Part shown: positions 1 through 64,000 of the stretch, piece by piece | Layout: every line of letters begins with the position of its first letter | Numbering within the stretch: the first letter of the stretch is position 1 | Origin: Cyanidioschyzon merolae | Lineage: Eukaryota | Assembly: GCA_000091205.1 (NCBI GenBank) | Contig: AP006499.2 | Direction: 5' to 3' (one strand) | DNA length: 64,000 bases | Position numbers and translations under genes: made by a program | Notes under the pieces: generated by a model | Told to the model about the DNA's origin: nothing | Database searches by the model: none | The model's input: the letters and a program-made list of their open reading frames with translations, nothing else

Positions 1-340
1 GCAATATCCCGAAAAAGATAAAGCCTCGTGCCAGCGACTTTTCCGTCGAAAAGCTTTTCGACTGCTCAAGTTTCCACACCAAGAGTCATGGAACACCTGG
101 TGCCGGATGCATCGAAGCACAAGGCATGCGTTGTCTTCTGGTGTCGGAAATCGCTGGGGCCTGCATACCTGGAAAACGGCCACGGGAGGACTACTCACCA
201 ACGACATTCCTTTAACAGTTCCGCATACAACCCTTAACAGTCCGGTTAGCGCTGATACCTCAGAGCGCACCGACTTGAAGCACGGCTCCAGAACCAAGGC
301 CCAGCGAACGTCCGCCAGCGAAAATGCCCCTGACCGCCGA

Positions 341-367
341 CAAACAAACACACACACACACACACAC
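341..367. repeat. (CA)n microsatellite
   Basis: Direct reading: caaacaaacacacacacacacacacacg. Confidence 0.9.
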
Positions 368-659
368 GAAAGTGTCGTGCTTTCATGGGCAACTGCTGTT
401 GATTGCTGTTTACGGGTTGTGGTTGACGCACACGCGCTCTGTGTCTGGCTCGCAACCCGCTCTTGGACAGAACTCGCTACCACCAGCGACTCCAACTTGT
501 ACACGATCTCGCAAAGTGACGGTCTCCGCTTTCGCGCTTGTCTCTAGAGGAGCACCTGCGCCGAAGCCAGCGTGCACGTCGTCACACTGGTGTGCACGTG
601 ACTGAACCAGGAACTCGCAAAGCTGCGGTTCGTGTTCTGGAGACCCAGTTCACACACCT

Positions 660-3347
660 ATGGACTGGAGACGGACGCTGCGACTCTCAACCTTGACACG
701 AACGCTGCAGAAGCGGCTATCGCTCCGCGGGGCTACCGCCCGGCTGGCCGCGTGCTCAACTGCTGGACCGCTGTCTTCCGTTAGCCTCGACGCTGAGGCC
801 TGGGCGAAACACATTCAACATCAAACGGGGGTCGCTGTGCGCTGCGGCTTCGGTCTGGACTTTGAAACAGGACGGCTGGCTCGACTCGCCACGGGATCGG
901 TCACCGTTCACGCTGGCAGTACGCAAGTCCTCGTGGCGTGCGTTTTGGCCGCACATCGAGCACCAGCAAGCTTCGCCCAGCTCGATGCCCTGTTGCAACA
1001 GCAGCACACTGCGGGGCGGCTCTCGGAGTGGCAACGGACACAGGAGCTTTTGCAGACGTTGCATACGGCACCGTTGTGGGTGGATGTGCGCGAGCGTGCT
1101 TCCGCTCGAGGCCTTATTCCGACCTCCTATCATCGACGAGAAAGTGCTGCAACCGAAAAAGAGGTGATTACAGCTCGCCTCATCGATCGTGCACTACGCC
1201 CGACGCTGCCGCGAGGTTATTGTATAGAAACGCAACTCACTGCCGAAGTGCTCAGTGCCGACGGCCAACTGGACCCCGATACCCTGGCTCTGAATGGCGC
1301 CGCTATCGCGCTTCTCTTGGCCTTTCAGCGCTGCTTTCCGCAGCAGGTCATGCAGGCACAGACTCGACCACGCCTGGTAGCAGCAGTCCGTATCGCTCGA
1401 TTAGCTCAGACGAGCACCGCAGCGGACACGGTCGCTTTTCCTCCGTCCGAGTCGGCATCGATGACGCCTGCTCGCCCTCGCTGGATCATTCAGCCGAGCT
1501 ATGCGGAGCGACTGGCTAGTGACCTCGATTTGGTCTTTGCCGGCACCAGCGATGGCTGTTGTGTCGCACTTGAGGGCGAGGCGAAAGCCGTGCCTCCCGA
1601 AGATATTGCTGAAGCTTGCCGCCTGGCAAGCGCCGCGCTAGAACCCCTGCGACAGCAACAGGAAGCCCTGCTCCAGCAATGTCGACTGGCAGCGTCGATG
1701 CCAGGGGCAGGTGCTGGACCACCTGCCCTCTTCTGGGCGATGCCGCGTCCACAAGTCGTTGCCGAGGCGTTGCGCCACAGCGGCGAGCGTCTGGTATCGA
1801 TCTATGCACATGCTCCGGAAAAGACTGAGCGGGGTATCGCCGTCGCTCAGGAGAGCGCCCAAGCAGTCGCACACCTGCGCCAGCACGCGGCGTCTTTGCG
1901 GTCTGCACCTGCCACAGACGCATCGAGTGTATCGCCTGGTGTCGATGCTGTTGGCCCTGCCGAGGCTGCGCTGGCGGTGCTGGAGGCTTCGCGGGAGGCC
2001 TGGCGACAGGCCCTGCAGCGCCACCAGCACCGTGTCGACGGCAGGCTGCCACGTGAAATGCGTCCCATGGAGGCTCGCGTGCAAGTCCTGCCGTCCGATA
2101 CCTGCCATGGTTCAGCGCTCGTGAGCCGAGGCGAGACGCAGGTGCTCGCTGTAGCGACGCTGGGCTTCCCGTCGCTGGCAAAGCGCCTCGATGCCTACGG
2201 CGGCGGTGCCGACACCAAGCAGTTCTATGTTCATTACCAGTTTCCACCTTACTGCAACAATCAACTGGGTCGTGGGGATGCACTCTACCGGCGTCGTCGC
2301 CGCGAGGTCGGTCACGGTATCCTGGCCGAGCGTGCCGTGCGCTCAGTGCTACCCAGTGACCTCTGGCATGCGGTGCGTCTCGAGGCGGATGTGCTGGCCT
2401 CGGCTGGCTCCAGCTCCATGGCTGCTGCAGCGGCTGGCTCTCTGGCACTCATGGACGCTGGATTACCGCTCGCGGGTCCTGTCGCTGGGGTCAGTATTGG
2501 TGGGATTCTCGCCACCACGTCTGCGGGCTCGAGCGCAACGACGGAAGCGTACCTGCGGTCGCCATTCGCACAGGATGCAGAGCCCTGCGCGGACCTCTTC
2601 CTCGTGGACATACTCGGATTGGAGGACTTTTTCGGCGATTTTGACTGCAAGGTCGCGGGGACAGAGCAGGGGATCACCGCTTTGCAACTGGACGTGAAAC
2701 ATCAAGGTCTCACCTTGGAGCAAGTGGCGCGAGCCCTGGAAGAGGCTCACCGTGTCCACCATGTCCAGCTGGAGAAAGTCCTGCGTGTTGCGCTGCCCGC
2801 TGGAGCAGCGCGTCCTTTCCTGCCGCCCCAGGCACCGCGACGTGGCAGCTGGAATCTGTCTCTGGCGGATCGGGGACGTCTGCTGGGTGCTGGAGGTCAA
2901 CGTGTGCGGGAGCTCGAGCAGCACACCGGTTGCAGTATACAGCTGGAAGACGACGGAAGCATTTCCTTGTGGGCGCCGAACGCGCAAGTTCTGGAGCAGG
3001 CTCTCGAGATTCTGCAGCAGGTAACGCGCATTCCAGCCTGCGGAGACTCGTTCCATGGTCGAGTACTGCAAATCCTGGACTTTGGGGCTGTTATCGAGAT
3101 TCAGCCCAGTCCGAGTTCGTTCCGATTACAGGGCCTTTTGCATCGGTCGGCATTTGCGTCGGCCTTGGAATGGACCAGGGTTCAGGTTGGAGACGCTTTA
3201 GTGGTGCGGGTAACCCAAGTGGACCCACGGACCGGTTCTCTGCGGTTCGCCCAGGTTGCCCCCATGGATGGTAATGGTGTTCCGAACGGCACCAGTACGC
3301 TCGATGAGCGTCGCGATGCAGCATCTTCGGAAATGCCCCGCAACTAG
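660..3347 (+). CDS. Polyribonucleotide nucleotidyltransferase (PNPase), organellar type, with an N-terminal presequence
   Basis: 895 aa single ORF. Two RNase PH-like core domains (ETGRLARLATGSVTVHAGSTQVLVA; GGGADTKQFYVHYQFPPYCNNQLGRGD ... RRREVGHG) are followed by KH-like (GQRVRELEQHTGCSIQLEDDGSISLW) and S1-like (FHGRVLQILDFGAVIEIQP ... VGDALVVRVTQVDPRTGSLR) domains. The N-terminus is Ser/Arg/Leu-rich like a transit peptide. Confidence 0.88.
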   Translation: MDWRRTLRLSTLTRTLQKRLSLRGATARLAACSTAGPLSSVSLDAEAWAKHIQHQTGVAVRCGFGLDFETGRLARLATGSVTVHAGSTQVLVACVLAAHRAPASFAQLDALLQQQHTAGRLSEWQRTQELLQTLHTAPLWVDVRERASARGLIPTSYHRRESAATEKEVITARLIDRALRPTLPRGYCIETQLTAEVLSADGQLDPDTLALNGAAIALLLAFQRCFPQQVMQAQTRPRLVAAVRIARLAQTSTAADTVAFPPSESASMTPARPRWIIQPSYAERLASDLDLVFAGTSDGCCVALEGEAKAVPPEDIAEACRLASAALEPLRQQQEALLQQCRLAASMPGAGAGPPALFWAMPRPQVVAEALRHSGERLVSIYAHAPEKTERGIAVAQESAQAVAHLRQHAASLRSAPATDASSVSPGVDAVGPAEAALAVLEASREAWRQALQRHQHRVDGRLPREMRPMEARVQVLPSDTCHGSALVSRGETQVLAVATLGFPSLAKRLDAYGGGADTKQFYVHYQFPPYCNNQLGRGDALYRRRRREVGHGILAERAVRSVLPSDLWHAVRLEADVLASAGSSSMAAAAAGSLALMDAGLPLAGPVAGVSIGGILATTSAGSSATTEAYLRSPFAQDAEPCADLFLVDILGLEDFFGDFDCKVAGTEQGITALQLDVKHQGLTLEQVARALEEAHRVHHVQLEKVLRVALPAGAARPFLPPQAPRRGSWNLSLADRGRLLGAGGQRVRELEQHTGCSIQLEDDGSISLWAPNAQVLEQALEILQQVTRIPACGDSFHGRVLQILDFGAVIEIQPSPSSFRLQGLLHRSAFASALEWTRVQVGDALVVRVTQVDPRTGSLRFAQVAPMDGNGVPNGTSTLDERRDAASSEMPRN

Positions 3348-4258
3348 CAAGGGACAGACTTGACGCAGCGGCATGACGTGCATCACGAGAAGCTGGACCA
3401 GAATGACGTCGATCGTTCATCCAAATCCCCCAAAACGGTTGATGTCTCTTTCCAGTGATTCAGTAGAAACAAGTCAGTGTCGTTCATGGAACTTGAATAA
3501 ACGAGGGCGCGTCTGCTTGCCTGGACGGCAAGAAGCGCTGTGTCGCTGTTGGACGAGGCGGGCGTAAACCTCGACGGAACGCCAGCGCCTGGACAACCGA
3601 GTTCTTGCAATGCCGAGTCGCTCGCCGTGTTGCTGCCCAACGTTTCCGCGGCAGCTGAAATCTTCTCGCGCATTGAGCCCAGCGTATGCACGCTCCACTG
3701 CTATTTTGTCGACATGTGCTGCCGAACTGGGGCCTCTCGAGTTCGTGGATGCGAATACAGGTGTCCGAAAACGCCACACGAAAGACTCGCGGCTGCTACG
3801 CGCTGCGGAGTCTCGTCTGGCAGTCCACTTGCGTCAAGAGCTGCGCTTCACCGAGCGACGATGCGACGGCTGGTAGGTGCGCACTCGGAACGACCTCCAG
3901 AACCTTCGATGTTTTTCTCCAAACGAGACCATCCGATGTCGTATGCAGCAGGCAAGCACAGCGAGTCTGTTTATTGTTTGCTATCTCGAGTAGAAGCTGG
4001 GCGAGACAGAGGCACGCCAGAGGTACCCGCTTGTTCCCTTGCATGTGTTTGGCGAAAGATCACCTCCTGCATCCCTGCTTGCAGCGTCCAGTAAACCTCA
4101 TGGCCGCCACAACACGCTGAAGAACGTTCAGTACTTGGCGAGATGTAGCAGCAATAGCCTCGGGCGCGCTTCATTCGATGTATCGTGTCGCTTCGAGCAA
4201 ACAAGGACTTTGGTCTTGGTTCGCATGGCGCTGCGCTCTGTTTATGACGGATGTGCTC

Positions 4259-4357
4259 ACCAGAGAGAGAGAGAGAGAGAGAGAGGAACCCCCGCCCTCG
4301 CCCTCGCCCTCGCCCTCGCCCTCGCCTTCGCCCTCGCCTTCGCCCTCGCCCTCGCCC
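4259..4357. repeat. Compound microsatellite: (GA)n followed by (GCCCTC/GCCTTC)n hexamer repeats
   Basis: gagagagagagagagagagagagag followed by about 11 ccctcg/ccttcg units. It lies just 3' of the minus-strand eIF4B-like gene, probably in its 3' UTR. Confidence 0.9.
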
Positions 4358-4488
4358 CCAAAAAAACTACCTGTATACAGCCTGTTGCGGCAGCGTTCGA
4401 ACCCACGACCGTACGACATTTCGGGAGCAACCGCTGTCTTGGGGGCGCTCAGCTTGTGGATATTCTCAGCAGCCGAACGCTGGGTTTC

Positions 4489-4663
4489 TCAGGGCGTGTT
4501 TGCATTCGGGGAGGTCTCCGTCGCCGGTGGAGGCGGTACCCCTCGCCGTACCTGCGACCAGTCCACCTGGGTATCTTTCCCGAAGAAAGACTTGGCACCC
4601 TGACTAGACGGTGCCTTGCGAGGCGCTCGTTCGGAGGCAGGCACTGCACCAGCGTCAGCGTCA

Positions 4664-4696
<33 letters not shown>

Positions 4697-5937
4697 GGCG
4701 ATGGTACGCCTCGTCTGGAAAACTCCACTGCGGATGAATCCCCTGCCGCTGCAGCCATGCCTGCAAAAGGTCTCCGCCGGTGCCTCGACGAGGTGTCGTT
4801 ACTCGCCGAGGCCTTCACAGCGGACGGAGGCAGCCGTCCTCTGCGACTAAAGTCTAACGTTGTCGGCTCCGTGGAGGCGCCCTGCTTCGCCGCGTGCGTC
4901 GTGCTACTCGCTGGCGGCGGGTTCATGTGCGACGGCAGCTCTTGCGGTCGTCCTGGACGGGCGTCACGAGCACTGGGCTCCGTTCGAGTGTCTGCTGGAG
5001 CATCTGCAGGAAGTGTTGCCTCGGAACGCGTGCCCTCCGAGGCTGCCGGTGGCAGTCGACCACGCTTCCCAAAGTCGACCTCCACATCCGAGGGGATGAA
5101 CCCCCTAGAGGGCTGAGGTTCTGATGCTGACGCCTTTGCCTCTGCCGCAGGTGGCAACATGCCACGTTTGCGGAAATCAACGTCTACGTCCTCGACAGGC
5201 GACACCTGCGCACGAGTCGTTACCGCAGGCGGGAGTAGTCCGCGGCGTTCCAACGTTCCTTCGGCTGAGTCTGTCACCAACTGACCGAACATTTCTCGCC
5301 TCCTTTCGGGTTGGCGGCCACCAAAACTACCCAGACCTTTTTCGGCTGTCTCTAGTGCCGCGGGAGGCGCCAGGCCTCGCCGGGTAAAGTCCGGCTCTGG
5401 TGCCGCTTCGGCTTCAAGCGCCGGACCTGCTCCGTTCAAGCCAGCGGCCGCTGCTGGAGCGGGAAACCCCCGCGAGTGATCCGCATTTCGCAGCCAGTCG
5501 CGACCGCCTGCGTCTCCAACTGGGCCTCGAGGCGTCAGACCTCGTCGAGCTGCGCTCCAGTCCAGTTCGGGTTCAGCGTCGGCACCGCGGTTACCAGCAC
5601 CAAACGCTCGATCGGAAGCAGCACCGGCACCCGCGAATCCACTGTCGTCATCGTCGGCCCAGTCACAGGGTGCTTCACCGAAAGCCGATCGCATTCGAGC
5701 TCCGGGACCGCCGAAACGCTCCCAGCGGTCTCCGTAACCTCCGAACGACCCACCATAACGAGCTCCGAACCCTCGTTCGTCATCGGGTCCCCGACTCCGC
5801 GGCGCAGTCGGTAGCACGGCGAGTTCGGGATCCGCCGCTACAATGGGCCCCGACCCGGGCTGCTGACCACTGCCAGCAACAAACTCGCTGAGACTAACGG
5901 TCACCTTGTTCGACTTGCTGCTCTTTTTCTTGCCCAT
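4489..5937 (-). CDS. eIF4B-like translation initiation factor (plant-type, no RRM) with tandem DF-x-RRG-x-LPP-AA repeats
   Basis: The N-terminus MGKKKSSKSNKVTVSLSEFV ... LAVLPTAPRSRGPDDE matches the eIF4B/eIF4H N-terminal box (lysine run, T(I/V)SL(T/S)(D/E)F, SILPTAPRA). It is followed by a Gly/Tyr/Arg DRYG-like segment (RGFGARYGGSFGGYGDRWERFGG). There are about six copies of the (D/E)F(S/T/G)(R/K)RG(L/M/R)(L/A)PP(A/S)A motif, a poly-Ala tract encoded by (CTG)n at 4664-4696, and a Lys-rich start. No RRM motifs were seen. Confidence 0.6.
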
Positions 5938-6599
5938 AGACGTCGCTGAGAAAAACGAAAACGCTCAACAGCAAGCGCCCGACGGTTGCCCGAGGGCCGG
6001 CGTCGTCGACCGCGCCCTGCACTGGACGCACGACAAGTGCCCCGTCTGCTTTTCGGGGCTAGGCAGCCGTTTTCCGCGTGAGTTCCATGGCAAAGTAGGC
6101 ATTGAGAGGCAACAGGTCTTTCAAAACGGGTGTACAGTCTACAAGTTAGATCGCTTTTCATGAAGTTGAACACAAGCGTTTGCGGGTTTTTTTCTGAGAC
6201 GGTTTCTGTTTCAAGTCTTCGAATATCTCTGGCTTTATCTGCGAAGGTGCCTCGTTTCCCTCGAGCTCTGTCGTCAGCGATGGAAAGTTGTTCAAGGCAG
6301 CGTTAAAGTCCCGATTTTGCGCTTTTGGCTGGTGTCGACGCAAACGATGCACTGATGGAAACAGCAATCTATACTGTGCTTGCCATGTTCATGGTGTCTC
6401 CTGACACCCTCGGTGCGCCTTTTGTTCCTGTGACCCTTGCCTGTGATAGGGTGTTCCGGTGTACGTCCACCGGACACCTTGTCCTTCGAGTGCCAGTCTG
6501 TGTTGCTTAAGAGGCAGAAACCGCTGGAAGCGTATCCCGCGAAGGGTAGCAAGCTGCTGTCGAATGCGGTTTCGTTGATGGTCTCGTAGGGAATTGGAT

Positions 6600-7080
6600 T
6601 TGTCTTTCGAGAGGAATCGGCTTTTTTTACGAAAGAGAATTTGCGAATTTTGGGCATGAGCTTGTGAACAAGTCATTCAGGGGCGATTTCGAGTATCTTT
6701 TCTCCTGATCCATCCATCGGCGCGAATCCCTGCGCCCACGAGTCGCCTCGAAACGGAAACATCGGAAGCTTGAAGCGTACCGGCCTCGGACATGCTGCAT
6801 CTAAGCAAAAGGAGAAGAATGGAGGCTTGCACGTATGCGTTGTACAATGGTATCGGTTATTTCACGAAGCCTTGTCCGAGAGCGCCGCGAATCGTCTTGA
6901 TGCTCGCGGCGTGACGAATTCCTTCTGCAAAGCCTCGAATTACTCACCCCGAGACTACAACCACGGATCCTGAGACCATCTCTGAATCCCGACGCACGTA
7001 TTGCCGCACTTTGAATATCGAGGCTGCACATCTAAACCAGTTCGGAAATGACGAGAAAGTCGAGGGCAGAGCGAGCAATC
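6600..7080 (-). repeat. Diverged partial copy of the ORF-bearing dispersed repeat family (blocks B, C and A)
   Basis: Three blocks are shared with the 1.4 kb repeats at 26863-28276 and 39001-40411 and with the copies at about 15230, 22930 and 58690. Block B is gatattcaaagtgcggcaata at 7005-7025 and encodes MCSLDIQSAAI on the minus strand. Block C is atcaagacgattcgcggc ... taa at about 6860-6905 and encodes IKTIRGALGQGFVK*. Block A is gacttgttcacaagctcatgccc as a reverse complement at about 6650-6680 and encodes DLFTSSCPKF. The 5' region (tcgctctgccctcgactttc) is also shared. Confidence 0.7.
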
Positions 7081-7706
7081 CGGTGTTCCACCTCAATGCT
7101 GGACAGGTGCGGACTGAACCCGAGCTCGCATCGAAAGGTATGTATGTGGGACACGATGGACTGTTCACAGCGCGCCTCCTAATACGAGTGCCTCTAGATG
7201 AAATGGATCGTGAACAGGCAGCGAGAAGCGCTCGATTGGCACCTCCGATGTTTCGTTCTTTAGTTTTCATTTGAGACAGGTGCCAGTTCTATGCCGTTCA
7301 GTGCCTTGGTCTCGATGCGCGCTTGAGAGAGCTCTTGGGTCGTGCAGGGCGGCTCCTTCTGCGCAGCGTGTTTGAAAAGGAGACTTTTGTGCAATGCGCT
7401 CGATAGAAGCACTCGTCTATTGATCCGGTATCGCGAATATGGCACAGAAGCACCGCCAAAACGCCCGCAATGGAACCAGGGAGCACTGCAGCATGAATCG
7501 CGGCTGAATAAAAATTGCAGCTGCTTCCGCTTTGGCTGCGTTTGGGTGATGGAAAGCGAGATTGTCCAGGAACAGGACAGAGGAACGTCCAAAGTAGGAG
7601 CCAGGGCGTGCTGCGATGAAGGATGCGCTGGTGAACGATCGCATCCGTCTGGCGCTATCAAAGCGACAAGTTGATTCGGTCGCCGCAAGCGCTGATATTT
7701 TCGGAA

Positions 7707-7736
7707 TGCTTGCTTGCTTGCTTGCTTGCTTGCTTC
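7707..7736. repeat. (GCTT)n microsatellite
   Basis: Direct reading: gcttgcttgcttgcttgcttgcttgctt. Confidence 0.9.
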
Positions 7737-8540
7737 TACCAATCGCTGTTTACCCTTCGTTGAATACTCATATACAGGCCGGCCATATCACTCGAATCCA
7801 TTCGCATCGAGTGAGATGTACACCTGTGCCCCCTGTGGTAAGCGCTTGCGTCTCAGTGCGGAATCGATCGTTTGTTGCTGAACGCACGACGGTCTCCCAC
7901 AGAAATGTGCTCTCTCCCTTGTACGCGCATGTCTCGTTATCGTCATTCGTATCAAGCGTACGGAAACTTCACACCATATGGCTTGTTTCATAGGGTTTCG
8001 CAGCGAACATATGGACTGGAATAGACTGACACGAAGACACTAGTGTAAAATGCGTTTGATGAAAAGCGTTCTCGGTGCACAACGTTCAAAATATGGACTT
8101 GTAGAGAGGCGGTTCATCCACTTGCTGACCACAGATTGACTCACTTGCACATGCAAAGCCGATTTCGCAAGCCAGCAGTGGCTGCAGACACAGTCGGTCT
8201 GCGGTCCCGCACCAATGTACGGCGTACACTCTTTCTGTTGCATACCAGCGAGGAACGCAAACAGAAAAAACAAGTAGGACGTGCTGGCGCAGGCATCGCT
8301 GAATGCACCGCTCTGAGTAGAAGGCGTGCAGTGGATTCCCTGGTATGGTCTCAGAGCGTCCCGAAAATCTCTACTCATCTCCGAAGCGCGGGCCTTCGTT
8401 GCTACACACAGCATTCGGTACAATACAATGTAACAGAATTCGCAGCAGAAGCTGAACAAGTATCGATACGTGCGATAACTCGCTGACGAGCGCAGCAGCG
8501 CTCCAGACGCGCAAGCCTTGCCCAAGTAACTGTCTTATAG

Positions 8541-8580
8541 TCTGCCTGCCTGCCTGCCTGCCTGCCTGACTGACTGACTG
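8541..8580. repeat. (CTGC)n/(CTGA)n microsatellite
   Basis: Direct reading: ctgcctgcctgcctgcctgcctgactgactgactg. Confidence 0.9.
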
Positions 8581-8707
8581 ATTCCCATACCTAGGCGAAT
8601 GCCGGCTACCCAAGCAACGTACAGGCGACGCGGGAACCTGCCCTTAACGAATTCAAAAGCATTCCGGCGAATCGAAGATCCCGGTAGCATCAGCGAGCGC
8701 CGCAATT

Positions 8708-10759
8708 TCACTTGCCACTCCGCAGATGCGATCGGCCCGGACCCTTCCGCTCGTTTGAAGCTATTTTGAAGCCGAATGCGTTCATGGGGCCAGGCACTCG
8801 GAACAGCATCCGCAGCAGCTTAGGCTGTGACTGGGCCATGGAGCGCGCCCAAGCGCGAAAAGCCGTAATGTCGTCCTCTCCGCGGCGTGTAATCCACAGA
8901 CGGAGTTGATCCGCCCGAACAGCATTGTTCTTTGCCAGAGTATTCAGCAAGGTCTGATCGTGCTTCAGTCGCTCATAGAACCAGCTCAAAAGTCGTCTAT
9001 ATGGTTCGTTCGCTGCCTCCCGCGATTTCAGAGTCCCGCATTGCATTGAACCTGGCCGCTGAAACGCCGGCGGGTCCTGAGGTTGTTGCCCCAGCGACTC
9101 GTTCCCCGGTTTCACGCTCTTTTCGTCACAGGAACACGTGCTTATATCCTCGTCCGTGCGTGTGAACAGGTGCAACATAGAGAGGGCTTCGATCGCCTCT
9201 CCGAGGCGCGAGGCTTCGCCGAGCTGGATATCCGCAAAGCCAACATCCCGCGTTTCCATTTCCGCCCAGTCGCGGACGACGAGCTCATCGAGCTTCGTGC
9301 ACCGGGCAAAATACTCGCGAGCCAGTTCGTAGTTGCCGCAGTGGCGTTCAAGCGAGGCCATCGCGTGACAGAGATGACGATCACCGGGCGCAATTTCCAG
9401 ACCCTTCTGAAAGAGCATCCGCGCTTTGTCCAGTCTACCTTGGCGCCATTCCAGTTTCCCGAGCAAGTTGTACGCTGCTGGGGCGGTATGCGGGGACCCA
9501 TTCGACACTTCAATTGCTCGTTCGAAGAGCACGCGTGCCTCGTCAATGCGTCCGCGCTGCTGTTCGAGCATACCCCATGCGTGCAACGTTCGGGCATGAT
9601 TTGGATTCAAGGCAACTGCTCTTTCATAGCAGCAAATTGCTTCATCGTAGCGATGCTCGCGTTGCTCGAGGACACCCCAGGTTTGGTAAAGGCAGGCAAG
9701 CTCCTTGCACGTGGGATTGATTTGCTCTACAGAAGCAACACCCAGTTTGAAAAGCTCTCGGGCGCGCGTCACGCCCAAGCCCAGACTCGCTTCGAAGCGC
9801 ACCCAAGCTTGCCATGTAATCGGATCCCGCCCGTTCACTGCACGGGCGCTCAGCTCGAATAGTCGACGGACGAGCCTTGCTCCGGCACAATTGCTGGGCC
9901 GACGGCTCGAATCGGTCTCTGGACGCTTCTCGTTTTTGTGGAGCGGTACGAGTTTTTTGCTCACGGATGACATACTGCGTCGAAGCTCCTGTTGCTCGAG
10001 GAAACGCACTTCAGCAAGCGCCCAGGCATGGTAAAGCTTGCTAGCAGAGCACCATCGTCCAGCCTCTGCGTCCTTCTCGTTCCAGCCTTCAATATCGGGA
10101 ACAAATTCGGTTCCGATATAGTCTGCGAACGTATGCACCGGCACCGTACCGTTCTCGTCGACGGTGGATTCATTCCATACACCGCCCGCACGAATCAGGC
10201 CCCGTCGAAACACCGCCCGAGCCCGCGCTACGCCGTGCAGACGATGGAACACGCTTGACGCCCAAGTCAGGTCGTCTACCGCAGAGAGTTCCAGCTCTGC
10301 GGTTCCGTCGCGTCGCATGATATCTCCGCCAACAAGTCCGTTCTTCTCGTCGTCCGTGTATATTGTTGGCTCTGCTAGCGCCGCCTCAGCTTCACACTGA
10401 CCGAAACCAACCCATATGCGAGCATCGAAAGGGTGTTGCCAAACGAGCTCTTCGAACAGCTGCCGTGCTGCCTCAAACCGTCGTGTTTCTACATAATAAA
10501 AGGCCGTCCCGAACGTGCGCGGTGCCGGGTACACACAACTCGAGTTACGCCAGAGCCTTGGGCACCTAACTTCGTCCGCGACCTCTTCGCTAACTGTTAG
10601 GGTCGCGACTGCTGAAAACCTCCCGGGAGGCCGTCTAGAGATACCACTGCCTCGCCGCCACGCTCCCGTGCTGAACGCTTTGGGCGTACAGCGCGACACG
10701 GCAGTTACAGAGCAAAACCCCAAGTTTTTCTCTCCTATTATCCCATGAAAACTCGACAT
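8708..10759 (-). CDS. HAT/TPR-like repeat protein with an N-terminal presequence (HCF107/Mbb1-like organellar RNA-maturation factor candidate)
   Basis: 683 aa. It contains several half-a-TPR style repeats with W/Y..W...E spacing (YHAWALAEVRFLEQ; WQAWVRFEASLG; YQTWGVLEQREHRYDEAICCYERAVALNPN; LHAWGMLEQQRGRIDEARVLFERAIE; YNLLGKLEWRQGRLDKARMLFQKGLEIAP; HAMASLERHCGNYELAREYFARC). The N-terminus is Ser/Arg-rich. The specific ortholog assignment is an inference. Confidence 0.55.
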   Translation of the reverse strand: MSSFHGIIGEKNLGFCSVTAVSRCTPKAFSTGAWRRGSGISRRPPGRFSAVATLTVSEEVADEVRCPRLWRNSSCVYPAPRTFGTAFYYVETRRFEAARQLFEELVWQHPFDARIWVGFGQCEAEAALAEPTIYTDDEKNGLVGGDIMRRDGTAELELSAVDDLTWASSVFHRLHGVARARAVFRRGLIRAGGVWNESTVDENGTVPVHTFADYIGTEFVPDIEGWNEKDAEAGRWCSASKLYHAWALAEVRFLEQQELRRSMSSVSKKLVPLHKNEKRPETDSSRRPSNCAGARLVRRLFELSARAVNGRDPITWQAWVRFEASLGLGVTRARELFKLGVASVEQINPTCKELACLYQTWGVLEQREHRYDEAICCYERAVALNPNHARTLHAWGMLEQQRGRIDEARVLFERAIEVSNGSPHTAPAAYNLLGKLEWRQGRLDKARMLFQKGLEIAPGDRHLCHAMASLERHCGNYELAREYFARCTKLDELVVRDWAEMETRDVGFADIQLGEASRLGEAIEALSMLHLFTRTDEDISTCSCDEKSVKPGNESLGQQPQDPPAFQRPGSMQCGTLKSREAANEPYRRLLSWFYERLKHDQTLLNTLAKNNAVRADQLRLWITRRGEDDITAFRAWARSMAQSQPKLLRMLFRVPGPMNAFGFKIASNERKGPGRSHLRSGK

Positions 10760-11014
10760 TCAACTGTTAGAAAGCCCTCAGACCAAGCGAACCGTAATAC
10801 CTCCGCGAACGTCACGTTTAGACGAACAGCGAAACAGAAATATCTAGACCTGTGCTCGTGATCACCAAATAACAACCGCCATCCGTCTCCGAGATTCGCA
10901 TGGAGTGGCCTCGCGCGCGCGTTTACCGCCTCGCTGCGAGCCGCCGCTGCGTGTATTTTTAGAGACAGTTAGGGAAGAAGATGTATAATATTGTGCCGAT
11001 GAGCTGTCCGCGGT

Positions 11015-11460
11015 GCATCGCGATCACTATGCCCATAAATGAATCTTTAGGCACGTATATGGAAGTATCTCTACTTCGTTGCCAGCATCCAAGGGTACCG
11101 GGCGCATCGCGATCATGATGCCCATAAACGAACCTTTAGGCACGTATATGGAAGTGTCTCTACTTCGTTGCCAGCATCCAAGGGTACCGGGCGCATCGCG
11201 ATCATGATGCCCATAAACGAACCTTTAGGCACGTATATGGAAGTATCTCTACTTTGTTGTCAGCATCCAAGCGTACCGGGCGCATCGCGATCATGATGCC
11301 CATAAATGAACCTTTAGGAACCTTTAGCCAAGTATCTCTACTTCGTTGTCGGCATCCAAGCGTACCGGGCGCATCGCGATCATGATGCCCATAAATGAAC
11401 CTTTAGGAACCTTTAGCGAAGTATCTCTACTTCGTTGTCAGCATCGAAAGGTGCCGGGCG
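11015..11460. repeat. Minisatellite: 89-bp unit x 5 in tandem
   Basis: The unit gcatcgcgatcatgatgcccataaacgaacctttaggcacgtatatggaagtatctctacttcgttgccagcatccaagggtaccgggc starts at 11015, 11104, 11193, 11282 and 11371, an exact 89 bp period. It accumulates point differences, and the last two units carry the internal variant cctttaggaacctttagc. It is intergenic, between the HAT protein and Rad9-like genes. Confidence 0.9.
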
Positions 11461-11881
11461 CTTTTCTCGTTTGGCGCGCATCTACGTGCGCTTTTGTCGA
11501 GAGCTGCGTGCACCAACGAACTGCGCACACCTGGTTGGTGTGCAGCTACGCTGCATGTTCCTCGGGGGCAAACTGTGAAGGCGTACCAACGTCAACGCAC
11601 TTGAGAGCAGGGCGTCTCGGTCTCAGTCTCCGAAGCGCACAGGCAAGCGTTTGCCGCTTCGAAGCAGCAGGGCGACGCTCGCTCGTGCCGCCCCAGCCGT
11701 GACGGCTTGTCGCTCGCACCGGACGGCTCGTGCGAATAGAGGCCGCCAGCTGCTACAGCACCCTCACTGTATTCCAAAATCTCGTTGTGTAGGTCTACAA
11801 TTCAGACGCTGAGACCGGTGCTGGTGGCGAGCAACGGTCTCAGAACCGTCACCACTTGCAAGCGACCCTGAGCATCCGACT

Positions 11882-13507
11882 GTGCGAGGCGGTACGATGG
11901 AATCCAGTTTCCGCGTGCGGTTGCCAAGCGCGTCCCATGTCCGTATTTTCGGAAGTGCACTCTCCTGTCTAGCCCGCTGCCAGACTGCGTATTCACTTCA
12001 GCGCTTTTCCGAAGCAGGCGCGAAGGATAATAGCGCTTTCGAAGGCATCTGGCTCGCGGCCTCTGCCTCAAGCCTAACTTTATCCATTCAGAATTTGGGA
12101 TGCGTTGCGGAAATCAGTTTCCCCCGCGCATTCTTCTCACGCGAGCAGGGCGGGCGTCTAGAAGCGCCTCCAGGTCGGACGCTCTCTGTCAGTGTCGACC
12201 CAGTATTATGGTGGCCGGTGTTCCGGCATGCCGTCGGGAGTGCGGGTGCTGCTGCAAATGTCGAGCGCCGACGCGCTCACCCTGGCACACCCTCGGGCCC
12301 AAAAGCGCCATCGAACGCTTCCGGCGGGGTACCGGTCGAGCAGCTAGAAATACGTGCAGATACGCGTGATCGTGAACTGGTGCTCGATGCAGTAGCCTCC
12401 GTTGGATATGCGTTGGGTCGCAAGGCCCGTCCTCCGGTTGGATTCCACGACAACCGACATTGGCGTTTCCAATTTCGTTTCCAAGCTCTGATGCGGTATC
12501 AGGCATTGTCGCTGAACGAGCGTTCAGCACCTGAACACTATCGCTGTCGCATGCGCTTCGCACCGCGCGTCTTCCTCGAAGCGCTCTCGAATATGCATCG
12601 TCGTGTTGTTCACCTACACTTCTATTTCGAGCAACATCAATTGCGTTTAGCGAGTGCGGTAACGGAACAGCTCGCGAGACACTATGGTGAGCGGCCAGAT
12701 TCGCGCATCGTGTCGCTGCATACCCAAGTGAAGATTGATGGCAGTGAGCTCGATGTGTACGAGGGCTTTGCGCAGTTCTTCCAGGAGGCAGGCACGAATC
12801 AGAACCTGGATGATGCCGAGAATCGATCGGCTTTCGAGACCAGCATTTCATCGGGCAGAACTGTTTTCGTTGTCCCGCTCCGTCCGTTCAAAGCTTGGCT
12901 GGAGCTCAGCCAGCGGCTTCAGTGCTCAGTGTGGATGCTATACGAGTCGGGTGGACAACTGATGCTGCGACTCGAGAAGGCACCTGCCACTGATTACGCG
13001 CAGCACCTGAGCGCCGCCACGGATGCACAGTCAGTTATGGGAGATACCTGGCCCGCAGACTTTACAGACGACTCTCAGCTCTTGTCATCCTTGCTTTCGG
13101 CAGACATGCAACTGAATATTCGAGGAAGCGCTAGTCTCACTAGTGCATTGTCATCGCTGGGGCAGGCACAGCATGGGACATGGCTCGTTGCTGCGAGTGC
13201 CAGAAATTCTAGCGCTGCATTGGAGCACACACAGAACCAGAACGACGCGAGTCGTGCGGCACTCATAGCAGCACCGTGCATCGCGAATGGGAGCGACCGC
13301 CTTCCATTCGGATCATCCTCCTTGTTGCACGTGGACGAGGCCGCCAGAGACATTCCGCAAGCAGCGCTCTTCGCTGATCATTCCCGAACCGCCAGCCCCG
13401 TCTTGAACTCTGGTGATAACACTGAATCTGATGACGAGAGCGAGCGTTCGGTTGGCGGCACCCCGCCGCCAGTAGCATCCTTTATCGCAGATGTCTGGCC
13501 TAGTTAG
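11882..13507 (+). CDS. Rad9-like checkpoint clamp (9-1-1) subunit candidate with a long disordered Ser/Ala-rich C-terminal tail
   Basis: 541 aa. The N-terminal region FRVRLPSASHVRIFGSALSCLARCQTAYSLQRFSEAG ... LTLSIQNLGCVAEISFPRAFF resembles the Rad9 N-terminal PCNA-like fold pattern ([21 protein letters not shown] ... AYACFLFAPLFF). The C-terminal third is low complexity, as expected for the Rad9 phosphorylated tail. I assigned this from memory, so it is weak. Confidence 0.35.
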   Translation: MRGGTMESSFRVRLPSASHVRIFGSALSCLARCQTAYSLQRFSEAGAKDNSAFEGIWLAASASSLTLSIQNLGCVAEISFPRAFFSREQGGRLEAPPGRTLSVSVDPVLWWPVFRHAVGSAGAAANVERRRAHPGTPSGPKAPSNASGGVPVEQLEIRADTRDRELVLDAVASVGYALGRKARPPVGFHDNRHWRFQFRFQALMRYQALSLNERSAPEHYRCRMRFAPRVFLEALSNMHRRVVHLHFYFEQHQLRLASAVTEQLARHYGERPDSRIVSLHTQVKIDGSELDVYEGFAQFFQEAGTNQNLDDAENRSAFETSISSGRTVFVVPLRPFKAWLELSQRLQCSVWMLYESGGQLMLRLEKAPATDYAQHLSAATDAQSVMGDTWPADFTDDSQLLSSLLSADMQLNIRGSASLTSALSSLGQAQHGTWLVAASARNSSAALEHTQNQNDASRAALIAAPCIANGSDRLPFGSSSLLHVDEAARDIPQAALFADHSRTASPVLNSGDNTESDDESERSVGGTPPPVASFIADVWPS

Positions 13508-13996
13508 ATGTTCAGCATAGCAGTTGCGTGGAAGCACCTCCGAGGCGAAGTGTCTAGCGGAAGCCCGACGCTCGCCGAGCGCACGACCTCAACGGTTTCG
13601 AGCCTGGGCACGGGTACGCACATCCCGATCCGTATTCCATTGGCGTGGCTGGTGCTCTGGAAAGGTCCCTGTTTCCAGCCGCCGCCTCGAACAAGCGTAG
13701 GCACGCCATCTGGGCCCTTGAGAGGCAGCAACTCGCGATACTGTATACACCGCGAACGTCGTTTGGCATCGTAAACGATTACGTTGAAGTCAAGTGAGTG
13801 CTGTTCACCTGTAACATTCATGTGATACACAAGCGGGATCCTATAAACGTCCCGGCACGCACACTTTTCTCTTCAACATGCACCGGTTTCGCTCTGCGTT
13901 CATAACCAGAATCTGAGAACAGCTACCTCAGCATTCCCTGAGTTGGACACTTTGTCTTCGCTCTGCGTTCATGTACACGATCTGAGAAAAGCTCCG

Positions 13997-14929
13997 TTAC
14001 AGCGGCGGTCGAGCTGGGTGCACTCGTGCACGCCTCGCATAGGAGGAGGCGGTTTGCACGCTACCATCTGCGGGTACCTGTTCTTCTTGTGGCTCCTTGT
14101 GCAGCGTTGATGCGATCAGCCCGAATGGTTTGATTTCTACGGCGACTTCGTCACCTTTTGGCATCTGGAACATGCGATAGAAGCCCCGCATGACGCCCAA
14201 AGGTGCCGCCAACACGCACTGACTCCGATACTCGTAGCTGTCACCGACTTGGAGGGTCGGCGTCTGGCCGACCACCCCGAGACCCCGCACCGTCTGTAGC
14301 TGACCCTCTAGGTCATTGATATCCCAGTGGCGTCCGAGGAGCAGCACGGGTGCAGGACCATGGTTCTCTATCCGTACAAAATACGTGAAATGGTACATAT
14401 CACGTAGACCATCCAGACCAACGCCACGTTGCTCGCGACCGAGAAACAACGAATCCACCTGAACCCGCACGCCTGCCGTCAAACAACTCGAGTGCGGTTC
14501 ATAGACTAAGCGCTTCAGCGCGACAACGCGCGATTGTAGCACTCTGAGCAATCCGAACCCAAGCTCCAGTTCTCTTTCACTCGGCTGCTGCTCTGTGAAG
14601 CTTCTTTCACGCACGGAGCGACGCAGCGCTGCAGCGAGCTGCCACGGGTCTCGCGGCGCCTTCCCGGGCACCACTCGTGCGAGTTCATTTAATGCGGGAC
14701 CCAGTGTTCCACAGAATATGCTCCATTCGCGGGCGTGGAACGCTGACGGGAGCACGCTCCTGCTGCTTTCTACTCGCGTCCACTCGCGAGCATAGTCGCG
14801 CAGCGAACGCTGCAAGGCTCTGTACAAAACGCTGGCCGTAGAACGCCTCGGGGAAGCGTTCCAAGTCGAACTTGCACTGTACGGGTGAGAGGGACAGCGA
14901 ATGCGCCCTGTGAGCAGCCGACTAGCCAT
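13997..14929 (-). CDS. ApaG (DUF525) domain protein with an N-terminal extension of about 150 aa
   Basis: The C-terminal 120 aa match the ApaG fold signature: YHFTYFVRIENHGPAPVLLLGRHWDINDLEGQLQTVRGLGVVGQTPTLQVGDSYEYRSQCVLAAPLGVMRGFYRMFQMPKGDEVAVEIKPFGL. The N-terminus is Arg/Ser-rich, like a presequence. Confidence 0.7.
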   Translation of the reverse strand: MASRLLTGRIRCPSHPYSASSTWNASPRRSTASVLYRALQRSLRDYAREWTRVESSRSVLPSAFHAREWSIFCGTLGPALNELARVVPGKAPRDPWQLAAALRRSVRERSFTEQQPSERELELGFGLLRVLQSRVVALKRLVYEPHSSCLTAGVRVQVDSLFLGREQRGVGLDGLRDMYHFTYFVRIENHGPAPVLLLGRHWDINDLEGQLQTVRGLGVVGQTPTLQVGDSYEYRSQCVLAAPLGVMRGFYRMFQMPKGDEVAVEIKPFGLIASTLHKEPQEEQVPADGSVQTASSYARRARVHPARPPL

Positions 14930-15229
14930 CCAGCAACGAAAGAGCCGTTACACGAGCTTTGACCTGCATCGGAACCGAGGTCGAATGAGCGGCGAGCGCG
15001 TAGGCGACAAGCTGCAGCCGCTTCGCCCTGGGCTCGTTCAGCTCTGCATTCATTCCGCAGTGTGCATGTGATAAGCCTTGATAGCATGTGGGTATTTGCT
15101 GCTCCTGTCAAGCAACCGAATCATATACAGTGGAATGGAACGATCGGGCATGAAACCTGGCGACTCTGCGGGATCCGGGTCGGTGCACTAGACCCGTGTT
15201 CGATGACAATGCCTCCCTGAACTGGGCGC

Positions 15230-16000
15230 TCGATTCCAACCGTTCGACTTTGGCCCAGGGTTTTCATACACAGAGTCTCGACATCCAAAGTGCAGCAATA
15301 AGCGCCGACGCATTCCTAGGTAGTGCCCGCATGCCCGATAGTCTTTTCGGGATGTCTGCTTCGAGTTGTTGCAGCACGAAGTTGTCTTGGCACCGGCATT
15401 GCGATCCTTCGCGACGTCCTCGAATAAGGGTTCGTGAAATCATCGATATCGCTATTGGATTTATACCTACAAGCCGCAATTTTATTCTTTTCCGGACATT
15501 TTGAAAACAGGAACGCTTCACGTTTTCGATTTTTTCTTCGAGGGAGCTCATGATGACGGGAATTCCCTCCGTTGGGCCGATGAGAAAGAATCTCGACGTC
15601 GTCTCGTGACGACTCATTCACAAGCTCATGCCGAAAGTTCACCGAAGATGGCACGTCAAATAATCGTTTCTATTCTATAGACGAGGCCCGACCTCTGAAA
15701 GAGATCCAGGTAACATTATTCGACGGAAACATGCTACGGCTGTCGGGATGCGCTCGCAGGGGCTCCCGTCTCTTCTGATTGCTTGGAAAAGGATTCTGGA
15801 CTCGGACTTGAGTCATCGCAGCGCTCGCTTCCGGTGGGGAGTGCGTTACCGCTTTGCACCAGGGGGGTTTGCTTAGACGGAAAGAAAATTTCTCGAGAAC
15901 ATTTCGAGCCTGGATTCCTCGTCCAGTACTGGATTCATCATGAACAACATTGCCGTCCGCAAATCCATCATCGAATGGAACAGCAGGCGCTCGTTTTTCC
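15230..16000 (+). repeat. Diverged copy of the ORF-bearing dispersed repeat family (blocks B, C-like, A, D and downstream homology)
   Basis: Block B is gacatccaaagtgcagcaata at 15270-15300 (LDIQSAAI). Block A is gacgactcattcacaagctcatgccgaaagttcaccgaa at 15610-15650 (DDSFTSSCRKFTE). Block D is ggactcggacttgagtcatcgcagcgctcgcttccgg at about 15795-15830. Beyond that, catgaacaacattgccgtccgcaaatccatcatcgaatggaac is homologous to the reverse complement of 27540-27590 in the full-length copy. Confidence 0.7.
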
Positions 16001-17009
16001 AGCGAACAGCGTCGTCGCTGACGGGATCGCTCATAACAAGCCCGTACTCTTTGGGGACGCCATCAGGTGCGAAAACGGTGCACGGTATCGTGCCCGGCAT
16101 TCTCGATTGGTCAAGTGCATATCCGTCGAGCGATGAACGAAGGCGTCTCGAGCCACAGTGCAGCCCATGGAGGAGAAGCTGAAGTGCTTGACATACGAGA
16201 ACACCCGAACCGGAGCCAGACGCCACCGTTGCAAATCGGATATCGACGCAGTATGCAAAATCAAGATGAAAATGGCAAGAGAAGCGCAGATCGCTTCTTC
16301 TCTCTGTGCATGATATGCGTTGACAACCGGCAAAAGGGCGAAATTGTGACGTGCACGCCACCATGAACCTCATTCGACTGCTGACAGAGGAGCTGGAGGC
16401 ACAGGAGAAACCAGCGTATTGAAAAACGTGCATCAGACAGAGGGAAACAAACCAGTCGCAAAAAAAGCTCGCAAAGACTGGTGTTCACGAAATCTGGAAG
16501 AGGCCCGACATTTATCGCATACAACCGAGGTAGCTGTCTGGGTCTCCATCCATTTCAGTTTGGAATGGGCGTTGTGCAATACCGCGAAACCTTGGAGTCA
16601 GCTGTACGCTCGAGAATATCGACTTTGACCTACCAGTGCATTTTTGCGAATGATGCTCATGCCCGCAGAGCGCTCTAGTCCGGGAAATGAACATGCAGTG
16701 CAGATGTCAAGACGCTCCCGGTCACGCAGCCGGTCATCGGCGGATCGTCGCCTCACGGACAATCCACCACTTCGGTGTACGAGTAGATGCAAAGTCGCCG
16801 CTGACAAAGTCCAAACATGTCGACGGATTCGAGGACGCCCTGCTGGATTGCTTGCGCTACACAGGGCCCGTACTCCCGGAGCGATCACATTCCTAGATAG
16901 TCAACCTATGTCTAGTTTCGTTGCCCCCGTCTTCGCCATCCACCACGATCCAGTCCTTTAGGGACAATAATGTACATAACTGATACCCCGCATTGCAGCA
17001 GCGCCTGCA

Positions 17010-20000
17010 GTGTTCCGGCGTCCTTCGAGACGCACTGCGCCTCCGAAGCCGCAGGTCGGACGCCTTTCCCGAAAAGCGTTCTTGTACGGCTCCATGATCG
17101 AGGCGACTGCCGTAGAGGTAGATCGTGAAGGGAATCATGGTCAGCGTAACCGGTGGCACCGCGTTCCAAAGCGCAGACGTCAAGCAGTTCCCGCTGCAGC
17201 GTTGAAGGAAAACGCCCAGCGCCGACAGGAGACCGCCGCGAAACGTGGCCTAGAGAGGCACGCCGAACGAGAGCGATATTTTGCCATTCTTGGATCACAG
17301 ATGCTTTCAAGCTCATTACGGGACCAGTTACTACCTTCGCAAGCACTTAGTGGACACAAACGACGACGCGCCGGTCCCGAGGTGGCTTCGCACCCGCACC
17401 CGCCTGAGCGAACGGAGGCCGAACGCGCGCCGACGCCCACGGCGACAGCTCCGAAGCACTTGTCGCAGGCACCGGTTCAGAAGCGATTTCGGTCGCGTCA
17501 GCACCAGACCCCGGCAGCCTTGGCGGCACGTATTGGCAGCGATCCAGAGCCTGGTACAGACACCCCGCCCGAGTGCTCAAAAGCAAATGCTCGTACGAGC
17601 GTTGTGGTGCGGTGTGAAAGTGGTCACCCAGTTTCTATGCCGGAACCCAAAGATACACAGAATCTCTGTGAAATGCCGTCACATGCCCATTCAGATGTCA
17701 TGGTGGACCGCACGGACGCTACACTGAATACACTGGCGGGTATTGCAGTGTGTAGCCCGTCGTCGGCGCTGTCCATCGACACGCGTCTTCAAACGTCTTG
17801 CGAAACAACACGCCGCGCGAGTAATGTATCATCATCATCATCATCATCGTTGATGCTAGCTCCATCCATAACAGACGTAGACAATGGGCGGACCACTGCA
17901 GAACAGACAAGTACTGGGAAACTGTCGCTCGCCTTGGTATCGCTTCCGAATCAAGGCGCATACTGTCAGCACCTGTACCAGCATCGGCAGGAAATGCTAG
18001 CCCCTGTACATCATGAAGACGACGATGGGTACGCCGCGGTGGTGCCGGTTGCCCACGGATTACCTGCTGCCGCGTACCGGCGGGATTCTGTCGCGGCGCC
18101 TGCACCTCGCTCCTTCTATGTGACACTGGAACGGACAGCAGACATCCAGACACGTCGAGCGTCTCTGCCCGTATTCGAATTGGAGCAGGAATTCATGGAG
18201 ATGGTCCGCGATCGCGATGTTGTCATCGTGGTCGGCCCAACAGGCTCTGGGAAAACAACCCAGATACCGCAGTTTCTTTACGAGGCTGGGTACGGGCATC
18301 CCGACGAGCGGCGCCGACCCGGTGGTTCAGTTGCAATTGTCCAGCCACGACGTCTGGCAGCAGTCTGGTGTGCAGAGCGCGTTGCCTCAGAGCTAGGAAC
18401 AGAAATTTTACGACAAACGCGAGAAGACGAGACGGGCGGCGTGAGGCAACCTGTCCAACTCGGCGTCCAGGTAGGATATCATGTTCGCCACGATCGAAAA
18501 GTCCATGACGAGCACACCCGGCTTGTTTTCGTTACCGACGGTATTTTGCTCCAACAGCTAGCGGAGGACATTGCTCTTCGACACTTTGGATGCGTTGTTC
18601 TCGACGAAGTACACGAAAGGAGCATCCAAATGGATTTGCTCCTGGGACTTCTCAGTCGAACGGTTCGCCTGCGACGTTCACCCGCCTGGCAATCAGCGTA
18701 TCCAAATATCGGACCTCTCAAGCTAATTATCATGTCTGCGACGGTTGATGCAGAATCCCTGGCGCGGCATCCTAGACTCTTTACGAGCGCGACATCAGCG
18801 ATGCTTGCGAAACTGCCCAGTGGTAGCGTACCGGAAATGCCGAGGTCGCCTGCGACACGCTCGGAGGCATTGCGGGTGTCATCATGCGCAATCAGCGATG
18901 TGCCTTCGGTATCGAGCGAGGCGACTCTGTGCTGCTTCGCGAAAGCTTCGGATGCGGGTGTGTCTTCACCTGATGCTGAGGCTCATCTGCTGCCAGCCGT
19001 CGCTCCACAGCATGCAGGCAGCGATGCGCTGGATACGCGTCATACGCAACCGGCGAGTGTTGCGGCACTGCAGGCACTACGCGCTGCAGCAGAAGCTGAT
19101 GCAGCCATAGCGGCAGGACGTTCCGCGGGCGACAAACCAGAAGCCGGCGCTGCTTCAGCGCCAGCAGTGCTGGTTGTTCCTGGACGTCAGTATCCTGTCA
19201 CCATCCACTTTGCTCGACAGACGCATCGTGACTACATCGCTGCTGCCTGCGAGAAATGTCTCAAAATTCACCAACGCTTACCTGCGGGCCATATTCTGGT
19301 GTTCCTCCCGGGTCGCCGGGCCATCGCACAGCTCTGTGCTTCCTTGCGAAAGGCGTGCCGAGGCACCTGCGAACGCCCACTTCATGTCAAACCTTTATAC
19401 GCGGGAATCTCCCGGGTCGCCCAGGAGGCGCTCGAGCACGCCGTTCACGGAACGGAGCGGGTGTGCATCGTCGCAACGAATGTTGCTGAAAGCGCCATCA
19501 CGATTCCCAACGTTCGCTACGTCGTAGACAGCGGACTCGTGCGGCGAGTCATGACCCATGCGTACAACAGCGAGGGCGTCTCGCTGCACCAAGTCACCTG
19601 GACAAGTCAAGCCTCTGCGCAACAGCGAGCTGGCAGAGCCGGACGCACCGCTCCCGGGCACTGTTATCGCCTCTATTCTGTCGCAACATTTGTGAACCTC
19701 TTTCCGGCAACGGATACTCCCGAAATCCAACGCATGCCGTTGGAATCGGTGCTGCTGTTTCTGAGCCGCCTCGGCATACGCCATCCATTGCGCTTTCCCT
19801 GGGTAACGACACCAGGAGCAGCCGCGCTGCGCAAAGCGCACTGGGTTCTCCGGGTGCTCGGAGCCGTCCAGGACGAGCGTGCTTCTCGCCACGTGACCAG
19901 TCCGTCGGTTGAAGAGCGCGCCTTGGCGGCACCGAGCGCTGCACCAGATGACCTGTCGCTGGAAGCGCCTACACCACTGGGGATCGCCATGGCCCGCGTA

Positions 20001-21617
20001 CCGGTATCGGCTCGGCTGGCAAGATTGCTTTTCTGGGTGCGTGACCACAGTCCAGACGCTATTCGGTACGGGATCCGCCTTGTTGCCCTTTTGAGTGTAC
20101 GTGAAATCATGAGCAGCGGCAGCGGCAGCGGCAGCGGCACGTTACCACTTGCGAACAAGGACTCATCAGAGAGTGCATCTGGGGGCCGTTATGCTTTTCG
20201 CCGAGCGCTCTATCATCCACAGAGCGAGCTGCTTACCAAACTTCGGTTCCTGGGTGCTGCTGAATACGCTTGGCGAGCGGAAGGCGGCTTCCGTGCACTC
20301 ACTCGATTTTGTGCATTGTACGGTCTGCAGGAATCCACTGTTCGAGAAGCGCTCCTCATCGTGCAACAGTTGGAGCGGCGCGCAGACCGCTTCCTGGGCA
20401 AGCAGTGCTTGGATGATCTCGCTCCTAATGGAACAGCAGAAACTCGACCAGAGGGATCCGAAACAGACGGTTGCAAGCGTCCGCAGGATGTGCGAGATCT
20501 CGCTGCAGGGTGCTTTTGTGGCAGCGAGCCGGACCCCATGATCGACGATGACGATACGGAAACAGAGGCGGACAACGACAACGACGACGGGATCCCGTTC
20601 CAGGATCCCAGTGTCCACGTATCCAAGGGGCAACGACGAGGTTTCGTTTGCCGCTGGGGCGATGAACCGCTGCGGCCTCCATCACCAGAACAGGAGCAGA
20701 CGCTTTGTCGTGCCCTGCTGGCGGCCTTCCCGGACCAGGTAGCGCGGCGAATGCATACAGAGGAGGCCAAGGATTGGCGGCAACAGCACTCTGGAGTGCG
20801 TACGAATGGAGTCCTTTTCCGCTGCCCGGTCTGGGAAACAAAGGATTGCGAGTCGGTCGAGGGAGTCGTGGCGCGTGTGTCACCGTGCTGCCCGGTGGAT
20901 GTCTCTGGTGATGAAGTTCAGTACCTCCTGTATACCGAAGTAACGCTCGAGGAGCTGGAACCTTCACCGGACCCGGCCACAAAGTCTCCTGCTACTGTGG
21001 CAACCCTGCGAGGCTCGACGCGTATCGAACCCGCCTGGTTAACGACGCTGAATCATCCGTGCTTGGTACGCTATGGAGACGTCGTTGCGGAACCTGCTCC
21101 AAAGTATGATGCAGAAGCGGATCAGGTGATGGCCTGGGTGCGCTGTCTCTACGGTCGAGAGGCCTGGACCTTGCCCCTCTGCTGGATGCCGCTTCCAGCG
21201 TTTACACAGGACCCCTTGGACGGGCAGATAGAGGATCAGCGGGAGCGCAGGATCTGTATCTTCGCCAGGGCACTACTAGAGCGACAAGTGCTACCGCGTC
21301 TTCCTCCGCCGGCTATTCAGCATGCATTACAACCGTCACCTGCTGTGCTCACCTGGGGTCTCGAGCACGGCGAACGGTCTACATCTGGGGATCGCCACTG
21401 TAACTTGGGGTATAGGCGGCATCGGGCGGCCGTTCTCCTGGTGACAGCTCTCAAGCGGTACGACATCACGAGCCGGCAGGCGTTGTTTCGGCAGTGGCGA
21501 CGCGACCCCTTCTACCTCCGCTATGAGTTTCTCTTATGGGTGCCAGCCGCACATCAGGGCATGATCCAGCAGCAGTGGACAACACTTACACAGCAAGATG
21601 CAGGTTGTTCGGTCTGA
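17010..21617 (+). CDS. DHX37: DEAH-box ATP-dependent RNA helicase, DHX37/Dhr1-like, with a long N-terminal extension and low-complexity inserts
   Basis: 1535 aa. Motifs seen: GPTGSGKTTQIPQFLYEAGYG; VLDEVHERS, a DEVH variant of DEAH; LLGLLSRTVRLRR ... LKLIIMSATVDAESLARHPRLF; KIHQRLPAGHILVFLPGRRAIAQLCASLRKA; VCIVATNVAESAITIPNVRYVVDSGLVRRVMTHAYNSEGVSLHQVTWTSQASAQQRAGRAGRTAPGHCYRLYS. These align closely with DHX37 as I remember it. There are poly-Ser (TCA)n, SGSGSGSG and acidic DDDDTETEADNDNDD inserts. Confidence 0.85.
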   Translation: MFRRPSRRTAPPKPQVGRLSRKAFLYGSMIEATAVEVDREGNHGQRNRWHRVPKRRRQAVPAAALKENAQRRQETAAKRGLERHAERERYFAILGSQMLSSSLRDQLLPSQALSGHKRRRAGPEVASHPHPPERTEAERAPTPTATAPKHLSQAPVQKRFRSRQHQTPAALAARIGSDPEPGTDTPPECSKANARTSVVVRCESGHPVSMPEPKDTQNLCEMPSHAHSDVMVDRTDATLNTLAGIAVCSPSSALSIDTRLQTSCETTRRASNVSSSSSSSLMLAPSITDVDNGRTTAEQTSTGKLSLALVSLPNQGAYCQHLYQHRQEMLAPVHHEDDDGYAAVVPVAHGLPAAAYRRDSVAAPAPRSFYVTLERTADIQTRRASLPVFELEQEFMEMVRDRDVVIVVGPTGSGKTTQIPQFLYEAGYGHPDERRRPGGSVAIVQPRRLAAVWCAERVASELGTEILRQTREDETGGVRQPVQLGVQVGYHVRHDRKVHDEHTRLVFVTDGILLQQLAEDIALRHFGCVVLDEVHERSIQMDLLLGLLSRTVRLRRSPAWQSAYPNIGPLKLIIMSATVDAESLARHPRLFTSATSAMLAKLPSGSVPEMPRSPATRSEALRVSSCAISDVPSVSSEATLCCFAKASDAGVSSPDAEAHLLPAVAPQHAGSDALDTRHTQPASVAALQALRAAAEADAAIAAGRSAGDKPEAGAASAPAVLVVPGRQYPVTIHFARQTHRDYIAAACEKCLKIHQRLPAGHILVFLPGRRAIAQLCASLRKACRGTCERPLHVKPLYAGISRVAQEALEHAVHGTERVCIVATNVAESAITIPNVRYVVDSGLVRRVMTHAYNSEGVSLHQVTWTSQASAQQRAGRAGRTAPGHCYRLYSVATFVNLFPATDTPEIQRMPLESVLLFLSRLGIRHPLRFPWVTTPGAAALRKAHWVLRVLGAVQDERASRHVTSPSVEERALAAPSAAPDDLSLEAPTPLGIAMARVPVSARLARLLFWVRDHSPDAIRYGIRLVALLSVREIMSSGSGSGSGTLPLANKDSSESASGGRYAFRRALYHPQSELLTKLRFLGAAEYAWRAEGGFRALTRFCALYGLQESTVREALLIVQQLERRADRFLGKQCLDDLAPNGTAETRPEGSETDGCKRPQDVRDLAAGCFCGSEPDPMIDDDDTETEADNDNDDGIPFQDPSVHVSKGQRRGFVCRWGDEPLRPPSPEQEQTLCRALLAAFPDQVARRMHTEEAKDWRQQHSGVRTNGVLFRCPVWETKDCESVEGVVARVSPCCPVDVSGDEVQYLLYTEVTLEELEPSPDPATKSPATVATLRGSTRIEPAWLTTLNHPCLVRYGDVVAEPAPKYDAEADQVMAWVRCLYGREAWTLPLCWMPLPAFTQDPLDGQIEDQRERRICIFARALLERQVLPRLPPPAIQHALQPSPAVLTWGLEHGERSTSGDRHCNLGYRRHRAAVLLVTALKRYDITSRQALFRQWRRDPFYLRYEFLLWVPAAHQGMIQQQWTTLTQQDAGCSV

Positions 21618-22027
21618 CGTCTCTAAAGCGAATACGCCTGCGATGGTGTGCGGATTCCTCGTTCCGTATTTGCTTTCGAATGAGCGCAGGAATCCCGTTC
21701 AAGTATTGTGCTACGTTTGCGCGTATTCCATCTACCGTTTCACAAGCAAGTGGTCAGGGCGTGGATTTTAGACTCCTCGATCGACAACGATTTGCAAGTG
21801 AGCGCGGTGATCTCGCGCTTACGCTGCAAAACTCTCTCAAGACGCCGAACATTGATCAGCTCGCGTTGATAATAGCATGCCCCTACCTCCACGACGAATA
21901 CGCAGTGTAGAACTCAGGATAATTTGGAACTCCCATGGGGTATCCTCGGAGCACCTCGGATACTGCCAAATGTGGTGCTCGGACGGTTCATGTTTGCGCG
22001 GACTACAACAACACCACGAACCGCTCG

Positions 22028-22513
22028 TCATTCTGGACTAGTCATCGTCCGGTCGTCGTCGTCGTCGTCTCCGCCGTCGTCCTCCGACTCGGGCGCATAG
22101 AGTCCTATTCGATAGTCTTTTAGGAGCCACGCCACGTTCACCCACGGGTGCATCTCATCAAACACAGCTGTGCTATCCTTTCCGGCCGCTTCTATGAACA
22201 GGATTTCCGCACCACCAGGGTGGAATCTGAAGTAAGCGGTTATGTCATACACAACTCCGTGGATAGCCGTCCAGGCGTCAGTAGCACTGCCATGTGACTC
22301 CAGTTCTCGTTTACTGACCCGTCGCGAGGACTGTTGGCCCGCAGCTGCAATCGCTGTTGCTCGAGGGTCTCGGGGTCGACTCAACCAGGCCAGAGGCGGT
22401 GGGGCTTTTGCCGGCTGTCGAGCAAATATTCTGGTCTTGTTGCTCCCCATCTGCGTCGCAGTAGACGCGATAGGAAGCATCCAGACCTTGCTGGCTCCTG
22501 CACGCCTGAACAA
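22028..22513 (-). CDS. Cytochrome b5-like heme-binding domain protein
   Basis: TAIHGVVYDITAYFRFHPGGAEILFIEAAGKDSTAVFDEMHPW carries the HPGG heme-ligand motif and a second His in the expected position. It has an acidic C-terminal tail. The true start may be the internal Met (MGSNKTR...). Confidence 0.7.
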   Translation of the reverse strand: MFRRAGASKVWMLPIASTATQMGSNKTRIFARQPAKAPPPLAWLSRPRDPRATAIAAAGQQSSRRVSKRELESHGSATDAWTAIHGVVYDITAYFRFHPGGAEILFIEAAGKDSTAVFDEMHPWVNVAWLLKDYRIGLYAPESEDDGGDDDDDDRTMTSPE

Positions 22514-22929
22514 TCAACGAAAACGGTGCGTTGTGAACGGTGCGGCGGCGTTGGTGCTGGGCGATCCCAGGATCCTACCTGCCACGATGGCCCCTGTTCC
22601 GAAGAGCCAACCCCGGTACTCGTATCCGATGAGCATGGAGTTATGAAGGACATGCTATGTTTCCGCCTTTTGAAGTTTTGTGGATTTGGTTTTGACGAAC
22701 AATCTCGGTATTCGTCGTATGGCAAGAACGGCACAGGGATTCATACGTAATTTTCGGAGTCAAAGTCGTCGTTTCGGAGTGGCTACTCGGAGTTTTTGCT
22801 ATCGAAATCTTTCACATCTCTGTGATGATCATGACTCATGACGTCTTCAAGCAAGCGTTCGTAACACAACCGATGTCAATATCGGGTTCATACACACAAG
22901 CGCCCAGTCTTCACTATTCCTTGCGTGCG

Positions 22930-23300
22930 GCGTGCTCAAACCACGCAATCTTCAAGTTTACAACGCTCGTGTTTCCGGGAGACGCATCGCCGGGGCGATT
23001 CGCGACCTTGGATTAAGGCCAAACAAAACCCGACTTTATCTCTTGGGGACTTGTTCACTCGTTCATGCCGAAAGCTCACGGAGCTTGTCACGTCGAATAA
23101 CTAATCCTGTCCGAGAGACGAATGCTCTTCTCTCTGGGGCCATCGACGAAACAGCATTGAACGGCAGGATGATATCTCTCGCAGGGGATTTGCTCCCAGT
23201 GACTCCTGTTCCTTCTTTCCGCATCGCATAGTGTTTTGGACTCGGGCTTTTGTTATCGCAGCGATCGCTGCCGGTGCCGCGTGCGTCATTGCATTGCGCA
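22930..23300 (+). repeat. Truncated, diverged copy of the dispersed repeat family (C-like, A and D blocks; B block absent)
   Basis: gcgattcgcgaccttggattaagg at about 22985 is C-like. ggggacttgttcactcgttcatgccgaaagctcacggagcttgtcacgtcgaataac at 23048-23105 is block A and encodes DLFTRSCRKLTELVTSNN*. ggactcgggcttttgttatcgcagcgatcgctgccggtg at 23238-23280 is block D. Confidence 0.6.
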
Positions 23301-24176
23301 ACGCGCGCGTAGACGAGTCGAAAGTTCTCAGCTGGATCACCAGCGTGGATTTTCCCTCCCGTCCTTGTTCCATCATGGACAACATCGCTTTCCACGTGCC
23401 TTTGTTCGAATAGAACAGTCTGCGATTGCACTCTCGGAAGAGAGAGGACTCGCCCAGGGAATCGCCCAGAACAGGCTTGTTATCGTAGGGTACTGTACCG
23501 ACACAGTCGGCTTCCAGGGGCATGTACCGAGCGATGAAGCAAGTGCTCGTGCGTAGTAGGGCGGTCCTCTGACCAGGAGATGCTGTGATTGTATGACAGC
23601 GCCTGATTACAGTCTAGTGTCCAGGCTGCAAATGGCCCAGCGATGCTGTCCACGAAGAACATGAAACGGTAAGCATAACCAAGACTGCAAAATTCGCATG
23701 CGCATGAAAAAAAAAAGTCTCGATCACATGCGGAAACGCCCAAGTCGAGACTTGAATACTGCCATCAACATCCTTCGACTGCTGACAACGAAGCTGGAGA
23801 GAAAGAGAGACTTAAACCCGGAGATGCGCGAGAGGAAACGCGAGCAATCGCAGATACAACCTACCAAGGCCGGTGTTGATGGGAATCAGGAGCGACCCAA
23901 ACAATAGCATGGACTCCCGAATGAGAGAACTGGGACCCATTCCAGATTCATCCGATTTCGATGGACTATCAGCAGAGATGGAATATACAGGTCTAGCCAG
24001 AATCGAAGACGGCACGACGCGTTTACCGGGAAACAGGGCTCTCCGCCTCCGCTAGGCGCTGAGCTCTCATTTCGGCCTCTGTGTTGCGGAGCGCATTTCC
24101 CGTCTGGCAGTTGGAGCTCCCGCGCTGCCTCCGTTTTGAGGCATCCCTCGCTCAGAACATGGCGTCACAAGTGCGC

Positions 24177-26159
24177 TCAACGATGTATGTACAGCAGGCA
24201 GTGTCCAAATGGAAGTCTTCGAGTCGAGACCGGTAACAGGTATGCGGCCTTTGCAGCTGTGTTTCCCGATTGATCGGATTCTCTCGCGATCAAGCGGGGT
24301 ATCGGGAAACAACCCTCGCGAAGAGGAAAGTACCAGAAACGAATTGAGCACGCGGATGCTGAGTAGAGGGATACTAGGTGACGAGTACAGTTTCCAATAG
24401 GTAGGAGTGTCCCAGGCAACGTTTCGGCTTCCAGGTGCAGGACTCCGCACGGGGACTCGGTGCCTACCGCGGAAAACTCCGTTTGCAACGTCTTCGAACC
24501 AGATTTGTGTGGAACAGACCAGTTGACCTCGATGGTGTAACAGATTTCGAATGGAGTTTCAAGTCGTATCCGCGCTGCTGGACGACAAAACTGCAGGACA
24601 ATGCGATAAGGCGACGACGTTCCCGTTCCTTCCGGTATCTCCGGTAATGGCGAAAAATAAATCTGTTGCGGTAACCAGCGCGTCGAGAGAGCCACCCAGG
24701 TGCGTTCTCCGAGAACGCCTCGCGTGGTACGCCACTGAATGCTTACACTACCCGGGTGAAACGGTGTATCCAGGCTAGGTGCGCTGTTGGCGCTTTTCGA
24801 GGAAGCAGGGCGACGATGGAGCATAAACACAAACCGTGCTCGATCGCCTGGTGAAAGCAGTGGTGCCTTTGTACGGAAGCGAAGCGGCATGAGTTTCCAG
24901 CTCGACGTTGATGCTGTTGCACCCGATGCAGGGGATGGTCCTGCGGAAAATGGGGCTTTCTCCTGGGTCTCCATGGGACTGGCAATATAAGGAACGGTTT
25001 CCGGCGGCTCAAGCGGCTTCTCACTACCCTGAAACGTTGGGGCGTCTGGGCGGCATTGTCCAGCAAGCAAGTACAGCGGCTCGTGGCTTGTGTTCTGGAT
25101 GTTCACGAGCCAGAGAAATGTCTGCCTTCCGCGCTCAGATCTTTTGTCGAGGGTCGTCGATCCCCAGGCGAGCGCATACCCCTCTAACTGCCAGGCATCA
25201 CTGACCTGGAAGCGAAAAGTCTGTTGAAACGAGGTCATTGGCGTTGCTGTCGGTGAGATTGGTGTTGCGTTCTTCGCAAAAGCGCTGCCGGGACTCGCGC
25301 GATGCGTACTCAACTGCAAACCCGCGCTCGGCTGCGCCAAAAGCAGTTGACAGCTCACAAAGTGCTCCCCCGGTGTTTCGAACGGGAGACGAAGCGACCA
25401 AGCTCGGCATCGTTCTGGTGGAAGCGCGGTCTCGTCGAGTCGCTCGAGAAGGAGCATCGTCTCGGATGCATCCCTCATTTCAACTCGGACACGAAAACGC
25501 TCGAGCGCGTAGGGCAAGCCATGGGCCAATTCTAGACGGAGATTCGCGGTCTCCCCGGCATGCCATTCCATCGGTGATGCATCCTGCAAACAGAACATTC
25601 GGTTGAAAGAGGTCATCCCTATACGCGAATGTGTCGCTTCCGCATGCTCCCGTCCAGTAACGATTTCGCATACGCTGCCTACGAGAGGTCGAAACGTAGT
25701 GCATTTCTTGACCATTTCTGTTAGCTCCGATCCCAGCGCATTCTTCGAGACTCTCGTCGGATGCGTCATGCTCGGATGCAGGCATAACTGCAGCGGAAAG
25801 AGCCGAAATACGATGGAACATTGTCCCGCGTCAGTAGAAACGCCTTCAGATGCCTCAGGTCCGCCAACGGTGTCGTCTTGCGATGTGAGGGGAAAAGCGA
25901 GATCGGCAACCGCCTGTTCTCTGCTCGCCATGCTGACGTCACCAGCAGGCGCATTCCAAGGAGCATCCTTCGCACCATCGATGGACATCCCGGGTGCGAC
26001 ACCTCCTGCAGTTCCTGCTGGATCAGACGCTGCCCCTATTGGAACACGCTCGGGATCAGTATCCGTTCCGGAGCCGAGCAACATACCAGGGGCTAAGCGA
26101 GGAGAGATGCGCTCGTTGGATTTCGTTTGTCTGACGACATCGCTTCGCTTCATGAGCAA
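24177..26159 (-). CDS. Hypothetical protein (660 aa), Ser/Pro/Ala-rich, no confident family assignment
   Basis: It is a long uninterrupted ORF in a GC-rich, codon-biased frame. I recognised no catalytic motifs. Possible beta-sandwich repeat segments are speculative. Confidence 0.45.
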   Translation of the reverse strand: MLMKRSDVVRQTKSNERISPRLAPGMLLGSGTDTDPERVPIGAASDPAGTAGGVAPGMSIDGAKDAPWNAPAGDVSMASREQAVADLAFPLTSQDDTVGGPEASEGVSTDAGQCSIVFRLFPLQLCLHPSMTHPTRVSKNALGSELTEMVKKCTTFRPLVGSVCEIVTGREHAEATHSRIGMTSFNRMFCLQDASPMEWHAGETANLRLELAHGLPYALERFRVRVEMRDASETMLLLERLDETALPPERCRAWSLRLPFETPGEHFVSCQLLLAQPSAGLQLSTHRASPGSAFAKNATPISPTATPMTSFQQTFRFQVSDAWQLEGYALAWGSTTLDKRSERGRQTFLWLVNIQNTSHEPLYLLAGQCRPDAPTFQGSEKPLEPPETVPYIASPMETQEKAPFSAGPSPASGATASTSSWKLMPLRFRTKAPLLSPGDRARFVFMLHRRPASSKSANSAPSLDTPFHPGSVSIQWRTTRGVLGERTWVALSTRWLPQQIYFSPLPEIPEGTGTSSPYRIVLQFCRPAARIRLETPFEICYTIEVNWSVPHKSGSKTLQTEFSAVGTESPCGVLHLEAETLPGTLLPIGNCTRHLVSLYSASACSIRFWYFPLREGCFPIPRLIARESDQSGNTAAKAAYLLPVSTRRLPFGHCLLYIHR

Positions 26160-26862
26160 ACTCGGAAACGAACTTCAGTTTGATTGATATCCTCAGTTCT
26201 GTCAGCCGCTCTACGTTCTGATGTCGAGCGATACAGGAGGTTAGGTTCTTCGCTGTATGGGTCCAACTTGCGAGGGCCGGGGTGAACCCCAACGGTCTGT
26301 CAGCTGCTCGGTGTTTTGTTCTCGAGTGATGCTGCGCTTGATGTCACTCGCTAGACGAGTACAAAGTCCGAGCTGGTCGTGCAGTGGGCAGAAAACGCCA
26401 AGCACTGCTTCTGACGCCACAGTCGACTGGTAAAAGTTCACCCTAGACGGCGTTTACCAGCATCTGTGACCAGTTCACGAGTATAGACTAGGTTGAGTAT
26501 AAATTAAAATCACAGAGAAATAGCTGTTTGTACTGAACTTGAACGTAGCAGACCCGCTGCTGGCAACAAACGAACGAAATAGCGACCGTTCGACCACAGG
26601 CGGCTTCGAAAGAAAGGCGTCGGCCTCACAAAAGAAAACGTAAAGTGAGCGCGCTCCTGGTAGCTATGTTGATCACTGCGAGTTCACGAGATGGAAGCGC
26701 TCGATATAACTACAACGTTGAAACACAGACGCGGAGATACACACCAACCCCGAAGTCGTTCAAACGGTGTTTCACTGTTGTGCGCTGCAGCGCATATTCC
26801 GAAACCCGTCTGCGACTGGAATGGAGCAGGCCCGATGAGCGAACACGGGCTTACACGCGATA

Positions 26863-28276
26863 CCCATGTCAGCATAAAATGGAACAGGTCTACTTACCTA
26901 GCAGGAGCGTACACCCCAAAGTTTTCGTCTCATTCCATCGCCATGGACGTCGGCCTTTACGGGATGTTTCTGCGACTGTTTCCCTTCTCTCTCTCTCTGT
27001 ATATTCTCTGGCTCGCCATACGCCGGTTTCCCCTGTTCCTCCAGCTGCGTTGTCAGCAGTCTCAGAATGCTGTCGCCGGTGTTCAAGTCCCGAATTCATC
27101 GCTTCCGGCTGTTTCAGACAGAATTCGCGCAAAGACAGTAGTTGCGTTCTACGCCTCGGTTGCCGTTTGCACGACTTGCTTCGTGTAGATCCTCGTTGCG
27201 CCCTTCACAGTACTGACACGTGACCATGGTCGGGTATGCCCGTACGTCCTGGGCACCTGCTTCCCCGAGTGCTGCCTGCCACATGCACTGGACGCTCACC
27301 TCAGGGGACGACCCCATTTCCGTGCCCAGTGCCGTACGCGATGAACACGGTCTTCCGCGAGGCGATACACTCGGCGAGCATGCTGACTGCTGTGCGCGCT
27401 CAAACACACACACACACACACACACAGAGACACACATACAGACACAGACACATACTGACACACAGATACACAGACTCACACACGTCCACGCTGCTTCATT
27501 CGAGAGCGGATTTTTCTGGGACCCGATGTTGCTCATCGTGAGACAGGGACCGGAAGGAGCACTCACGCTGGAGAACAAGTCGCGAAATCTCGACCCGTCA
27601 TCGCTGCATTCGTGTCCAGCGTCCGTCACCGCGCTGCACACACGAAGCAAGCACTGCGATGACTCAAGCCCGAGCTCGGGAAGATTCTGTACTTGAAAGC
27701 AAGCTCTCGTAGCGTACTCCACAAAACGTATCACGCTGGTGCCGATTCCCGTTTCTTCGCTAGAGAGAGACAGCGCGGGATTCACCTCCTGAAGCACATC
27801 CATCCTCTTGTCGTGACTGGCTCAGTGAGCCTTCAGCATGAGCCCGTGAACGAAACCTCAAGCGTCGGTGTCGACGGTGCCCGGTCGACAATCCAACAGT
27901 GCGAGTCGCTGCGCTCATGGCTGGCATAGGGAGAAAAAAAGATTCGAAAACTTGAAGAATCCGTAATGTAAGCATGTCGATCGTAAGGCAAGCGGGAGAA
28001 CGGATGCTTGTTGATACGGGTCGGTCAAAGATACCGGTTACTTGTCGAACAACTGTTCAATAGCTTCGCGAATCGTCTTGATTCCATTTCCGTAAAAACC
28101 TTAAGCGGGACAGCGTGGAAGAGGCCACGCCCAACTGACGACCCAGCATCCTAAAACTACGCATGAATCCACACACCTTGATTGCAGCACTTTGAATATC
28201 CATGCGATGCACGAAAAAAAACACGAGTCCGGAAAGATATCGAAAGACCTGAACAGAGCGACAAGTTCTGTTCGCC
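26863..28276 (-). repeat. Full-length member (copy A) of the ORF-bearing dispersed repeat family, about 99% identical to 39001-40411
   Basis: Direct comparison with 39001-40411 shows identity except for about six SNPs and microsatellite length differences (offsets of 12138 to 12135). It contains block B (atg gat att caa agt gct gca atc, MDIQSAAIKVCGFMRSFRMLGRQ, about 28140-28215 on the minus strand), block C (IKTIREAIEQLFDK*, about 28051-28095), a degenerate block A at about 27835-27860, block D at about 27640-27690 and an internal imperfect (CA)n at 27403-27484. Confidence 0.9.
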
Positions 28277-28428
28277 GTCTTCATCGGGCTGGGTCATGGA
28301 AGGACACCGCGACCGCCGCTGCGACAACTTTCCTCCGCAGCGTTCGCCACTGGCAACACCTCTAACGTCGACTGTAACACTCGACGGGAAGGGACCGACG
28401 ACCCGGTGCGACCAAAGTCCAGATCATT

Positions 28429-31400
28429 ATGGCTACTACAAGGAGAGATACTTTATTGAAAATACAGGCAGAGGTGCAAAACTGGTGGGAACAGGAGCAC
28501 GTCTTCGACGTTGACGCTCCAGAAGACTTTGATGCCGAGGGCGGCTGGTCCAGTCTCGGAGTGGAGCCTCGGCAGAAACCGACGTTCTTCGTCACGTTTC
28601 CTTACATCTACGCAAATGGACCGATCCACCTGGGTCACGCGTTTTCGCTGAGTAAGGCGGAGTTTGCAGTGGCGTATCAACGTATGAAAAGACGCCCGTG
28701 CCTCTTTCCCTTTGGCTTTCACTGTACGGGGATGCCGATCCAAGCGTCGGCGACGAAACTGGCCAGAGAGCTGGAAACCTACGGGTGTCCGCCTCAGTTT
28801 CCCGACACGCCTCAGCGTACAGGTGCAGACGCAGGCCTGGATGCACCTGTCGACGGCTCGGTGGGGCTAAAGTCGAAAGTTTTGGCAAAAACTGGCGGCC
28901 TCCGCTTCCAATACCGTATTCTGCAGGCGGTCGGTGTTCCCGACACGGAAATTCCCTCTTTCACGGATCCGTTCAAGTGGCTCATGTACTGGCCACCGAT
29001 CGGTATGCAGGATGCGAAACAGCTTGGACTGCACGTGGACTGGCGGCGTTCCTTCATCACCACAGAGGCGAACCCGTATTACGACGCGTTCGTGCGGTGG
29101 CATTTCGAAAAACTCCGAGCACAAGGTCGTATCAAGTTCGGAAAACGCTACACCATCTATTCCCCGCTAGACAGGCAGGCCTGTGCGGATCATGATCGAG
29201 CTAGTGGCGAGGGTGTCCAACCACAGGAATACGTGCTGATAAAAATGCAGGTACTGGAGCCGTTTCCGGCTGTGTTGGAACCGCTCGCTGGGCGACGAGT
29301 CTACCTGGCTGCCGCTACATTGCGTCCAGAGACTATGTACGGTCAGACGAATTGTTGGATAGCGCCCGACGGAAGCTACGGTGCCTACGAGGTCAACGCA
29401 GATGGCGATGTGTTTATTGTCACAGAGCGAGCAGCGCGGAACCTCGCCTTTCAGTATTGGTCACCAGTCTACGGGGAGACACGCTGCCTATTGGGGCCCT
29501 TCCCAGGCGCGGCGTTGCTGGGTGCCGCAGTGCGCGCCCCGCTTAGCAGCTACGAGCACGTCTATGTGCTACCGATGCTAAGCATCACATCGGACAAGGG
29601 TACTGGAGTCGTTACCAGCGTACCGAGCGATTCACCCGACGATTACCGTGCGCTGCAGGACCTGAAAGAGAAGCCTGCTCTGCGTCGCAAGTACGGTCTC
29701 CGGGATGAGTGGGTGTTGCCCTTTGAACCGGTGCCCATCATTCAAGTGCCCGAGATGGGATCGCTCTCTGCTCAGGCAGCCTGTGAACGGTATCGGGTGC
29801 ACTCCCAGAACGATCGCGATGCGCTCGCCAAAGCCAAGGATGAAGTCTATCTGCGGGGCTTTTATGACGGAGTGCTCTTGGTGGGCCCCCATGCCGGCCA
29901 GCGCGTTCACGTTGCCAAGCCACTGATTCGTCAGCTGCTGCTCGACCAAGGCGATGCGGTGGTCTACTCGGAGCCAGAGCGCCCTGTTGTATCACGCTCC
30001 GGCGATGAGTGTGTGGTCGCGCTCTGCGACCAGTGGTACATCGATTACGGTGAGGAGCAGTGGAAGCAGCTCGCCAGAACGTGTCTAGAGGCCATGGAGA
30101 CGTACCACCCGGAAACGAAACGCAGTTTCGAAGCAGTCCTTGAGTGGCTTCGCGAATGGGCGTGCTCTCGTTCGTTCGGACTGGGAACGCGTCTGCCTTG
30201 GGACCCGCAGTATGTGATCGAATCACTCAGTGATAGCACGATCTATATGGCATACTACACCGTTGCACACATCCTGCATCGGGACTTGAACGGCCAGGTT
30301 CCGGGGGCGGCTGGTCCAGCCAGCCAACTCACTCCGGCTGTCTGGAACTATGTTTTTCTCGGTCAAGGCGATGCAGAATCTCTCCCGATACCCAGCTCTG
30401 TTGCACGAGCGATGCGGCGCGAGTTTCTCTACTGGTACCCGCTGAATCTGCGCGTGAGCGGCAAAGACCTGATCAATAACCATTTGACGTTCTTCATCTA
30501 CAACCATGTGGCTATCTTTCCGCCCGACAAGTGGCCTTTGGGAGTGCGCGCAAACGGCCATATTATGATCAACAATGAGAAAATGTCCAAGTCAACGGGC
30601 AACTTTCTCACGCTAGCGGAGGCAGTACGGAATTTCTCCGCAGATGCGGTGCGATTTGCGCTCGCGGATGCCGGCGACGGCGTTGATGACGCCAACTTTC
30701 AAGTGAAGACGGCGGATGAGGCTATTTTGAAACTGACAACTCTTTTAGCGCTCGCCACTGAAGCGCAGGCTCTGCTCAAGAATGGGCAGATGCGTTCAGG
30801 TCAGCCGCTTCAGTTCTGGGATCGCGTTATGGAGGCGGAAGTGGATGCACTGGTGGCAGCCGCAGCGCACGCGTACGAACGACTCGAGTTTCGAGACGCC
30901 CTCAAGTTCGCGTTCTATGAATTGCAGGATGCACTGGGGATTTGGCGGGTCGCTGTTGGCGGGGATACCGACCTCACAAAACTGCATCATGAGGTATGGC
31001 GTCACTATATTCATGCGCAGGTGATTGCGCTCTACCCGATCTGTCCGCATACGTGTACTTGGATATGGAGACGGCTGCTCCACGAAAAGTCGCCAGCCCC
31101 GCCAATGCACTGGCTGGAAACGAGCCCTTTACTGGGGTCACCCGAACGGGTCGCCATTCGAGCTGCCGGTCGCTATCTACAGGCGCTTTTGCATCGAGCC
31201 CGACTCGTGCTGCAGAAACGCCTTGCGCATCGATCGCAACGTGCAGGGGATGCTGCTGCCCCTACTGCTTCTACCAGCACCGATGACAAGGAAGAGCGCG
31301 AGCGCGACCCCAGTGATCAAGTAGGTGCTCGAGCTGTGCGCGTACGACTCGTGGTTCGCACGACACCAACAGCTTGGCAAACTCGCTGCGTCGAACTTGT

Positions 31401-31701
31401 TCAACAGGCGTATGACCCTACGACTCAGTCGTTTGCAGCGGACCTGCCGAAACGCATAGCTTCGGATCCGGTCTTGCGACGGGTTGCCAAACGAGCAATG
31501 GCACTGGCGATGACGTTGCGGGAGCGGAAGGACTTTACGGTGGCGCTTGAGTTTGACGAAAAGGCGGTACTTTTGGAAAATCTCGGCTACCTAGCGCAGC
31601 AGCTGGGCGTGCATGAAGTGGAACTAGATGTCGATGGCCCCGAAGCGGAGCAGCGCGGTGTCATCATGGGCGAACCCGTTATTCTCGTGTTTGATGCATA
31701 A
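28429..31701 (+). CDS. Leucyl-tRNA synthetase, cytosolic (archaeal/eukaryotic type)
   Basis: 1090 aa. It has the HIGH-region FFVTFPYIYANGPIHLGHAFSLSKAEFAVAYQRMKRRPCLFPFGFHCTGMPIQASATKLARE and a KMSKS motif (NEKMSKSTGNF). Both are colinear with eukaryotic cytosolic LeuRS. Confidence 0.95.
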   Translation: MATTRRDTLLKIQAEVQNWWEQEHVFDVDAPEDFDAEGGWSSLGVEPRQKPTFFVTFPYIYANGPIHLGHAFSLSKAEFAVAYQRMKRRPCLFPFGFHCTGMPIQASATKLARELETYGCPPQFPDTPQRTGADAGLDAPVDGSVGLKSKVLAKTGGLRFQYRILQAVGVPDTEIPSFTDPFKWLMYWPPIGMQDAKQLGLHVDWRRSFITTEANPYYDAFVRWHFEKLRAQGRIKFGKRYTIYSPLDRQACADHDRASGEGVQPQEYVLIKMQVLEPFPAVLEPLAGRRVYLAAATLRPETMYGQTNCWIAPDGSYGAYEVNADGDVFIVTERAARNLAFQYWSPVYGETRCLLGPFPGAALLGAAVRAPLSSYEHVYVLPMLSITSDKGTGVVTSVPSDSPDDYRALQDLKEKPALRRKYGLRDEWVLPFEPVPIIQVPEMGSLSAQAACERYRVHSQNDRDALAKAKDEVYLRGFYDGVLLVGPHAGQRVHVAKPLIRQLLLDQGDAVVYSEPERPVVSRSGDECVVALCDQWYIDYGEEQWKQLARTCLEAMETYHPETKRSFEAVLEWLREWACSRSFGLGTRLPWDPQYVIESLSDSTIYMAYYTVAHILHRDLNGQVPGAAGPASQLTPAVWNYVFLGQGDAESLPIPSSVARAMRREFLYWYPLNLRVSGKDLINNHLTFFIYNHVAIFPPDKWPLGVRANGHIMINNEKMSKSTGNFLTLAEAVRNFSADAVRFALADAGDGVDDANFQVKTADEAILKLTTLLALATEAQALLKNGQMRSGQPLQFWDRVMEAEVDALVAAAAHAYERLEFRDALKFAFYELQDALGIWRVAVGGDTDLTKLHHEVWRHYIHAQVIALYPICPHTCTWIWRRLLHEKSPAPPMHWLETSPLLGSPERVAIRAAGRYLQALLHRARLVLQKRLAHRSQRAGDAAAPTASTSTDDKEERERDPSDQVGARAVRVRLVVRTTPTAWQTRCVELVQQAYDPTTQSFAADLPKRIASDPVLRRVAKRAMALAMTLRERKDFTVALEFDEKAVLLENLGYLAQQLGVHEVELDVDGPEAEQRGVIMGEPVILVFDA

Positions 31702-32570
31702 AGTGCCTCTGACACAATACGAGGTCGCATGTGGGCGACAATTAGACCTGCGCACGGTGCTGCTGCGAGCACTGTTATCCTAGACAGCGCAGGTGGCGCT
31801 TTCGGATATTGCCAGGAGGAGACTTTTTGTTCGTGTTTAGTTTGCAATCTGAAAGCGGTACACCAGTTCGGTGTTAGAAGCGGAAAACCCTCGCACGGAC
31901 TGCTACGGATCTGTGCTGACTGGGAATCACTCGAGCGTTGTTGTTGCTCCAGAGGCGGCCTCGCTGAACCAGAACATGTGCCAGTTCAGTTTAGCAGACG
32001 TTGAGGTACCGAGCTTTTTGCAGGCGTCGCAAGGAGGAAGGACGGCCCTGCGACGCCTGTGCGTACGTCGGCACTAGACTCCCTGTCAAACGAGCATGCC
32101 GAGCGCTGAACGATTCCAGCAAACGCACGGCGATGTAGCGATGCTGCATTCGAGTATAGCACAGAATTCCCGACAGCACCATTGCGAGTATGCGAATGCC
32201 TGCCGCCCCCGCGATACCATCCCGAAGGTGTTTTCCATTGTATTGGACTCGTGTTTTGGAAAACTGATTCGGACAGGTGGATTCGTGGATGTGCGTCCTG
32301 TATCGCAGTTTATCCAGGTCTGGATATGAAAGAGGTTTCTCGGTTTCCAGGGGATACTTCCAGCGGATTCGAGGATACGGGTGCTGTTGCTCAGTCCATA
32401 CAGGTTCGATTGTCGTCTGCATTCCTCCGAATGCTCATGTATGACGCTACCGCTTTCGGCAATGTTTAAGGACTCCGTTGAAATCCATGGGCATCACTCA
32501 GCATCGATAGAAGAGCGCTGTGCTCGCGCCTGCACTCCACGGTCTCCGCCGGATGCCCGTGCAGGTCCTC

Positions 32571-32598
32571 CATACATACACACACACACACACATACA
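32571..32598. repeat. (CA)n microsatellite
   Basis: catacatacacacacacacacacatacac, lying between the convergent LeuRS and IPMS 3' ends. Confidence 0.85.
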
Positions 32599-33198
32599 CC
32601 CTGATTGCATCGCGGAAGGAGCCAGTGCATCCTGCATCTGCGCCCCGGATCACGATAACGCCTGCGAGAATTCGTATCGTTCACTTTGTCGAGATGCCTA
32701 ATGGGGTCCTGTGCTTTTCGACAGAAAAGCATACGTGACCGCCTCCCAGATCGTTGGACGAAGCATGCGGCCTCGTATTCGACGCGGACTCTGGTGTTGC
32801 ATCTGCTTGACTTCAATATGCACAGCACCTTTTTTATTTGCAAGGGACCACCATGGCGTTCAGTAATACGTGTACCATAACAGTAAACCGGCCATGAAAC
32901 ATACTCAGTCGACAGATGCACCAGCCGTGCCGCTCGTGTCATCGCGAGTGCGCCGCCGTCTTGCAGCAGGTCCTGGTTTCCGAGGCCTCCCGAACGACCC
33001 TCGAAGAAGGGAGCAAATTGTCCAAAATTGGTTTGGATAACTGCACGTGTTTCTCGTTCGATACGGGCGTCATGCCACATATTGCGAAAACTCCATGCAG
33101 ACTGCAACTTCATGACGTTTTGCATTGTATCGGGTACTTCAGCGAAGGCTCGCCAGATCCGCTCAGAGCGCAACCGACGACGGCGGCCGCCACATGCA

Positions 33199-35160
33199 TC
33201 AGGCACTGCTATGTTGCGGGTGAATCGGCTGGGGCGTATTCGTATTCCGGCTGCATCGATTCAGAGCATTCACATAGGCCTGAACCGAGGCGGTCACCAC
33301 GTCGGTATCTGCGGCATAACCCGTAAAGATGCGATCCATGCGCCGATCCCGAACGCGAACCATAACCTCACCAAGCGAATCGATGCCACTCGTGACGCTG
33401 GACACAGTATACTCGAGCAGCTCAATATCCAGTCCATGCTGCGCAACGACGGCGTTGACAGCACAGTACGCCGCATCGACGGGGCCTGTACCAGTCCGCG
33501 GAACGGTAACCTCTTTGCCGGTCTCCATGACAAGCAGAGTCACCGTTGCGGTCGGTATGCTCGATGAGCCGCACTGCACCTGCACTCGCTTGAGTTTGAA
33601 ATGCTCGACCCCGATTTCCTTCAGGCCACCACTCACAATCGCCTCCAGGTCCGCGTCGGTAATTTCGCGTTTTCGATCCGCAAGCTCCTTGAAACGCAGA
33701 AACGCTCGGTTGAGGTCGTCGTCGCTGAGCTCGAAGCCCAGTTCCGTGAGGCGTGCCCGAAACGCCGCTCGGCCACTCAGTTTGCCCAGAGAGATCGCAT
33801 TCGTGGTGGCACCCACGGTATCAGCGCTCAGGATCGAGTACGTAGAGGCGTTACGGAGGTATCCGTGCTGATGTATACCCGACTCGTGACGGAAAGCGTT
33901 AGCGCCCACCACGGCCTTATTCGGTGCAACGACCATACCGGTGAGGCTCGACACCATTCGACTCGTCTTTGCAATTTCTCGAAACTGAATGTTCGTCAGC
34001 TGACGATCACTATGACCCGACGCAATATCATCCCGCCCAAAAACTCTGGCATAGTAATTGCGGCGCACGTACAGCGCCATGACGAGCTCTTCGAGAGATG
34101 CATTCCCCGCCCGTTCCCCGATTCCATTCACGGTAACCTCGACCTGGCGAGCGCCTGCCTCACAGGCAGCGAGGAAATTCGCAACACTCATACCCAGATC
34201 ATCGTGACCGTGCACGGAGAGAATAACATCGCCGGTCCGAACGCCCGGGACGTTCTCGTAGATGCCTCGTATGAGGGTGTACATTTCGTTCGGCGTAATG
34301 TACCCGCAGGTGTCGGGGACGTTGAGCGTGGTCGCCCCTGCCTCCGCGGCCCGACGGAAAGCCTCGTAGAGAAACTCGGGGTCTGACCGCGTTGCGTCCT
34401 CAGCCGAAAACTCCACGTCCTTGCAAAGCGAGCAGGCGTAACGCACTTGTTCCGATATGATGTCGAGCACCTCAGCGCGCGTCTTGCGCAACTTGTGCTC
34501 GAGATGAATATCGGACGTGGCGATGAAGGTATGGATACGGGGAAATGCCGCAACCTCTATGGCTTCCCAGCATCGTTTTATATCTGCGGCGGTGGCGCGA
34601 GCCAGGCCGCAAATAATCGGCGGATTGGGCCGGTTCCCAACTTGCTCCGCAATCCGACGCACAGCCTCAAAGTCGCCGTTGCTCGCAGCCGGGAAGCCGG
34701 CCTCCAGAACGTCAACACCAAGCGCGGCCAGTTGACGCGCCAGTGTCAGCTTCTCTTCGGCGTTCATGGCGGCTCCTGGAGACTGCTCGCCGTCGCGACA
34801 CGTGGTATCGAAGATGCGCACGCGCTCAGGGTCCCGCCCCGTGGCGACATCGTGCGCAGTAGGCTTCACCGGTACGCGTACGACTGGGCGCTCTGCTCTA
34901 GCGCTCGCGTCACTAACCGCGTTGCCTATCATGAGTAAGCGCTGAAGCGAGTCCCTTGTGCGTAAACCTCCAAGGCCTCTGCTTCGTGGCCGCCCCGCCG
35001 CACGGGGCACACCACGCCGACTCGCGAACGGAAAGGTAAACGCTGCCCTTGACGCTTGATCCGAGACATGTCCAAAACACTCCTTACGTACGCTGGATAT
35101 GGTCCTGTGGCTCGTCCATGATGGACCACAGAATGCTATGGTAGCGTACGCTTGCCACAT
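33199..35160 (-). CDS. 2-isopropylmalate synthase (LeuA type I, bacterial/plant-like) with an N-terminal transit-peptide-like extension
   Basis: 653 aa. [58 protein letters not shown] gives the DRE-TIM metallolyase N-terminal signature. [49 protein letters not shown] gives the HxH metal site. A C-terminal LeuA allosteric domain is present. The first 110 or so aa are Arg/Ser-rich. The real start may be an internal Met (MIGNAVS...). Confidence 0.95.
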
Positions 35161-35180
35161 GTTTTACACTCGCAACAGTG

Positions 35181-35227
35181 CACACACACACGTATACACA
35201 CACGTACACACACACGCACACACACAA
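35181..35227. repeat. Imperfect (CA)n microsatellite in the IPMS/DEAD-box divergent intergenic region
   Basis: cacacacacacgtatacacacacgtacacacacacgcacacacacaac. Confidence 0.85.
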
Positions 35228-37153
35228 CAGGTGTCCTGCGTGCGCACTGAACGCTCGCCGTCGCGTTGCACGCATAGCGCCCTGCGATACGTGCGCGGGA
35301 TCGCCGGCGCACCGGCGATCTTTTGTTGGACAGAACGTCCACACGTACACCAGGCATCCCCGATGAGGCGCTTGAGATCAGCGCGCGTGCGCAAGCATCC
35401 ATCATTACTCGTTTGACCTGCTCGTTCAACCACCGATATACTCCCTGTGAAATACTGGATATTTGCGACTTTGCATAGTCCACCGTGTCTGAATCTAGCA
35501 TACAAAATGTCGCCGATATTTCCAAAGTGAACACAGCAGGAAACCTGACCAACTTTGTCATACAAGTGAGGGCATCGGCACGTCGATACCGAGATCGCCT
35601 GTTTTCATTCATCGTGCACTGACACTAGCGCATGGCACGGGGATGCAGCATGTCGCTGGCATCATTATCACCGTTATCATCGTCGTCGCGCCTCGAGCCG
35701 AAGCCCTCACTTGTATGAGAAATTTGGTCAGGTTTCCGTTCTGCGTTTGCATTGGCGCGATCGGCGACATATTGGATACTAGAGGCAGGATCGACGGACA
35801 ATGGAACGTGGGAAATAACCGAGATCTCTGAAGGATCCTATGACTCATGCAAGTTTACGGATGACGGGGCGTGGAACGATGAACCCGTCCCTGACCGTTG
35901 ATGTCAAGTGCGTTCCCGGGAGTCTCCGGTCCGTATAAACGACCTGCGCAACAACGGTATCCATATGGACACCGAAACGCTAGAGCGGGACCTGCTGCTG
36001 ACCTGCATGTGCCACAGGCGGGGTTTCGGAGAGGCGCTGCGGCTCCACGGCGGGCGCCGCTAAGCACCCAGACGCCATCCAGCGCATGTCGATATCTTGT
36101 CAATTATGCAACGGTTATGGATCGTACTGGCTGTACAAACCACTCCTCGGCGAGACGACGACACATCGTGCATGCAAGTAATGGGCAGCATAACTTTGGG
36201 CGATCCGCTACCGCTTCTATGCTGCGGTGGTAACGAGCACGCTGAGAGTCGCCTTGTCCGTCCATCTAATCTCAGCGTAAAAGTTGCGGGACTTTTGGAG
36301 CACGACAACGCATGCTTTGCTCCCCGCAGCGAACGGTAACAGGAAACAGAGCTTCCGGTCTTCTGGTCCAGGAGCATCCCGAACGCCATCGTTGCGCAGC
36401 GTGCGGGCTCGCACACCCCCTGAAACATGTGCCGTATTTGGAGAGTATCTTGAGTGCACGATTGCTGTATGGAACCAGAGAGGAGTGCTCAGATCCCCTG
36501 CAGTTGCTTGTATGCTACATTAATTTCGCAGCGCACCCTACCTCAGGAACAAAGGTTGGATACGAATATCACCAAAACAGCGCTAGCTGCATACCATTCA
36601 GCCATTGTTCGCATGATGGGTCTCGCGGTGCTCCCAGGATATGTAGAGGGAACGCGATCCCACATCCGCAAAGACATTCAAAAGCTCTGCTGTCTCTGGT
36701 TGTCTCTTTGGCAGTGGCGGTTGCACCTTCGACGTCCCAGCAAGCACCAGAGGTGGCCTCGGTAGCCGCAGGTTTATTGGATTCATCCGACCTCGATTCT
36801 CAGCGCACGACTGCTCCGGAGTTTGTGTAACCTACTGGATACTGCGGGAGCGCAATTAGCTCCATCCTGGATACCACTTCATAGCCTGGGTGCATCCATG
36901 AGGTTGAATCTGTTTCGCTCCGTCGATCTCCCGACTAGTGAGCACCACGAGTGCGCCACGGCGCTCTGGCGCAGCCGCAACGCTTGTTCTACATCTCTAC
37001 GTAGGCGGCTTCGAAGCCGTGTTTGGATGTTGGCTGTCTGGCAGTGTCGCGCACGGAACGGAACCTCAGTAGTCTTGTCGCTCATACGATATAAAAATTT
37101 CACAGGCACTCTCATCCGCTAGTTGGTAGCTGCATCCTTCAGTCTCTGTCAAG

Positions 37154-38365
37154 TTGGCGTCGACAAGTGGACGTTCGTGGAGCCGGCTGCTTTCCTCAGA
37201 CCTGATCCAGGCGTTGCATGCGCTCCGTCTGAGCCGGCCGACCCAGGTACAGGCCACGGCTATACCTGCGGCGCTAGAAGGTAATCATGTAGTTCTAACT
37301 GCGCAGACAGGCTCTGGAAAGACCCTGGGATATGTTCTTCCGTTACTAGAGCTACTACGGCGAGACCGTGCTCGTGAGGCACGAACGACCAGCCCAGCGT
37401 CGCCGTCGCCTCAGGCACTGATCGTCGTTCCGACTCGCGAGTTGGCTGCTCAAGTCTGCCGTGTCTGGAGCGACTTTACGGAATGCACGGGTCTGACGTG
37501 CTCGCTGCTGACGCGACAAGCGTTTCAAACTTCGAATGAAGTTGCCGCATGGGTGTCGCCCGCTAGGGATACTGCTGGAAAGGGAGAACCGGCGCTCTGG
37601 ACTCGCTTGCGCCATCTGCGCTACCTTGTTCTAGACGAGGCAGACAGCCTGTTTGCTATGCAGCAGCGCAACCAGCTTGCACCGCTTCCGTTGCATCGAC
37701 TCCAAGGCGGACAGCTGTGGTGCGTTGCCGCCACGATGACTCGCGGCTCACTCGCCCAGGTCGAAGCGCTGGCCCGAGCGCTGACGCCATCCCGAAAACT
37801 CTTCATTGCTCGAGATAATGGGCTCCACGAACCGCCACGAATTGTGCGTATTCGTTTCGAACTAGTTCAGCATCCGCCGCAGAAGGTGACGCGTTTGCTC
37901 GAATGGCTGCAAGCCGACGCTCGTGGTCTACTCCGAGACGGCAAAAGTACCCTCGTGTTCTGTAATTCCATCCAGACCTGTCGTTTCGTGCAGCACACGC
38001 TTCGTGAGCAGGGCGTCCTTGCCCTCGCGTGCCACGGCGGGATGCCTACACGTATGCGAGACGCGGCAGTAGAGCAATTCGCCAACGGCACCGCTGATGT
38101 GCTGATTTGTTCGGATTTGATGGCACGGGGAATCGATTGGCCCTTTGTCGGGCGAGTGCTCAGCTTTGACGCACCAGCAACATACCATCATTTTCTGCAC
38201 CGAGCAGGACGTCTACGTAGGGGCGGTGATTGCATCACGCTCATACGCAGAGCGCGCAGAGAGCAAGACCTCGCCATGATGATTGCGAAACGGTTTCCGG
38301 AGCGCACTCATTGGCAGGTAATGGAGCAGCAACCAAGCCTTGGGCGTGATCGGCTCCGGCCCTGA
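37154..38365 (+). CDS. DEAD-box ATP-dependent RNA helicase (short, about 400 aa core only)
   Basis: It has a Q-motif region (LSSDLIQALHALRLSRPTQVQATAIPAAL), motif I TAQTGSGKTLGYVLP, motif II LVLDEAD, a motif III-like VAATMT and a motif VI-like HRAGRLRRGG. Confidence 0.8.
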   Translation: MASTSGRSWSRLLSSDLIQALHALRLSRPTQVQATAIPAALEGNHVVLTAQTGSGKTLGYVLPLLELLRRDRAREARTTSPASPSPQALIVVPTRELAAQVCRVWSDFTECTGLTCSLLTRQAFQTSNEVAAWVSPARDTAGKGEPALWTRLRHLRYLVLDEADSLFAMQQRNQLAPLPLHRLQGGQLWCVAATMTRGSLAQVEALARALTPSRKLFIARDNGLHEPPRIVRIRFELVQHPPQKVTRLLEWLQADARGLLRDGKSTLVFCNSIQTCRFVQHTLREQGVLALACHGGMPTRMRDAAVEQFANGTADVLICSDLMARGIDWPFVGRVLSFDAPATYHHFLHRAGRLRRGGDCITLIRRARREQDLAMMIAKRFPERTHWQVMEQQPSLGRDRLRP

Positions 38366-39000
38366 GCATCCGACGACTTGCTTTGACACATTCTCGCTTT
38401 TGGAAGAGGTGCCTGCTGTTGTGAAAGGGGTGTGTTTGGACGCTTTCTGGTCTTGCGGATACAGACGCGATTGTTCATGAGGGCTTCTGTGGTCGCAGGA
38501 ACGTTTCAAGGAATTGTGTAGCTTCGATCCCGACGTATTGGTGCCTCGCTCGCCGAAAGCTAACTCGTCTTTTGCTGTGCATAAATCTGTTTCTCTGATG
38601 AAGCTTTGCGGTGTTGTACTGCGACCGCACTGAAGTGATGCGACTTGGAGGCACGTTGGCCGGTCCGTCGCAGAAAATTAGCGCAGCTTTTCCGGAAGTG
38701 TCATGAACACTCCGCATCTATGGCACGATGCAGCGAACCACCGGAATGTCACTGCTCTATCGATCGCTTCTGTTTCGATTGTTTCGCTCTGGAATTGGAC
38801 ATGAAAAGCGTGATGCGGCCAACCGAGGCGAATCGCATGCAGGACGCAGTCTCTCGACTTTGTCTGCAATCGTCGGCACCAGTATTTGTCAGGATGATGA
38901 ACAGTGGAAGAACGACTCCGTTTTGTCGGGGTATGCAAGCCGTGTGCACGTTGAAAGATACTCGCAAGCCGGTGCGGTTGGAATCGCGGGGTGCACAATA

Positions 39001-40411
39001 CCCATGTCAGCATAAAATGGAACAGGTCTACTTACCTAGCAGGAGCGTACACCCCAAAGTTTTCGTCTCATTCCATCGCCATGGACGTCGGCCTTTACGG
39101 GATGTTTCTGCGACTGTTTCCCTTCTCTCTCTCTCTGTATATTCTCTGGCTCGCCATACGCCGGTTTCCCCTGTTCCTCCAGCTGCGTTGTCAGCAGTCT
39201 CAGAATGCTGTCGCCGGTGTTCAAGTCCCGAATTCATCGCTTCCGGCTGTTTCAGACAGAATTCGCGCAAAGACAGTAGTTGCGTTCTACGCCTCGGTTG
39301 CCGTTTGCACGACTTGCTTCGTGTAGATCCTCGTTGCGCCCTTCACAGTACTGACACGTGACCATGGTCGGGTATGCCCGTACGTCCTGGGCACCTGCTT
39401 CCCCGAGTGCTGCCTGCCACATGCACTGGACGCTCACCTCAGGGGACGACCCCATTTCCGTGCCCAGTGCCGTACGCGATGAACACGGTCTTCCGCTAGG
39501 CGATACACTCGGCGAGCATGCTGACTGCTGTGCGCGCTCAAACACACACACACACACACACAGAGACACACATACAGACACAGACACATACTGACACACA
39601 GATACACAGACTCACACACGTCCACGCTGCTTCATTCGAGAGCGGATTTTTCTGGGACCCGATGTTGCTCATCGTGAGACAGGGACCGGAAGGAGCACTC
39701 ACGCTGGAGAACAAGTCGCGAAATCTCGACCCGTCAACGCTGCATTCGTGTCCAGCGTCCGTCACCGCGCTGCACACACGAAGCAAGCACTGCGATGACT
39801 CAAGCCCGAGCTCGGGAAGATTCTGTACTTGAAAGCAAGCTCTCGTAGCGTACTCCACAAAGCGTACCACGCTGGTGCCGATTCCCGTTTCTTCGCTAGA
39901 GAGAGACAGCGCGGGATTCACCTCCTGAAGCACATCCATCCTCTTGTCGTGACTGGCTCAGTGAGCCTTCAGCATGAGCCCGTGAACGAAACCCAAGCGT
40001 CGGTGTCGACGGTGCCCGGTCGACAATCCAACAGTTCGAGTCGCTGCGCTCATGGCTGGCATAGGGAGAAAAAAAGATTCGAAAACTTGAAGAATCCGTA
40101 ATGTAAGCATGTCGATCGTAAGGCAAGCGGGAGAACGGATGCTTGTTGATACGGGTCGGTCAAAGATACCGGTTACTTGTCGAACAACTGTTCAATAGCT
40201 TCGCGAATCGTCTTGATTCCATTTCCGTAAAAACCTTAAGCGGGAGAGCGTGGAAGAGGCCACGCCCAACTGACGACCCAGCATCCTAAAACTACGCATG
40301 AATCCACACACCTTGATTGCAGCACGTTGAATATCCATGCGATGCACGAAAAAAAACACGAGTCCGGAAAGATATCGAAAGACCTGAACAGAGCGACAAG
40401 TTCTGTTCGCC
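39001..40411 (-). repeat. Full-length member (copy B) of the ORF-bearing dispersed repeat family; it forms a direct repeat with 26863-28276 around the LeuRS/IPMS/DEAD-box segment
   Basis: See copy A. The six-frame ORFs are identical between the two copies. For example, 38991..39326 matches 26691..27188 and 39036..39224 matches 26898..27086. Confidence 0.9.
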
Positions 40412-41379
40412 TTTTTCACCTGACACGAGTGCATGAGCATCGTTCTATCGCTGCAGCGGCCAAGACTGGCCCGTAAGAAAAGTTGAAAACCCGCATGCTG
40501 ATGACCAGTTCGCAAACTGGGATACCCTCTCCCGCTTATGATGCTACCCAATCAAAAGATACCGTCTTGCGCTGTCATGGGTATGCGTCTTGTACAATAG
40601 CTACCAAACGCTCTTACGCTCACATGCTCGTGCGATGAATTTGGTCAAAAATAGCGTTTCAGGAAGCGCTTCCCCGATGACAACCGCACCAAGGCATCAG
40701 TTGGTGCTCGTGCACGGCTTCTGCACCCGCAATGCTGTGCTCAGGTAGGATTCGTGCATCGCACTCGAAATTTCCAGGTGCGCGATTGCCGAAGGTCAAA
40801 AACTCCATAAAAGATTTCACATTCTTCACACTCCCTTCATCGGTCCATGTATCCAAGCAAAGTGCTCCTTGAGGAGTCTCGCCTCAACCAAACTTGAATG
40901 GCGCTCTGTTTATCACCAACGTCGCATGCATGAATCGAAGCGAATGCCCCCGATTGCTCAGTTGGCTACAGTCTCCATGAAAAAGACCTCAAATCGCGCA
41001 AGTATCTCAGCATGCTCTGCGAGCAGCAAACGAATCGCCTCACATCAACCCTAAAATAAACGTGTCGAGGAATCGACGGCGGGGCGTTAAAGAGCGGCTA
41101 AACCCCACGTGCAAACATTCACTGGATACCACCCTGGATACGTTGTAGCTGACGCTGCATCCGATACTTGATGACCCTGCAATAACCGAGTTTTTTCGAT
41201 CAACAGAATGTTTCGATGGACTTGAATACCCGATATGGCCGCGTACCTACCCGCCGCCACCACCAACACCACCAACACTACTAAGACCAACACTTTCACC
41301 ATCACCGCCGTCAGCCCTTGGACGTTGGTGCGGTAACGATTTTCATGGGAAAACGGAGGCAGGTGGGCGTTATCTTCAT

Positions 41380-41510
41380 CTTCTTCATCTTCTTCCTCCT
41401 CCTCCTCCTCCTCCTCATCATCATATTCATCATCATCATCGTCGGCGTCGGCGGCGGCGACGGCGGCGGCGGCGCGCATCCCAATCGTCGCCGTAAGGCT
41501 CATCGTCGTC
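41380..41510. repeat. Trinucleotide repeat cluster (CTT/CCT/CAT/GGC)n
   Basis: cttcatcttcttcatcttcttcctcctcctcctcctcctcatcatcat ... ggcgtcggcggcggcgacggcggcggcggcg, upstream of Tic110. Confidence 0.85.
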
Positions 41511-41646
41511 GCCTCGCCTGGACACTCGAGATCGTCAGAAGCTGTGTTTCAGTTTCTGCCGAGCGAGAGTGGCAACTCTAGAGCTCGGAAGAGCCGTCAG
41601 TTACCCAACAGCAGCTTAGCGATCGATCATAATCCGCTCCGAAGGC

Positions 41647-44600
41647 ATGCAGAGTCCTGCGGAAGCATTGTCGCAGCAGCATGCACAAGGTTGGCACTTC
41701 ACGAGAGGACCTTTCGCCGTACTCGGCTTTGTCAACCTGTTTCCTGCGGGGGCTGGATCGAACTTTGCTACGAGAAACTTGCTACGGAAAGGTCGCTGCA
41801 GTAAACAGCAGCTGCGGGGAAAGCGCTGGTGCTGTGTGCGCGGCTTCCGAGTAGAGCGTCAGTCCCTGCAGGCTGCCGCCGAGGTGCCGACGCCTTACCG
41901 CTTCGCGCTGGGGCGAGCACCGGTCGAGCGAGCCAAGGCAGCGGGACCGATCTCGCAGCAGCATGCTCGATCAGAGGAAGAGTTGAACGAACTCGTAGCG
42001 AAGAGGTTCTTAGAACTGGTCCGCAGTGAGGGCACTGGGCCCGTTGGCGTTCCGGCTCAGCTGGTGAAGCCGGCTTGGCTCGAATGGAGCGACCGCATGG
42101 CCACCAGGCTGGCTGGTTTGGGGCAAGTCTGGCGCGTACTCTTCAGTGTGCTACTTGCAGCAACTATTGGGGCGGCTGCGGCCGGCGTAACGCCACCGGG
42201 ACGTCGACGCGCTGCGGGTTTCGCCGCGGGTGCGCTTCCAACTGCAGCGCTTGCCGTGGTGATGCTCCGGCGGGGACGCTCGATTGGTGCACCGCGAGCG
42301 CTCGCAAGCGCTCTTGTCGAGAGCACGGTTGCTGTATCGACGAAGAACATGCCGAGTGCGAGCGATGATCAGCGTCGCCGTGCAGACGACAATGGCGGCG
42401 AAGACACGGAAAGCGACGACAATGGAGCGACGTCCTCAAACGCGCCACCGCGACTGGGGCTTGCCTCACACATCGATCCGGAGATGATTCAGCGTGTGGC
42501 AATACAATACGGGATGCAGCCGGACGCTCCATCGTGGAAGCTGGAGACGCTTGTTGGTCTCTATGAACGATACCTACTGGCTTTGGTGCAGACGAGCGGC
42601 ACGCCGCGCGTCTCCGAAGTTCGCCAGTTGAAAGCACTGCGCTCCGCGTTTGGTCTGAGTCATGTCGATGTCGGTGACGCGCATCATCAAGTAGCGATGC
42701 GTTTTCGTAGAGAAAATTTCGTCTATATTGACGACTATATTCGCGCACAAGACGTCGACGATCGGAACTATGATGAGATCTTCCGGGAACGCGCACAAGA
42801 TGTGAATCAGAAACTTTCCAAGCTACTCTTCCTATCTGCACGCGTGCTCGACGATCCAACTGAACCAGAGGAGGCTTACCGCTACGAAATGGCCCGCTTG
42901 CGCAACGTATTTGACTTGTCAGAATCAGAGTTTCAGGCGCGTGTTCGTGACATTGCCGTTCCTTTCTACCAGACCGCAGTGCGGAAGGCTGTATGGCTGC
43001 TTGAGCAAGGTCGGTCGATCACTTTAGAGAAATTGCGATCTGCTCGGGAAATGCTGGATGTTGACGATGGCACCGCTAGTCGTCTGCATCTGGAGGCGTA
43101 TGGAGCGCTCGTGCAGCGCCTCCTGCAAGCACATTCGAACGAGAAAGTCCCACGTCTATCCGCAAAAGACATGAGCGTGCTCCAGGAGGCAAGGAGGCTT
43201 TTGGATATCGATGCAGGCGATGCAGATGCGCTGCTCCGCGATGCCGCAGAGCCGCTCTATCAGCAAGAGGTGGAGCGCGTCGTTGAGTCTGCAGATCTTC
43301 GCATTCCTACGGCACATGGGCGCCTAGCGGTGCGTCGGGAAGAGCTGGGGCTCAGCGTAGAGCTCGCACGCACAGCGGCAGAGAAGTGGATTCGCGGGCG
43401 TGTTACCGCTATCCTGAAGGATGCCACACGAGCGCTCCGCGTTCAGAACCTTACCATGACGATTGAAGAACTGAATCGCCTGCTGGGGCTTATCCGCAGA
43501 AGCTTGAGCATCATTCATGGCGTCGTCTGGGAAGAGGTCGTTCCGAATTCGGCCGAGCAACGCACCGTGAACGCGTCACTGGAGCGTATCATGAGTGTGC
43601 TCCTTGATGAGCTCGCGGACCTAGAGCGCCAGCAGCTCTATCGAGTGTACCTGGCAAAATGTCTTGAGGACCGCATGATTGACGCACAAGAAGGACGCAA
43701 CCTCGATGATCTTCGCGCCGTTCTGCGTATTTCTGAAAACGAAGCTGCCCAAGCGTACAACCGTGCTGCTGGTCCCGTCTACCGGGAAGCTGTGCTCGAG
43801 GTCATGGCAAATCGAAGCGAGTTTACGGACGCGGATATCCAGAGCCTGAACCAAATAGCAGGCGACCTGCATATACCGGCCAAGGTTGCCCACGATATTC
43901 GTATGGAGCTGTATCGAGAGCGTCTTGAAGCGAGCACCCGCGATAATCGGGTACCATCGGAGGAAGAGTCCAGTCAGCTGGCGCGTTTGCGAGAGCTGCT
44001 CCAGTTGGATTCGGAGGCGCTCGCGGCACTGCACGCCAGCGTCTGCGCAGGCACCTATGCGCAGTCAGTCGACGAGTGCATGGGCTCGAACGGCATCATC
44101 CCGGAGCCGTATCGCGCCGGGCTGGAGCGTCTGCGACAACGGCTCTGCCTTGATGAACGACGTGCCCGAGAGCTCTTCCTGCAGGTAGCTCGTCGACGAA
44201 TGGCGGGCTATGTACAGCGCGCGATCAAGCTCCTCCAGAAGAAACAGTCGTTTCGGGGTCAGGATGAAGAGCGCGATGTCGGTGACGATCCCTTCGTGCG
44301 ACGAGCGGGCGCTTTTCTGGGCATCGAGGCGGGTACCATCACCATTGAGCTGAGTAACTTGATCGATTTCTACATCCGCAATGGAATCCTAGAGATGGAG
44401 AATGAACAGGCTGTGTACCCGGTGAACCTCCGGGGTGTCTTCGATCTGAACATTCTTCAGGAGATGTATCGACAATACCTCATCCAGTCCTTCGCAGCGA
44501 AAAGTCGCACAGAAAAGGAGCGCCTCTTTAACAACCTCGCACATTTGGGGAACATCCTGGGCCTTACTTCAGCCGAGGTCAATGCCATTCATTCGAATAT

Positions 44601-45303
44601 CGGCTCCGTAATCTACAAAACCTATGCATCACAGGCGCTGACGAATAATCGGCTCGAGGAGAAGGATATCGAGTTTCTGCGGAATATTCAAAACATGCTC
44701 AGCATGGACGAGGCAACGTGCAGGACGCTGCTCCAAGAGACAAAGGAGGCGCGCGCAGGCTTCCTCTTTGACAAGATCTTCTCTCGCACATTTGGGATGG
44801 CGGAAGCGGTGGCAGAGTTTCGACGCGTGTGTCGCGAGCTTGACGTTGATCCTGTGCGGGACCTGAAACTCACCGAGGATCGTCGTGTTCGAGCTTTTCG
44901 GGCAGAGATAGAGCACGCCATTGAGAACGGACTCATTACGCCTGAGAACCAAAGTCTGCTGAAGGAGTCTCAAGAAGAACTGGGGATTTCAGCGGAAAAA
45001 GCTCGACAGGTTTTGCTCGACTGCATCCAGGATCGCTGCGAGGCGCTCATCGTGCAGGCGGCAGCGTCTCTGCGTCAACGTCGTCAAGAGGGCGCAGCGC
45101 GAGACTTGAGCCGAGCGCTGCGCTTTGGCAAGTTGCTTCCGTTCCAGGTGCAGACGCCCACGGTGACGGGTGCAGAGCGCCAAGAGCTCTACCTGGTGTA
45201 CCAGGCGTATGCGCTGGGCACCGCCCGCTCTAATGCCGAGAACGATCAGGTGAAAGAGGATCTCGCGCTGCTGCGAGAGATGTTGGGAATCCAAGCCGCC
45301 TAA
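41647..45303 (+). CDS. TIC110: Tic110-like protein (chloroplast inner-envelope translocon scaffold)
   Basis: 1218 aa. An N-terminal presequence is followed by two predicted TM helices (WRVLFSVLLAATIGAAAAGV; AAGFAAGALPTAALAVVML). A large domain then follows, built from at least 12 helical repeats that each begin with an L..LR..L(G/D)L(S/D)..EA-type motif (LKALRSAFGLSHVD; LARLRNVFDLSESE; LQEARRLLDIDAGDA; LARLRELLQLDSEA; LERLRQRLCLDERRA; LAHLGNILGLTSAEV; LRNIQNMLSMDEAT; LKESQEELGISAEKA; LALLREMLGIQAA). This is the architecture I recall for Tic110. Confidence 0.65.
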   Translation: MQSPAEALSQQHAQGWHFTRGPFAVLGFVNLFPAGAGSNFATRNLLRKGRCSKQQLRGKRWCCVRGFRVERQSLQAAAEVPTPYRFALGRAPVERAKAAGPISQQHARSEEELNELVAKRFLELVRSEGTGPVGVPAQLVKPAWLEWSDRMATRLAGLGQVWRVLFSVLLAATIGAAAAGVTPPGRRRAAGFAAGALPTAALAVVMLRRGRSIGAPRALASALVESTVAVSTKNMPSASDDQRRRADDNGGEDTESDDNGATSSNAPPRLGLASHIDPEMIQRVAIQYGMQPDAPSWKLETLVGLYERYLLALVQTSGTPRVSEVRQLKALRSAFGLSHVDVGDAHHQVAMRFRRENFVYIDDYIRAQDVDDRNYDEIFRERAQDVNQKLSKLLFLSARVLDDPTEPEEAYRYEMARLRNVFDLSESEFQARVRDIAVPFYQTAVRKAVWLLEQGRSITLEKLRSAREMLDVDDGTASRLHLEAYGALVQRLLQAHSNEKVPRLSAKDMSVLQEARRLLDIDAGDADALLRDAAEPLYQQEVERVVESADLRIPTAHGRLAVRREELGLSVELARTAAEKWIRGRVTAILKDATRALRVQNLTMTIEELNRLLGLIRRSLSIIHGVVWEEVVPNSAEQRTVNASLERIMSVLLDELADLERQQLYRVYLAKCLEDRMIDAQEGRNLDDLRAVLRISENEAAQAYNRAAGPVYREAVLEVMANRSEFTDADIQSLNQIAGDLHIPAKVAHDIRMELYRERLEASTRDNRVPSEEESSQLARLRELLQLDSEALAALHASVCAGTYAQSVDECMGSNGIIPEPYRAGLERLRQRLCLDERRARELFLQVARRRMAGYVQRAIKLLQKKQSFRGQDEERDVGDDPFVRRAGAFLGIEAGTITIELSNLIDFYIRNGILEMENEQAVYPVNLRGVFDLNILQEMYRQYLIQSFAAKSRTEKERLFNNLAHLGNILGLTSAEVNAIHSNIGSVIYKTYASQALTNNRLEEKDIEFLRNIQNMLSMDEATCRTLLQETKEARAGFLFDKIFSRTFGMAEAVAEFRRVCRELDVDPVRDLKLTEDRRVRAFRAEIEHAIENGLITPENQSLLKESQEELGISAEKARQVLLDCIQDRCEALIVQAAASLRQRRQEGAARDLSRALRFGKLLPFQVQTPTVTGAERQELYLVYQAYALGTARSNAENDQVKEDLALLREMLGIQAA

Positions 45304-45560
45304 AGCGATCGCTCACCGTGAAGCCCCAAAAGTTCTAGGCTTCTCTGCTTCAAAGCGAATGATACCAGGTCGAAGACGTGACACCTCTTCATGTGATCAC
45401 GTCCGATCGAGTACAAGCTGACGGTTGATGTTGGCATCGCACCAATTCGCGCAGAAAACTTGCGGGAGTCTTCTGTCGCAGGAAAAAACGATGCCAGGTC
45501 GGGCGTGTCGCGGGTTCCTCGCGCCAGCATTCCCGATTCTATGTTCGCGTCCAGACAAGT

Positions 45561-47366
45561 CTAGGTAGGCGCTTGTAGCTTACGAAGGGCAGATTCGCGT
45601 AGAAAACTTGCGGGTGCTTGCTGGAGCGCCGCTATGAGCACGAGGCGTTGCTCCGCAACCACCGCAGGATAGCGATTGAGGAGCAGGTGCACCAGTTTGG
45701 CAAAACGCAAACCCGCACGTTGCAGCGTCGGCGCATTAGCATGTGCTTCGAGGGCTTGTGCCAGCCGAGCACCAACGTTCGAGTCCAGCACCGCCGGTTG
45801 CAGTCGCTTCAACGAGCACTCGAGGACCTGAAGGGTGTGCTCGGTCCAGGGTTCACATAGTTGCCGTTCCAGCAATTCGTGGAGCATCTCGCGCCGAAAC
45901 GCCGGCTCCCAGTCCCCCTCGAGGATCTGAACACAGAGCTCGGCCTGTGGGGCACCCAGCGGTTGCAAGCACGCCACGCTTGGACCCTGGCATGTAGCCG
46001 AGCAGGTCAGCAATGGATATAAAAGTTGCTCCAAGAGGATGCGCGGGCACTGACGCTGCAAGGAGCGAACGACGCCAAGCACTGAACGAGGTGCCGGTTG
46101 TTTGAGCTGCCGCACCAGCCGAAGCAGAAACGTCCGTGTCCCGCTTTCTATGCAACATACGCTTACCCTTTCGGGAAGTTTCAACATCGTCTCTAGACAA
46201 TAAAGCAAATCGACAGACGAGGCACTCTGGGCATCCAGAATTTCCCAGTCGGCTGCAGTACGAAGTCGATCAATGGCTAATGGCGGTGATGGTTCCTTCG
46301 AGCCGAGATCATCCTCGCGGAGCTTTCTGAGCCATTCGAGCACCTGCTGAGCGTCTTCGCCCCGCATATTCGGTGAACATGGGGCACGAAGCGCGCCTTG
46401 GTCTGCCACGACATGCGGCGATCCAGGGGAAACGTCTTCGCCCTCATTGGATGTTCTTGACGCAGGCGGTGGCGCGTGGGCTTCGGTCGACAGCGGCACT
46501 GCCTCCGCTACTTTGATGCGCTTGCCTTGATGCATCTCTGAATCAGGCGGTTCACCGAAGCGCGTCCAGCATTGCTCCCAGAGTATCTTCATGTATGGGT
46601 CGTCTGCGAAAGCTTCGCCCATGCGATCGTGGAGACAGGATTGACAAGCTGCACATCGACCAGCTATCCAGCGCGGCATCGTCAGCGGCAGCGGTAAAGG
46701 TGCCGGTGAAAGTGCCCGCAAACGGCCCTGTCGAGGCATGCCCAGGTCATTGCGGGTCAACGCAGTCCTCGAATGGATATCGGAGAGGATCGTCGTATCA
46801 TCGCCCGAGGTCTCGTTCGCGGAACCTGACCGCTTCAGCAGTGTGTCGACGGTATCGTGATAAGCTGGGTTCTCGGCAACTGGCACCCCAGCCGGTTGCT
46901 CGAGTACGAACGCTGCATTCGCTACCGCGTGCTGCGGTCTATGTGTACTAGACTGCGAGGTTCTGAGCACGTTTTCGTCGGTCCACGCACCTAACTGGCC
47001 CGACTGCAGCGGTTTTGTAGGTTTGTCTGTGCACAGTTCCCCAGGTGTCCTGCGCTGCACTTTAACGCCCGTCTGCAGCACCGCGTCCACTCGATCTAAT
47101 ATATAATCTTTCAGCAGAAAGTGCACTTTATCTTGACGGAAGCACTGTGGATACCGCAGTAAAATCAGAAAAGCGTGCCTTTGGACACGAGCAGGTAAAG
47201 CGCTCAGACGCACTCGTTGTGCTGTGTCTGAAGGGACTGCTGCGAGCCAACGGAACAGCGCTTCAGCGGCTGCTGGGTTCGTCTGCAGTGTTCTGTCTAC
47301 GAGAGGCCAAAGAAGCCAAGGCCCCTGGAGTAGCCGGTGCCAGTCGGGGCCGTGCTTTTGCTGCAT
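45561..47366 (-). CDS. Hypothetical protein (601 aa), Leu-rich helical C-terminal half, unassigned
   Basis: It is a long ORF with the same codon usage and GC profile as its neighbours, converging on Tic110 with a 258 bp gap. I recognised no motifs. Confidence 0.45.
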   Translation of the reverse strand: MQQKHGPDWHRLLQGPWLLWPLVDRTLQTNPAAAEALFRWLAAVPSDTAQRVRLSALPARVQRHAFLILLRYPQCFRQDKVHFLLKDYILDRVDAVLQTGVKVQRRTPGELCTDKPTKPLQSGQLGAWTDENVLRTSQSSTHRPQHAVANAAFVLEQPAGVPVAENPAYHDTVDTLLKRSGSANETSGDDTTILSDIHSRTALTRNDLGMPRQGRLRALSPAPLPLPLTMPRWIAGRCAACQSCLHDRMGEAFADDPYMKILWEQCWTRFGEPPDSEMHQGKRIKVAEAVPLSTEAHAPPPASRTSNEGEDVSPGSPHVVADQGALRAPCSPNMRGEDAQQVLEWLRKLREDDLGSKEPSPPLAIDRLRTAADWEILDAQSASSVDLLYCLETMLKLPERVSVCCIESGTRTFLLRLVRQLKQPAPRSVLGVVRSLQRQCPRILLEQLLYPLLTCSATCQGPSVACLQPLGAPQAELCVQILEGDWEPAFRREMLHELLERQLCEPWTEHTLQVLECSLKRLQPAVLDSNVGARLAQALEAHANAPTLQRAGLRFAKLVHLLLNRYPAVVAEQRLVLIAALQQAPASFLRESALRKLQAPT

Positions 47367-49183
47367 CAGCTGCGGCTATCAGCCGCAAGAGGCTGGTGCG
47401 TCTGTCTGAAGCGCTTTGTCTGCGAGGCGACAAAGCAGCAACCGCTTCTGGAGTAGCCGGTGCTAGTCCGAGTCAGGTGCTCTAAGTATGCGCCACGGAT
47501 ACTGACTGCTAGGTACTGTCGAGTCGAAGACAGGTCACATTCGGGGTTCCAGATGCCTTATGGACCATAACGCGTCAGTCTGCACAGCTCTGAATGACGG
47601 TATCGTGTTTCTCAAAACCAAGGAGCAAATGCAGCGATCCACAAAGATGCGGCATTGGTAGACTCATGGAAGTGCTCGCGCACAAGCAGCTGAGACGAGT
47701 GCCTCCAAGTCCCGAAGACATTTTATTCGAATCCCCTGGTTCCAAAAACAACCTACGTTGCCCTGGGCGCTGGGTCTTTTGTCCGGAGGTATTGGTGTCT
47801 AAATCGGCTCGGTCTGTCTGGGAACTTGCAAGAACGTAGTGGACGGAGCTGTCCAGACAATGCTTATGATCCCGAATTTTTTGGGATCCAGTCTCTCGTG
47901 GTACATTGCGCATTCATGAGTATCGACATATAGTCTGTGGAGTGTGGAAACTGGCGTCTGCAATGGAAGGCTGGTCGTTTTTCTGGGCACTGATAACCAT
48001 CCCACACATGAGCATCCTTGTAGATTCATCTCGAGCCTTTATCATGAACAACTACGAGGTCGGCTTTTAGAGAGCGGAAGACGTCTTGCCGTACGGCTCG
48101 CTTCGCATCATTCGGTGTCGTTACACTGCCTGTGGAATACCCAGAGCAGTGATTTCGGGAATGCCCGCACCAGCATACCATTCATTTCTGTAATTTTCTT
48201 GGTGAAGATATTGAACGGTAGGAAATTGTCCTGTGGATTGGAGGGAGGGGCGGCGAGACCCTACGTTGTCAGTGCTCGCCTGCGAAAAAAACGAGCTACC
48301 TTCCACGAGTCAGTTATTCTGCTGTTAGCAGTTGAATGGACCACCTACTTCCTAGTTCCTACAACGAACGTCGTGTACTCGAAAAGCGACTTAACTAACC
48401 GGATCTAAGCATTTGCATACTAGTGAAACCAATGCCATTCAACACGTCTTGCCGAAAATATGACTAAAGAAGCCACAGGACACCGCGTCTCGGTACCGTT
48501 CGTGCGAATATTGATAAGAGGACACAAGTGGAAAAAACGGAAAATGCACGTTTCCGTCAGAGACCGTTGCGCAAGGAAACACACATGATCGAAGAGGCTC
48601 TGAAATGCGAACGTTCAAGACAGGAAAGACGAATGGAGTCCCATTACATAAGATTTTCTTCGAAGGCAATGATGGACCTGTAGATGGATACTCATAGAGG
48701 GACAGATTGCTGTTCGTAAAGAGGCGACTAGCGAGAATGCTCACGAAATCAACTGTGGCAGCGTTTGAATCCCGTTGTCTCCAATAAATTGCTGAACGCA
48801 CAAGATCGTTCAAAACCTCATTTGCCGTCGAAGAATGCTTCGACGGCTTCTCCTTTCCGAATTTTTCCGTCCTGTTGGTAAGCAAAATAGGTTTGTGTCA
48901 GTCAAATGCTATCGTGGGGTACCCAATTGTGATTTGCGTTGGGCTGCGCTTTGCACCAGGCCATTCGCCCGGATTCAGTCGAGTCGAAGTCGTCGTCTCG
49001 GATACAAAACATCACTTCCATGCTGATTTATCAATAGATGAGTCGTTCGCATCCCTGAAATCAAAATATGCGGGACGCCATGAAAGATCGCATAACCTTT
49101 TAGTCGAGGGCGTCTCGCCAGCCTTCGCCAGCCCTGACGCACCTCGTCAAGAAACCATTCGTAATGGTTCCCGACGCAAGGCG

Positions 49184-49744
49184 GCCATTTTCCCACATTC
49201 CTCAGAGTATGGTCGATGAAATCCCTCGTACGACAAGAGCATAGATATTCGGGGCCATTTTCCCACATTCCCCAGAGTATGGTCGATGAAATCCCTCGTA
49301 CGACAAGAGCATAGACATTCGGGGCCATTTTCCCACATTCCTCAGAGTATGGCCGATGATACCCCTCGTATGACAAGAGCATAGATATTCGGGGCCATTT
49401 TCCCACATTCCTCAGAGTATGGTCGATGAAATCCCTCGTACGACAAGAGCATAGATATTCGGGGCCATTTTCCCACATTCCTCAGAGTATGGCCGATGAT
49501 ACCCCTCGTATGACAAGAGCATAGATATTCGGGGCCATTTTCCCACATTCCTCAGAGTATGGTCGATGAAATCCCTCGTACGACAAGAGCATAGATATTC
49601 GGGGCCATTTTCCCACATTCCTCAGAGTATGGTCGATGAAATCCCTCGTACGACAAGAGCATAGATATTCGGGGCCATTTTCCCACATTCCTCAGAGTAT
49701 GGTCGATGAAATCCCTCGTACGACAAGAGCATAGATATTCGGGA
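49184..49744. repeat. Minisatellite: 70-bp unit x 8, with two alternating sequence variants
   Basis: The unit ggccattttcccacattcctcagagtatggtcgatgaaatccctcgtacgacaagagcatagatattcgg starts every 70 bp from 49184. Units 3 and 5 carry the variant ggccgatgatacccctcgtatgac. The array sits in an AT-richer (about 45% GC), gene-poor interval. Confidence 0.9.
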
Positions 49745-51822
49745 CAGATGCTGCACTACGACCTGATCGAAGCGTCAGAGATTTGCATACACGAATCCTA
49801 GCAGACCTTGGCGCGTCGTCGCACCGTCTCGTCAGTCGGAACACCTGCAACGAAGGAGCTAAAATGAACCGAAAACTATCTTCAAAAACCCAAAACCATA
49901 TGCGGGCCAATCTCGAGCGCTTCTTGAGTCGCGCTGTAGGGGCGTTGTATCCGTTGTACGGTCTCCGTACCGTCCCCGAAAAGTGGGAAATGACACAAAT
50001 GATGTTTGGGGCGACGACGGAGGCAACTGACGAGCTACTGGCAGGACAGATCGATATGATAGCGAGTTCGGAGATGATATCGTAAAGAGAGCATTTGTCC
50101 AAACTCGTAGTGTTGTACTGGGCCTCGGAGCCGAGAAACTCGTAGCTCAAGGGTCTTTGGAACGTCAGCCGTGCTTTCATGGCACCGTCCGCGAATACGT
50201 GATGGTGCATAGAGCCTTCTAGAGCAAAGCGGATTGCGTCTTCGAATCCAGCCGCCCGAGTGCTCATAGGCGTCTATTCGATGTGATGCCCATACGTTAC
50301 ATCAAGGTCCATTCTACTTTCATAGGTATGCTGTGGTAGACTGTATGGCCTTCTCGGGGCGTCAGGGCTGGCCCGTACAAGCAAGCAAGACGCTCTCGAA
50401 CAAGTTCGCGAAGAGCATTGGCGGCGCACGTTCAAGGTTCCTCTGTTTCCTGGAGGTAATGGAAAGCGGCTTACACGGATCATGGATACAGACGAGCTAT
50501 CAGTCTGCTTGCTCGTTTTGAAACCTAGGCCTGCGTCGACCAAAGAGACTCGTTGTAAACGGTTGAATGTAGACGAAGAGAAAACTCTTGTGGTGAGCCT
50601 CTATCCCGCAGTCGGGAACATGATTGCTGCCGACGTGCAGAGATATCAAGGGTACAGAGCCAAAAGACCTGAATGGAAAACAGATGAAGCTTCCCAACTT
50701 CTCCAGGGCACGGGATCGTCGAGCGCCGAGTCTAATAGCCGCCAGTGGGCATCACATCGAACGGAATGAGGTCGTCAGGCCGACCCCCTGTCGAAGCTCT
50801 GCGAACCGTATCGAGTAGAGTAGGGGTGATTTGTGCGCTTCATTGAGCGCGCATATGAGCGTCCAAACCGCTCATGCAGACGGTCTGCGGCAAGTGGGCA
50901 TGAGACCAGGCTGAGGTCGCCGGTGGTCTAGGTTGTGCGGGGGCAAGAATCGTGCATTCGCCGACTTGTTCAGAGAGCTGGACAAGAAACCGCCCTGTAA
51001 GGAGTGAGGCTTCATGCCCTTCTCCCTTGCTGGTCGTGTTGCAGAGCGCAAAAGCTGCACCACGATTCCGTTGAAGAGAGCTTATAACTCGTGCAGGAAT
51101 CGATTCTGTACGATTCTCATCGATACGTTCAGGACGGCATATACGCAGCAGGAGAACGTCTGCACGCTCGAACTGGCATACAAAAAGAGAGCGAAAGCGT
51201 GCATGACACGCGACATGGAGTATAGCAGGCTGACCGATCGTTCAATAGCGAGGCAATCGCTCGTGAGACGCCTGCTCTGTTGCGCTTCCACCAGCCACAG
51301 TGCACCCGAGCGCTTCCTGCATCGAGATTCGATCACCTGAATCATTATCCGGAAGTATCTGGGGCCTCCGCAACTTCCAGCGTGTTTGTGTCGATCGAGC
51401 TTTCGACGTTATCGTTTCGTACCCAGTATAGGCTTTCTGCTGGAACGCTGAAGACTTGGTTTGAAATAAAAAAGATCCTTGGCCATGCGGAAAGCAACTC
51501 GTTTCCAGCCTGGACCAACGCTCCAGCACGGTACTGGTTCAGCAGTCTATGAGGCCTGGAGCACCGTATGTATACACCTGGGACAGGTTACCTGGGCAAT
51601 ACGTGAATGATCATAGTATTCCTTTCTCGATTTGCTCCAAATGTCCCAGGCAGCACAGACAAACTTTAGGTACGCAACGTGCGATCGAAAAGTCACAATG
51701 CACCTGCATCCGTACAGGGATCCATTCAAGCGTTGGCACCAGCTGGGCACTGCAGTGCCCCAGTTCATGTCGAGTAGTATTTTCCAACGCGAGCGGGCAC
51801 GTCACCGAACGCTCGCCTATGC

Positions 51823-52118
51823 CACCTGGTCGGATATGCATTTGAACGCCGTCGTGTGCATCAGGCACGCTCCTCGCCCTGCATATCCTACTTTGCCACC
51901 TGGTCGGATATGCATTTGAACGCCGTCGTGTGCATCAGGCACGCTCCTCGCCCTGCATATCCTACTTTGCCACCTGGTCGGATATGCATTTGAACGCCGT
52001 CGTGTGCATCAGGCACGCTCCTCGCCCTGCATATCCTACTTTGCCACCTGGTCGGATATGCATTTGAACGCCGTCGTGTGCATCAGGCACGCTCCTGTCC
52101 CTGCATATCCAACCGGTT
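51823..52118. repeat. Minisatellite: 74-bp unit x 4
   Basis: The unit cacctggtcggatatgcatttgaacgccgtcgtgtgcatcaggcacgctcctcgccctgcatatcctactttgc starts at 51823, 51897, 51971 and 52045. The last unit degenerates. Confidence 0.9.
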
Positions 52119-52283
52119 CGGTACAGGCACCTAACGCGACGCAGGTAGCATGTCCGAAAAAAACAAGCGACGCCTGACGTTGCGTTCATCGCAGGGATGC
52201 ATCGGGGTGCGTCGTGCAGGCGCTTGCCCGCACACCTCTATCACTGCCGCCGAAGCATCCTTCCTGCTTCGTTCACCCACCGT

Positions 52284-54059
52284 TTACAGAGCCTCGGTGC
52301 TTTTTCCTACACCATCTGCTGGTACGGGCGGCCAGTGCATATCTGGCAAATCACCGCGAACGTAATCCTTCAGCACAAGTCGAGCTGCTCGATGACGATC
52401 CGTTTGTGCATGGCTGGTTCGAAAGCCGCGCGCCAAGGCCAAAGTATCCAGAAACGTAGCCGCATCGCAGTGCACCTTCTCGGGAGCAGTTCTGTTGAAC
52501 TTCGGCGGCAACGTCAAGCTGTAGTGGGACGCAAGCTTCGATGCCGGCAACCGGGAGCAGATGAACTGTACAGCGTCCAGTAGGTCACCAGCATGATCGA
52601 TAGGGATCACTCCCGCACAGATCAATTCTGCTCGACTGTGGGCCCACTGTGGAAACACAAGTCCGGGCGCATCACACAGCATGAGGTCTTCGTCTAGCGT
52701 TAGCGTTTGGAAATGTTTCGTTTTGCCGGGGTTCGGCCCGACTGCTGCTTGCGTCTTTCCCAGCAAACAATTCAACGTCGATGATTTGCCTACATTGGGA
52801 TACCCAACGAAACCGACTGTACGACGATGTTGCGGCGATGTACGTGGTCCGCTACTTGTTTGTGACGGTTCAATGGTTGAAAGCAGCCTTCGCACAAGAT
52901 TCATGAGTTGTGTTCGCGAGCACAAATTGCTCGCTTGTACATCGTTTTCGTGGTTCGCATTGGGCGAGCGCTTCTGCGGATCACCGGAAACTGAGCTATG
53001 CCGTGTCCGCTGGGCGTCTGGCGCCTCGCGGGGCTCGCTCCATGTCTCTGCTTCATGCGTCTGGTGAAGCGGGCTTCCTTGTATCGAGTAGGCGCTACCG
53101 TTTGCCCCAGCGGGCGCACCGTTCAGCAGCAGACTGTTCCGAATAATTTCCGTGATCCCGGATGCAGCGTGGTCGTCAGCGCAGATGCCGGACTCCGAAC
53201 GAGACTCGTCGCCTTCAGCAGGCTCGAGAGTGCTTTTCTCGCCCTCTGGATAGAGGGCGGAAAAGAACCAGGCAGTCTGGTTTCGCTCAGCGAAGTAATC
53301 TTTCCAGGCTCGTCGTGCTGCCGGCGTCAACAGATCCGCCTTGTTCAATAAAAGTATACATTTCTTTTCTGGATGTCGCTTTTGCAGGTAACGTTCCAGA
53401 TGTGGGCTGTAGAAGAGCAACGGATGACGAGCATCAAGAACTTGTATGACGAGTTCACTGCGTTCGAGAACTCGCCATAACTGGCGCCAAATTTGGAGGT
53501 TCTTCTCATATGGCGTGAAGAAGCGAGATAAGAGAGAACCCCGCTGCCTTTCCTGGGCAAGTTGCTGTTCAAGAGCGTCCATGCTAGCGCGCCAACGATG
53601 AAAGGCTTGTCGCTCGGATGCAGCCAGTTGCTCCGCGGTCATCCCGCGATTCCATACAGGACGTTCTGGTATAGTTAGCGGAAGCTCTGCACCATGGTCT
53701 GGTGCTGACGGCCCATCTAAAGCCGGTACTGCACCGCGCAGAGTCTCAGCGATCGCATCCGTAGAAGAAACGAGACGGGGCTCGCTGACCACGTTCTGCA
53801 CGGGCAGCGCCGGCTCTGCTGTGAAGTCTCGACCTGCCAGCTCCGCCCGTGCCAGAAGCTCGACCCACTGCACTCGATCGAGAACAGAAGCTGCTGCCTC
53901 TGACTCGGGCAGCAGCAGCAAACTCGAGTCTTCCAGCTCGTGTTGCCGCTGCCGGCGGTAGGCTCGACCACTAAGGTTCTTTCGAGGTCGAGTCAGTGCC
54001 CTTCCTAGACCATCTTTGGGAACACTTCCACTGACTGCGGCTTTACGGTTCCCAGGCAT
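52284..54059 (-). CDS. LSG1: Large-subunit GTPase 1 (LSG1), a circularly permuted YlqF/YawG-family GTPase
   Basis: The G-motif order is permuted: LLLNKADLL (G4) precedes VGFVGYPNVGKSS (G1) and DAPGLVFP (G3). Long colinear matches to LSG1 include YEKNLQIWRQLWRVLERSELVIQVLDARHPLLF and GKTKHFQTLTLDEDLMLCDAPGLVFPQWAHSRAELICAGVIPID. The start is placed at the Met of MPGNRKAAVSGSVPKDGLGRALTR (atg at 54059-54057), which matches the LSG1 N-terminal GxxLGRAL box. The ORF continues upstream to 54227 only through a (GCT GTT)n tract. Confidence 0.88.
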   Translation of the reverse strand: MPGNRKAAVSGSVPKDGLGRALTRPRKNLSGRAYRRQRQHELEDSSLLLLPESEAAASVLDRVQWVELLARAELAGRDFTAEPALPVQNVVSEPRLVSSTDAIAETLRGAVPALDGPSAPDHGAELPLTIPERPVWNRGMTAEQLAASERQAFHRWRASMDALEQQLAQERQRGSLLSRFFTPYEKNLQIWRQLWRVLERSELVIQVLDARHPLLFYSPHLERYLQKRHPEKKCILLLNKADLLTPAARRAWKDYFAERNQTAWFFSALYPEGEKSTLEPAEGDESRSESGICADDHAASGITEIIRNSLLLNGAPAGANGSAYSIQGSPLHQTHEAETWSEPREAPDAQRTRHSSVSGDPQKRSPNANHENDVQASNLCSRTQLMNLVRRLLSTIEPSQTSSGPRTSPQHRRTVGFVGYPNVGKSSTLNCLLGKTQAAVGPNPGKTKHFQTLTLDEDLMLCDAPGLVFPQWAHSRAELICAGVIPIDHAGDLLDAVQFICSRLPASKLASHYSLTLPPKFNRTAPEKVHCDAATFLDTLALARGFRTSHAQTDRHRAARLVLKDYVRGDLPDMHWPPVPADGVGKSTEAL

Positions 54060-54073
54060 GCCTTTGTAGGCAG

Positions 54074-54113
<40 letters not shown>

Positions 54114-54417
54114 TATGGGAATCGAAGCGGTAGTTTCTGGTCTTGCATGGATTCGGAGACGGGGTTGCGGTGCCAAGCGGACCATCCTGGGGGCATCGTT
54201 GACGCCCTCGTCGCTGAAGCAGCTCATATTCTGCCTTTTAGCGGTATCGTGGTAATTGTTCTGGCAGATAAAGGTCTTGCTGATGCCACAGGTACGGAAG
54301 GCAGAGCCCGGATACGCTCTTTGATGCGCTCAGAAGAAAAGTGCTGGCGTTGAGGCAGGCTAGCAGGTTTTCATCTGACCAGCAGCGCGCAGGGGCGGAA
54401 CACTAGCACCGGTAACC

Positions 54418-54712
54418 ACCTTGTTGACCGCTTCCTTGACTCGGGCATGTGTCAAGGAGGTGCTTTGTTTTACAGAAGCTCACAGGACTCGAGATCGTGA
54501 AGTGTGGCGTTCACCACCTTGTTGCCAGCTTCCTTGACTCGGGGATGTGTCAAGGAGGTGCTTTGTTTTACAGAAGCTCACAGGACTCGAGATCGTGAAG
54601 TGTGGCGTTCACCACCTTGTTGCCAGCTTCCTTGACTTTGGCATGTGTCAAGGAGGTGCTTTGTTTTACAGAAGCTCACAGGACTCGAGATCGTGAACTG
54701 TGGCGTGTTTGC
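54418..54712. repeat. Minisatellite: 98-bp unit x 3, in the LSG1 upstream / D-LDH downstream region
   Basis: The unit accttgttgccagcttccttgactcggggatgtgtcaaggaggtgctttgttttacagaagctcacaggactcgagatcgtgaagtgtggcgttcacc starts at 54418, 54516 and 54614. It contains an inverted segment, ccttgacwcgggcatgtgtcaagg. Confidence 0.9.
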
Positions 54713-55378
54713 TTAGGGCCAGGAAAGACAATGTTGCAAGCCTTTCAGCCTCAGGTTTCGAAGCTGTACGCACAAACATTCGTCATGATGCCGCATACGT
54801 ACGCGACAGGGCCCTGTACAATGAACAAAATCTGAAGCTCGCGATCCCTTGGTGTCTATTACGGGAAAACATTCATACCAATCGCTGTGCATTGGGCGCA
54901 ACACTGCGGAACGCTCCCGCGGCTCCAAGCGTCCTCGTAAAGTCAGACGAAAACTCGGTATTCCCCGACGGAGCTGTTCAATGCAGGCGTGACTGCTTTT
55001 AGCATTTCAGCTCCAAAGTGCGTCTACAGCGGAGATACTTTCGCGCTATCCACGCGTACGGTCGCGGGCACCCTCAATTTTTCAACTCTGAGTGCTGTAG
55101 AACGAGGCAAAGCTCCGGCTTCTGCTTCACGAAAAATACCAACCCCTTCGAAAATGCTCCAAACCTGCGCACCAGTTTGGGTACTGAAGGTTCCCTGTTT
55201 GAGATAACTGCGAAAAGAGGCTCCGATTCACCTCGGAGCGGCTCCTGATCAGAAAAGCTTTCCAGATTTACAGCGCGTTCAGACTCGGCCGCAATCGAAG
55301 GCATGCTGCCGTGCAATCTTCGCTGCGTATCTGGCAACCGCTAACCTGCGCTCCAACAATAAAAGCACTCGCATGCGT

Positions 55379-57724
55379 TTACGCTTCGTAGCTGCGATGG
55401 AGGAGCAGTTCCCCTGTGTCGCCGACTTCGGGTGGGAGCACTTTTCCTGGGTTCATGATCCCCGCCGGATCGATTGTCGCTTTAATCCGTCGCATCAAGT
55501 CGACGGCCTCGAGTCCCAGCTCAGGCACGAGGTACTGCCGCTTCCCCTCACCGATACCGTGTTCCCCGGTACAGGTACCGCCAGCAGCGATTGCCCGCTG
55601 GACGAGACGATCGTTGACTTGCTGAGCGCGTTCCAGTTCGACAGGGTCTTTGGGGTCCACCAACATCAGTAGGTGGAAGTTCCCGTCAGCGGCATGAGCA
55701 ACTAGCGGGGCGACCAGCGGCACTAGCGATCCGTGTCGCTCCGTATACGCACGGTTGGTCTGCTCGATATCCTGTTGGGTTTCGCGAAGTACGTCGGCCA
55801 GTTTTGAGAGCGGCACTGCCACATCTGTTGTCCATATTTCCGCACCAGGTCGCAGTTCGTAAGCGGACCAGTAGGCGACTTTGCGCGAGCGCCAGAGGCG
55901 CTCGCGCTCTTCCAACAGCCGACGCTCTGCGGCATCCATGTCATCGGCAGTGAGTTGTTTTCCGGGCTGCTGCGCTGGCCATGCTCCTGGTGCAGGGTCA
56001 AAAGTGGCGATGTCTTCGACGCTGGCGGCACGGCTGGCTGCGATTTCCTGACGGTCGTCGGGCGATTCCGGGACGAGCCACGTCGGAGCTTGTGTTTGAC
56101 CACCAACCTCGCTGGTGCTTCGATTCCGGGGCACCGCGTCCGCGACTCTCCCGCGCTGCTCGGGCATCTGAACGGATGCTGTTGCGAAGGCATCGGCAGC
56201 CACGTGATTCGCTGTCGCTGGAGGCGGGACCTCGGGATGCTCGGCGGAGCCAGGATGCGTCTCAACCCGAGCGTCCCCTGCACCGTCCAGATTCGCTCTC
56301 AGTGCTGCATTCGTATGCAGGGCATCCACATGCGTCGTTTGTGGCTTGTCTGCTTCGGCAGGCCGCGAGAGCGACTCTAGGCAATGCGGGGCGGCTGCCA
56401 TGCGCCACTCGTGAACATGGTGTCGCTCGGCGCACATCTTCACTCGGTGTGCTTGCTCTCGAATGACCTGCATGGATTCTCCGACCAGTTCGAAGAGCAG
56501 CAGATGTCGTGATTCATCCAGCTCGAGTTCCTGATTCGTCGACAGGTTCACCGCTTGGACCGCTAGTCGATCCATGAGTTCGCAGCGACCAATCGAAACG
56601 GCCAGCGGTGGCCCGAGCACGTCCTGGACAGTAGCTGCAGCATCCTCGAGGCGCTCAAATGTACATTTTGCGACACCTCTATAGGCCGGTAGCGGGCGCA
56701 AGCGCAAGGTCGCCTTGGTAGCAATACCGAGCGTGCCCTCGGAGCCGACAAATAGGCGCGTGAGGTCGTACCCCGCGGAGCTCTTCCTGGCTCGCGAGCG
56801 CGTCTGTTGGACGATCTCGCCTGTTGGTAAGACAACCTCGAGACTCAGGACATTCTCACGCATGGTCCCGTAGCGAGCCGCATTTGTTCCGGAGCACGAG
56901 GTGCCAATCATGCCACCAATGCACGCGCCGGGTCCAGGGTCAGGGGCAAAAAACAAGCCATACGGACGAAGATGCTCGTTGAGCGCCTCCCAGGGCACCC
57001 CTGGTTCCACGTCGCAATCCATATCGGTAGGCCGCACTGCGAGAATGCGGTTCATCTGCGAGCAGTCGACGGTGATACCACCAAACCGAGGCACAATGTG
57101 GCCTTCGAGGGAGGTGGCGCCCGCATATGGGACCACAGGGATGCGAAACTCCGTTGCAGAGCGGAGCACCGCAGCTACCTCCTCGGCAGACCGCGGGTAG
57201 ATGACAACGTCCGGCAGGTGCGGTTCGTGAAAAGACACATCGCGAGCGTGGCTCTCCAAGTGACTCGAGTCGAGCGATATGTCGAGTTGCGGTTGCGCTT
57301 CTCGTATGCGGGCGACTGCCTTCTGCAGCCGCTCCGCATACGGGAGTTCGTGCTGCGGTTTCGCTGCACTCTGTGAGGCTTTGGGGGGCTGGTTTCCTGC
57401 GGGGTGCGGTGCCGGCCGTGTTATGAGCTTCTGAGCTCGCACGGGCTCGTTTGTGTAAAATGCATAGGTGACGAGTGCCGCGCTTCCGACGGTACTAGTT
57501 ACCAAGAGCGAGCGCTGTTTCCAAGCAACACGCACCAGTTTCCGCACTGTGCTTGCACAGGCTGAAAACATGTCTTTAAGCAAGCCTGCGCCTCTGAGTT
57601 TTATGCAGAACTTGTGGCTACCCGCACACAAGGCCGTCACTTGCTGAAGTGCAGGGCGGCTTGGGCTTCCCGGCCTCCACAGCGTGCTCCGCCTCCTGGA
57701 AGCGTTGTTTCGTGCAGCCGACAC
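55379..57724 (-). CDS. D-lactate dehydrogenase (cytochrome), an FAD-binding oxidase with an N-terminal presequence, a TM anchor and an internal insert of about 200 aa
   Basis: The FAD PCMH-type domain is VIYPRSAEEVAAVLRSATEFRIPVVPYAGATSLEGH ... GGMIGTSCSGTNAARYGTMRENVLSLEVVLPTGEIV ... GSEGTLGIATKATLRLRPLP. The C-terminal signature is TGEHGIGEGKRQYLVPELGLEAVDLMRRIKATIDPAGIMNPGKVLP. A hydrophobic segment LLVTSTVGSAALVTYAFY near the N-terminus fits a DLD1-type membrane anchor. A large low-complexity insert sits between the FAD-binding and cap domains. Confidence 0.85.
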   Translation of the reverse strand: MSAARNNASRRRSTLWRPGSPSRPALQQVTALCAGSHKFCIKLRGAGLLKDMFSACASTVRKLVRVAWKQRSLLVTSTVGSAALVTYAFYTNEPVRAQKLITRPAPHPAGNQPPKASQSAAKPQHELPYAERLQKAVARIREAQPQLDISLDSSHLESHARDVSFHEPHLPDVVIYPRSAEEVAAVLRSATEFRIPVVPYAGATSLEGHIVPRFGGITVDCSQMNRILAVRPTDMDCDVEPGVPWEALNEHLRPYGLFFAPDPGPGACIGGMIGTSCSGTNAARYGTMRENVLSLEVVLPTGEIVQQTRSRARKSSAGYDLTRLFVGSEGTLGIATKATLRLRPLPAYRGVAKCTFERLEDAAATVQDVLGPPLAVSIGRCELMDRLAVQAVNLSTNQELELDESRHLLLFELVGESMQVIREQAHRVKMCAERHHVHEWRMAAAPHCLESLSRPAEADKPQTTHVDALHTNAALRANLDGAGDARVETHPGSAEHPEVPPPATANHVAADAFATASVQMPEQRGRVADAVPRNRSTSEVGGQTQAPTWLVPESPDDRQEIAASRAASVEDIATFDPAPGAWPAQQPGKQLTADDMDAAERRLLEERERLWRSRKVAYWSAYELRPGAEIWTTDVAVPLSKLADVLRETQQDIEQTNRAYTERHGSLVPLVAPLVAHAADGNFHLLMLVDPKDPVELERAQQVNDRLVQRAIAAGGTCTGEHGIGEGKRQYLVPELGLEAVDLMRRIKATIDPAGIMNPGKVLPPEVGDTGELLLHRSYEA

Positions 57725-58689
57725 CTGTTGTACACTGGGGCGGCGGCGATACTTGTTCAGGTTTTACTGGAGATACGCACGGCGTTCTCGTCTTGGACGC
57801 AAGCTAGTTCGGAAGTTGAACGCTGAAACGTAGCTCCAGTAGGTCACTTAGAGATGCATCAAATCGTATCCACAGCTCATACGAAGGAACCAACCTTGTA
57901 CACGGTAGCTTTTCAGGCATGCTCGTACATTGACTGCAATAGTTCGCTGCACAGGTCACGCACAGCCAATTGACCGCTTCAGAGGGACTGTTTCTCATTT
58001 CGTAGAAGGACGACCGAATGCATCAGTCTTTTGTTTTTCAAAAGGCTTCTATGGCTGCATGGCTGCAATGGAACCAGCCTGAAGGATAAGCAGTAGAGTC
58101 CGGGGACAGCAACGACTTGCGACGCCGTACACCAACCAGTTTGCAGCGTCCGTGGCTTGCTCGGAGCCTCCAACGCTACAGCGGCTCTTTCGTGGTGCTG
58201 AGAAGGGCACTGCACGCAGTACTGCATGGTTCAGTTGAGGCTTTTGGCGTCGCTCGTGAGTCCTGGCTTGTTGCAACCGGCAAGTCACAACGCCGTTGCT
58301 TTTTTATCATCATGCACGCCAAAGCAGATGCTCAGAGTTCAACATCCAGTGCTGATCTTGGAAGCGAACATGTGCCATCAGCTTCCGAAAGTATTGTTCC
58401 GTCCATAGAATGAAGCGATGAACGTGTCTCGCCTCAAAAGTAGTTTCTTCCGAAGCGTTCTGCTGACGTATCTCAGGAGAGCTCCTTGAAATTTCGGACT
58501 CCGGTGAGTGGCGAAAACAGGTTGAACAAATACACGGCAGCTGGTAGCGGTTCTCTGCTTAGAGTTCTAGGGATTAGAGACCGCCAGAAGAACGTAGATA
58601 TGCCTGCCTTGCGTTGAACAATGCTATCATTCACATCCGGGACGCGATCTACATTTGTGTCAGATGGAAATACAGCGCGGAACGGCTCG

Positions 58690-59624
58690 CTCTGTTCCCG
58701 TATTTCGATGTTTTCCGGCCTGGTTTAAATGGATAGCTCGATATTCAGTGTGCGGCAATGAGGGTATATGAATGCATACCTCGTTTGAGGATGCTCGGTC
58801 GTCATGTCACCTTCGACGCTTTTCCGCTGGAATTCGATACGTGATCAGAGTCAAGATGATTCGCGACGCTGTCAAACAAGGCCTCGTATGGTAAACGATA
58901 CCACTATCGAATGCGTGCGCACAGGTATCCGCTCTTCTGCTTTCAGTACATGCGGCAAGCTCGATTCACGCGTTCTCTAGGTTTTGGAGTTTTCTGTTCC
59001 AAGGCAACCTGCAGTCGCAGCCAATGGCGCCTTTGAGTTGACGATGGAAATTCTCGACATCGCCCATGGACGACTTGTTCACAAGCTCATGCCGCACGTT
59101 CATTGAACTTGTCACTCCGAATAATGGCTGGCGTTCGAGAAACCAATTCGCCTTCCATTGAAGCCATCGATGAAATCTCATTGGACAACAGCTTGATACT
59201 TCTCATGGGATATGCTCCCAGGGGTTCCAGTCTATTTTAATAACATGGCAAAGAGTCTTGGGCTCGGACTCTAACCATCGCAGCGACCGCACCGGCGCTA
59301 CAGGCGCCATTTCTGTCGCTTTCGGCAGGCACTAGGCACACACGATAGGACATATGAAACGACCAGAATATCCGAGAAGAAGTATAGGTCATGTAACTTG
59401 GGAGTAGGGGGTTGATAGATACTTTACCCCGCACTGAAAAAAAAAGCCAAAAAGAAAAGAAAAATGCGCAGAGTCGGAGAACGCTGGCCTAAGGAAGCGT
59501 CTTGTCCATGAAAAAAAATCAACGATGCCAACGCGCGTGACACAGCGTTGCGTGCGCCGCCTTCTTCTCCGCAGCCGAGGCAGCTGATGCACGCATGCAC
59601 GGACGCACGCACGCACGCACGCAT

Positions 59625-59655
<31 letters not shown>

Positions 59656-59700
59656 TGTTGGCTCTGATGCGTGCGTGCGACGGTGCATGTACATGCGTGC
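58690..59700 (+). repeat. Diverged copy of the ORF-bearing dispersed repeat family (blocks B, C, A, D and internal (GCAC)n microsatellite)
   Basis: Block B is gatattcagtgtgcggcaatg at 58739-58760 (LDIQCAAM ... LRMLGRH). Block C is gtcaagatgattcgcgacgctgtcaaacaaggcctcgtatggtaa at about 58851-58895 (VKMIRDAVKQGLVW*). Block A is gacgacttgttcacaagctcatgccgcacgttcattgaacttgtcac at 59070-59117 (MDDLFTSSCRTFIELVTPNN). Block D is gggctcggactctaaccatcgcagcgaccgcaccgg at about 59260-59297. A (GCAC)n tract lies at 59588-59657. Confidence 0.7.
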
Positions 59701-60024
59701 GTGCGCGTCGACGGCGCTGTTCTTCCAGCACCTGCGCGGCAAAGGTCGTTTCAGGCTGTAACCTAGTTCGGGATCCTGTATCCTGTTCGGGTGGTGTCTT
59801 TTCAGGCAGGTGGCTTGGTTTCCGGGAGAGTGTCCGATAGCCGAGCCTTTGAGAACGTACGCAAGGGACGTTGGGTGGCGTTCTGCGGTGGTTACGGGCG
59901 ATCCGCGTGGAGGCCTCGCCTCACTTGCGGTGTTGGGCGTGCGTCTCGACACTAGAGCGCGCTGCGTTCAGCCTCTTGCGTCTGGTTATCTTAAAGAAAA
60001 CTGCTGCGAAACCAGATTCTGACC

Positions 60025-63000
60025 ATGGAAAAGTCGAGCTTACAACCTAGCTCCGAACGGCCGGTCGGAGGTGCGCATTGTGACGCGAAGAGACAGGTGG
60101 CAGGCAGCGCGGCGACGGGCACTGGCGCCGCTGGCGTTGGAGGCAGTGCGGCACTGGGTACTCCCTCGTCCCAGAGCGGTGTGGGCGCGCGAACCTCGGG
60201 GTACGCAGCTATCGTTAGCAGAGGATCAGCTACTGGGGGTGGCGGGGCGGTTGCTTCGCATCCAAGTGGTACGACGCCAGTAGACTCGGGAGCGCCTGGC
60301 GGAAACGGGGCCGCCGTTCAGCACAAAATTTCCATAGAACCTGAAGGACCTACGGCAGCGACAGCCGTGGGGCGCTCCACCGCTGGCGTTCCTGCTGGAG
60401 GTGGAGGTGCGGCGCAAACCTTTGCCCCTGTGGACGGACGAATGCCAGTCAACCCCGGTACGATGTCGCCGTGGAGCAGCAACATAGCGCTGGCCACGAA
60501 TTCTACGAATTGGGGTGGAGCAATCCCAGCTGCTGTTGCCGGTGCCGATGCGACTTCGGGTCGTGGAGGCAATGCTGCAGCCTATGGCGGCGGCATGGTG
60601 CGGGCGCCGCCACCGAGTACTGTGGGCAGCATTGCTCGTCCGGGGCCAGCTGCGCATCACGGCCGCTCACCGTACGCGGGAGCATCGAGCAGGCCGTCAG
60701 CCAGTACGCGCGGCGCGCCCGCTGCAGCGTTCGCAAGAGACGGAACCAGTAGTGCTTACGGACCGAATGTCGTATACGGAGGTGGCAGCGGTAGCGGCGG
60801 AATTTCTCACATGGGAGCGATGGGCATGACGAGCTTCAGCGGCGCGACAGCGTACATGAATCCGAATGAAATGGCTGCCTATATGCCCGATATGCAACAG
60901 GCTGCCGGCTTTAATATGTACGTTCCGCCCCAGTACTATGGGGGCCTGCGTAATCCCATGATAGGCGGCACAGAATACATCCCTTATGGCATGCCGTTTA
61001 ACCCGGCAGCGAATGCAGCTGCATTTTACAGGCAGCAATATCAACAGCAGGCCAGGGCGCCCATGAATACCGGTGTTGCGACGAGTAGTGACCGTAGTGT
61101 TTCGCCCCTGGCAGGCAACTCGTCGAATACAAATGGTGAAATCGATGTGCAGACCGCTACCGTAGCAGCTCCGCCCTCCGGATCGGTTCGCTCCAATGCA
61201 CACGCATCAAGCGTGGCTACGCGCGCTGCAGGCTCGACGACTTCGTCGCCCTCTAGCAGTGGCGAGGTAGCACCAGACGCCATGGGTATACTGCCAAATC
61301 TGGGTATTACTGGAGAAGGAACTGTATTAATGCGGGCTGGTGGTGAGCGAAATGTCACCGGGTTTCAAGGCTTTGCGAGCAGCGCGGCTCCGATGAACCG
61401 TGAAGTAGATCGCCCACTAGTGCCTCCGATCCCGCCAAGGCGAGAGAAAAAGATACTCAAAATTGTTGATCCGGAGACAGGCAAGGAGATCAACTTGGGC
61501 TCTGTCCAAGAGGAGCTGGCGACCGCTACGGGGCACGGGCAGCCTGCGAAGGCCCCAGATGCCAAAGCTCCAGCAGCTGAAACGTCTGAGGAAGAGCGCG
61601 CTCCACAGGTCCCAGCAAACTCAGCAGCTGAGGAGACTCGAGGCCCCGAGGTGAGCCAGATCGAAGTGGAAGACGGGCTCGCCCGTGGACCAGACGCTGC
61701 GAGCTCAGGAATACGGAAACAACCCGTTGAGCACGGCCTTCCAGCGACGCCGTTGCCTGAAAGTGAGTCGCTTGATCGCCCGAATGAAAAGGAATCTCTG
61801 GGGGCAACGCGACCGGAGCTTGAGGAATTCAGGTCCGCTGCGGTGCGCGCTCAATTCGATTCGGCAAATTTCGCAGTGCATTCAGAGACGCGCGATCGCT
61901 TCGATGTTCGCGTAGAGCATGATTCAGCATCCACTGCAGGTCTTTTGCAGCCCGAGAATACGAGTACGGGCATGGTGTCCGACGCTGGCGATGTCAAAAG
62001 CGTAGTAAGTGCTGAATCTGCGAAAGTCGATGTAAGCACTCAGAACGGCTACTTTGAGTCACCGTATCGCGAAGTATCGCCTGCGATAGCGGTGCAAGAT
62101 ACATTGGAGCCATCGTCGACTCGTGTTGCGGAGACAGAGCTTGTTGCCATGACCAAGGCGCTGGCAGATGTACGAATAGAGACGCAAGAGGATCGCACTG
62201 AGGCCAGTGAACAGCAAAAAGCGCCGAGCACCGCAGAGCCGTCGGCGATGGATACGGTGCACGCAGAGGCGCGCACTGCGGCAACAGCGCAGCGCGACAA
62301 GCCATCGGAACCCACTGAAGAAGCCGACATGGACTCGTCGCCACTTGAGATGACACCACATGAATCCGATCGAGAAGACATCCTCTCAACTGTTGATACA
62401 GAGCCAGTTCCAGATGACGCATCTGAATCATCATCGCTTGTGGATGACGAGGAAACGACTCACCCGGGTGTGCTCGTGTTCGGACCCGGCGAACGTCGAA
62501 TGTACCCGCGAGAATGGCTACTTCGCATGCGGGATATATGTGTTGAGTGCCCGCCCGAGGTTCATCAGTGTGAGATTCGTGCTGGTGCGAGTTTCGAAAG
62601 CGTACAACAACGCCGATCTGGCGGTGGCGGTGGTGGTGGTGGTGGTGGCGGTCGCGCGCGTCACGGCACCGGCGGCACTGCATCGAGCCGTGGTGCGCCC
62701 GGTGCTGGCAAAGGCGACGGCATGGACTTGGCGAATGCGCGGGCGCGCGCTCCACCGGTTGCATCCACAGGTGGCGAATCAGACCGACGTGGTCATCGTG
62801 GCGGCGGTGGACGTGGTAATCGCCGCGGCGCCAACGCTGCCGTCATCGAGGAGGCGTTGGCGCTGCTGCCGCGAGCCGAGAATGCCTGGCGGCCCCGCAA
62901 GGTACCCGAATCGGAAGTGGAGCGCAAAGTGCGGACGGTTCGCTCCATTCTGAACAAACTGACATTGGAGAAGTTTGAACCTTTGTATCAACAACTCCTG

Positions 63001-64000
63001 AGTATCAACATCGACAGCCTTGAGGTTTTACGTGGAGTTGTGAAGGAAATTTTCGAAAAAGCGTTGCTAGAACCAAATTTCGGAGCCATGTATGCGGAGC
63101 TTTGCGCACGCCTAGCAGTCGACTTGGAGAAAGTAATCGAGGGGAACGAAGCGTTCATCGAAGACGGGAAGTTGCAGACCTTCAAACGGATTCTTTTGCG
63201 ATACTGTCAGCGCGAGTTTGAGGGCAACTCATCGCCGGTCATCCCGGAGGGTGCATCACCCGAGGAAGCGCAGGAGATCGCAACCAAAGCCAAACTACGC
63301 ATGTTGGGCAACATGGTGTTCATCGGGCATCTTTATCGGAACAAGCTTCTTTCCGATAAGGTTATTCATGCGTCGTGTTTCGCAACGCTGCTGAAATTGA
63401 GTAACCAGCCTCAACCGGACGAGGATGCCATCGAGTGCATGTGCAAGCTAATGACCACTGTGGGAGAGAAGCTCGACAACAGCAATCCCAAGTCGCGCGA
63501 GCTGATGCGCGAGTACTTTGCGAAATTCGTTGAAATGAGCCAGCGGCCGGACTTGCCAGCGCGATTCCGTTTCATGCTTCAGGACCTGATCGACTTGCGA
63601 AATAACCGATGGGTCCAGCGGCGATCAGATGGCGGGGCGCGCACCATTCGAGAAATTCACGAGCAGGTGCGTCGCGAACAGCTCCAACAGCAACAGTTGA
63701 AGCGCCGACCAAGCGGGTTGCTTTTGAGCGGCCCGTCGGGACGCCGCATACCCGGCAGCGCCGGCAACGGCCCTGGATCCACTTCGCTTGGCGGCGGTGG
63801 CGCTTCGGCGCATGCACAGACACCGAGTCCTCGCATGATGACGCCCGTCATGTCGAATGACGCGCGTCGGGAGCGCTCGAGCTCAGCGCTGCAGCCTGGT
63901 TGGGAACGCGTTCAACGAGCAGTTCCAGAGACAAAGGAAGCTGCTCGCGCGCTTGATCTGGGCACGGTGCGGCTGCGGCCTCATGGTGGTCGACGGTCGC
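60025..64000 (+). CDS. EIF4G: eIF4G-like translation initiation factor (partial; runs past the window end)
   Basis: There is an open frame from the ATG at 60025 (context accATGg) to the window end. It begins with a long Gly/Ala/Ser/Tyr-rich low-complexity N-terminus. REKKILKIVDPETGKEINLG resembles the eIF4G PABP-binding box. RRMYPREWLLRMRD fits the Y-x4-L-phi eIF4E-binding motif. The MIF4G domain start is ERKVRTVRSILNKLTLEKFEPLYQQLLSINIDSLEVLRGVVKEIFEKALLEPNFGAMYAELCARLA. A poly-Gly tract is encoded by (GGT/GGC)n at about 62625-62655. Confidence 0.8.
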   Translation, partial: MEKSSLQPSSERPVGGAHCDAKRQVAGSAATGTGAAGVGGSAALGTPSSQSGVGARTSGYAAIVSRGSATGGGGAVASHPSGTTPVDSGAPGGNGAAVQHKISIEPEGPTAATAVGRSTAGVPAGGGGAAQTFAPVDGRMPVNPGTMSPWSSNIALATNSTNWGGAIPAAVAGADATSGRGGNAAAYGGGMVRAPPPSTVGSIARPGPAAHHGRSPYAGASSRPSASTRGAPAAAFARDGTSSAYGPNVVYGGGSGSGGISHMGAMGMTSFSGATAYMNPNEMAAYMPDMQQAAGFNMYVPPQYYGGLRNPMIGGTEYIPYGMPFNPAANAAAFYRQQYQQQARAPMNTGVATSSDRSVSPLAGNSSNTNGEIDVQTATVAAPPSGSVRSNAHASSVATRAAGSTTSSPSSSGEVAPDAMGILPNLGITGEGTVLMRAGGERNVTGFQGFASSAAPMNREVDRPLVPPIPPRREKKILKIVDPETGKEINLGSVQEELATATGHGQPAKAPDAKAPAAETSEEERAPQVPANSAAEETRGPEVSQIEVEDGLARGPDAASSGIRKQPVEHGLPATPLPESESLDRPNEKESLGATRPELEEFRSAAVRAQFDSANFAVHSETRDRFDVRVEHDSASTAGLLQPENTSTGMVSDAGDVKSVVSAESAKVDVSTQNGYFESPYREVSPAIAVQDTLEPSSTRVAETELVAMTKALADVRIETQEDRTEASEQQKAPSTAEPSAMDTVHAEARTAATAQRDKPSEPTEEADMDSSPLEMTPHESDREDILSTVDTEPVPDDASESSSLVDDEETTHPGVLVFGPGERRMYPREWLLRMRDICVECPPEVHQCEIRAGASFESVQQRRSGGGGGGGGGGGRARHGTGGTASSRGAPGAGKGDGMDLANARARAPPVASTGGESDRRGHRGGGGRGNRRGANAAVIEEALALLPRAENAWRPRKVPESEVERKVRTVRSILNKLTLEKFEPLYQQLLSINIDSLEVLRGVVKEIFEKALLEPNFGAMYAELCARLAVDLEKVIEGNEAFIEDGKLQTFKRILLRYCQREFEGNSSPVIPEGASPEEAQEIATKAKLRMLGNMVFIGHLYRNKLLSDKVIHASCFATLLKLSNQPQPDEDAIECMCKLMTTVGEKLDNSNPKSRELMREYFAKFVEMSQRPDLPARFRFMLQDLIDLRNNRWVQRRSDGGARTIREIHEQVRREQLQQQQLKRRPSGLLLSGPSGRRIPGSAGNGPGSTSLGGGGASAHAQTPSPRMMTPVMSNDARRERSSSALQPGWERVQRAVPETKEAARALDLGTVRLRPHGGRRS

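Follow-up and report, generated by a model that had tools for sequence, protein, structure and literature searches.

The window, that is, the whole 64,000-nt stretch of Cyanidioschyzon merolae DNA analyzed here, carries at positions 4489-5937 an ATG-to-stop open reading frame on the minus strand (Table 1). It is identical to CMQ325C (BAM82190.1 / XP_005538226.1), which is listed as a "hypothetical protein" in the reference annotation and of which a literature search found no mention. The encoded protein is rich in Ala (18%), Gly (11%), Pro (11%) and Arg (10%), and contains 14 RG dipeptides and only 2 Tyr in its entire length. At the other end of the window, the eIF4G-like gene pointed out in the initial annotation was recovered as an open frame starting at 60025 and running off the right window end; the frame encodes a MIF4G domain (E 1.2e-43) as well as a YPREWLL motif of the eIF4E-binding type. 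The linkage of the two genes has no functional weight, because they lie 54 kb apart in a eukaryote.

A word-index search with full-length CMQ325C as query returned orthologues in Cyanidiophyceae only. The orthologues of Cyanidiococcus (483 aa) and of a third lineage (P0143, 473 aa) are full-length, while the Cyanidium relative is an N-terminal fragment, and the MGKKK start is common to CMQ325C and all its orthologues. Three-way identity amounted to 51% in the N-terminal domain and 50% in the repeat windows, versus 14% in the linkers. Although overlapping ORFs abound on both strands of this region of 63% GC, it is extremely improbable that CMQ325C is an open frame that arose by chance in repeat-containing, GC-rich DNA and not a true protein-coding gene, a reading already refuted because conservation follows the motifs, and opposed as well by the full-length orthologues with their shared start and by the existing gene call. 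CMQ325C is thus a real gene.

Table 1. Features of the CMQ325C locus, with positions in the window and residue numbers (aa) in the encoded protein.
Feature	Position	Strand	Basis
Complete intronless CDS, 482 aa + stop, candidate eIF4B	4489..5937	(-)	Identical to C. merolae 10D CMQ325C
N-terminal domain, aa 1-98, resembling the plant eIF4B N-terminus	5644..5937	(-)	BLASTP, hhalign, HMM; 51% three-way identity
Basic box + SLSEF motif, aa 3-20 (KKKSSKSNKVTVSLSEFV)	5878..5931	(-)	Aligns with plant KKKKMSLxEF
LPTAPR motif, aa 42-47	5797..5814	(-)	Aligns with plant LPTGP(K/R)
Gly/aromatic/Arg segment, aa 55-76 (RGFGARYGGSFGGYGDRWERFG)	5710..5775	(-)	Aligns with plant GRLGGGFSSYGRSG
DWADDDD "WA-acidic" motif, aa 92-98	5644..5664	(-)	Pattern only, without statistics
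Repeat 1, W-type, aa 122-136 (EPELDWSAARRGLTP)	5530..5574	(-)	Yeast-repeat HMM; hhalign and BLASTP alignments
Repeat 2, F-type, aa 181-194 (EPDFTRRGLAPPAA)	5356..5397	(-)	Motif count
Repeat 3, aa 227-238 (GTLERRGLLPPA)	5224..5259	(-)	Aromatic lost; orthologues LDFGRRG / LDFRRRG
Repeat 4, F-type, aa 252-265 (DVDFRKRGMLPPAA)	5143..5184	(-)	Motif count
Repeat 5, F-type, aa 286-299 (EVDFGKRGRLPPAA)	5041..5082	(-)	Motif count
Degenerate repeat remnant, aa 324-341 (RDARPGRPQELPSHMNPP)	4915..4968	(-)	Aligned orthologue columns: TDFGRRGVLPP / ADFSRRGVLPP
Repeat 6, F-type, aa 360-373 (TLDFSRRGRLPPSA)	4819..4860	(-)	Motif count
Repeat 7, F-type, aa 403-416 (AVEFSRRGVPSPAA)	4690..4731	(-)	Motif count
Poly-Ala tract, 11 residues, aa 415-425	4663..4695	(-)	(GCT)10.7 on + strand
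Conserved box QG(A/S)KxFxGK(D/E)T, aa 445-457, directly before repeat 8	4567-4605	(-)	Orthologue alignment
Repeat 8, W-type, aa 458-471 (VDWSQVRRGVPPPP)	4525..4566	(-)	Motif count; orthologue alignment

The N-terminus of CMQ325C runs in the order MGKKKSSKSNKVTVSLSEFV...LPTAPR...RYGGSFGGYGDRWERFGG...DWADDDD, and the eIF4B hallmark noted in the initial annotation (Lys run, VSLSEF, LPTAPR) is present as described there. LPTAPR is invariant across four Cyanidiophyceae sequences; as a lead only, human eIF4B likewise carries the KKGKTISLTDFL box at its N-terminus, along with LPTAPR. The segment described as "DRYG-like" does exist as a Gly/aromatic/Arg stretch of ~20-22 aa, which hhalign aligned with the plant RLGGGFSSYG segment, but does not amount to a DRYG domain: CMQ325C lacks the self-association domain of the mammalian type and has no extended D/R/Y/G-rich region. 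Both yeast and plant eIF4B have W-A-acidic motifs resembling DWADDDD in their N-terminal domains (SSWAEEDV and GAWAxEAE, respectively), at differing positions.

The similarity to plant eIF4B was assessed against a comparison set in which every sequence is a PF06273 protein. BLASTP aligned CMQ325C aa 6-68 with Arabidopsis eIF4B1 aa 51-113 at 38% identity (E 1e-5), and hhalign of red-algal against plant profiles gave 89.8% with E 1.8e-6 for the full-length proteins and 94.95% with E 4.1e-8 over 73 columns for the N-termini. An HMM built from 120 plant eIF4B N-termini scored CMQ325C at 26.6 bits, Cyanidiococcus at 19.4 and P0143 at 15.9; none of 2000 local-composition shuffles matched the real scores (maxima 7-12), and the reversed sequence scored -9.5. 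When this HMM was run over the 806 window open frames of at least 50 aa, CMQ325C was the sole match (27.3 bits, E 1.1e-7), the runner-up reaching 5.7 bits. The similarity is limited to the N-terminal fifth of CMQ325C: the confident hhalign columns cover the N-terminus only, and neither the plant NPFGxAxPRE...GxDWxK modules nor the plant C-terminal region were found. Against the yeast N-terminal domain, the red-algal N-terminal profile gave no significant hhalign match (E 0.012). This says little, because the comparison of plant with yeast N-termini was equally non-significant (E 0.014).

Downstream of this domain, CMQ325C contains eight copies of a repeat motif, with [RK]RG at aa 131, 186, 231, 257, 291, 365, 408 and 464. 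The first and last copies are W-type (D-W-x3-RRG) and five are F-type ([DE]-F-x-[RK]RG-x-x-P-P), while the remaining one (GTLERRGLLPPA) has lost its aromatic residue in C. merolae. The initial annotation had counted at least six evenly spaced copies; the repeat itself is real, but the spacing is uneven, at 26-74 aa. The poly-Ala tract, given there as 12 residues, comprises 11, is encoded by (GCT)n at 4664-4695, differs in length between isolates (cluster members 476-482 aa), and is short and interrupted in the other species, which have no homopolymer run. In 20,000 composition-preserving shuffles, [RK]RG..P occurred on average 0.075 times (maximum 3) and [DE][FW]x1-3[RK]RG 0.013 times (maximum 2), compared with seven observed occurrences of each, so the repeat far exceeds chance. 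Repeats at the DNA level are limited to ~20-nt matches of 73-83% identity, which indicates that the copies are ancient and have been maintained as protein sequence. Single copies have been lost among the red-algal orthologues.

To compare these repeats with those of yeast eIF4B, we used three Saccharomycetes genes (L102, L115 and L023) recovered from metagenomes with a triple D-W-x3-R-G DNA pattern, which mostly caught unrelated bacterial "DWECxRGF" repeat proteins; an earlier metagenome scan with an approximate yeast Tif3 sequence as query gave no match. The identity of L102 as eIF4B was confirmed by its RRM, whose best PDB match was human eIF4B (4.5e-8). An HMM built solely from 22 red-algal units, mostly F-type, matched exactly the 6-7 internal repeats of L102, L115 and L023, with 28.8, 42.3 and 48.5 bits, versus a mean of -4 (sd 5, maximum 10 bits) for shuffles. 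Of the 31 ORFs caught by the DNA pattern that carry at least three in-frame DW...RG occurrences, all but these three scored at most 2.4 bits. In the reverse direction, a yeast-repeat HMM matched copy 1 (EPELDWSAARRG) with about 12.5-13.1 bits in C. merolae and 16.1 in Cyanidiococcus, scores reached by 0 of 1000 shuffles, and ranked CMQ325C top among the window open frames (E 0.003). The five F-type copies were not recognized by this HMM. Copy 1 is the nearest to the yeast repeat core (EEPxLDWSAARG), having 10 of 12 residues in common with the yeast repeats (EPELDWSAAR-G vs EPNLDWSAARG). Compared as whole proteins, CMQ325C and yeast eIF4B are only weakly similar (hhalign 10%, E 0.003; BLASTP E 0.013), and a literature search found the yeast repeat peptides in no paper text.

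The initial annotation had called the repeat novel. It is not novel in kind, because its core, acidic-P-x-L-D-W-S/G-A-A-R-(R)-G, matches the ~26-aa internal repeats of yeast eIF4B/Tif3; judged from these alignments, DFxRRGxLPPAA is a lineage-specific variant of the known core, and this derived F-type consensus is the only part specific to the Cyanidiophyceae lineage. An equivalence of the repeat with the plant ADEVDNWxxKKxxP motif was considered and dropped: the red-algal HMM scored plant eIF4B at a median of -6 bits, no better than shuffles, and the yeast-repeat HMM likewise did not detect the plant motif. A human eIF4B sequence, including its repeat-core segment and used as a lead only, fell below noise with both repeat HMMs.

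Two independent targeted tests, of the N-terminus against plants and of the repeats against yeast, thus most likely tie CMQ325C to eIF4B on sequence grounds. General searches returned a different picture. The Pfam scan of CMQ325C yielded no family at E<=10, including PF06273 (gathering threshold 28 bits; Arabidopsis eIF4B1 scores 799 bits) and RRM, and the Cyanidiococcus and Cyanidium relatives had no match either. HMMER, run exhaustively over 1.84 billion representative proteins, found no eIF4B at E<=1e-3 and returned Cyanidiophyceae relatives together with one spurious bacterial repeat protein (P0021); a word-index search with the N-terminal profile at E<=10 gave Cyanidiophyceae proteins only. 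The reciprocal best hit to eIF4B on which the initial annotation had staked its assignment is therefore formally missing. For eIF4B this criterion is too strict, because real plant and yeast N-termini miss each other in hhalign. The other weakness named there, that the N-terminal box might be a chance match lacking from orthologues in relatives, did not materialize, since all Cyanidiophyceae orthologues keep the box.

CMQ325C might instead have no relation to eIF4B and be a disordered protein peculiar to this lineage, such as an RNA-binding protein with RG motifs, an arginine methyltransferase substrate or a scaffold with proline-rich ligands, whose motif resemblance arose by convergence or chance. 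The failure of Pfam and database-wide searches to connect it to eIF4B speaks for such a protein, as do its many RG dipeptides and the confinement of all similarities to short motifs in low-complexity sequence, since convergence can yield short motifs in disordered, compositionally biased sequence; the F-type consensus with its invariant LPP(A)A tail, moreover, is unmatched in the eIF4B of yeast or plants. Yet one protein carries two independent eIF4B-specific features, drawn from two eIF4B lineages and arranged in the expected order, N-terminal domain before repeats, as in yeast eIF4B. Both features survived shuffle, reversal and real-sequence controls, and the near-identity of repeat 1 to the yeast repeats and the low scores of the DW...RG control proteins point the same way. 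We therefore regard an unrelated protein as unlikely.

The derived F-type copies raise a further reading, namely that CMQ325C is an eIF4B homologue with a new role, in which DFxRRGxLPPAA binds a different partner than the yeast repeats do, such as PABP, eIF3 or a plastid- or stress-related factor, and the protein acts as an adaptor in place of a classical eIF4A/40S cofactor. Five of the eight copies are derived, with a shortened spacer, F for W and the added tail; the LPP(A)A tail is conserved as strongly as the repeat core, and these are the copies missed by the yeast HMM. However, the W-type and F-type copies share RRGxxPP and the acidic lead-in, and thus form one family, and the HMM built from mostly F-type units still matches all yeast repeats. 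Other partners found no support either: a regular-expression search for the PAM2 motif [LFP][NS][PIVTAFL]xAxxFxP, or even a loose xAxxFxP, had no hit in CMQ325C, which has no eIF4E-binding motif. Such a changed role for the protein is, in our estimation, very unlikely.

We consider it likely that CMQ325C is the eIF4B of Cyanidiophyceae, a disordered, RRM-less protein composed of a plant-type N-terminal domain and eight repeats. This identification draws on sequence relationships, the conservation pattern, predicted disorder and the missing RRM, and the biochemical activities and partners would follow by analogy. The initial annotation's description of an eIF4B-like, RRM-less protein is in line with the significant similarity to plant eIF4B in the targeted tests and with the lack of an RRM in Pfam, the PDB search and the AF2 model: a PDB sequence search with a two-species profile gave noise only, with no eIF4B or eIF4H RRM chains, and the AF2 model (mean pLDDT 42.6, pTM 0.15) has no folded domain. 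The first part of the protein would be an N-terminal domain of ~100 aa homologous to that of plant eIF4B, comprising the basic box, SLSEF, LPTAPR, the Gly/aromatic stretch and the WA-acidic motif. The second would be the eight dispersed short linear motifs, [acidic]-[DE]-[WF]-x(1-3)-[RK]-R-G-x-x-P-P, a putatively derived core of the eIF4B internal repeats (EEPxLDW(S/G)AARG, seven copies in yeast Tif3). By analogy with the yeast factor, the N-terminal domain together with the multivalent repeats may bind single-stranded RNA and keep CMQ325C attached to the 40S subunit close to the mRNA entry channel, and the protein may enhance the eIF4A/eIF4F-dependent step in which the 43S complex is loaded with mRNA. 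Avidity would come from the presence of several copies, each weak and partly redundant, and the orthologues, which have gained and lost single copies, are consistent with this.

The gene set of C. merolae is among the smallest of free-living eukaryotes and has been used to define a minimal translation apparatus, and the species is genetically tractable, so the eIF4B prediction is directly testable. A 2012 review reported that C. merolae lacks eIF4B; a credible candidate closes this gap and undercuts the inference of absence. Since CMQ325C would combine a plant-type N-terminus with a fungal-type repeat core in one chain, it may serve as a bridge for aligning otherwise unalignable eIF4B lineages. 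More tentatively, its fully disordered architecture, with only an N-terminal domain and multiple DW-R-G repeats, is perhaps close to the ancestral one, although we hold this to be a doubtful proposition. If true, the origin of eIF4B would lie no later than the last ancestor shared by Archaeplastida and opisthokonts, against the published inferences of its absence from C. merolae and of a later origin, and the RRM would be accessory, a domain that either the animal-fungal lineage gained or Archaeplastida lost. The derived F-type copies might, in addition, constitute a new type of binding module that has a partner of its own. In practice, the result is a new annotation for CMQ325C and its Cyanidiophyceae orthologues, and the advance is an incremental insight into evolution and annotation, with no new mechanism.

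Among known eIF4B systems, that of plants (PF06273; Arabidopsis eIF4B1/2 and wheat eIF4B) resembles CMQ325C in being largely low-complexity and in having no detectable RRM, and its N-terminal modules (K-box, SLxEF, LPT(A/G)P(R/K), R-GG-F-YG) are collinear with those of CMQ325C. Plants and C. merolae both belong to Archaeplastida, in which the RRM-less state is not unusual, given that an RRM is undetectable in plant eIF4B too. Specific to plants are the N-terminal PWGxIGAWAxEAE, two ADEVDNWxxKKxxP and two NPFGxAxPRE...GxDWxK modules and the C-terminal region, which were undetected in CMQ325C; the latter has its eight D[WF]-RRG-PP repeats instead. Human eIF4B, unlike CMQ325C, combines an RRM with an extended DRYG domain and an arginine-rich, RNA-binding C-terminal region, and eIF4H is essentially an RRM protein. 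[quoted passage not shown]

Saccharomyces cerevisiae eIF4B (Tif3/Stm1) consists of an N-terminal domain, an RRM, seven internal repeats of ~26 aa and a C-terminal domain. Its N-terminal domain and 7-repeats bind the 40S subunit and drive mRNA recruitment, whereas the RRM is dispensable (PMC8762332; bioRxiv 10.1101/2023.01.18.524494); according to a passage in the latter (citing Zhou 2014), two of the seven repeats suffice. Considering this dispensability and the RRM-less plant proteins, the RRM does not define eIF4B across eukaryotes, and CMQ325C would retain just the two elements essential in yeast. CMQ325C differs from yeast eIF4B in having no RRM, in carrying LPTAPR, in spacing its repeats 26-74 aa apart with non-conserved linkers instead of in tandem 26-mers, in the extra Arg (RRG for RG), and in the predominance of F-type copies, whose spacer is shortened and which carry LPP(A)A as an additional tail. 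Like CMQ325C, yeast eIF4B has a disordered N-terminal domain in which a basic box is followed by (M/V)xL(T/S)xF and a WA-acidic motif, as well as dispersed acidic-P-x-L-D-W-(S/G)-A-A-R-G cores in a disordered region, and in yeast and the red-algal orthologues alike the repeat copy number appears to be flexible or redundant.

The minus-strand frame at 4489-5937 reads from ATG to stop over 482 aa, and its translation is identical to C. merolae 10D CMQ325C (BAM82190.1 / XP_005538226.1), which carries the database label "hypothetical protein". This places the window in the nuclear DNA of a nearly intron-free red alga, in keeping with the window's 55-60% GC and its long single-exon ORFs on both strands. 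The N-terminus of CMQ325C contains, in order, MGKKKSSKSNKVTVSLSEFV...LPTAPR...RYGGSFGGYGDRWERFGG...DWADDDD. Downstream of it a short motif recurs eight times, its [RK]RG falling at aa 131, 186, 231, 257, 291, 365, 408 and 464; the initial annotation had counted at least six, evenly spaced, but the spacing ranges from 26 to 74 aa. Two copies are of the W type (D-W-x3-RRG; ELDWSAARRGLTP and VDWSQVRRGVPPPP), five are of the F type ([DE]Fx[RK]RGxxPP), and copy 3 (window 5224-5259, aa 227-238) has lost its aromatic residue. The two motif halves were each observed 7 times, against means of 0.075 and 0.013 in 20,000 shuffles of the protein. The copies are old, since their DNA has no more in common than ~20-nt matches of 73-83% identity.

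The N-terminus was compared with genuine eIF4B proteins of plants; each of these has PF06273, and 16 were aligned. BLASTP aligned aa 6-68 of CMQ325C with aa 51-113 of Arabidopsis eIF4B1 (38% identity, E 1e-5), and profile-profile comparison of the red-algal proteins with plant eIF4B gave 89.8% (E 1.8e-6) for full-length profiles and 94.95% (E 4.1e-8, 73 columns) for the N-termini only. The plant modules, namely a basic box, (M/V)SLxEF, LPT(A/G)P(R/K) and then R-GG-F-YG, are collinear with those of the red-algal N-terminus. An HMM built from 120 plant N-termini scored 26.6, 19.4 and 15.9 bits on three full-length red-algal proteins, scores reached by 0 of 2000 local-composition shuffles, and the reversed sequence scored -9.5. 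All 806 window open frames of 50 aa or longer were used as decoys of real composition, and CMQ325C was the sole match among them (E 1.1e-7; next best 5.7 bits). PF06273 as a whole did not match CMQ325C. In plant eIF4B, no RRM is detectable either. A correspondence of the repeat to the plant ADEVDNWxxKK motifs, considered at first, was unsupported by tests with red-algal and yeast repeat HMMs.

Yeast Tif3 has seven internal repeats, and the likeness of the first CMQ325C copy, EPELDWSAARRG, to these prompted a comparison. Metagenome contigs were scanned for three occurrences of D-W-x3-R-G by means of a degenerate DNA pattern, which recovered three real Saccharomycetes eIF4B genes (L102, which is S. 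cerevisiae Tif3, L115 and L023). In the protein of each, EEPxLDW(S/G)AARGS(N/G)(F/Y)Q occurs 6-7 times, alongside an RRM and an N-terminal domain. The best PDB match of the L102 RRM was human eIF4B (4.5e-8), yet L102 had no Pfam family at E<=0.01, RRM_1 included, so a missing Pfam match counts for little within the eIF4B family. An HMM made solely from the 22 red-algal repeat units matched exactly the 6-7 repeats of the yeast proteins and nothing else in them (28.8, 42.3 and 48.5 bits; shuffles: mean -4, sd 5, maximum 10). Since the yeast genes had been chosen by the DW...RG pattern, the other ORFs caught by it were scored as controls (31 ORFs with at least three in-frame DW...RG, of which three are the yeast genes). 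The non-yeast ORFs reached at most 2.4 bits, so the similarity sits in the flanks (acidic-P-x-L before DW, AAR after) and not in the search pattern. The pattern mostly caught an unrelated, apparently bacterial family (L011, L012, L051, L070, L073, L091, L094, L110 and others) with 3-5 tandem ~29-aa Cys-containing repeats (NAxLDYxGxDWxCxRGFxRxGxxCxxV), which the red-algal HMM scored no higher than 2.4 bits.

In the reverse test, a yeast-repeat HMM recognised the first W-type copy at 12.5 bits in C. merolae and 16.1 bits in Cyanidiococcus (0 of 1000 shuffles reached these), and CMQ325C was its top match among window open frames (E 0.003). Whole-protein comparisons with yeast eIF4B were weak, and red-algal and yeast N-termini showed no significant similarity; nor did plant and yeast N-termini, indicating that eIF4B lineages share little. 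That CMQ325C is an unrelated disordered protein resembling eIF4B by convergence is considered unlikely. The F-type copies went unrecognised by the yeast-repeat HMM; an eIF4B homologue whose F-type repeats gained a new partner is a still less probable reading.

Relatives of CMQ325C were confined to Cyanidiophyceae, both in a word-index search and when 1.84 billion representatives were scanned exhaustively with HMMER: a Cyanidiococcus yangmingshanensis orthologue (483 aa, 44% identity), P0143 from a third lineage (473 aa; NCBI, JGI and Logan assemblies) and P0022 from Cyanidium caldarium, an N-terminal gene-model fragment. All begin with MGKKK. Three-way identity reached 51% over aa 1-98 and 50% in the repeat windows and was 14% in the remainder, which is the signature of selected short linear motifs in a drifting disordered chain. 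CMQ325C is thus a real, constrained protein, and this conservation pattern excludes a spurious ORF. Single copies were gained or lost among the orthologues: C. merolae aa 324-341 (window 4915-4968) retain only a degenerate trace of the copy that reads DFGRRGVLPP and DFSRRGVLPP in the other two species, and a different copy is degraded in P0143 (AESRQHSRFAP; aligned columns ~305-320). This turnover suggests that the copies are redundant. The AlphaFold2 model contained no domain (mean pLDDT 42.6, pTM 0.15), a Pfam scan found no family at E<=10, and a PDB sequence search returned only noise; CMQ325C is without an RRM or any other fold. PAM2 and eIF4E-binding motifs were also absent from it.

Features of CMQ325C, its neighbours in the window, and the yeast reference gene
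Feature	Position	Strand	Details
PNPase-like protein	660-3347	+	Pfam: two RNase PH domains + KH
QG(A/S)KxFxGK(D/E)T box	4567-4605		aa 445-457; conserved, non-repeat, directly before last DW repeat
Poly-Ala run	4664-4695		11 residues (12 in the initial annotation); (GCT)n tract
RRQxxxRR(E/D)MFxxL box	5278-5316		aa 208-220; conserved, non-repeat
TPR protein	8708-10759	-	Pfam
ApaG-domain protein	13997-14929	-	Pfam
DHX37-like DEAH helicase	17010-21617	+	Pfam: DHX37 C-terminal domain
Tic110	41647-45303	+	Pfam
MMR_HSR1 GTPase	52284-54227	-	Pfam
FAD-linked oxidase	55379-57724	-	Pfam
eIF4G homologue	60025-64000	+	open frame >1325 aa, runs off right end; MIF4G aa 970-1194, E 1.2e-43
S. cerevisiae eIF4B (Tif3)	L102:1352-2659	-	436 aa

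The QG(A/S)KxFxGK(D/E)T box loosely resembles the plant NPFGxAKPRE...DW module, a relationship supported by no test. Proteins in the 90% cluster of CMQ325C (members P0001, P0005-P0016) are 476, 479, 480, 481 or 482 aa long, and isolates or metagenome variants seem to differ in the length of the (GCT)n tract. Because the tract is short and interrupted in the other species, with no homopolymer run, it probably represents a neutral microsatellite, not a functional element. Another microsatellite, (CCCTCG)11.5 (92% match, window 4289-4357), follows the stop codon at a distance of about 130 nt, which presumably places it in the 3' UTR or between genes, and gives rise to the PSPSPS, RERERE and GEGEGE pseudo-ORFs in the six-frame list. 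Pfam matches were absent for ORFs 45561-47366 (601 aa) and 61994-62764 (256 aa). The eIF4G-like gene noted at the window's other end is real, with a YPREWLL eIF4E-binding-type motif upstream of MIF4G; its N-terminus is very long and of low complexity, and a poly-Gly run is present. Neither of the two eIF4G genes of C. merolae can be assigned as eIF4G or eIFiso4G (PMC3352336), and the 54 kb separating this gene from CMQ325C has no functional meaning in a eukaryote.

As judged from sequence, CMQ325C joins two eIF4B-specific parts, the N-terminal domain of the (plant) factor and the repeat core of the (fungal) one. It is most economically read as the Cyanidiophyceae eIF4B, whose repeat evolved the lineage-specific consensus DFxRRGxLPPAA; it has likely been reduced to the two disordered elements that are critical for function. 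The N-terminus and repeat-core matches, with no RRM found, support the initial annotation of an RRM-less eIF4B-like factor, and the repeat, taken there as novel and unlike known motifs, has a core belonging to the known eIF4B repeat family. CMQ325C was unmentioned in the literature searched, so its assignment as eIF4B appears new; it bears on the published inference that C. merolae lacks eIF4B. In yeast eIF4B, the N-terminal domain and 7-repeats bind 40S and drive mRNA recruitment, the RRM is dispensable and two repeats are enough; human eIF4B keeps one repeat-core segment (PMC8762332; bioRxiv 10.1101/2023.01.18.524494). In CMQ325C, the N-terminal domain and repeats would provide multivalent binding to 40S and RNA, and the protein may also stimulate eIF4A and eIF4F. 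It remains a known factor in a new form and no new kind of system, with the same order as yeast eIF4B, N-terminal domain and then repeats.

Follow-up and report, generated by a model that had tools for sequence, protein, structure and literature searches.

Fossil copies of a probable mariner-type DNA transposon with a Fanzor1 remnant between the genes of Cyanidioschyzon merolae

Are the six related loci scattered through a 64,000-nt stretch (the window) of nuclear DNA of the red alga Cyanidioschyzon merolae 10D a family of small, possibly spliced protein genes, or are they the remains of a mobile element? The origin of the DNA is borne out by its Tic110 ORF, which is 100% identical to the C. 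merolae 10D protein; an exact look-up of the LeuA and Tic110 ORFs among encoding contigs gave no record. The dispersed family with ordered conserved blocks that the earlier note had described is genuine: blastn self-comparison and MAFFT alignments recovered six homologous loci at essentially the claimed positions, and a 25-nt degenerate pattern of block A matched exactly these six loci (chance expectation 0.00). All are intergenic copies of one unit of ~1.4 kb (Table 1); their places had been given correctly, but the lengths of c1, c2 and c3 had been under-called. The copies are 1.35-1.44 kb long with the exception of c1 and c6, and the homology of c6 ends at the start of a fragment from an unrelated element, CMe-1A. 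Pairwise identity is 56-64% for all pairs in the window other than c4 and c5, which are 99.2% identical over 1424 bp (c5 stretch 38998-40418) and differ in both flanks and in the outermost ~15 nt of the 5' terminal inverted repeat (TIR). With respect to the neighbouring genes the copies lie in divergent, tandem or convergent arrangements, at no consistent distance or orientation.

Table 1. Copies of the 1.4-kb unit in the window and landmarks of copy c4 (HTH, helix-turn-helix; TRF, program call)
Feature	Position	Strand	Remarks
c1	6082-7109	-	TIR to TIR; internal deletion of ~370 bp
c2	15191-16571	+	full length; 5' flank TA
c3	22617-23963	+	full length; 5' flank TA
c4	26861-28296	-	1436 bp, complete TIR-to-TIR unit by alignment landmarks; nhmmer model span as in all other copies
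c4 5' TIR	28272-28296	-	diverged in c4: TGACCCAGCCCGATGAAGACGGCGAAC; preceded by TG (family mostly TA)
c4 IS630/Tc1-mariner transposase remnant	27372-28212	-	HTH, DE..., ...DN..H, ...YSP; holds blocks B, C, A and D
c4 (CA)n-like microsatellite	27404-27483	.	TRF; inside c4, near the transposase/Fanzor junction
c4 putative Fanzor1 (TnpB-like) C-terminal remnant	26916-27371	-	~165 codons; VIVAYGTG..., TMVTCQYC...YCLC, RDLN...ILRLL
c4 3' TIR	26861-26885	-	...GTTCCATTTTATGCTGACATGGG, then TA
c5	38999-40431	-	TIR to TIR; near-twin of c4
c6	58652-~59311	+	5' half only

The family is not limited to the window. At least 14 further distinct copies were found outside it in C. merolae-like contigs. These finds comprise 7 distinct copies in hot-spring metagenome contigs, 7 ORF clusters derived from other copies of the unit and two copies in L051. 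Copy density in the sampled regions was 6 per 64 kb, 2 per 20 kb and 2 per 11 kb, and the element is absent from the syntenic intergenic regions of the relatives L001 and L002. Furthermore, the unit is discrete, with every copy matching the same nhmmer model coordinates and conservation falling to background at either end.

A majority consensus of 1406 nt was built from 12 copies; near nt 851 and again near nt 1030, its frames were joined by visual judgement. The residual protein-coding signal reported in the earlier note proved real, as the consensus restores an open transposase frame, ~253 codons long and containing one stop. Its translation matched the NCBIfam model IS630 (NF033545) with 59.6 bits (E 3e-16, profile positions 17-240 of 299), a score below the 100 that this model requires for naming a whole protein, which is no surprise for a truncated and reconstructed ORF, and it exceeded the cut-off of 28.6 for Pfam DDE_3 (PF13358) with 37.8 bits. 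It shares 41% identity with P0020, an intact metagenomic protein with DDE_3, over 100% of the consensus-ORF length, and aligns with the mariner transposase of PUl-1 (Smith-Waterman with shuffling, P~3e-5). When five individual copies were translated in three frames, none of the translations matched Pfam, hence only the consensus is informative. Block B (DIQSAAI...FRMLGR) lies in the true ancestral frame and belongs to the N-terminal helix-turn-helix of the transposase, in agreement with its earlier reading as coding. The catalytic motifs DE(T) and DN..H are present in the consensus and the ORF stops at YSP, ahead of the third acidic residue, a region retained in relatives (...PPYSPWFNPIK in P0020, ...PPYSPQLNPVE in PUl-1). 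As the catalytic triad is incomplete, the family is non-autonomous and not an active element.

The 3' third of the consensus reads HLTTVKCHRC...FRLCMKC...NRDLNAAINIL and, as judged from this reconstruction, is a putative C-terminal remnant of Fanzor1. It contains the C-terminal signature of Fanzor/TnpB proteins, [TS][TS]-x-x-C4 zinc ribbon-x(5,50)-RD (PMC3627910), parts of which are visible in c1-c4 as well as in n3, n4 and n6. The segment aligned colinearly with the Fanzor1 proteins of CMe-1A (35 bits, P~2e-6) and PUl-1 (34 bits, P~1e-7) in Smith-Waterman comparisons with shuffling, while the cross-control alignments were not significant (P 0.4-0.7). In profile searches, Pfam Cas12f1-like_TNB (PF07282) gave 23.5 bits (E 6e-5) and did not reach its cut-off of 26.3, PF01385 did not match the consensus, and the NCBIfam TnpB models did not match the 3' part. 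With the Fanzor-like consensus, phmmer against PDB returned weak irrelevant matches only, and a word-indexed protein search gave 73 candidates, none significant. We also considered that RDLNAAINIL might be the third catalytic motif of the transposase (PDLNPIE) after a 130-residue insert, and rejected this because a C4 ribbon and an AYG...PVKG block precede it and two Fanzor1 proteins match colinearly. The RuvC-I Asp and the N-terminal Fanzor domains are missing, the sequence upstream of the ~165 codons being transposase; with these C-terminal codons only, the segment is a gene remnant and not a Fanzor gene. The relics keep the 3' end of Fanzor together with the right TIR, the part in which Fanzor-type systems encode their guide RNAs, and they sit densely between genes. 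A check for a guide (omega) RNA in the 3' 410 nt found no conserved structure (-3.1 kcal/mol), although decay may hide one.

The two homology blocks are directly adjacent, spacer-free, and meet at the same junction in all ~15 full-length copies, as they would if the 1.4-kb unit were a complete ancestral fusion gene with an IS630-type N-terminus and a TnpB-like zinc-ribbon/RuvC-III C-terminus. However, a shared junction is equally expected from amplification of one deleted master copy. The transposase part breaks off immediately ahead of the third catalytic residue, the N-terminal three quarters of Fanzor with RuvC-I are missing, and the three segments occupy three different consensus frames, so that we see only a slim chance for a fusion gene.

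The consensus ends form a TIR of 25-28 nt with 21/25 (23/28) matches, compared with a maximum of 17/25 in 2000 random internal comparisons. TA directly abuts 7 of 13 5' ends, with TG at 4 others, and 5 of 9 readable 3' ends. TA is enriched at the flanks, yet most copies lack it on one side or both, n6 and n7 having both; the putative target-site duplications are degraded. The ends of a Helitron, an LTR element or a poly-A-tailed element are absent at the boundaries of c4 and c5. The signature, which had been taken as undescribed, in fact combines an IS630/Tc1-mariner transposase, the C-terminus of Fanzor1/TnpB, TIRs and flanking TA, and the second option of the earlier note, a non-autonomous mobile element with an ORF, came close to the truth. 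We regard it as highly likely that the six loci represent fossils of an internally deleted, non-autonomous DNA transposon of the Tc1/mariner-IS630 type that once carried a Fanzor1 gene.

The first option of the earlier note, multi-copy small and possibly spliced protein genes with the short ORFs of blocks B, C and A under selection, drew on block B, where the differences among three copies fall at third codon positions; in addition, some ORFs of 75-89 aa are annotated as hypothetical proteins in metagenomes. Over the longer comparison (759 + 492 nt), however, mismatch to the consensus at codon positions 1/2/3 is 0.261/0.258/0.271 in the transposase part and 0.32/0.30/0.33 in the Fanzor part; this equality over the three positions indicates neutral decay. 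No period-3 signal emerged from the profile of conservation, and six-frame tblastn between copies found similarity in every frame. Every copy has stops (1-12) and frameshifting indels (4-16 per copy, 2 in the partial copy n2). The earlier note itself took dN/dS of ~1 with scattered frameshifts to speak against coding, and by that measure its proposal of small ORFs conserved under selection fails. The start codon is not conserved, with an ATG at block B in c4 and c5 only, and none of 10 ORFs checked (7 from c4/c5) stands under an NCBI record. The block C peptide is an out-of-frame reading when compared with the intact homologue P0020, and block A is not open in one frame in all copies, as TGA interrupts it in c4 and c5 and a 1-bp indel separates these two. 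The blocks read in different frames are not exons; they descend from a single ancestral ORF that frameshifts have broken up. Splicing between them finds no support: the candidate 23-nt micro-intron (6925-6947, minus strand) is one match against 0.36 by chance and the other copies do not have it. Of the internal microsatellites, the (CA)n-like repeat does lie inside c4 and, at 39542-39619, inside c5, the other aligned copies having none, but the (GCAC)n at 59589-59655 is beyond the homologous part of c6. The present-day copies encode nothing functional, and the chance that they are small protein genes is practically negligible.

Conservation for RNA function, in ~1.4-kb structured or long non-coding RNA genes, would suit the intergenic position of the copies, some of which lie beside divergent gene starts, and interspersed repeats of C. 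merolae have been reported to be transcribed (PMC1955436). Against this, scanning the window for Rfam families and tRNAs gave nothing, RNAalifold reached consensus energies of only -1.2 kcal/mol (5' 760 nt) and -3.1 kcal/mol (3' 410 nt), its covariation terms being positive and thus unfavourable, and descent from a coding transposon fully accounts for the conservation. We therefore hold RNA genes to be extremely improbable.

The internally deleted transposon that we favour would have had the following ancestral form: TA, a TIR of ~25 nt, a leader of ~70 nt and the first ~255 transposase codons, with two HTH motifs and the first two catalytic Asp and an end at the YSP preceding the third catalytic residue, then the last ~165 Fanzor1 codons, with the AYG...PVKG block, the TT-x-x-C4 zinc ribbon and the RDxNAAxNI RuvC-III motif, and finally ~60 nt, a TIR and TA. 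The architecture by itself points to internal deletion, in which ~2 kb would have been lost from a parent mariner element of the PUl-1/PGv-1 type with transposase and Fanzor1; an autonomous parent, with intact transposase and full Fanzor1 between the same TIRs, was not found. The deleted unit presumably relied on an autonomous relative for its mobilisation in trans, by cut-and-paste into TA sites, and its burst may have taken place in the C. merolae lineage after the split from the lineages of L001 and L002. The 99% identity of c4 and c5 would be due to ectopic gene conversion rather than to recent transposition.

Co-option of such relics by the host, which might for example use them as modules of promoters or insulators or as spacers marked by Polycomb and keep them at full length by selection, could explain two observations: although the genome is very compact and the copies have diverged from the consensus by ~26-31%, most of them have lost little of their length, and they are dense in every sampled region; moreover, H3K27me3 was found on about half of the C. 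merolae repeats (PMC5405695; bioRxiv 10.1101/2022.10.24.513474). Nevertheless, the copies show no consistent orientation or distance to neighbouring genes, the syntenic intergenic regions of L001 and L002 are entirely without the element, decay appears uniform and neutral, and the truncation of c1 and c6 is without apparent consequence. Co-option is hence very unlikely. We consider it very improbable that the relics, as the first recognisable trace of a mariner-borne Fanzor1 in C. merolae, are retained and not purely neutral debris; in that case the Fanzor1 of CMe-1A, which is still intact, might be an interaction partner of theirs, or they might serve as Polycomb-marked intergenic modules.

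For the fossil transposon, the meaning of these data is mostly one of annotation, as unknown intergenic repeats of a model alga become a classified transposon family. The C. merolae genome is often quoted at only 0.7% transposons. A putative second Fanzor1 lineage, TIR-bearing and mariner-associated, is added beside the unclassified CMe-1A, and the consensus could serve for masking the intergenic DNA of C. merolae, for instance in the choice of neutral integration sites. C. merolae is known for efficient homologous recombination, and c4 and c5 would offer a clean natural case in which dispersed repeats have undergone ectopic gene conversion.

Among known systems, mariner-type elements with Fanzor1 and TA duplications have been described as PUl-1, PUl-2 and PUl-4 of Pythium ultimum and PGv-1 of Phaeocystis globosa virus (Bao & Jurka 2013, Mob DNA 4:12, PMC3627910); they have TIRs of 24-33 nt, measure 3.4-4.4 kb, are low-copy (1-8) and mostly intact, and C. 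merolae is named among the Fanzor1 hosts in the same study. The C. merolae family shares with the PUl-1/PGv-1 type the order and orientation of IS630/mariner transposase and then Fanzor1 between TIRs, and the PUl-1 proteins align significantly with both halves of the 1.4-kb consensus. In contrast to this type, the unit is without ~2 kb (the transposase C-terminus and the N-terminal three quarters of Fanzor) and at only 1.4 kb cannot be autonomous, and the family is high-copy, heavily decayed and hosted by a red alga.

The Fanzor1 repeat already known from C. merolae, CMe-1A/TE-N2_CMe, has a 3169-bp consensus and ~150 + ~70 copies. It lacks both TIRs and a transposase remnant, and an intact Fanzor1 is still encoded by some copies (PMC3627910). 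It is very probably the same as the novel interspersed element of Nozaki et al. 2007, with 253 copies and a truncated ORF related to WSV486 (PMC1955436), as inferred from size, copy number and the presence of one Fanzor1 in WSSV AF332093. Like the 1.4-kb family, CMe-1A is Fanzor1-related and interspersed in intergenic DNA of the same genome, and its fragments are found in the window and adjoining several copies of the family. The Fanzor C-termini align (VVAYGAG...NRDFNAAINI in CMe-1A, VIVAYGTG...NRDLNAAINI in the 1.4-kb family) with only 27% amino-acid identity. No nucleotide match of CMe-1A to the 1.4-kb consensus was found by blastn with word size 7, a search that does match CMe-1A elsewhere in the window and loci, and identity of the family with the Nozaki/CMe-1A element was rejected because of this lack of nucleotide similarity. 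The 1.4-kb family differs further in its TIRs, TA flanks and transposase remnant and in that no intact copy was seen.

With IS630/Tc1-mariner (ITm) elements and their deleted derivatives, the family has in common a DDE_3/IS630-type transposase with N-terminal HTH motifs and short TIRs, and the TA at many of its flanks would fit their TA target sites; such derivatives likewise amplify from a deleted copy and then decay neutrally. The C. merolae unit differs from them in its Fanzor1 passenger remnant and, at 1.4 kb, is longer than classical MITEs such as Stowaway.

Blastn self-comparison of the window recovered the six loci (c1-c6) that the earlier note had reported as a dispersed repeat. Under sensitive settings these copies were mutually alignable over 0.55-1.4 kb at 56-64% identity, except for c4 and c5, whose identity reaches 99.2% across 1424 bp. 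When the window was scanned with a degenerate 25-nt pattern derived from the conserved block A, the matches were exactly the six loci (chance expectation 0.00). Multiple alignments and an nhmmer profile delimited a discrete unit: all copies span identical coordinates of the model, and at either end the conservation of alignment columns falls to the level seen in unrelated sequence. The 1.4-kb repeat family is real. [quoted passage not shown] All six copies are intergenic. Also intergenic are four minisatellites with long units (11015-11461, 49183-49743, 51820-52110 and 54415-54706; units of 89 bp x5, 70 bp x8, 74 bp x3.9 and 98 bp x3, identity 93-99%), related neither to one another nor to the 1.4-kb family.

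Copies of the 1.4-kb repeat and the Tic110 gene in the window
Feature	Position	Strand	Remark
c1	6082-7109	-	internal deletion
c2	15191-16571	+	
c3	22617-23963	+	
c4	26861-28296	-	copy singled out in the earlier note
c5	38999-40431	-	
c6	58652-~59311	+	5' half only
Tic110 ORF	41647-45303		100% identity to NCBI protein of Cyanidioschyzon merolae strain 10D

A majority consensus of 1406 nt was built from 12 distinct copies. In its 5' part a reading frame of ~253 codons is restored, interrupted by a single stop, and the translation matched the NCBIfam IS630-family transposase (59.6 bits, E 3e-16, profile positions 17-240 of 299) and Pfam DDE_3 (37.8 bits; gathering cut-off 28.6), with weak matches to HTH_33, HTH_Tnp_Tc3_2 and HTH_32 at the expected N-terminal positions. 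The transposase landmarks comprise the helix-turn-helix FRMLGRHFGVAPSTLCRW, which is block B of the earlier note, AIDETAFD (first Asp), FIMDNIAFHKS (second Asp) and LP..EYSP; homology ends after YSP, ahead of the third catalytic residue. P0020, an apparently intact metagenomic relative of 261 aa (Pfam DDE_3), is 41% identical to the consensus transposase over its whole length and has all landmark motifs in common with it. This alignment places block B in the same uninterrupted frame as the block C region, and the block C peptide with its shared stop codon, previously taken for a small ORF, is an out-of-frame reading of ...RKITDI.... Against the mariner transposase of PUl-1, a Pythium ultimum mariner-type element carrying Fanzor1, the 5' part gave P ~3e-5 (Smith-Waterman, shuffling). 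The P0020 gene (3511-4296 of L050, ENA contig k141_719607, 48% G+C) belongs to another organism; the protein reads ...PPYSPWFNPIKNVL, with Lys at the place of the third catalytic Glu/Asp of Tc1/IS630 transposases, and the contig stops 89 nt past the gene, leaving any Fanzor gene downstream out of view.

The ends of the consensus are inverted repeats of one another: CACCCGTGTCGGATGAAAATGGAAC agrees with the reverse complement CACCCATGTCAGAATAAAATGGAAC at 21/25 positions (23/28), the maximum in 2000 random internal comparisons being 17/25. The dinucleotide TA stands immediately beside this terminal inverted repeat (TIR) at 7 of 13 5' ends (TG at four more) and at 5 of 9 readable 3' ends, and on both sides of n6 and n7, two copies from metagenome contigs. 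TIRs with TA are a hallmark of the Tc1/mariner-IS630 superfamily. They are likewise stated for Fanzor-carrying mariners (PMC3627910).

YSP is followed by ~165 codons (...KKPVIVAYGTGHGNGGGHRGEPSVPVKGMYRAMK...EHLTTVKCHRCERR...RNFRLCMKCVDNSRKRRNRDLNAAINILRLL), with two frame changes in the consensus. This 3' part fits the published Fanzor/TnpB signature, [TS][TS]-x-x-C4 zinc finger-x(5,50)-RD (PMC3627910), and matched Pfam Cas12f1-like_TNB (PF07282) with E 6e-5 and 23.5 bits, just under the cut-off. Since NCBIfam, PDB phmmer and a word-indexed protein search with the 3' part gave no match, the Fanzor assignment was put to a direct test, with genuine Fanzor1 sequences from the PMC3627910 supplement for comparison. 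The 3' part was colinear with Fanzor1 of the known C. merolae repeat CMe-1A (35 bits; VVAYGAG...NRDFNAAINI) and with the C-terminus of PUl-1 Fanzor1 (34 bits). The corresponding Smith-Waterman scores were 91 and 94, those of shuffled sequences averaging 38 and 32 (maxima 61 and 53; shuffle P ~2e-6 and ~1e-7), and cross-controls, the 3' part against transposase and the 5' part against Fanzor, were at chance. Near the transposase/Fanzor junction a (CA)n-like microsatellite has grown within c4 and c5 (27404-27483 and 39542-39619, the two tracts differing by one CA unit); the (GCAC)n at 59589-59655, earlier counted as part of c6, is situated past the end of c6 homology.

The blocks had been read as conserved small ORFs under selection; they are instead pieces, put out of register by frameshifts, of a single ancestral transposase/Fanzor frame. 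Mismatches to the consensus, tallied in the ancestral frame, were 0.261/0.258/0.271 at codon positions 1/2/3 of the transposase part (759 nt) and 0.325/0.299/0.333 and 0.316/0.297/0.321 in two Fanzor segments, and such equality is the neutral expectation. In six-frame tblastn between copies, similarity was about equal whichever of the six frames was read, and the alignments ran through stops; period-3 conservation was significant in no 120-nt window. In the ancestral frame every copy is broken by 4-16 frameshifting indels (the partial copy n2 by 2) and by 1-12 stops, and an ATG is found at block B in c4/c5 only. Block A has a TGA inside it in c4/c5 and a 1-bp indel between the two, and the proposed micro-intron (6925-6947, minus strand) is a single match, against 0.36 by chance, that is not conserved in other copies. 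On these comparisons the copies are not coding now, and the ancestral frame is no longer under selection. A structured RNA was considered as well and found no support: neither an Rfam family nor a tRNA was found in the window, and RNAalifold energies were only -1.2 kcal/mol over the 5' 760 nt (11 copies) and -3.1 kcal/mol over the 3' 410 nt (9 copies), with unfavourable covariation terms in each case.

Further copies beyond the window, proposed in the earlier note as a check, are present in metagenome contigs. A single scan with the 25-nt pattern gave 47 loci, 12 of them the same chromosome region in ~99.5% identical hot-spring strains; the remainder yielded seven new distinct copies (n1-n7), two detected solely through adjoining a pattern-matching copy. 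A protein search with the reconstructed transposase added seven more ORF clusters, none closely matching the 13 copies, and a 20-kb locus (L051) has one full copy of 1398 bp and a second interrupted by a 1.5-kb insertion. These findings establish that the family is genuinely dispersed. At least ~20 distinct copies were sampled, which is a sample count and not a genome-wide number, and density was 6 per 64 kb, 2 per 20 kb, 2 per 11 kb and 2 per 5.7 kb in regions ascertained through the element itself. The split copy of L051 (1351-1792 and 3317-4264) is a nested insertion, its insert carrying CMe-1A fragments; on L014/L043 a nearly full CMe-1A copy directly adjoins n5, and both families concentrate in shared intergenic islands.

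The identical tract of c4 and c5 (26860-28283 and 38998-40418) begins ~15 nt into the 5' TIR, the outer bases of which differ, and near-identity stops at the final base of the 3' TIR, between unrelated flanks. A new insertion would look otherwise; the pattern resembles the outcome of ectopic gene conversion involving two old copies that lie 12 kb from each other. In the metagenome contig L027 (Ga0209012_1003373, 12,177 bp), window 30717-40418 continues directly into 28284-30705, closing a 12-kb loop via the c4/c5 repeat; this may be either a direct-repeat assembly artefact or a c4 x c5 recombination product (circle or deletion).

Two related cyanidiophyte contigs, L001 and L002 (Tic110 78% and 49% identical), keep the gene order tRNA synthetase, LeuA, DEAD helicase, Tic110, GTPase, FAD oxidase, and no trace of the 1.4-kb element was found in the syntenic regions. 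Their intergenic spacers are much shorter than those of C. merolae and also lack CMe-1A; a large share of C. merolae intergenic DNA in the window is therefore transposon-derived. The absence of the element fits a burst within the C. merolae lineage.

Fanzor-related repeats have been described in this alga before. Nozaki et al. (PMC1955436) reported a novel 253-copy interspersed element, whose truncated ORF is related to WSV486, and eight transposase-related elements like bacterial transposons. Bao and Jurka (2013; PMC3627910) described the unclassified Fanzor1 element CMe-1A (3169 bp, ~150 copies, without TIRs) and TE-N2_CMe (~70 copies), and listed one Fanzor1 in WSSV; in our view, the interspersed element of the former and the Fanzor1 element of the latter are very probably the same. 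CMe-1A has no nucleotide similarity to our consensus, and the 1.4-kb family is therefore a different one. Fragments of CMe-1A lie at 59287-59428 (-), exactly where c6 breaks off, as an inverted pair at 35329-35582 (+) and 35691-35941 (-), beside n4 and n5, and in L051. The inverted pair is also visible as a self-inverted match (35457-35820), and the window fragments represent the 5' ~250 nt of CMe-1A, the part common to TE-N2_CMe. In an EDTA annotation of C. merolae (bioRxiv 10.1101/2022.10.24.513474), 1755 pieces were assigned to DNA transposons, and the 1.4-kb copies may be among them; the literature searched (Repbase excluded) contains no description of the family as such.

Taken together, the family is best read as an ordinary decayed non-autonomous mariner-type transposon with a Fanzor1 remnant, and is of low general interest. 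No autonomous parent element was found. The unit is composed of TIR, ~255 N-terminal transposase codons, ~165 C-terminal Fanzor1 codons and TIR; a deleted copy of a PUl-1-like element presumably multiplied with an autonomous relative acting in trans, after which neutral decay set in, the copies now diverging 26-31% from the consensus. Its architecture is that of PUl-1 (3620 bp, transposase of 308 aa, Fanzor1 of 802 aa, 24-nt TIR, TA) minus ~2 kb from the middle.

Follow-up and report, generated by a model that had tools for sequence, protein, structure and literature searches.

The window, a stretch of 64,000 nucleotides on chromosome 17 of Cyanidioschyzon merolae 10D, contains two near-identical direct repeats, copies A and B, with a period of 12,138 bp by self-BLAST and MAFFT. 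C. merolae serves as the model of a eukaryotic genome that is minimal and poor in repeats. The 10,721-bp interval between the copies holds three genes recognized with Pfam, and the features lie in the following order.

26860-28276, (-) as the strand of the relic gene: copy A, tract 99.4% identical to copy B
28429-31701, (+): leucyl-tRNA synthetase (LeuRS), cytosolic-type, from Pfam
33199-35160, (-): 2-isopropylmalate synthase, LeuA-type, from the Pfam domains HMGL-like, HCS_D2 and LeuA_dimer
37154-38365, (+): DEAD-box RNA helicase, from Pfam
38998-40411, (-), relic gene oriented as in copy A: copy B, tract 99.4% identical to copy A

An earlier note on this DNA had proposed such a direct pair flanking LeuRS, 2-isopropylmalate synthase and a DEAD-box helicase, and self-BLAST, MAFFT and Pfam bear the arrangement out; its coordinates for the repeat hold except at the left edge, where the tract begins 3 bp further left. 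Identity is 99.4% across 1,417 bp and falls to background outside the tract on both sides. Where about six SNPs plus microsatellite-length indels had been described, we counted nine differing sites, consisting of seven substitutions (copy A positions 27359, 27601, 27726, 27731, 27901, 28111 and 28191), a 2-bp indel in an AC microsatellite (27404-5) and a 1-bp indel at 27858. Microsatellites are common to both copies, with the (AC)n array located at 27404-27483 within the dead ORF of copy A and at 39542-39619 in copy B. The 2-bp indel breaks in copy B a 229-aa ORF present in copy A.

The LeuRS gene starts 153 bp beyond the end of the copy A tract. The nearest relative of the helicase among solved structures is DDX28, and its ORF has no ATG within the first 120 codons. 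Exact-protein look-ups returned no record for LeuA or Tic110. An apparent absence of LeuA beside LeuRS in the most distant relative was ruled out by tblastn, which identified an unannotated 690-aa ORF there as LeuA.

The repeat family and its relation to Fanzor1

Using nhmmer, four further members of the same family were found in the window.

6095-7086, nhmmer match (+), relic gene (-): copy E, old, internally deleted over element positions of about 414-836
15216-16568, nhmmer match (-), relic gene (+): copy C, old, full length
22655-23951, nhmmer match (-), relic gene (+): copy D, old, full length
58677-59295, nhmmer match (-), feature strand (+): copy F, an old half copy spanning element positions of about 783-1412 and adjoining a CMe-1A 5'-end fragment

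The existence of four relatives had been noted before with a similarity of 70-80%, and this figure has to be lowered: identity between lineages is 55-63% in global alignment (K2P distance 0.52-0.72) and 64-69% in local BLAST segments. The A/B lineage is 67% identical to the family consensus, compared with 68-73% for copies C-F, and its sequence has stops, frameshifts and the (AC)n array inside the relic ORF. Judged by these marks, the A/B sequence is as decayed and as old as the other copies, and the sequence copied was that of a dead relic. The ratio of W>S to S>W rates gave no excess that would indicate a GC bias (1.09 in the A/B lineage and 0.83-1.16 elsewhere).

The family unit measures about 1.44 kb, a length that allows about 430 codons, and its ends form an imperfect inverted repeat about 24 bp long. 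When the right termini are reverse-complemented, they align in every copy with the left termini to a single motif, ACCCGTGTCAGATGAAAATGGA. Flank-extended BLAST between copies showed homology ending with the 1.4 kb unit, which ruled out the family being a piece of a larger 3 kb element. Target-site duplications, a proposed check on the pair, were looked for and were found neither at either candidate end definition nor at 26859/40412.

A profile of the Fanzor1 C-terminal region built from seven published proteins matched the translated family consensus, which includes one analyst-chosen frame junction, with 26.8 bits (E=4.7e-7 at Z=2015). A single unstitched frame of copy D also matched (E=0.0012, Z=2015), and copies D, E and C ranked second, fourth and fifth among the 2,015 six-frame fragments of the window. 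The conserved Fanzor1 motif, D-X(125-275)-[TS][TS]-x-x-C4 zinc finger-X(5-50)-RD (PMC3627910), can be recognized in the family, every present-day copy being degenerate, together with the signature E-x-x-TT-x-x-CxxC...CxxC...RD-x-N-x-A-x-NI (PMC3627910). The consensus reads ...VDVREHPTTVKCHCC...FCLCMNC...NRDLNTAINIL over this region, with GLGLESS upstream of the zinc-finger/RD region and VLDSG as its counterpart in copy D. Within copy D the RuvC-I-like LDSG, GY and RD-N-A-NI motifs share one frame (23233-23784), and the D-like and RD motifs are 170 codons apart. The corresponding remnants in copy A are as follows.

27054-27092, (-): RD/RuvC-III motif
27117-27140 and 27201-27230, (-): zinc-finger halves
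27313-27345, (-): GYG motif
27654-27677, (-): RuvC-I-like motif

The only Pfam family reported for that consensus region, Cas12f1-like_TNB (PF07282), scored 10.5 bits, below its gathering cut-off of 26.3 (E=0.7). A phmmer search of PDB with the consensus returned no Fanzor or TnpB, only zinc-ribbon noise (L33, E about 0.8), and a protein homology search with the consensus translation, limited by its word index, gave no match. Six-frame translation showed no intact ORF, with all frames broken in all six copies, and tblastx among the copies revealed no preferred or preserved frame. Rfam at the gathering threshold and ARAGORN had no match in the whole window. Taken by its profile similarity and motifs, the family is a predicted Fanzor1-type (TnpB-like RuvC nuclease) DNA element, non-coding today.

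Fanzor1 elements of C. merolae have been catalogued as CMe-1A and TE-N2_CMe (Bao & Jurka 2013, PMC3627910). The window family resembles CMe-1A in being interspersed in the same genome, mostly decayed, related to a Fanzor1 (TnpB-like) gene and without recognized target-site duplications. However, it is about 1.44 kb with about 430 codons whereas CMe-1A is 3.2 kb with 734 aa; it has imperfect terminal inverted repeats, which CMe-1A is described as lacking; and its copies are 55-63% identical to each other, whereas CMe-1A copies are about 80% identical to their consensus. By nhmmer the 3,169-bp CMe-1A consensus matched none of the six family copies, and its matches in the window lie at 49880-51401, 59282-59506, 35329-35586 and 35689-35942. 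The window also contains one relic resembling CMe-1 and three fragments of the CMe-1A 5' end. Similarity of the family consensus to the CMe-1 protein is weak (tblastn, E=0.018). These comparisons set the family apart from the catalogued CMe-1A element. A "novel interspersed repetitive element" of 253 copies with a truncated ORF weakly similar to WSV486 of WSSV has also been described in this genome (Nozaki et al. 2007, PMC1955436), and WSSV has a Fanzor1 protein (PMC3627910). Like that element, the window family is an interspersed, non-functional, Fanzor-related repeat, and its copies may have been counted within the 253 (PMC1955436); that class, however, averages 3.2 kb at about one copy per 65 kb, compared with six 1.4 kb copies per 64 kb here.

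Limits of the shared tract in 10D and in other assemblies

The ends of the family and of the A/B tract nearly coincide, which identifies the copied unit as the element and not an arbitrary segment. On the left, the tract edge lies within about 2 bp of the element terminus, and because the tract ends at the terminus, this side is uninformative for conversion. On the right, family homology passes the tract end by 12-20 bp in copy A and by 22 bp in copy B, giving two short features outside the tract.

28277-28296, (-): outer right terminal repeat of copy A, family-derived and unlike that of copy B
40412-40433, (-): outer right terminal repeat of copy B, with 17 of 22 positions equal to the old-copy majority

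The alignment to a flank profile built from copies C-F alone crosses the right tract boundary and reaches 28288 in A and 40433 in B. With an in-register PWM made from the old copies, the A remnant gave P=0.004 over 22 columns and P=0.0005 over the first 12, and the B remnant gave P<3e-5. Copies A and B match at 9 of 22 positions in this outer stretch, compared with 99.4% inside the tract, so that on the right side a high-identity tract is bounded within older, diverged homology, the pattern expected of gene conversion. When the spacers upstream of LeuRS were compared across species for an ancestral counterpart of 28277-28296, they were not alignable.

Metagenome assemblies made independently from near-identical strains have the same order of element, genes and element. 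Contig L002, 99.56% identical over 23.3 kb, contains both copies and all four junctions to unique DNA, its copies bearing A-type and B-type unique flanks, respectively, on both sides. Contig L011, a MEGAHIT k141 unitig, spans the three genes and ends 141 bp inside the element on either side, in the right end of A and in the left end of B, and the first position of contig L007 is 28280, at copy A's right-hand end. Strains about 0.5% diverged, assembled independently, have the same tract limits. In Cyanidiococcus yangmingshanensis and two other relatives this region is syntenic but copies A, B, C and D are absent, so the synteny comparison that the earlier note had called for shows an arrangement kept in near-identical strains with the copies missing from related species.

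The two copies in L002 are identical to each other. Both have a T at 27325 that is not in 10D, and both lack 4 bp present in 10D copy A, 2 bp of which are also missing from 10D copy B. Their identity would be direct proof of concerted evolution, unless L002 carries a collapsed repeat consensus placed twice, which is possible. The A-B divergence of 0.49% is not significantly below the neutral inter-strain divergence of about 0.65%, and a single event just before the strain split is therefore possible.

Origin of the identity between copies A and B

We infer, with confidence only a little above even, that the identity of A and B arose by ectopic gene conversion between resident, long-dead Fanzor1-type relics and not by a fresh insertion. 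The family would have spread in the C. merolae lineage after its split from Cyanidiococcus and then decayed to 55-63% identity between copies. One copy would later have been overwritten from the other through homology-directed repair, possibly repeatedly, over a tract that starts at the left end of the element and stops about 20 bp before the right end, and the outermost right terminal sequence would have retained its old, mutually divergent state at each locus. Conversion is favored because A and B are as decayed as the other copies and divergent family sequence lies beyond the right tract end. The same two observations, together with the tract limits that recur in independently assembled strains, speak against the earlier proposal of a recent transposition or segmental or tandem duplication. 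C. merolae is recombination-proficient, and its nuclear DNA undergoes gene conversion and homologous targeting (PMC3764038). However, conversion between partners only about 57% identical is mechanistically hard, so the pair would need repeated homogenization since insertion; copies C and D, in the same orientation and only 7 kb apart, have not been kept alike; the A/B lineage has no excess of GC-biased substitutions; and a left tract edge at the element terminus is also expected of a mobile unit.

This last point leads to recent duplicative mobilization, an unlikely alternative in which the machinery of a still-active relative acted in trans on a dead non-autonomous copy, say B, and put a duplicate of it at the other site not long before the divergence of the sampled strains. 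The copied unit is indeed the family unit with its left end at the terminal repeat, the A-B divergence of 0.49% resembles that between strains, and the CMe-1A consensus is similar over its first 10 nt (CGATGACAAA) to a portion of the family terminal motif. Some CMe-1A elements with intact Fanzor1 ORFs have been reported in this genome (PMC3627910). Nevertheless, the outer 20 bp or so of the right terminal repeat are unlike in A and B although both are family-like, no target-site duplication is present, and recognition by a transposase is doubtful given the divergence of about 33% between the copied sequence and the family consensus. We know of no transposase for these elements, which also counts against mobilization.

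More improbable still is a single segmental duplication, templated or non-homologous, in which 1.4 kb copied from 12 kb away patched a break. In its favor, donor and recipient lie close together on one chromosome and share their orientation. Against it, an arbitrary patch is very unlikely to have both edges so near the ends of the family, no more than about 2 bp and about 20 bp away, and the recipient flank is itself family-derived. That an assembler placed a single copy twice in the reference, as had also been suggested, is almost certainly wrong, since the copies differ at nine sites in 10D and all four junctions recur in L002, with L011 and L007 also reaching copy boundaries; nothing in the present data supports it, and that such repeats were difficult to assemble is seen from 13 former assembly gaps that proved to be 99.4-100% duplicates elsewhere in the genome (Nozaki et al., PMC1955436).

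Recombination between the repeats and comparison with known systems

As proposed previously, A and B form a substrate for homologous recombination, being direct repeats of 1.4 kb that lie 12 kb from each other in a recombination-proficient organism (PMC3764038). The likeness to a composite transposon is superficial only, as no copy encodes anything intact, and a composite transposon was rejected on the grounds of no intact ORF, no flanking duplication and diverged right ends at B (outer) and A (inner). The elements would at present have no role beyond being 1.4 kb direct repeats. By crossing-over between A and B, the 10.7 kb LeuRS-LeuA-helicase segment would be either cut out or duplicated in tandem. 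Loss of cytosolic LeuRS should be lethal in a haploid, and only non-crossover outcomes or duplications would therefore persist.

One whole contig of 12,177 bp, L003, runs from 30717 to 40418 and then from 28284 to 30705, 11 bp short of closure. This is exactly the topology predicted for an A x B recombinant, either a circle or a tandem junction with B left flank, element and A right flank in succession, but a cycle in the assembly graph explains it equally well. L011 shows graph branching at the repeat, which indicates that the chromosomal form exists. It seems very improbable that A and B are a maintained recombination cassette through which, in natural populations, the LeuRS-LeuA-helicase block can leave as a 12.1 kb circle or be amplified in tandem, L003 being a real amplicon; if so, selection for amplification capacity would explain why only this pair of the six stayed identical.

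The A/B locus is ordinary in kind and leaves the understanding of transposon relics and gene conversion unchanged. It does add to C. merolae a predicted Fanzor1-related family other than CMe-1A at high local density, and the homogenization of dead copies over 1.4 kb would be a trace that ectopic homologous repair has left in a haploid alga. Near-identical pairs of this type break short-read assemblies and can give circular-looking contigs, and for the engineering of this alga by homologous recombination, essential genes that lie between near-identical 1.4 kb repeats pose a practical hazard.

Non-allelic copies of mobile elements, such as yeast Ty, become near-identical by ectopic gene conversion without crossing-over. 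Copies A and B are similar in having a near-identical tract that ends inside the element. Unlike yeast Ty, their relatives are only about 57% identical, which would mean that A and B went on being converted while the four siblings did not. Leishmania provides a second comparison, with circular or tandem amplification mediated by direct repeats. As in Leishmania amplicons, direct repeats flank a block of genes here, and L003 consists of one repeat plus the block, circularly permuted; unlike those amplicons, L003 is an assembly contig alone, possibly a graph cycle, and has no known selective condition.

The repeat pair and its diverged family

Self-BLAST, MAFFT alignment and a repeat search identified two element copies, A and B, whose period is 12,138 bp. 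All three confirm the near-identical direct pair around LeuRS, 2-isopropylmalate synthase and a DEAD-box helicase described in an earlier note. Inside the shared tract, the MAFFT alignment gives 99.4% identity (seven substitutions plus two indels, one of 2 bp in the AC microsatellite and one of 1 bp), and identity falls immediately outside it. Four further family members, hardly picked up by BLAST, were detected by nhmmer.

Copy A, 26860-28276, direct repeat with B (self-BLAST, MAFFT alignment, repeat search)
Copy B, 38998-40411, direct repeat with A (self-BLAST, MAFFT alignment, repeat search)
Copy C, 15216-16568, minus strand (nhmmer)
Copy D, 22655-23951, minus strand (nhmmer)
Copy E, 6095-7086, plus strand, internal deletion (nhmmer)
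Copy F, 58677-59295, minus strand, half copy (nhmmer)
Tic110-like ORF, 41647-45303, full (100%) identity with the NCBI protein from Cyanidioschyzon merolae strain 10D

Each of the six copies lies between genes, the limits of the other copies coincide with those of A and B, and flank comparison between copies found no common homology outside the 1.4 kb unit. Identity between lineages is 55-63%, lower than the 70-80% first estimated for the other four. The A/B lineage is 67% identical to the consensus of the others and C-F are 68-73% identical, i.e. equally distant. Nozaki et al. described 253 'WSV486-like' interspersed repeats in C. merolae (PMC1955436), among which these copies may be included. 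Six 1.4 kb copies in 64 kb is a far higher density than the published figure for the 253-copy repeat, about one per 65 kb, and suggests that the copies cluster locally or that the family has been under-counted.

Genes in the window have few introns and occur on both strands; G+C, about 55%, falls at the repeats. The 10.7 kb A-B interval holds LeuRS, a LeuA-type 2-isopropylmalate synthase and the helicase, for which DDX28 is the closest solved relative. The helicase ORF (37154-38365) is listed with a TTG start, lacks ATG in its first 120 codons and is also shortened by gene callers in relatives, so translation may begin elsewhere or the gene may contain an intron.

Fanzor1 affinity and neighboring repeats

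None of the six copies has an open frame, tblastx showed no preferred frame, with similarity equal across all frames, and Rfam and tRNA searches gave no match. Copy A has a 229-aa ORF that spans the (AC)n array; in copy B this ORF is split. Antisense to the A/B orientation, the family consensus translates as ...KPVFIGYGTGHGNG...VDVREHPTTVKCHCC...FCLCMNC...NRDLNTAINILRLL, which is the signature that Bao and Jurka defined for Fanzor/TnpB (PMC3627910). Pfam returned only a sub-threshold match (Cas12f1-like_TNB, E=0.7), and searches of a large protein index and the PDB gave none. A C-terminal profile was built from seven Fanzor1 sequences in the supplement of PMC3627910 and searched against all 2,015 six-frame window fragments. 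The best match was a separate relic resembling CMe-1, a published C. merolae Fanzor1 element; D, E and C ranked second, fourth and fifth, and in every case the match fell on the RD motif and the strand was the expected one. The consensus translation, with one frame junction chosen by hand, scored 26.8 bits (E=4.7e-7 at Z=2015), and copy D, read in one frame without stitching, gave E=0.0012. A and B are a pair of dead Fanzor1-type relics.

In all copies, the left terminus and the reverse complement of the right terminus align to one motif of about 24 bp, ACCCGTGTCAGATGAAAATGGA, an imperfect terminal inverted repeat. No target-site duplication was seen; the earlier note had proposed looking for one at the ends of A and B. 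At the nucleotide level the family did not resemble the published CMe-1A consensus. Within the terminal motif, CGATGA(A/C)AA (window site 28277-28296) corresponds to the first 10 nt of that consensus (CGATGACAAA), which hints that the two have end sequences in common.

Other CMe-1-related sequences were also present. A CMe-1A 5'-end fragment (positions 5-206) at 59282-59506 on the minus strand directly adjoins the truncated side of copy F, which was probably truncated by its insertion or joined to it by rearrangement. The CMe-1-like relic at 49880-51403 on the plus strand shows 31% identity to CMe-1 aa 453-697 (tblastn, E=3e-21) and matches CMe-1A positions 1415-2994 (nhmmer). Directly before it lies a 70-bp tandem array (49113-49882, about 11 units, the core 8 units 95% alike), and a 74-bp tandem repeat follows it from 51820 (51820-52000+). 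The A-B interval also contains, in the spacer between LeuA and the helicase, an inverted pair of fragments at 35329-35586 (plus) and 35689-35942 (minus), which matches the first ~255 bp of CMe-1A (TE-N2_CMe-like 5' end). An adjoining CA/12-bp microsatellite (35181-35226) is about 47 bp longer in contig L003. This spacer has the highest divergence, 1.10%, between 10D and contig L002.

The pair in independent assemblies and relatives

Near-identical strains were recovered by a LeuRS metagenome scan and exact-protein look-ups. The 88.8 kb contig L002 (JGI Ga0078972_1001444), 99.56% identical to window 18426-41696, holds both copies with all four junctions. L011, a MEGAHIT k141 contig, covers 28136-39138, i.e. 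the inner segment plus 141 bp of element per end; a repeat present in two contexts would break a unitig in just this way. L007 begins at 28280. L011 reproduces both limits of the tract, and L007 the right one. Together these three arrangements refute the suggestion that an assembler placed one copy twice, and the pair is real in several strains.

The L002 copies (8436-9855 and 20573-21992) are 100% identical in a strain 0.44% diverged. Both carry T at 27325, a substitution absent from both 10D copies, and their AC array is 4 bp shorter than in 10D copy A and 2 bp shorter than in copy B. This represents either concerted evolution, if real, or a collapsed consensus used twice. Since A-B divergence within 10D (0.49%) is close to neutral 10D-L002 divergence (about 0.65% in spacers, 0.46% in copy D), timing is not decisive.

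L003 (JGI Ga0209012_1003373), a complete 12,177-bp contig, runs 30717->40418, then 28284->30705: a circularly permuted unit made up of the LeuRS-LeuA-helicase segment and a single element, with 11 bp missing before the circle would close. B's left flank and A's right flank adjoin its element, which mixes A-type with B-type alleles and also carries private changes. This topology fits the circle or tandem junction expected from crossing-over between A and B, and equally an assembler walking a collapsed-repeat cycle. A recombination hotspot at the pair is plausible but unproven.

The gene order ApaG-DHX37-cyt b5-TRAPPC13-LeuRS-LeuA-DEAD-Tic110 is common to Cyanidiococcus yangmingshanensis (L008), a JGI relative (L001/L009) and an ENA relative (L010, with two additional genes upstream of LeuRS). 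These syntenic regions contain no family members, and at the C, D, A and B sites their spacers are shorter, the difference being roughly the length of one element or greater; the family therefore spread within the C. merolae lineage.

Origin of the A/B identity

Sequence past the right tract boundary was examined with a profile of C-F only, leaving out A and B. It aligns to 28288 in A and 40433 in B. The 22 columns directly past the boundary belong to the right terminal repeat and make up its outer portion; for these, a PWM from C-F gave P=0.004 for A (P=0.0005 for the first 12 columns) and P<3e-5 for B. A and B agree at only 9/22 of these positions. The right flanks being C-F-like and mutually diverged, both loci would have carried their own diverged family member enclosing the tract. 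Recent transposition and segmental or tandem duplication, the origins initially preferred, are mostly not borne out, as diverged family sequence extends past the right end of the tract at both loci.

We lean towards reading this footprint as homology-directed copying rather than new insertion or arbitrary duplication. Gene conversion is, by a similar judgment, the somewhat favored origin: two resident dead relics would have been homogenized by ectopic repair, and C. merolae performs gene conversion and homologous targeting (PMC3764038). Against it, on the left the tract stops where the element does, C and D form a neighboring same-orientation pair that was not homogenized, and no GC bias was seen. 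Conversion between ~57%-identical partners would also be hard unless the pair was homogenized continuously. Trans-mobilization of a dead copy could also explain the identity, although we consider this unlikely, and a templated one-off duplication is more doubtful still. The pair and its family belong to known kinds, namely a transposon relic family and converted dispersed repeats.
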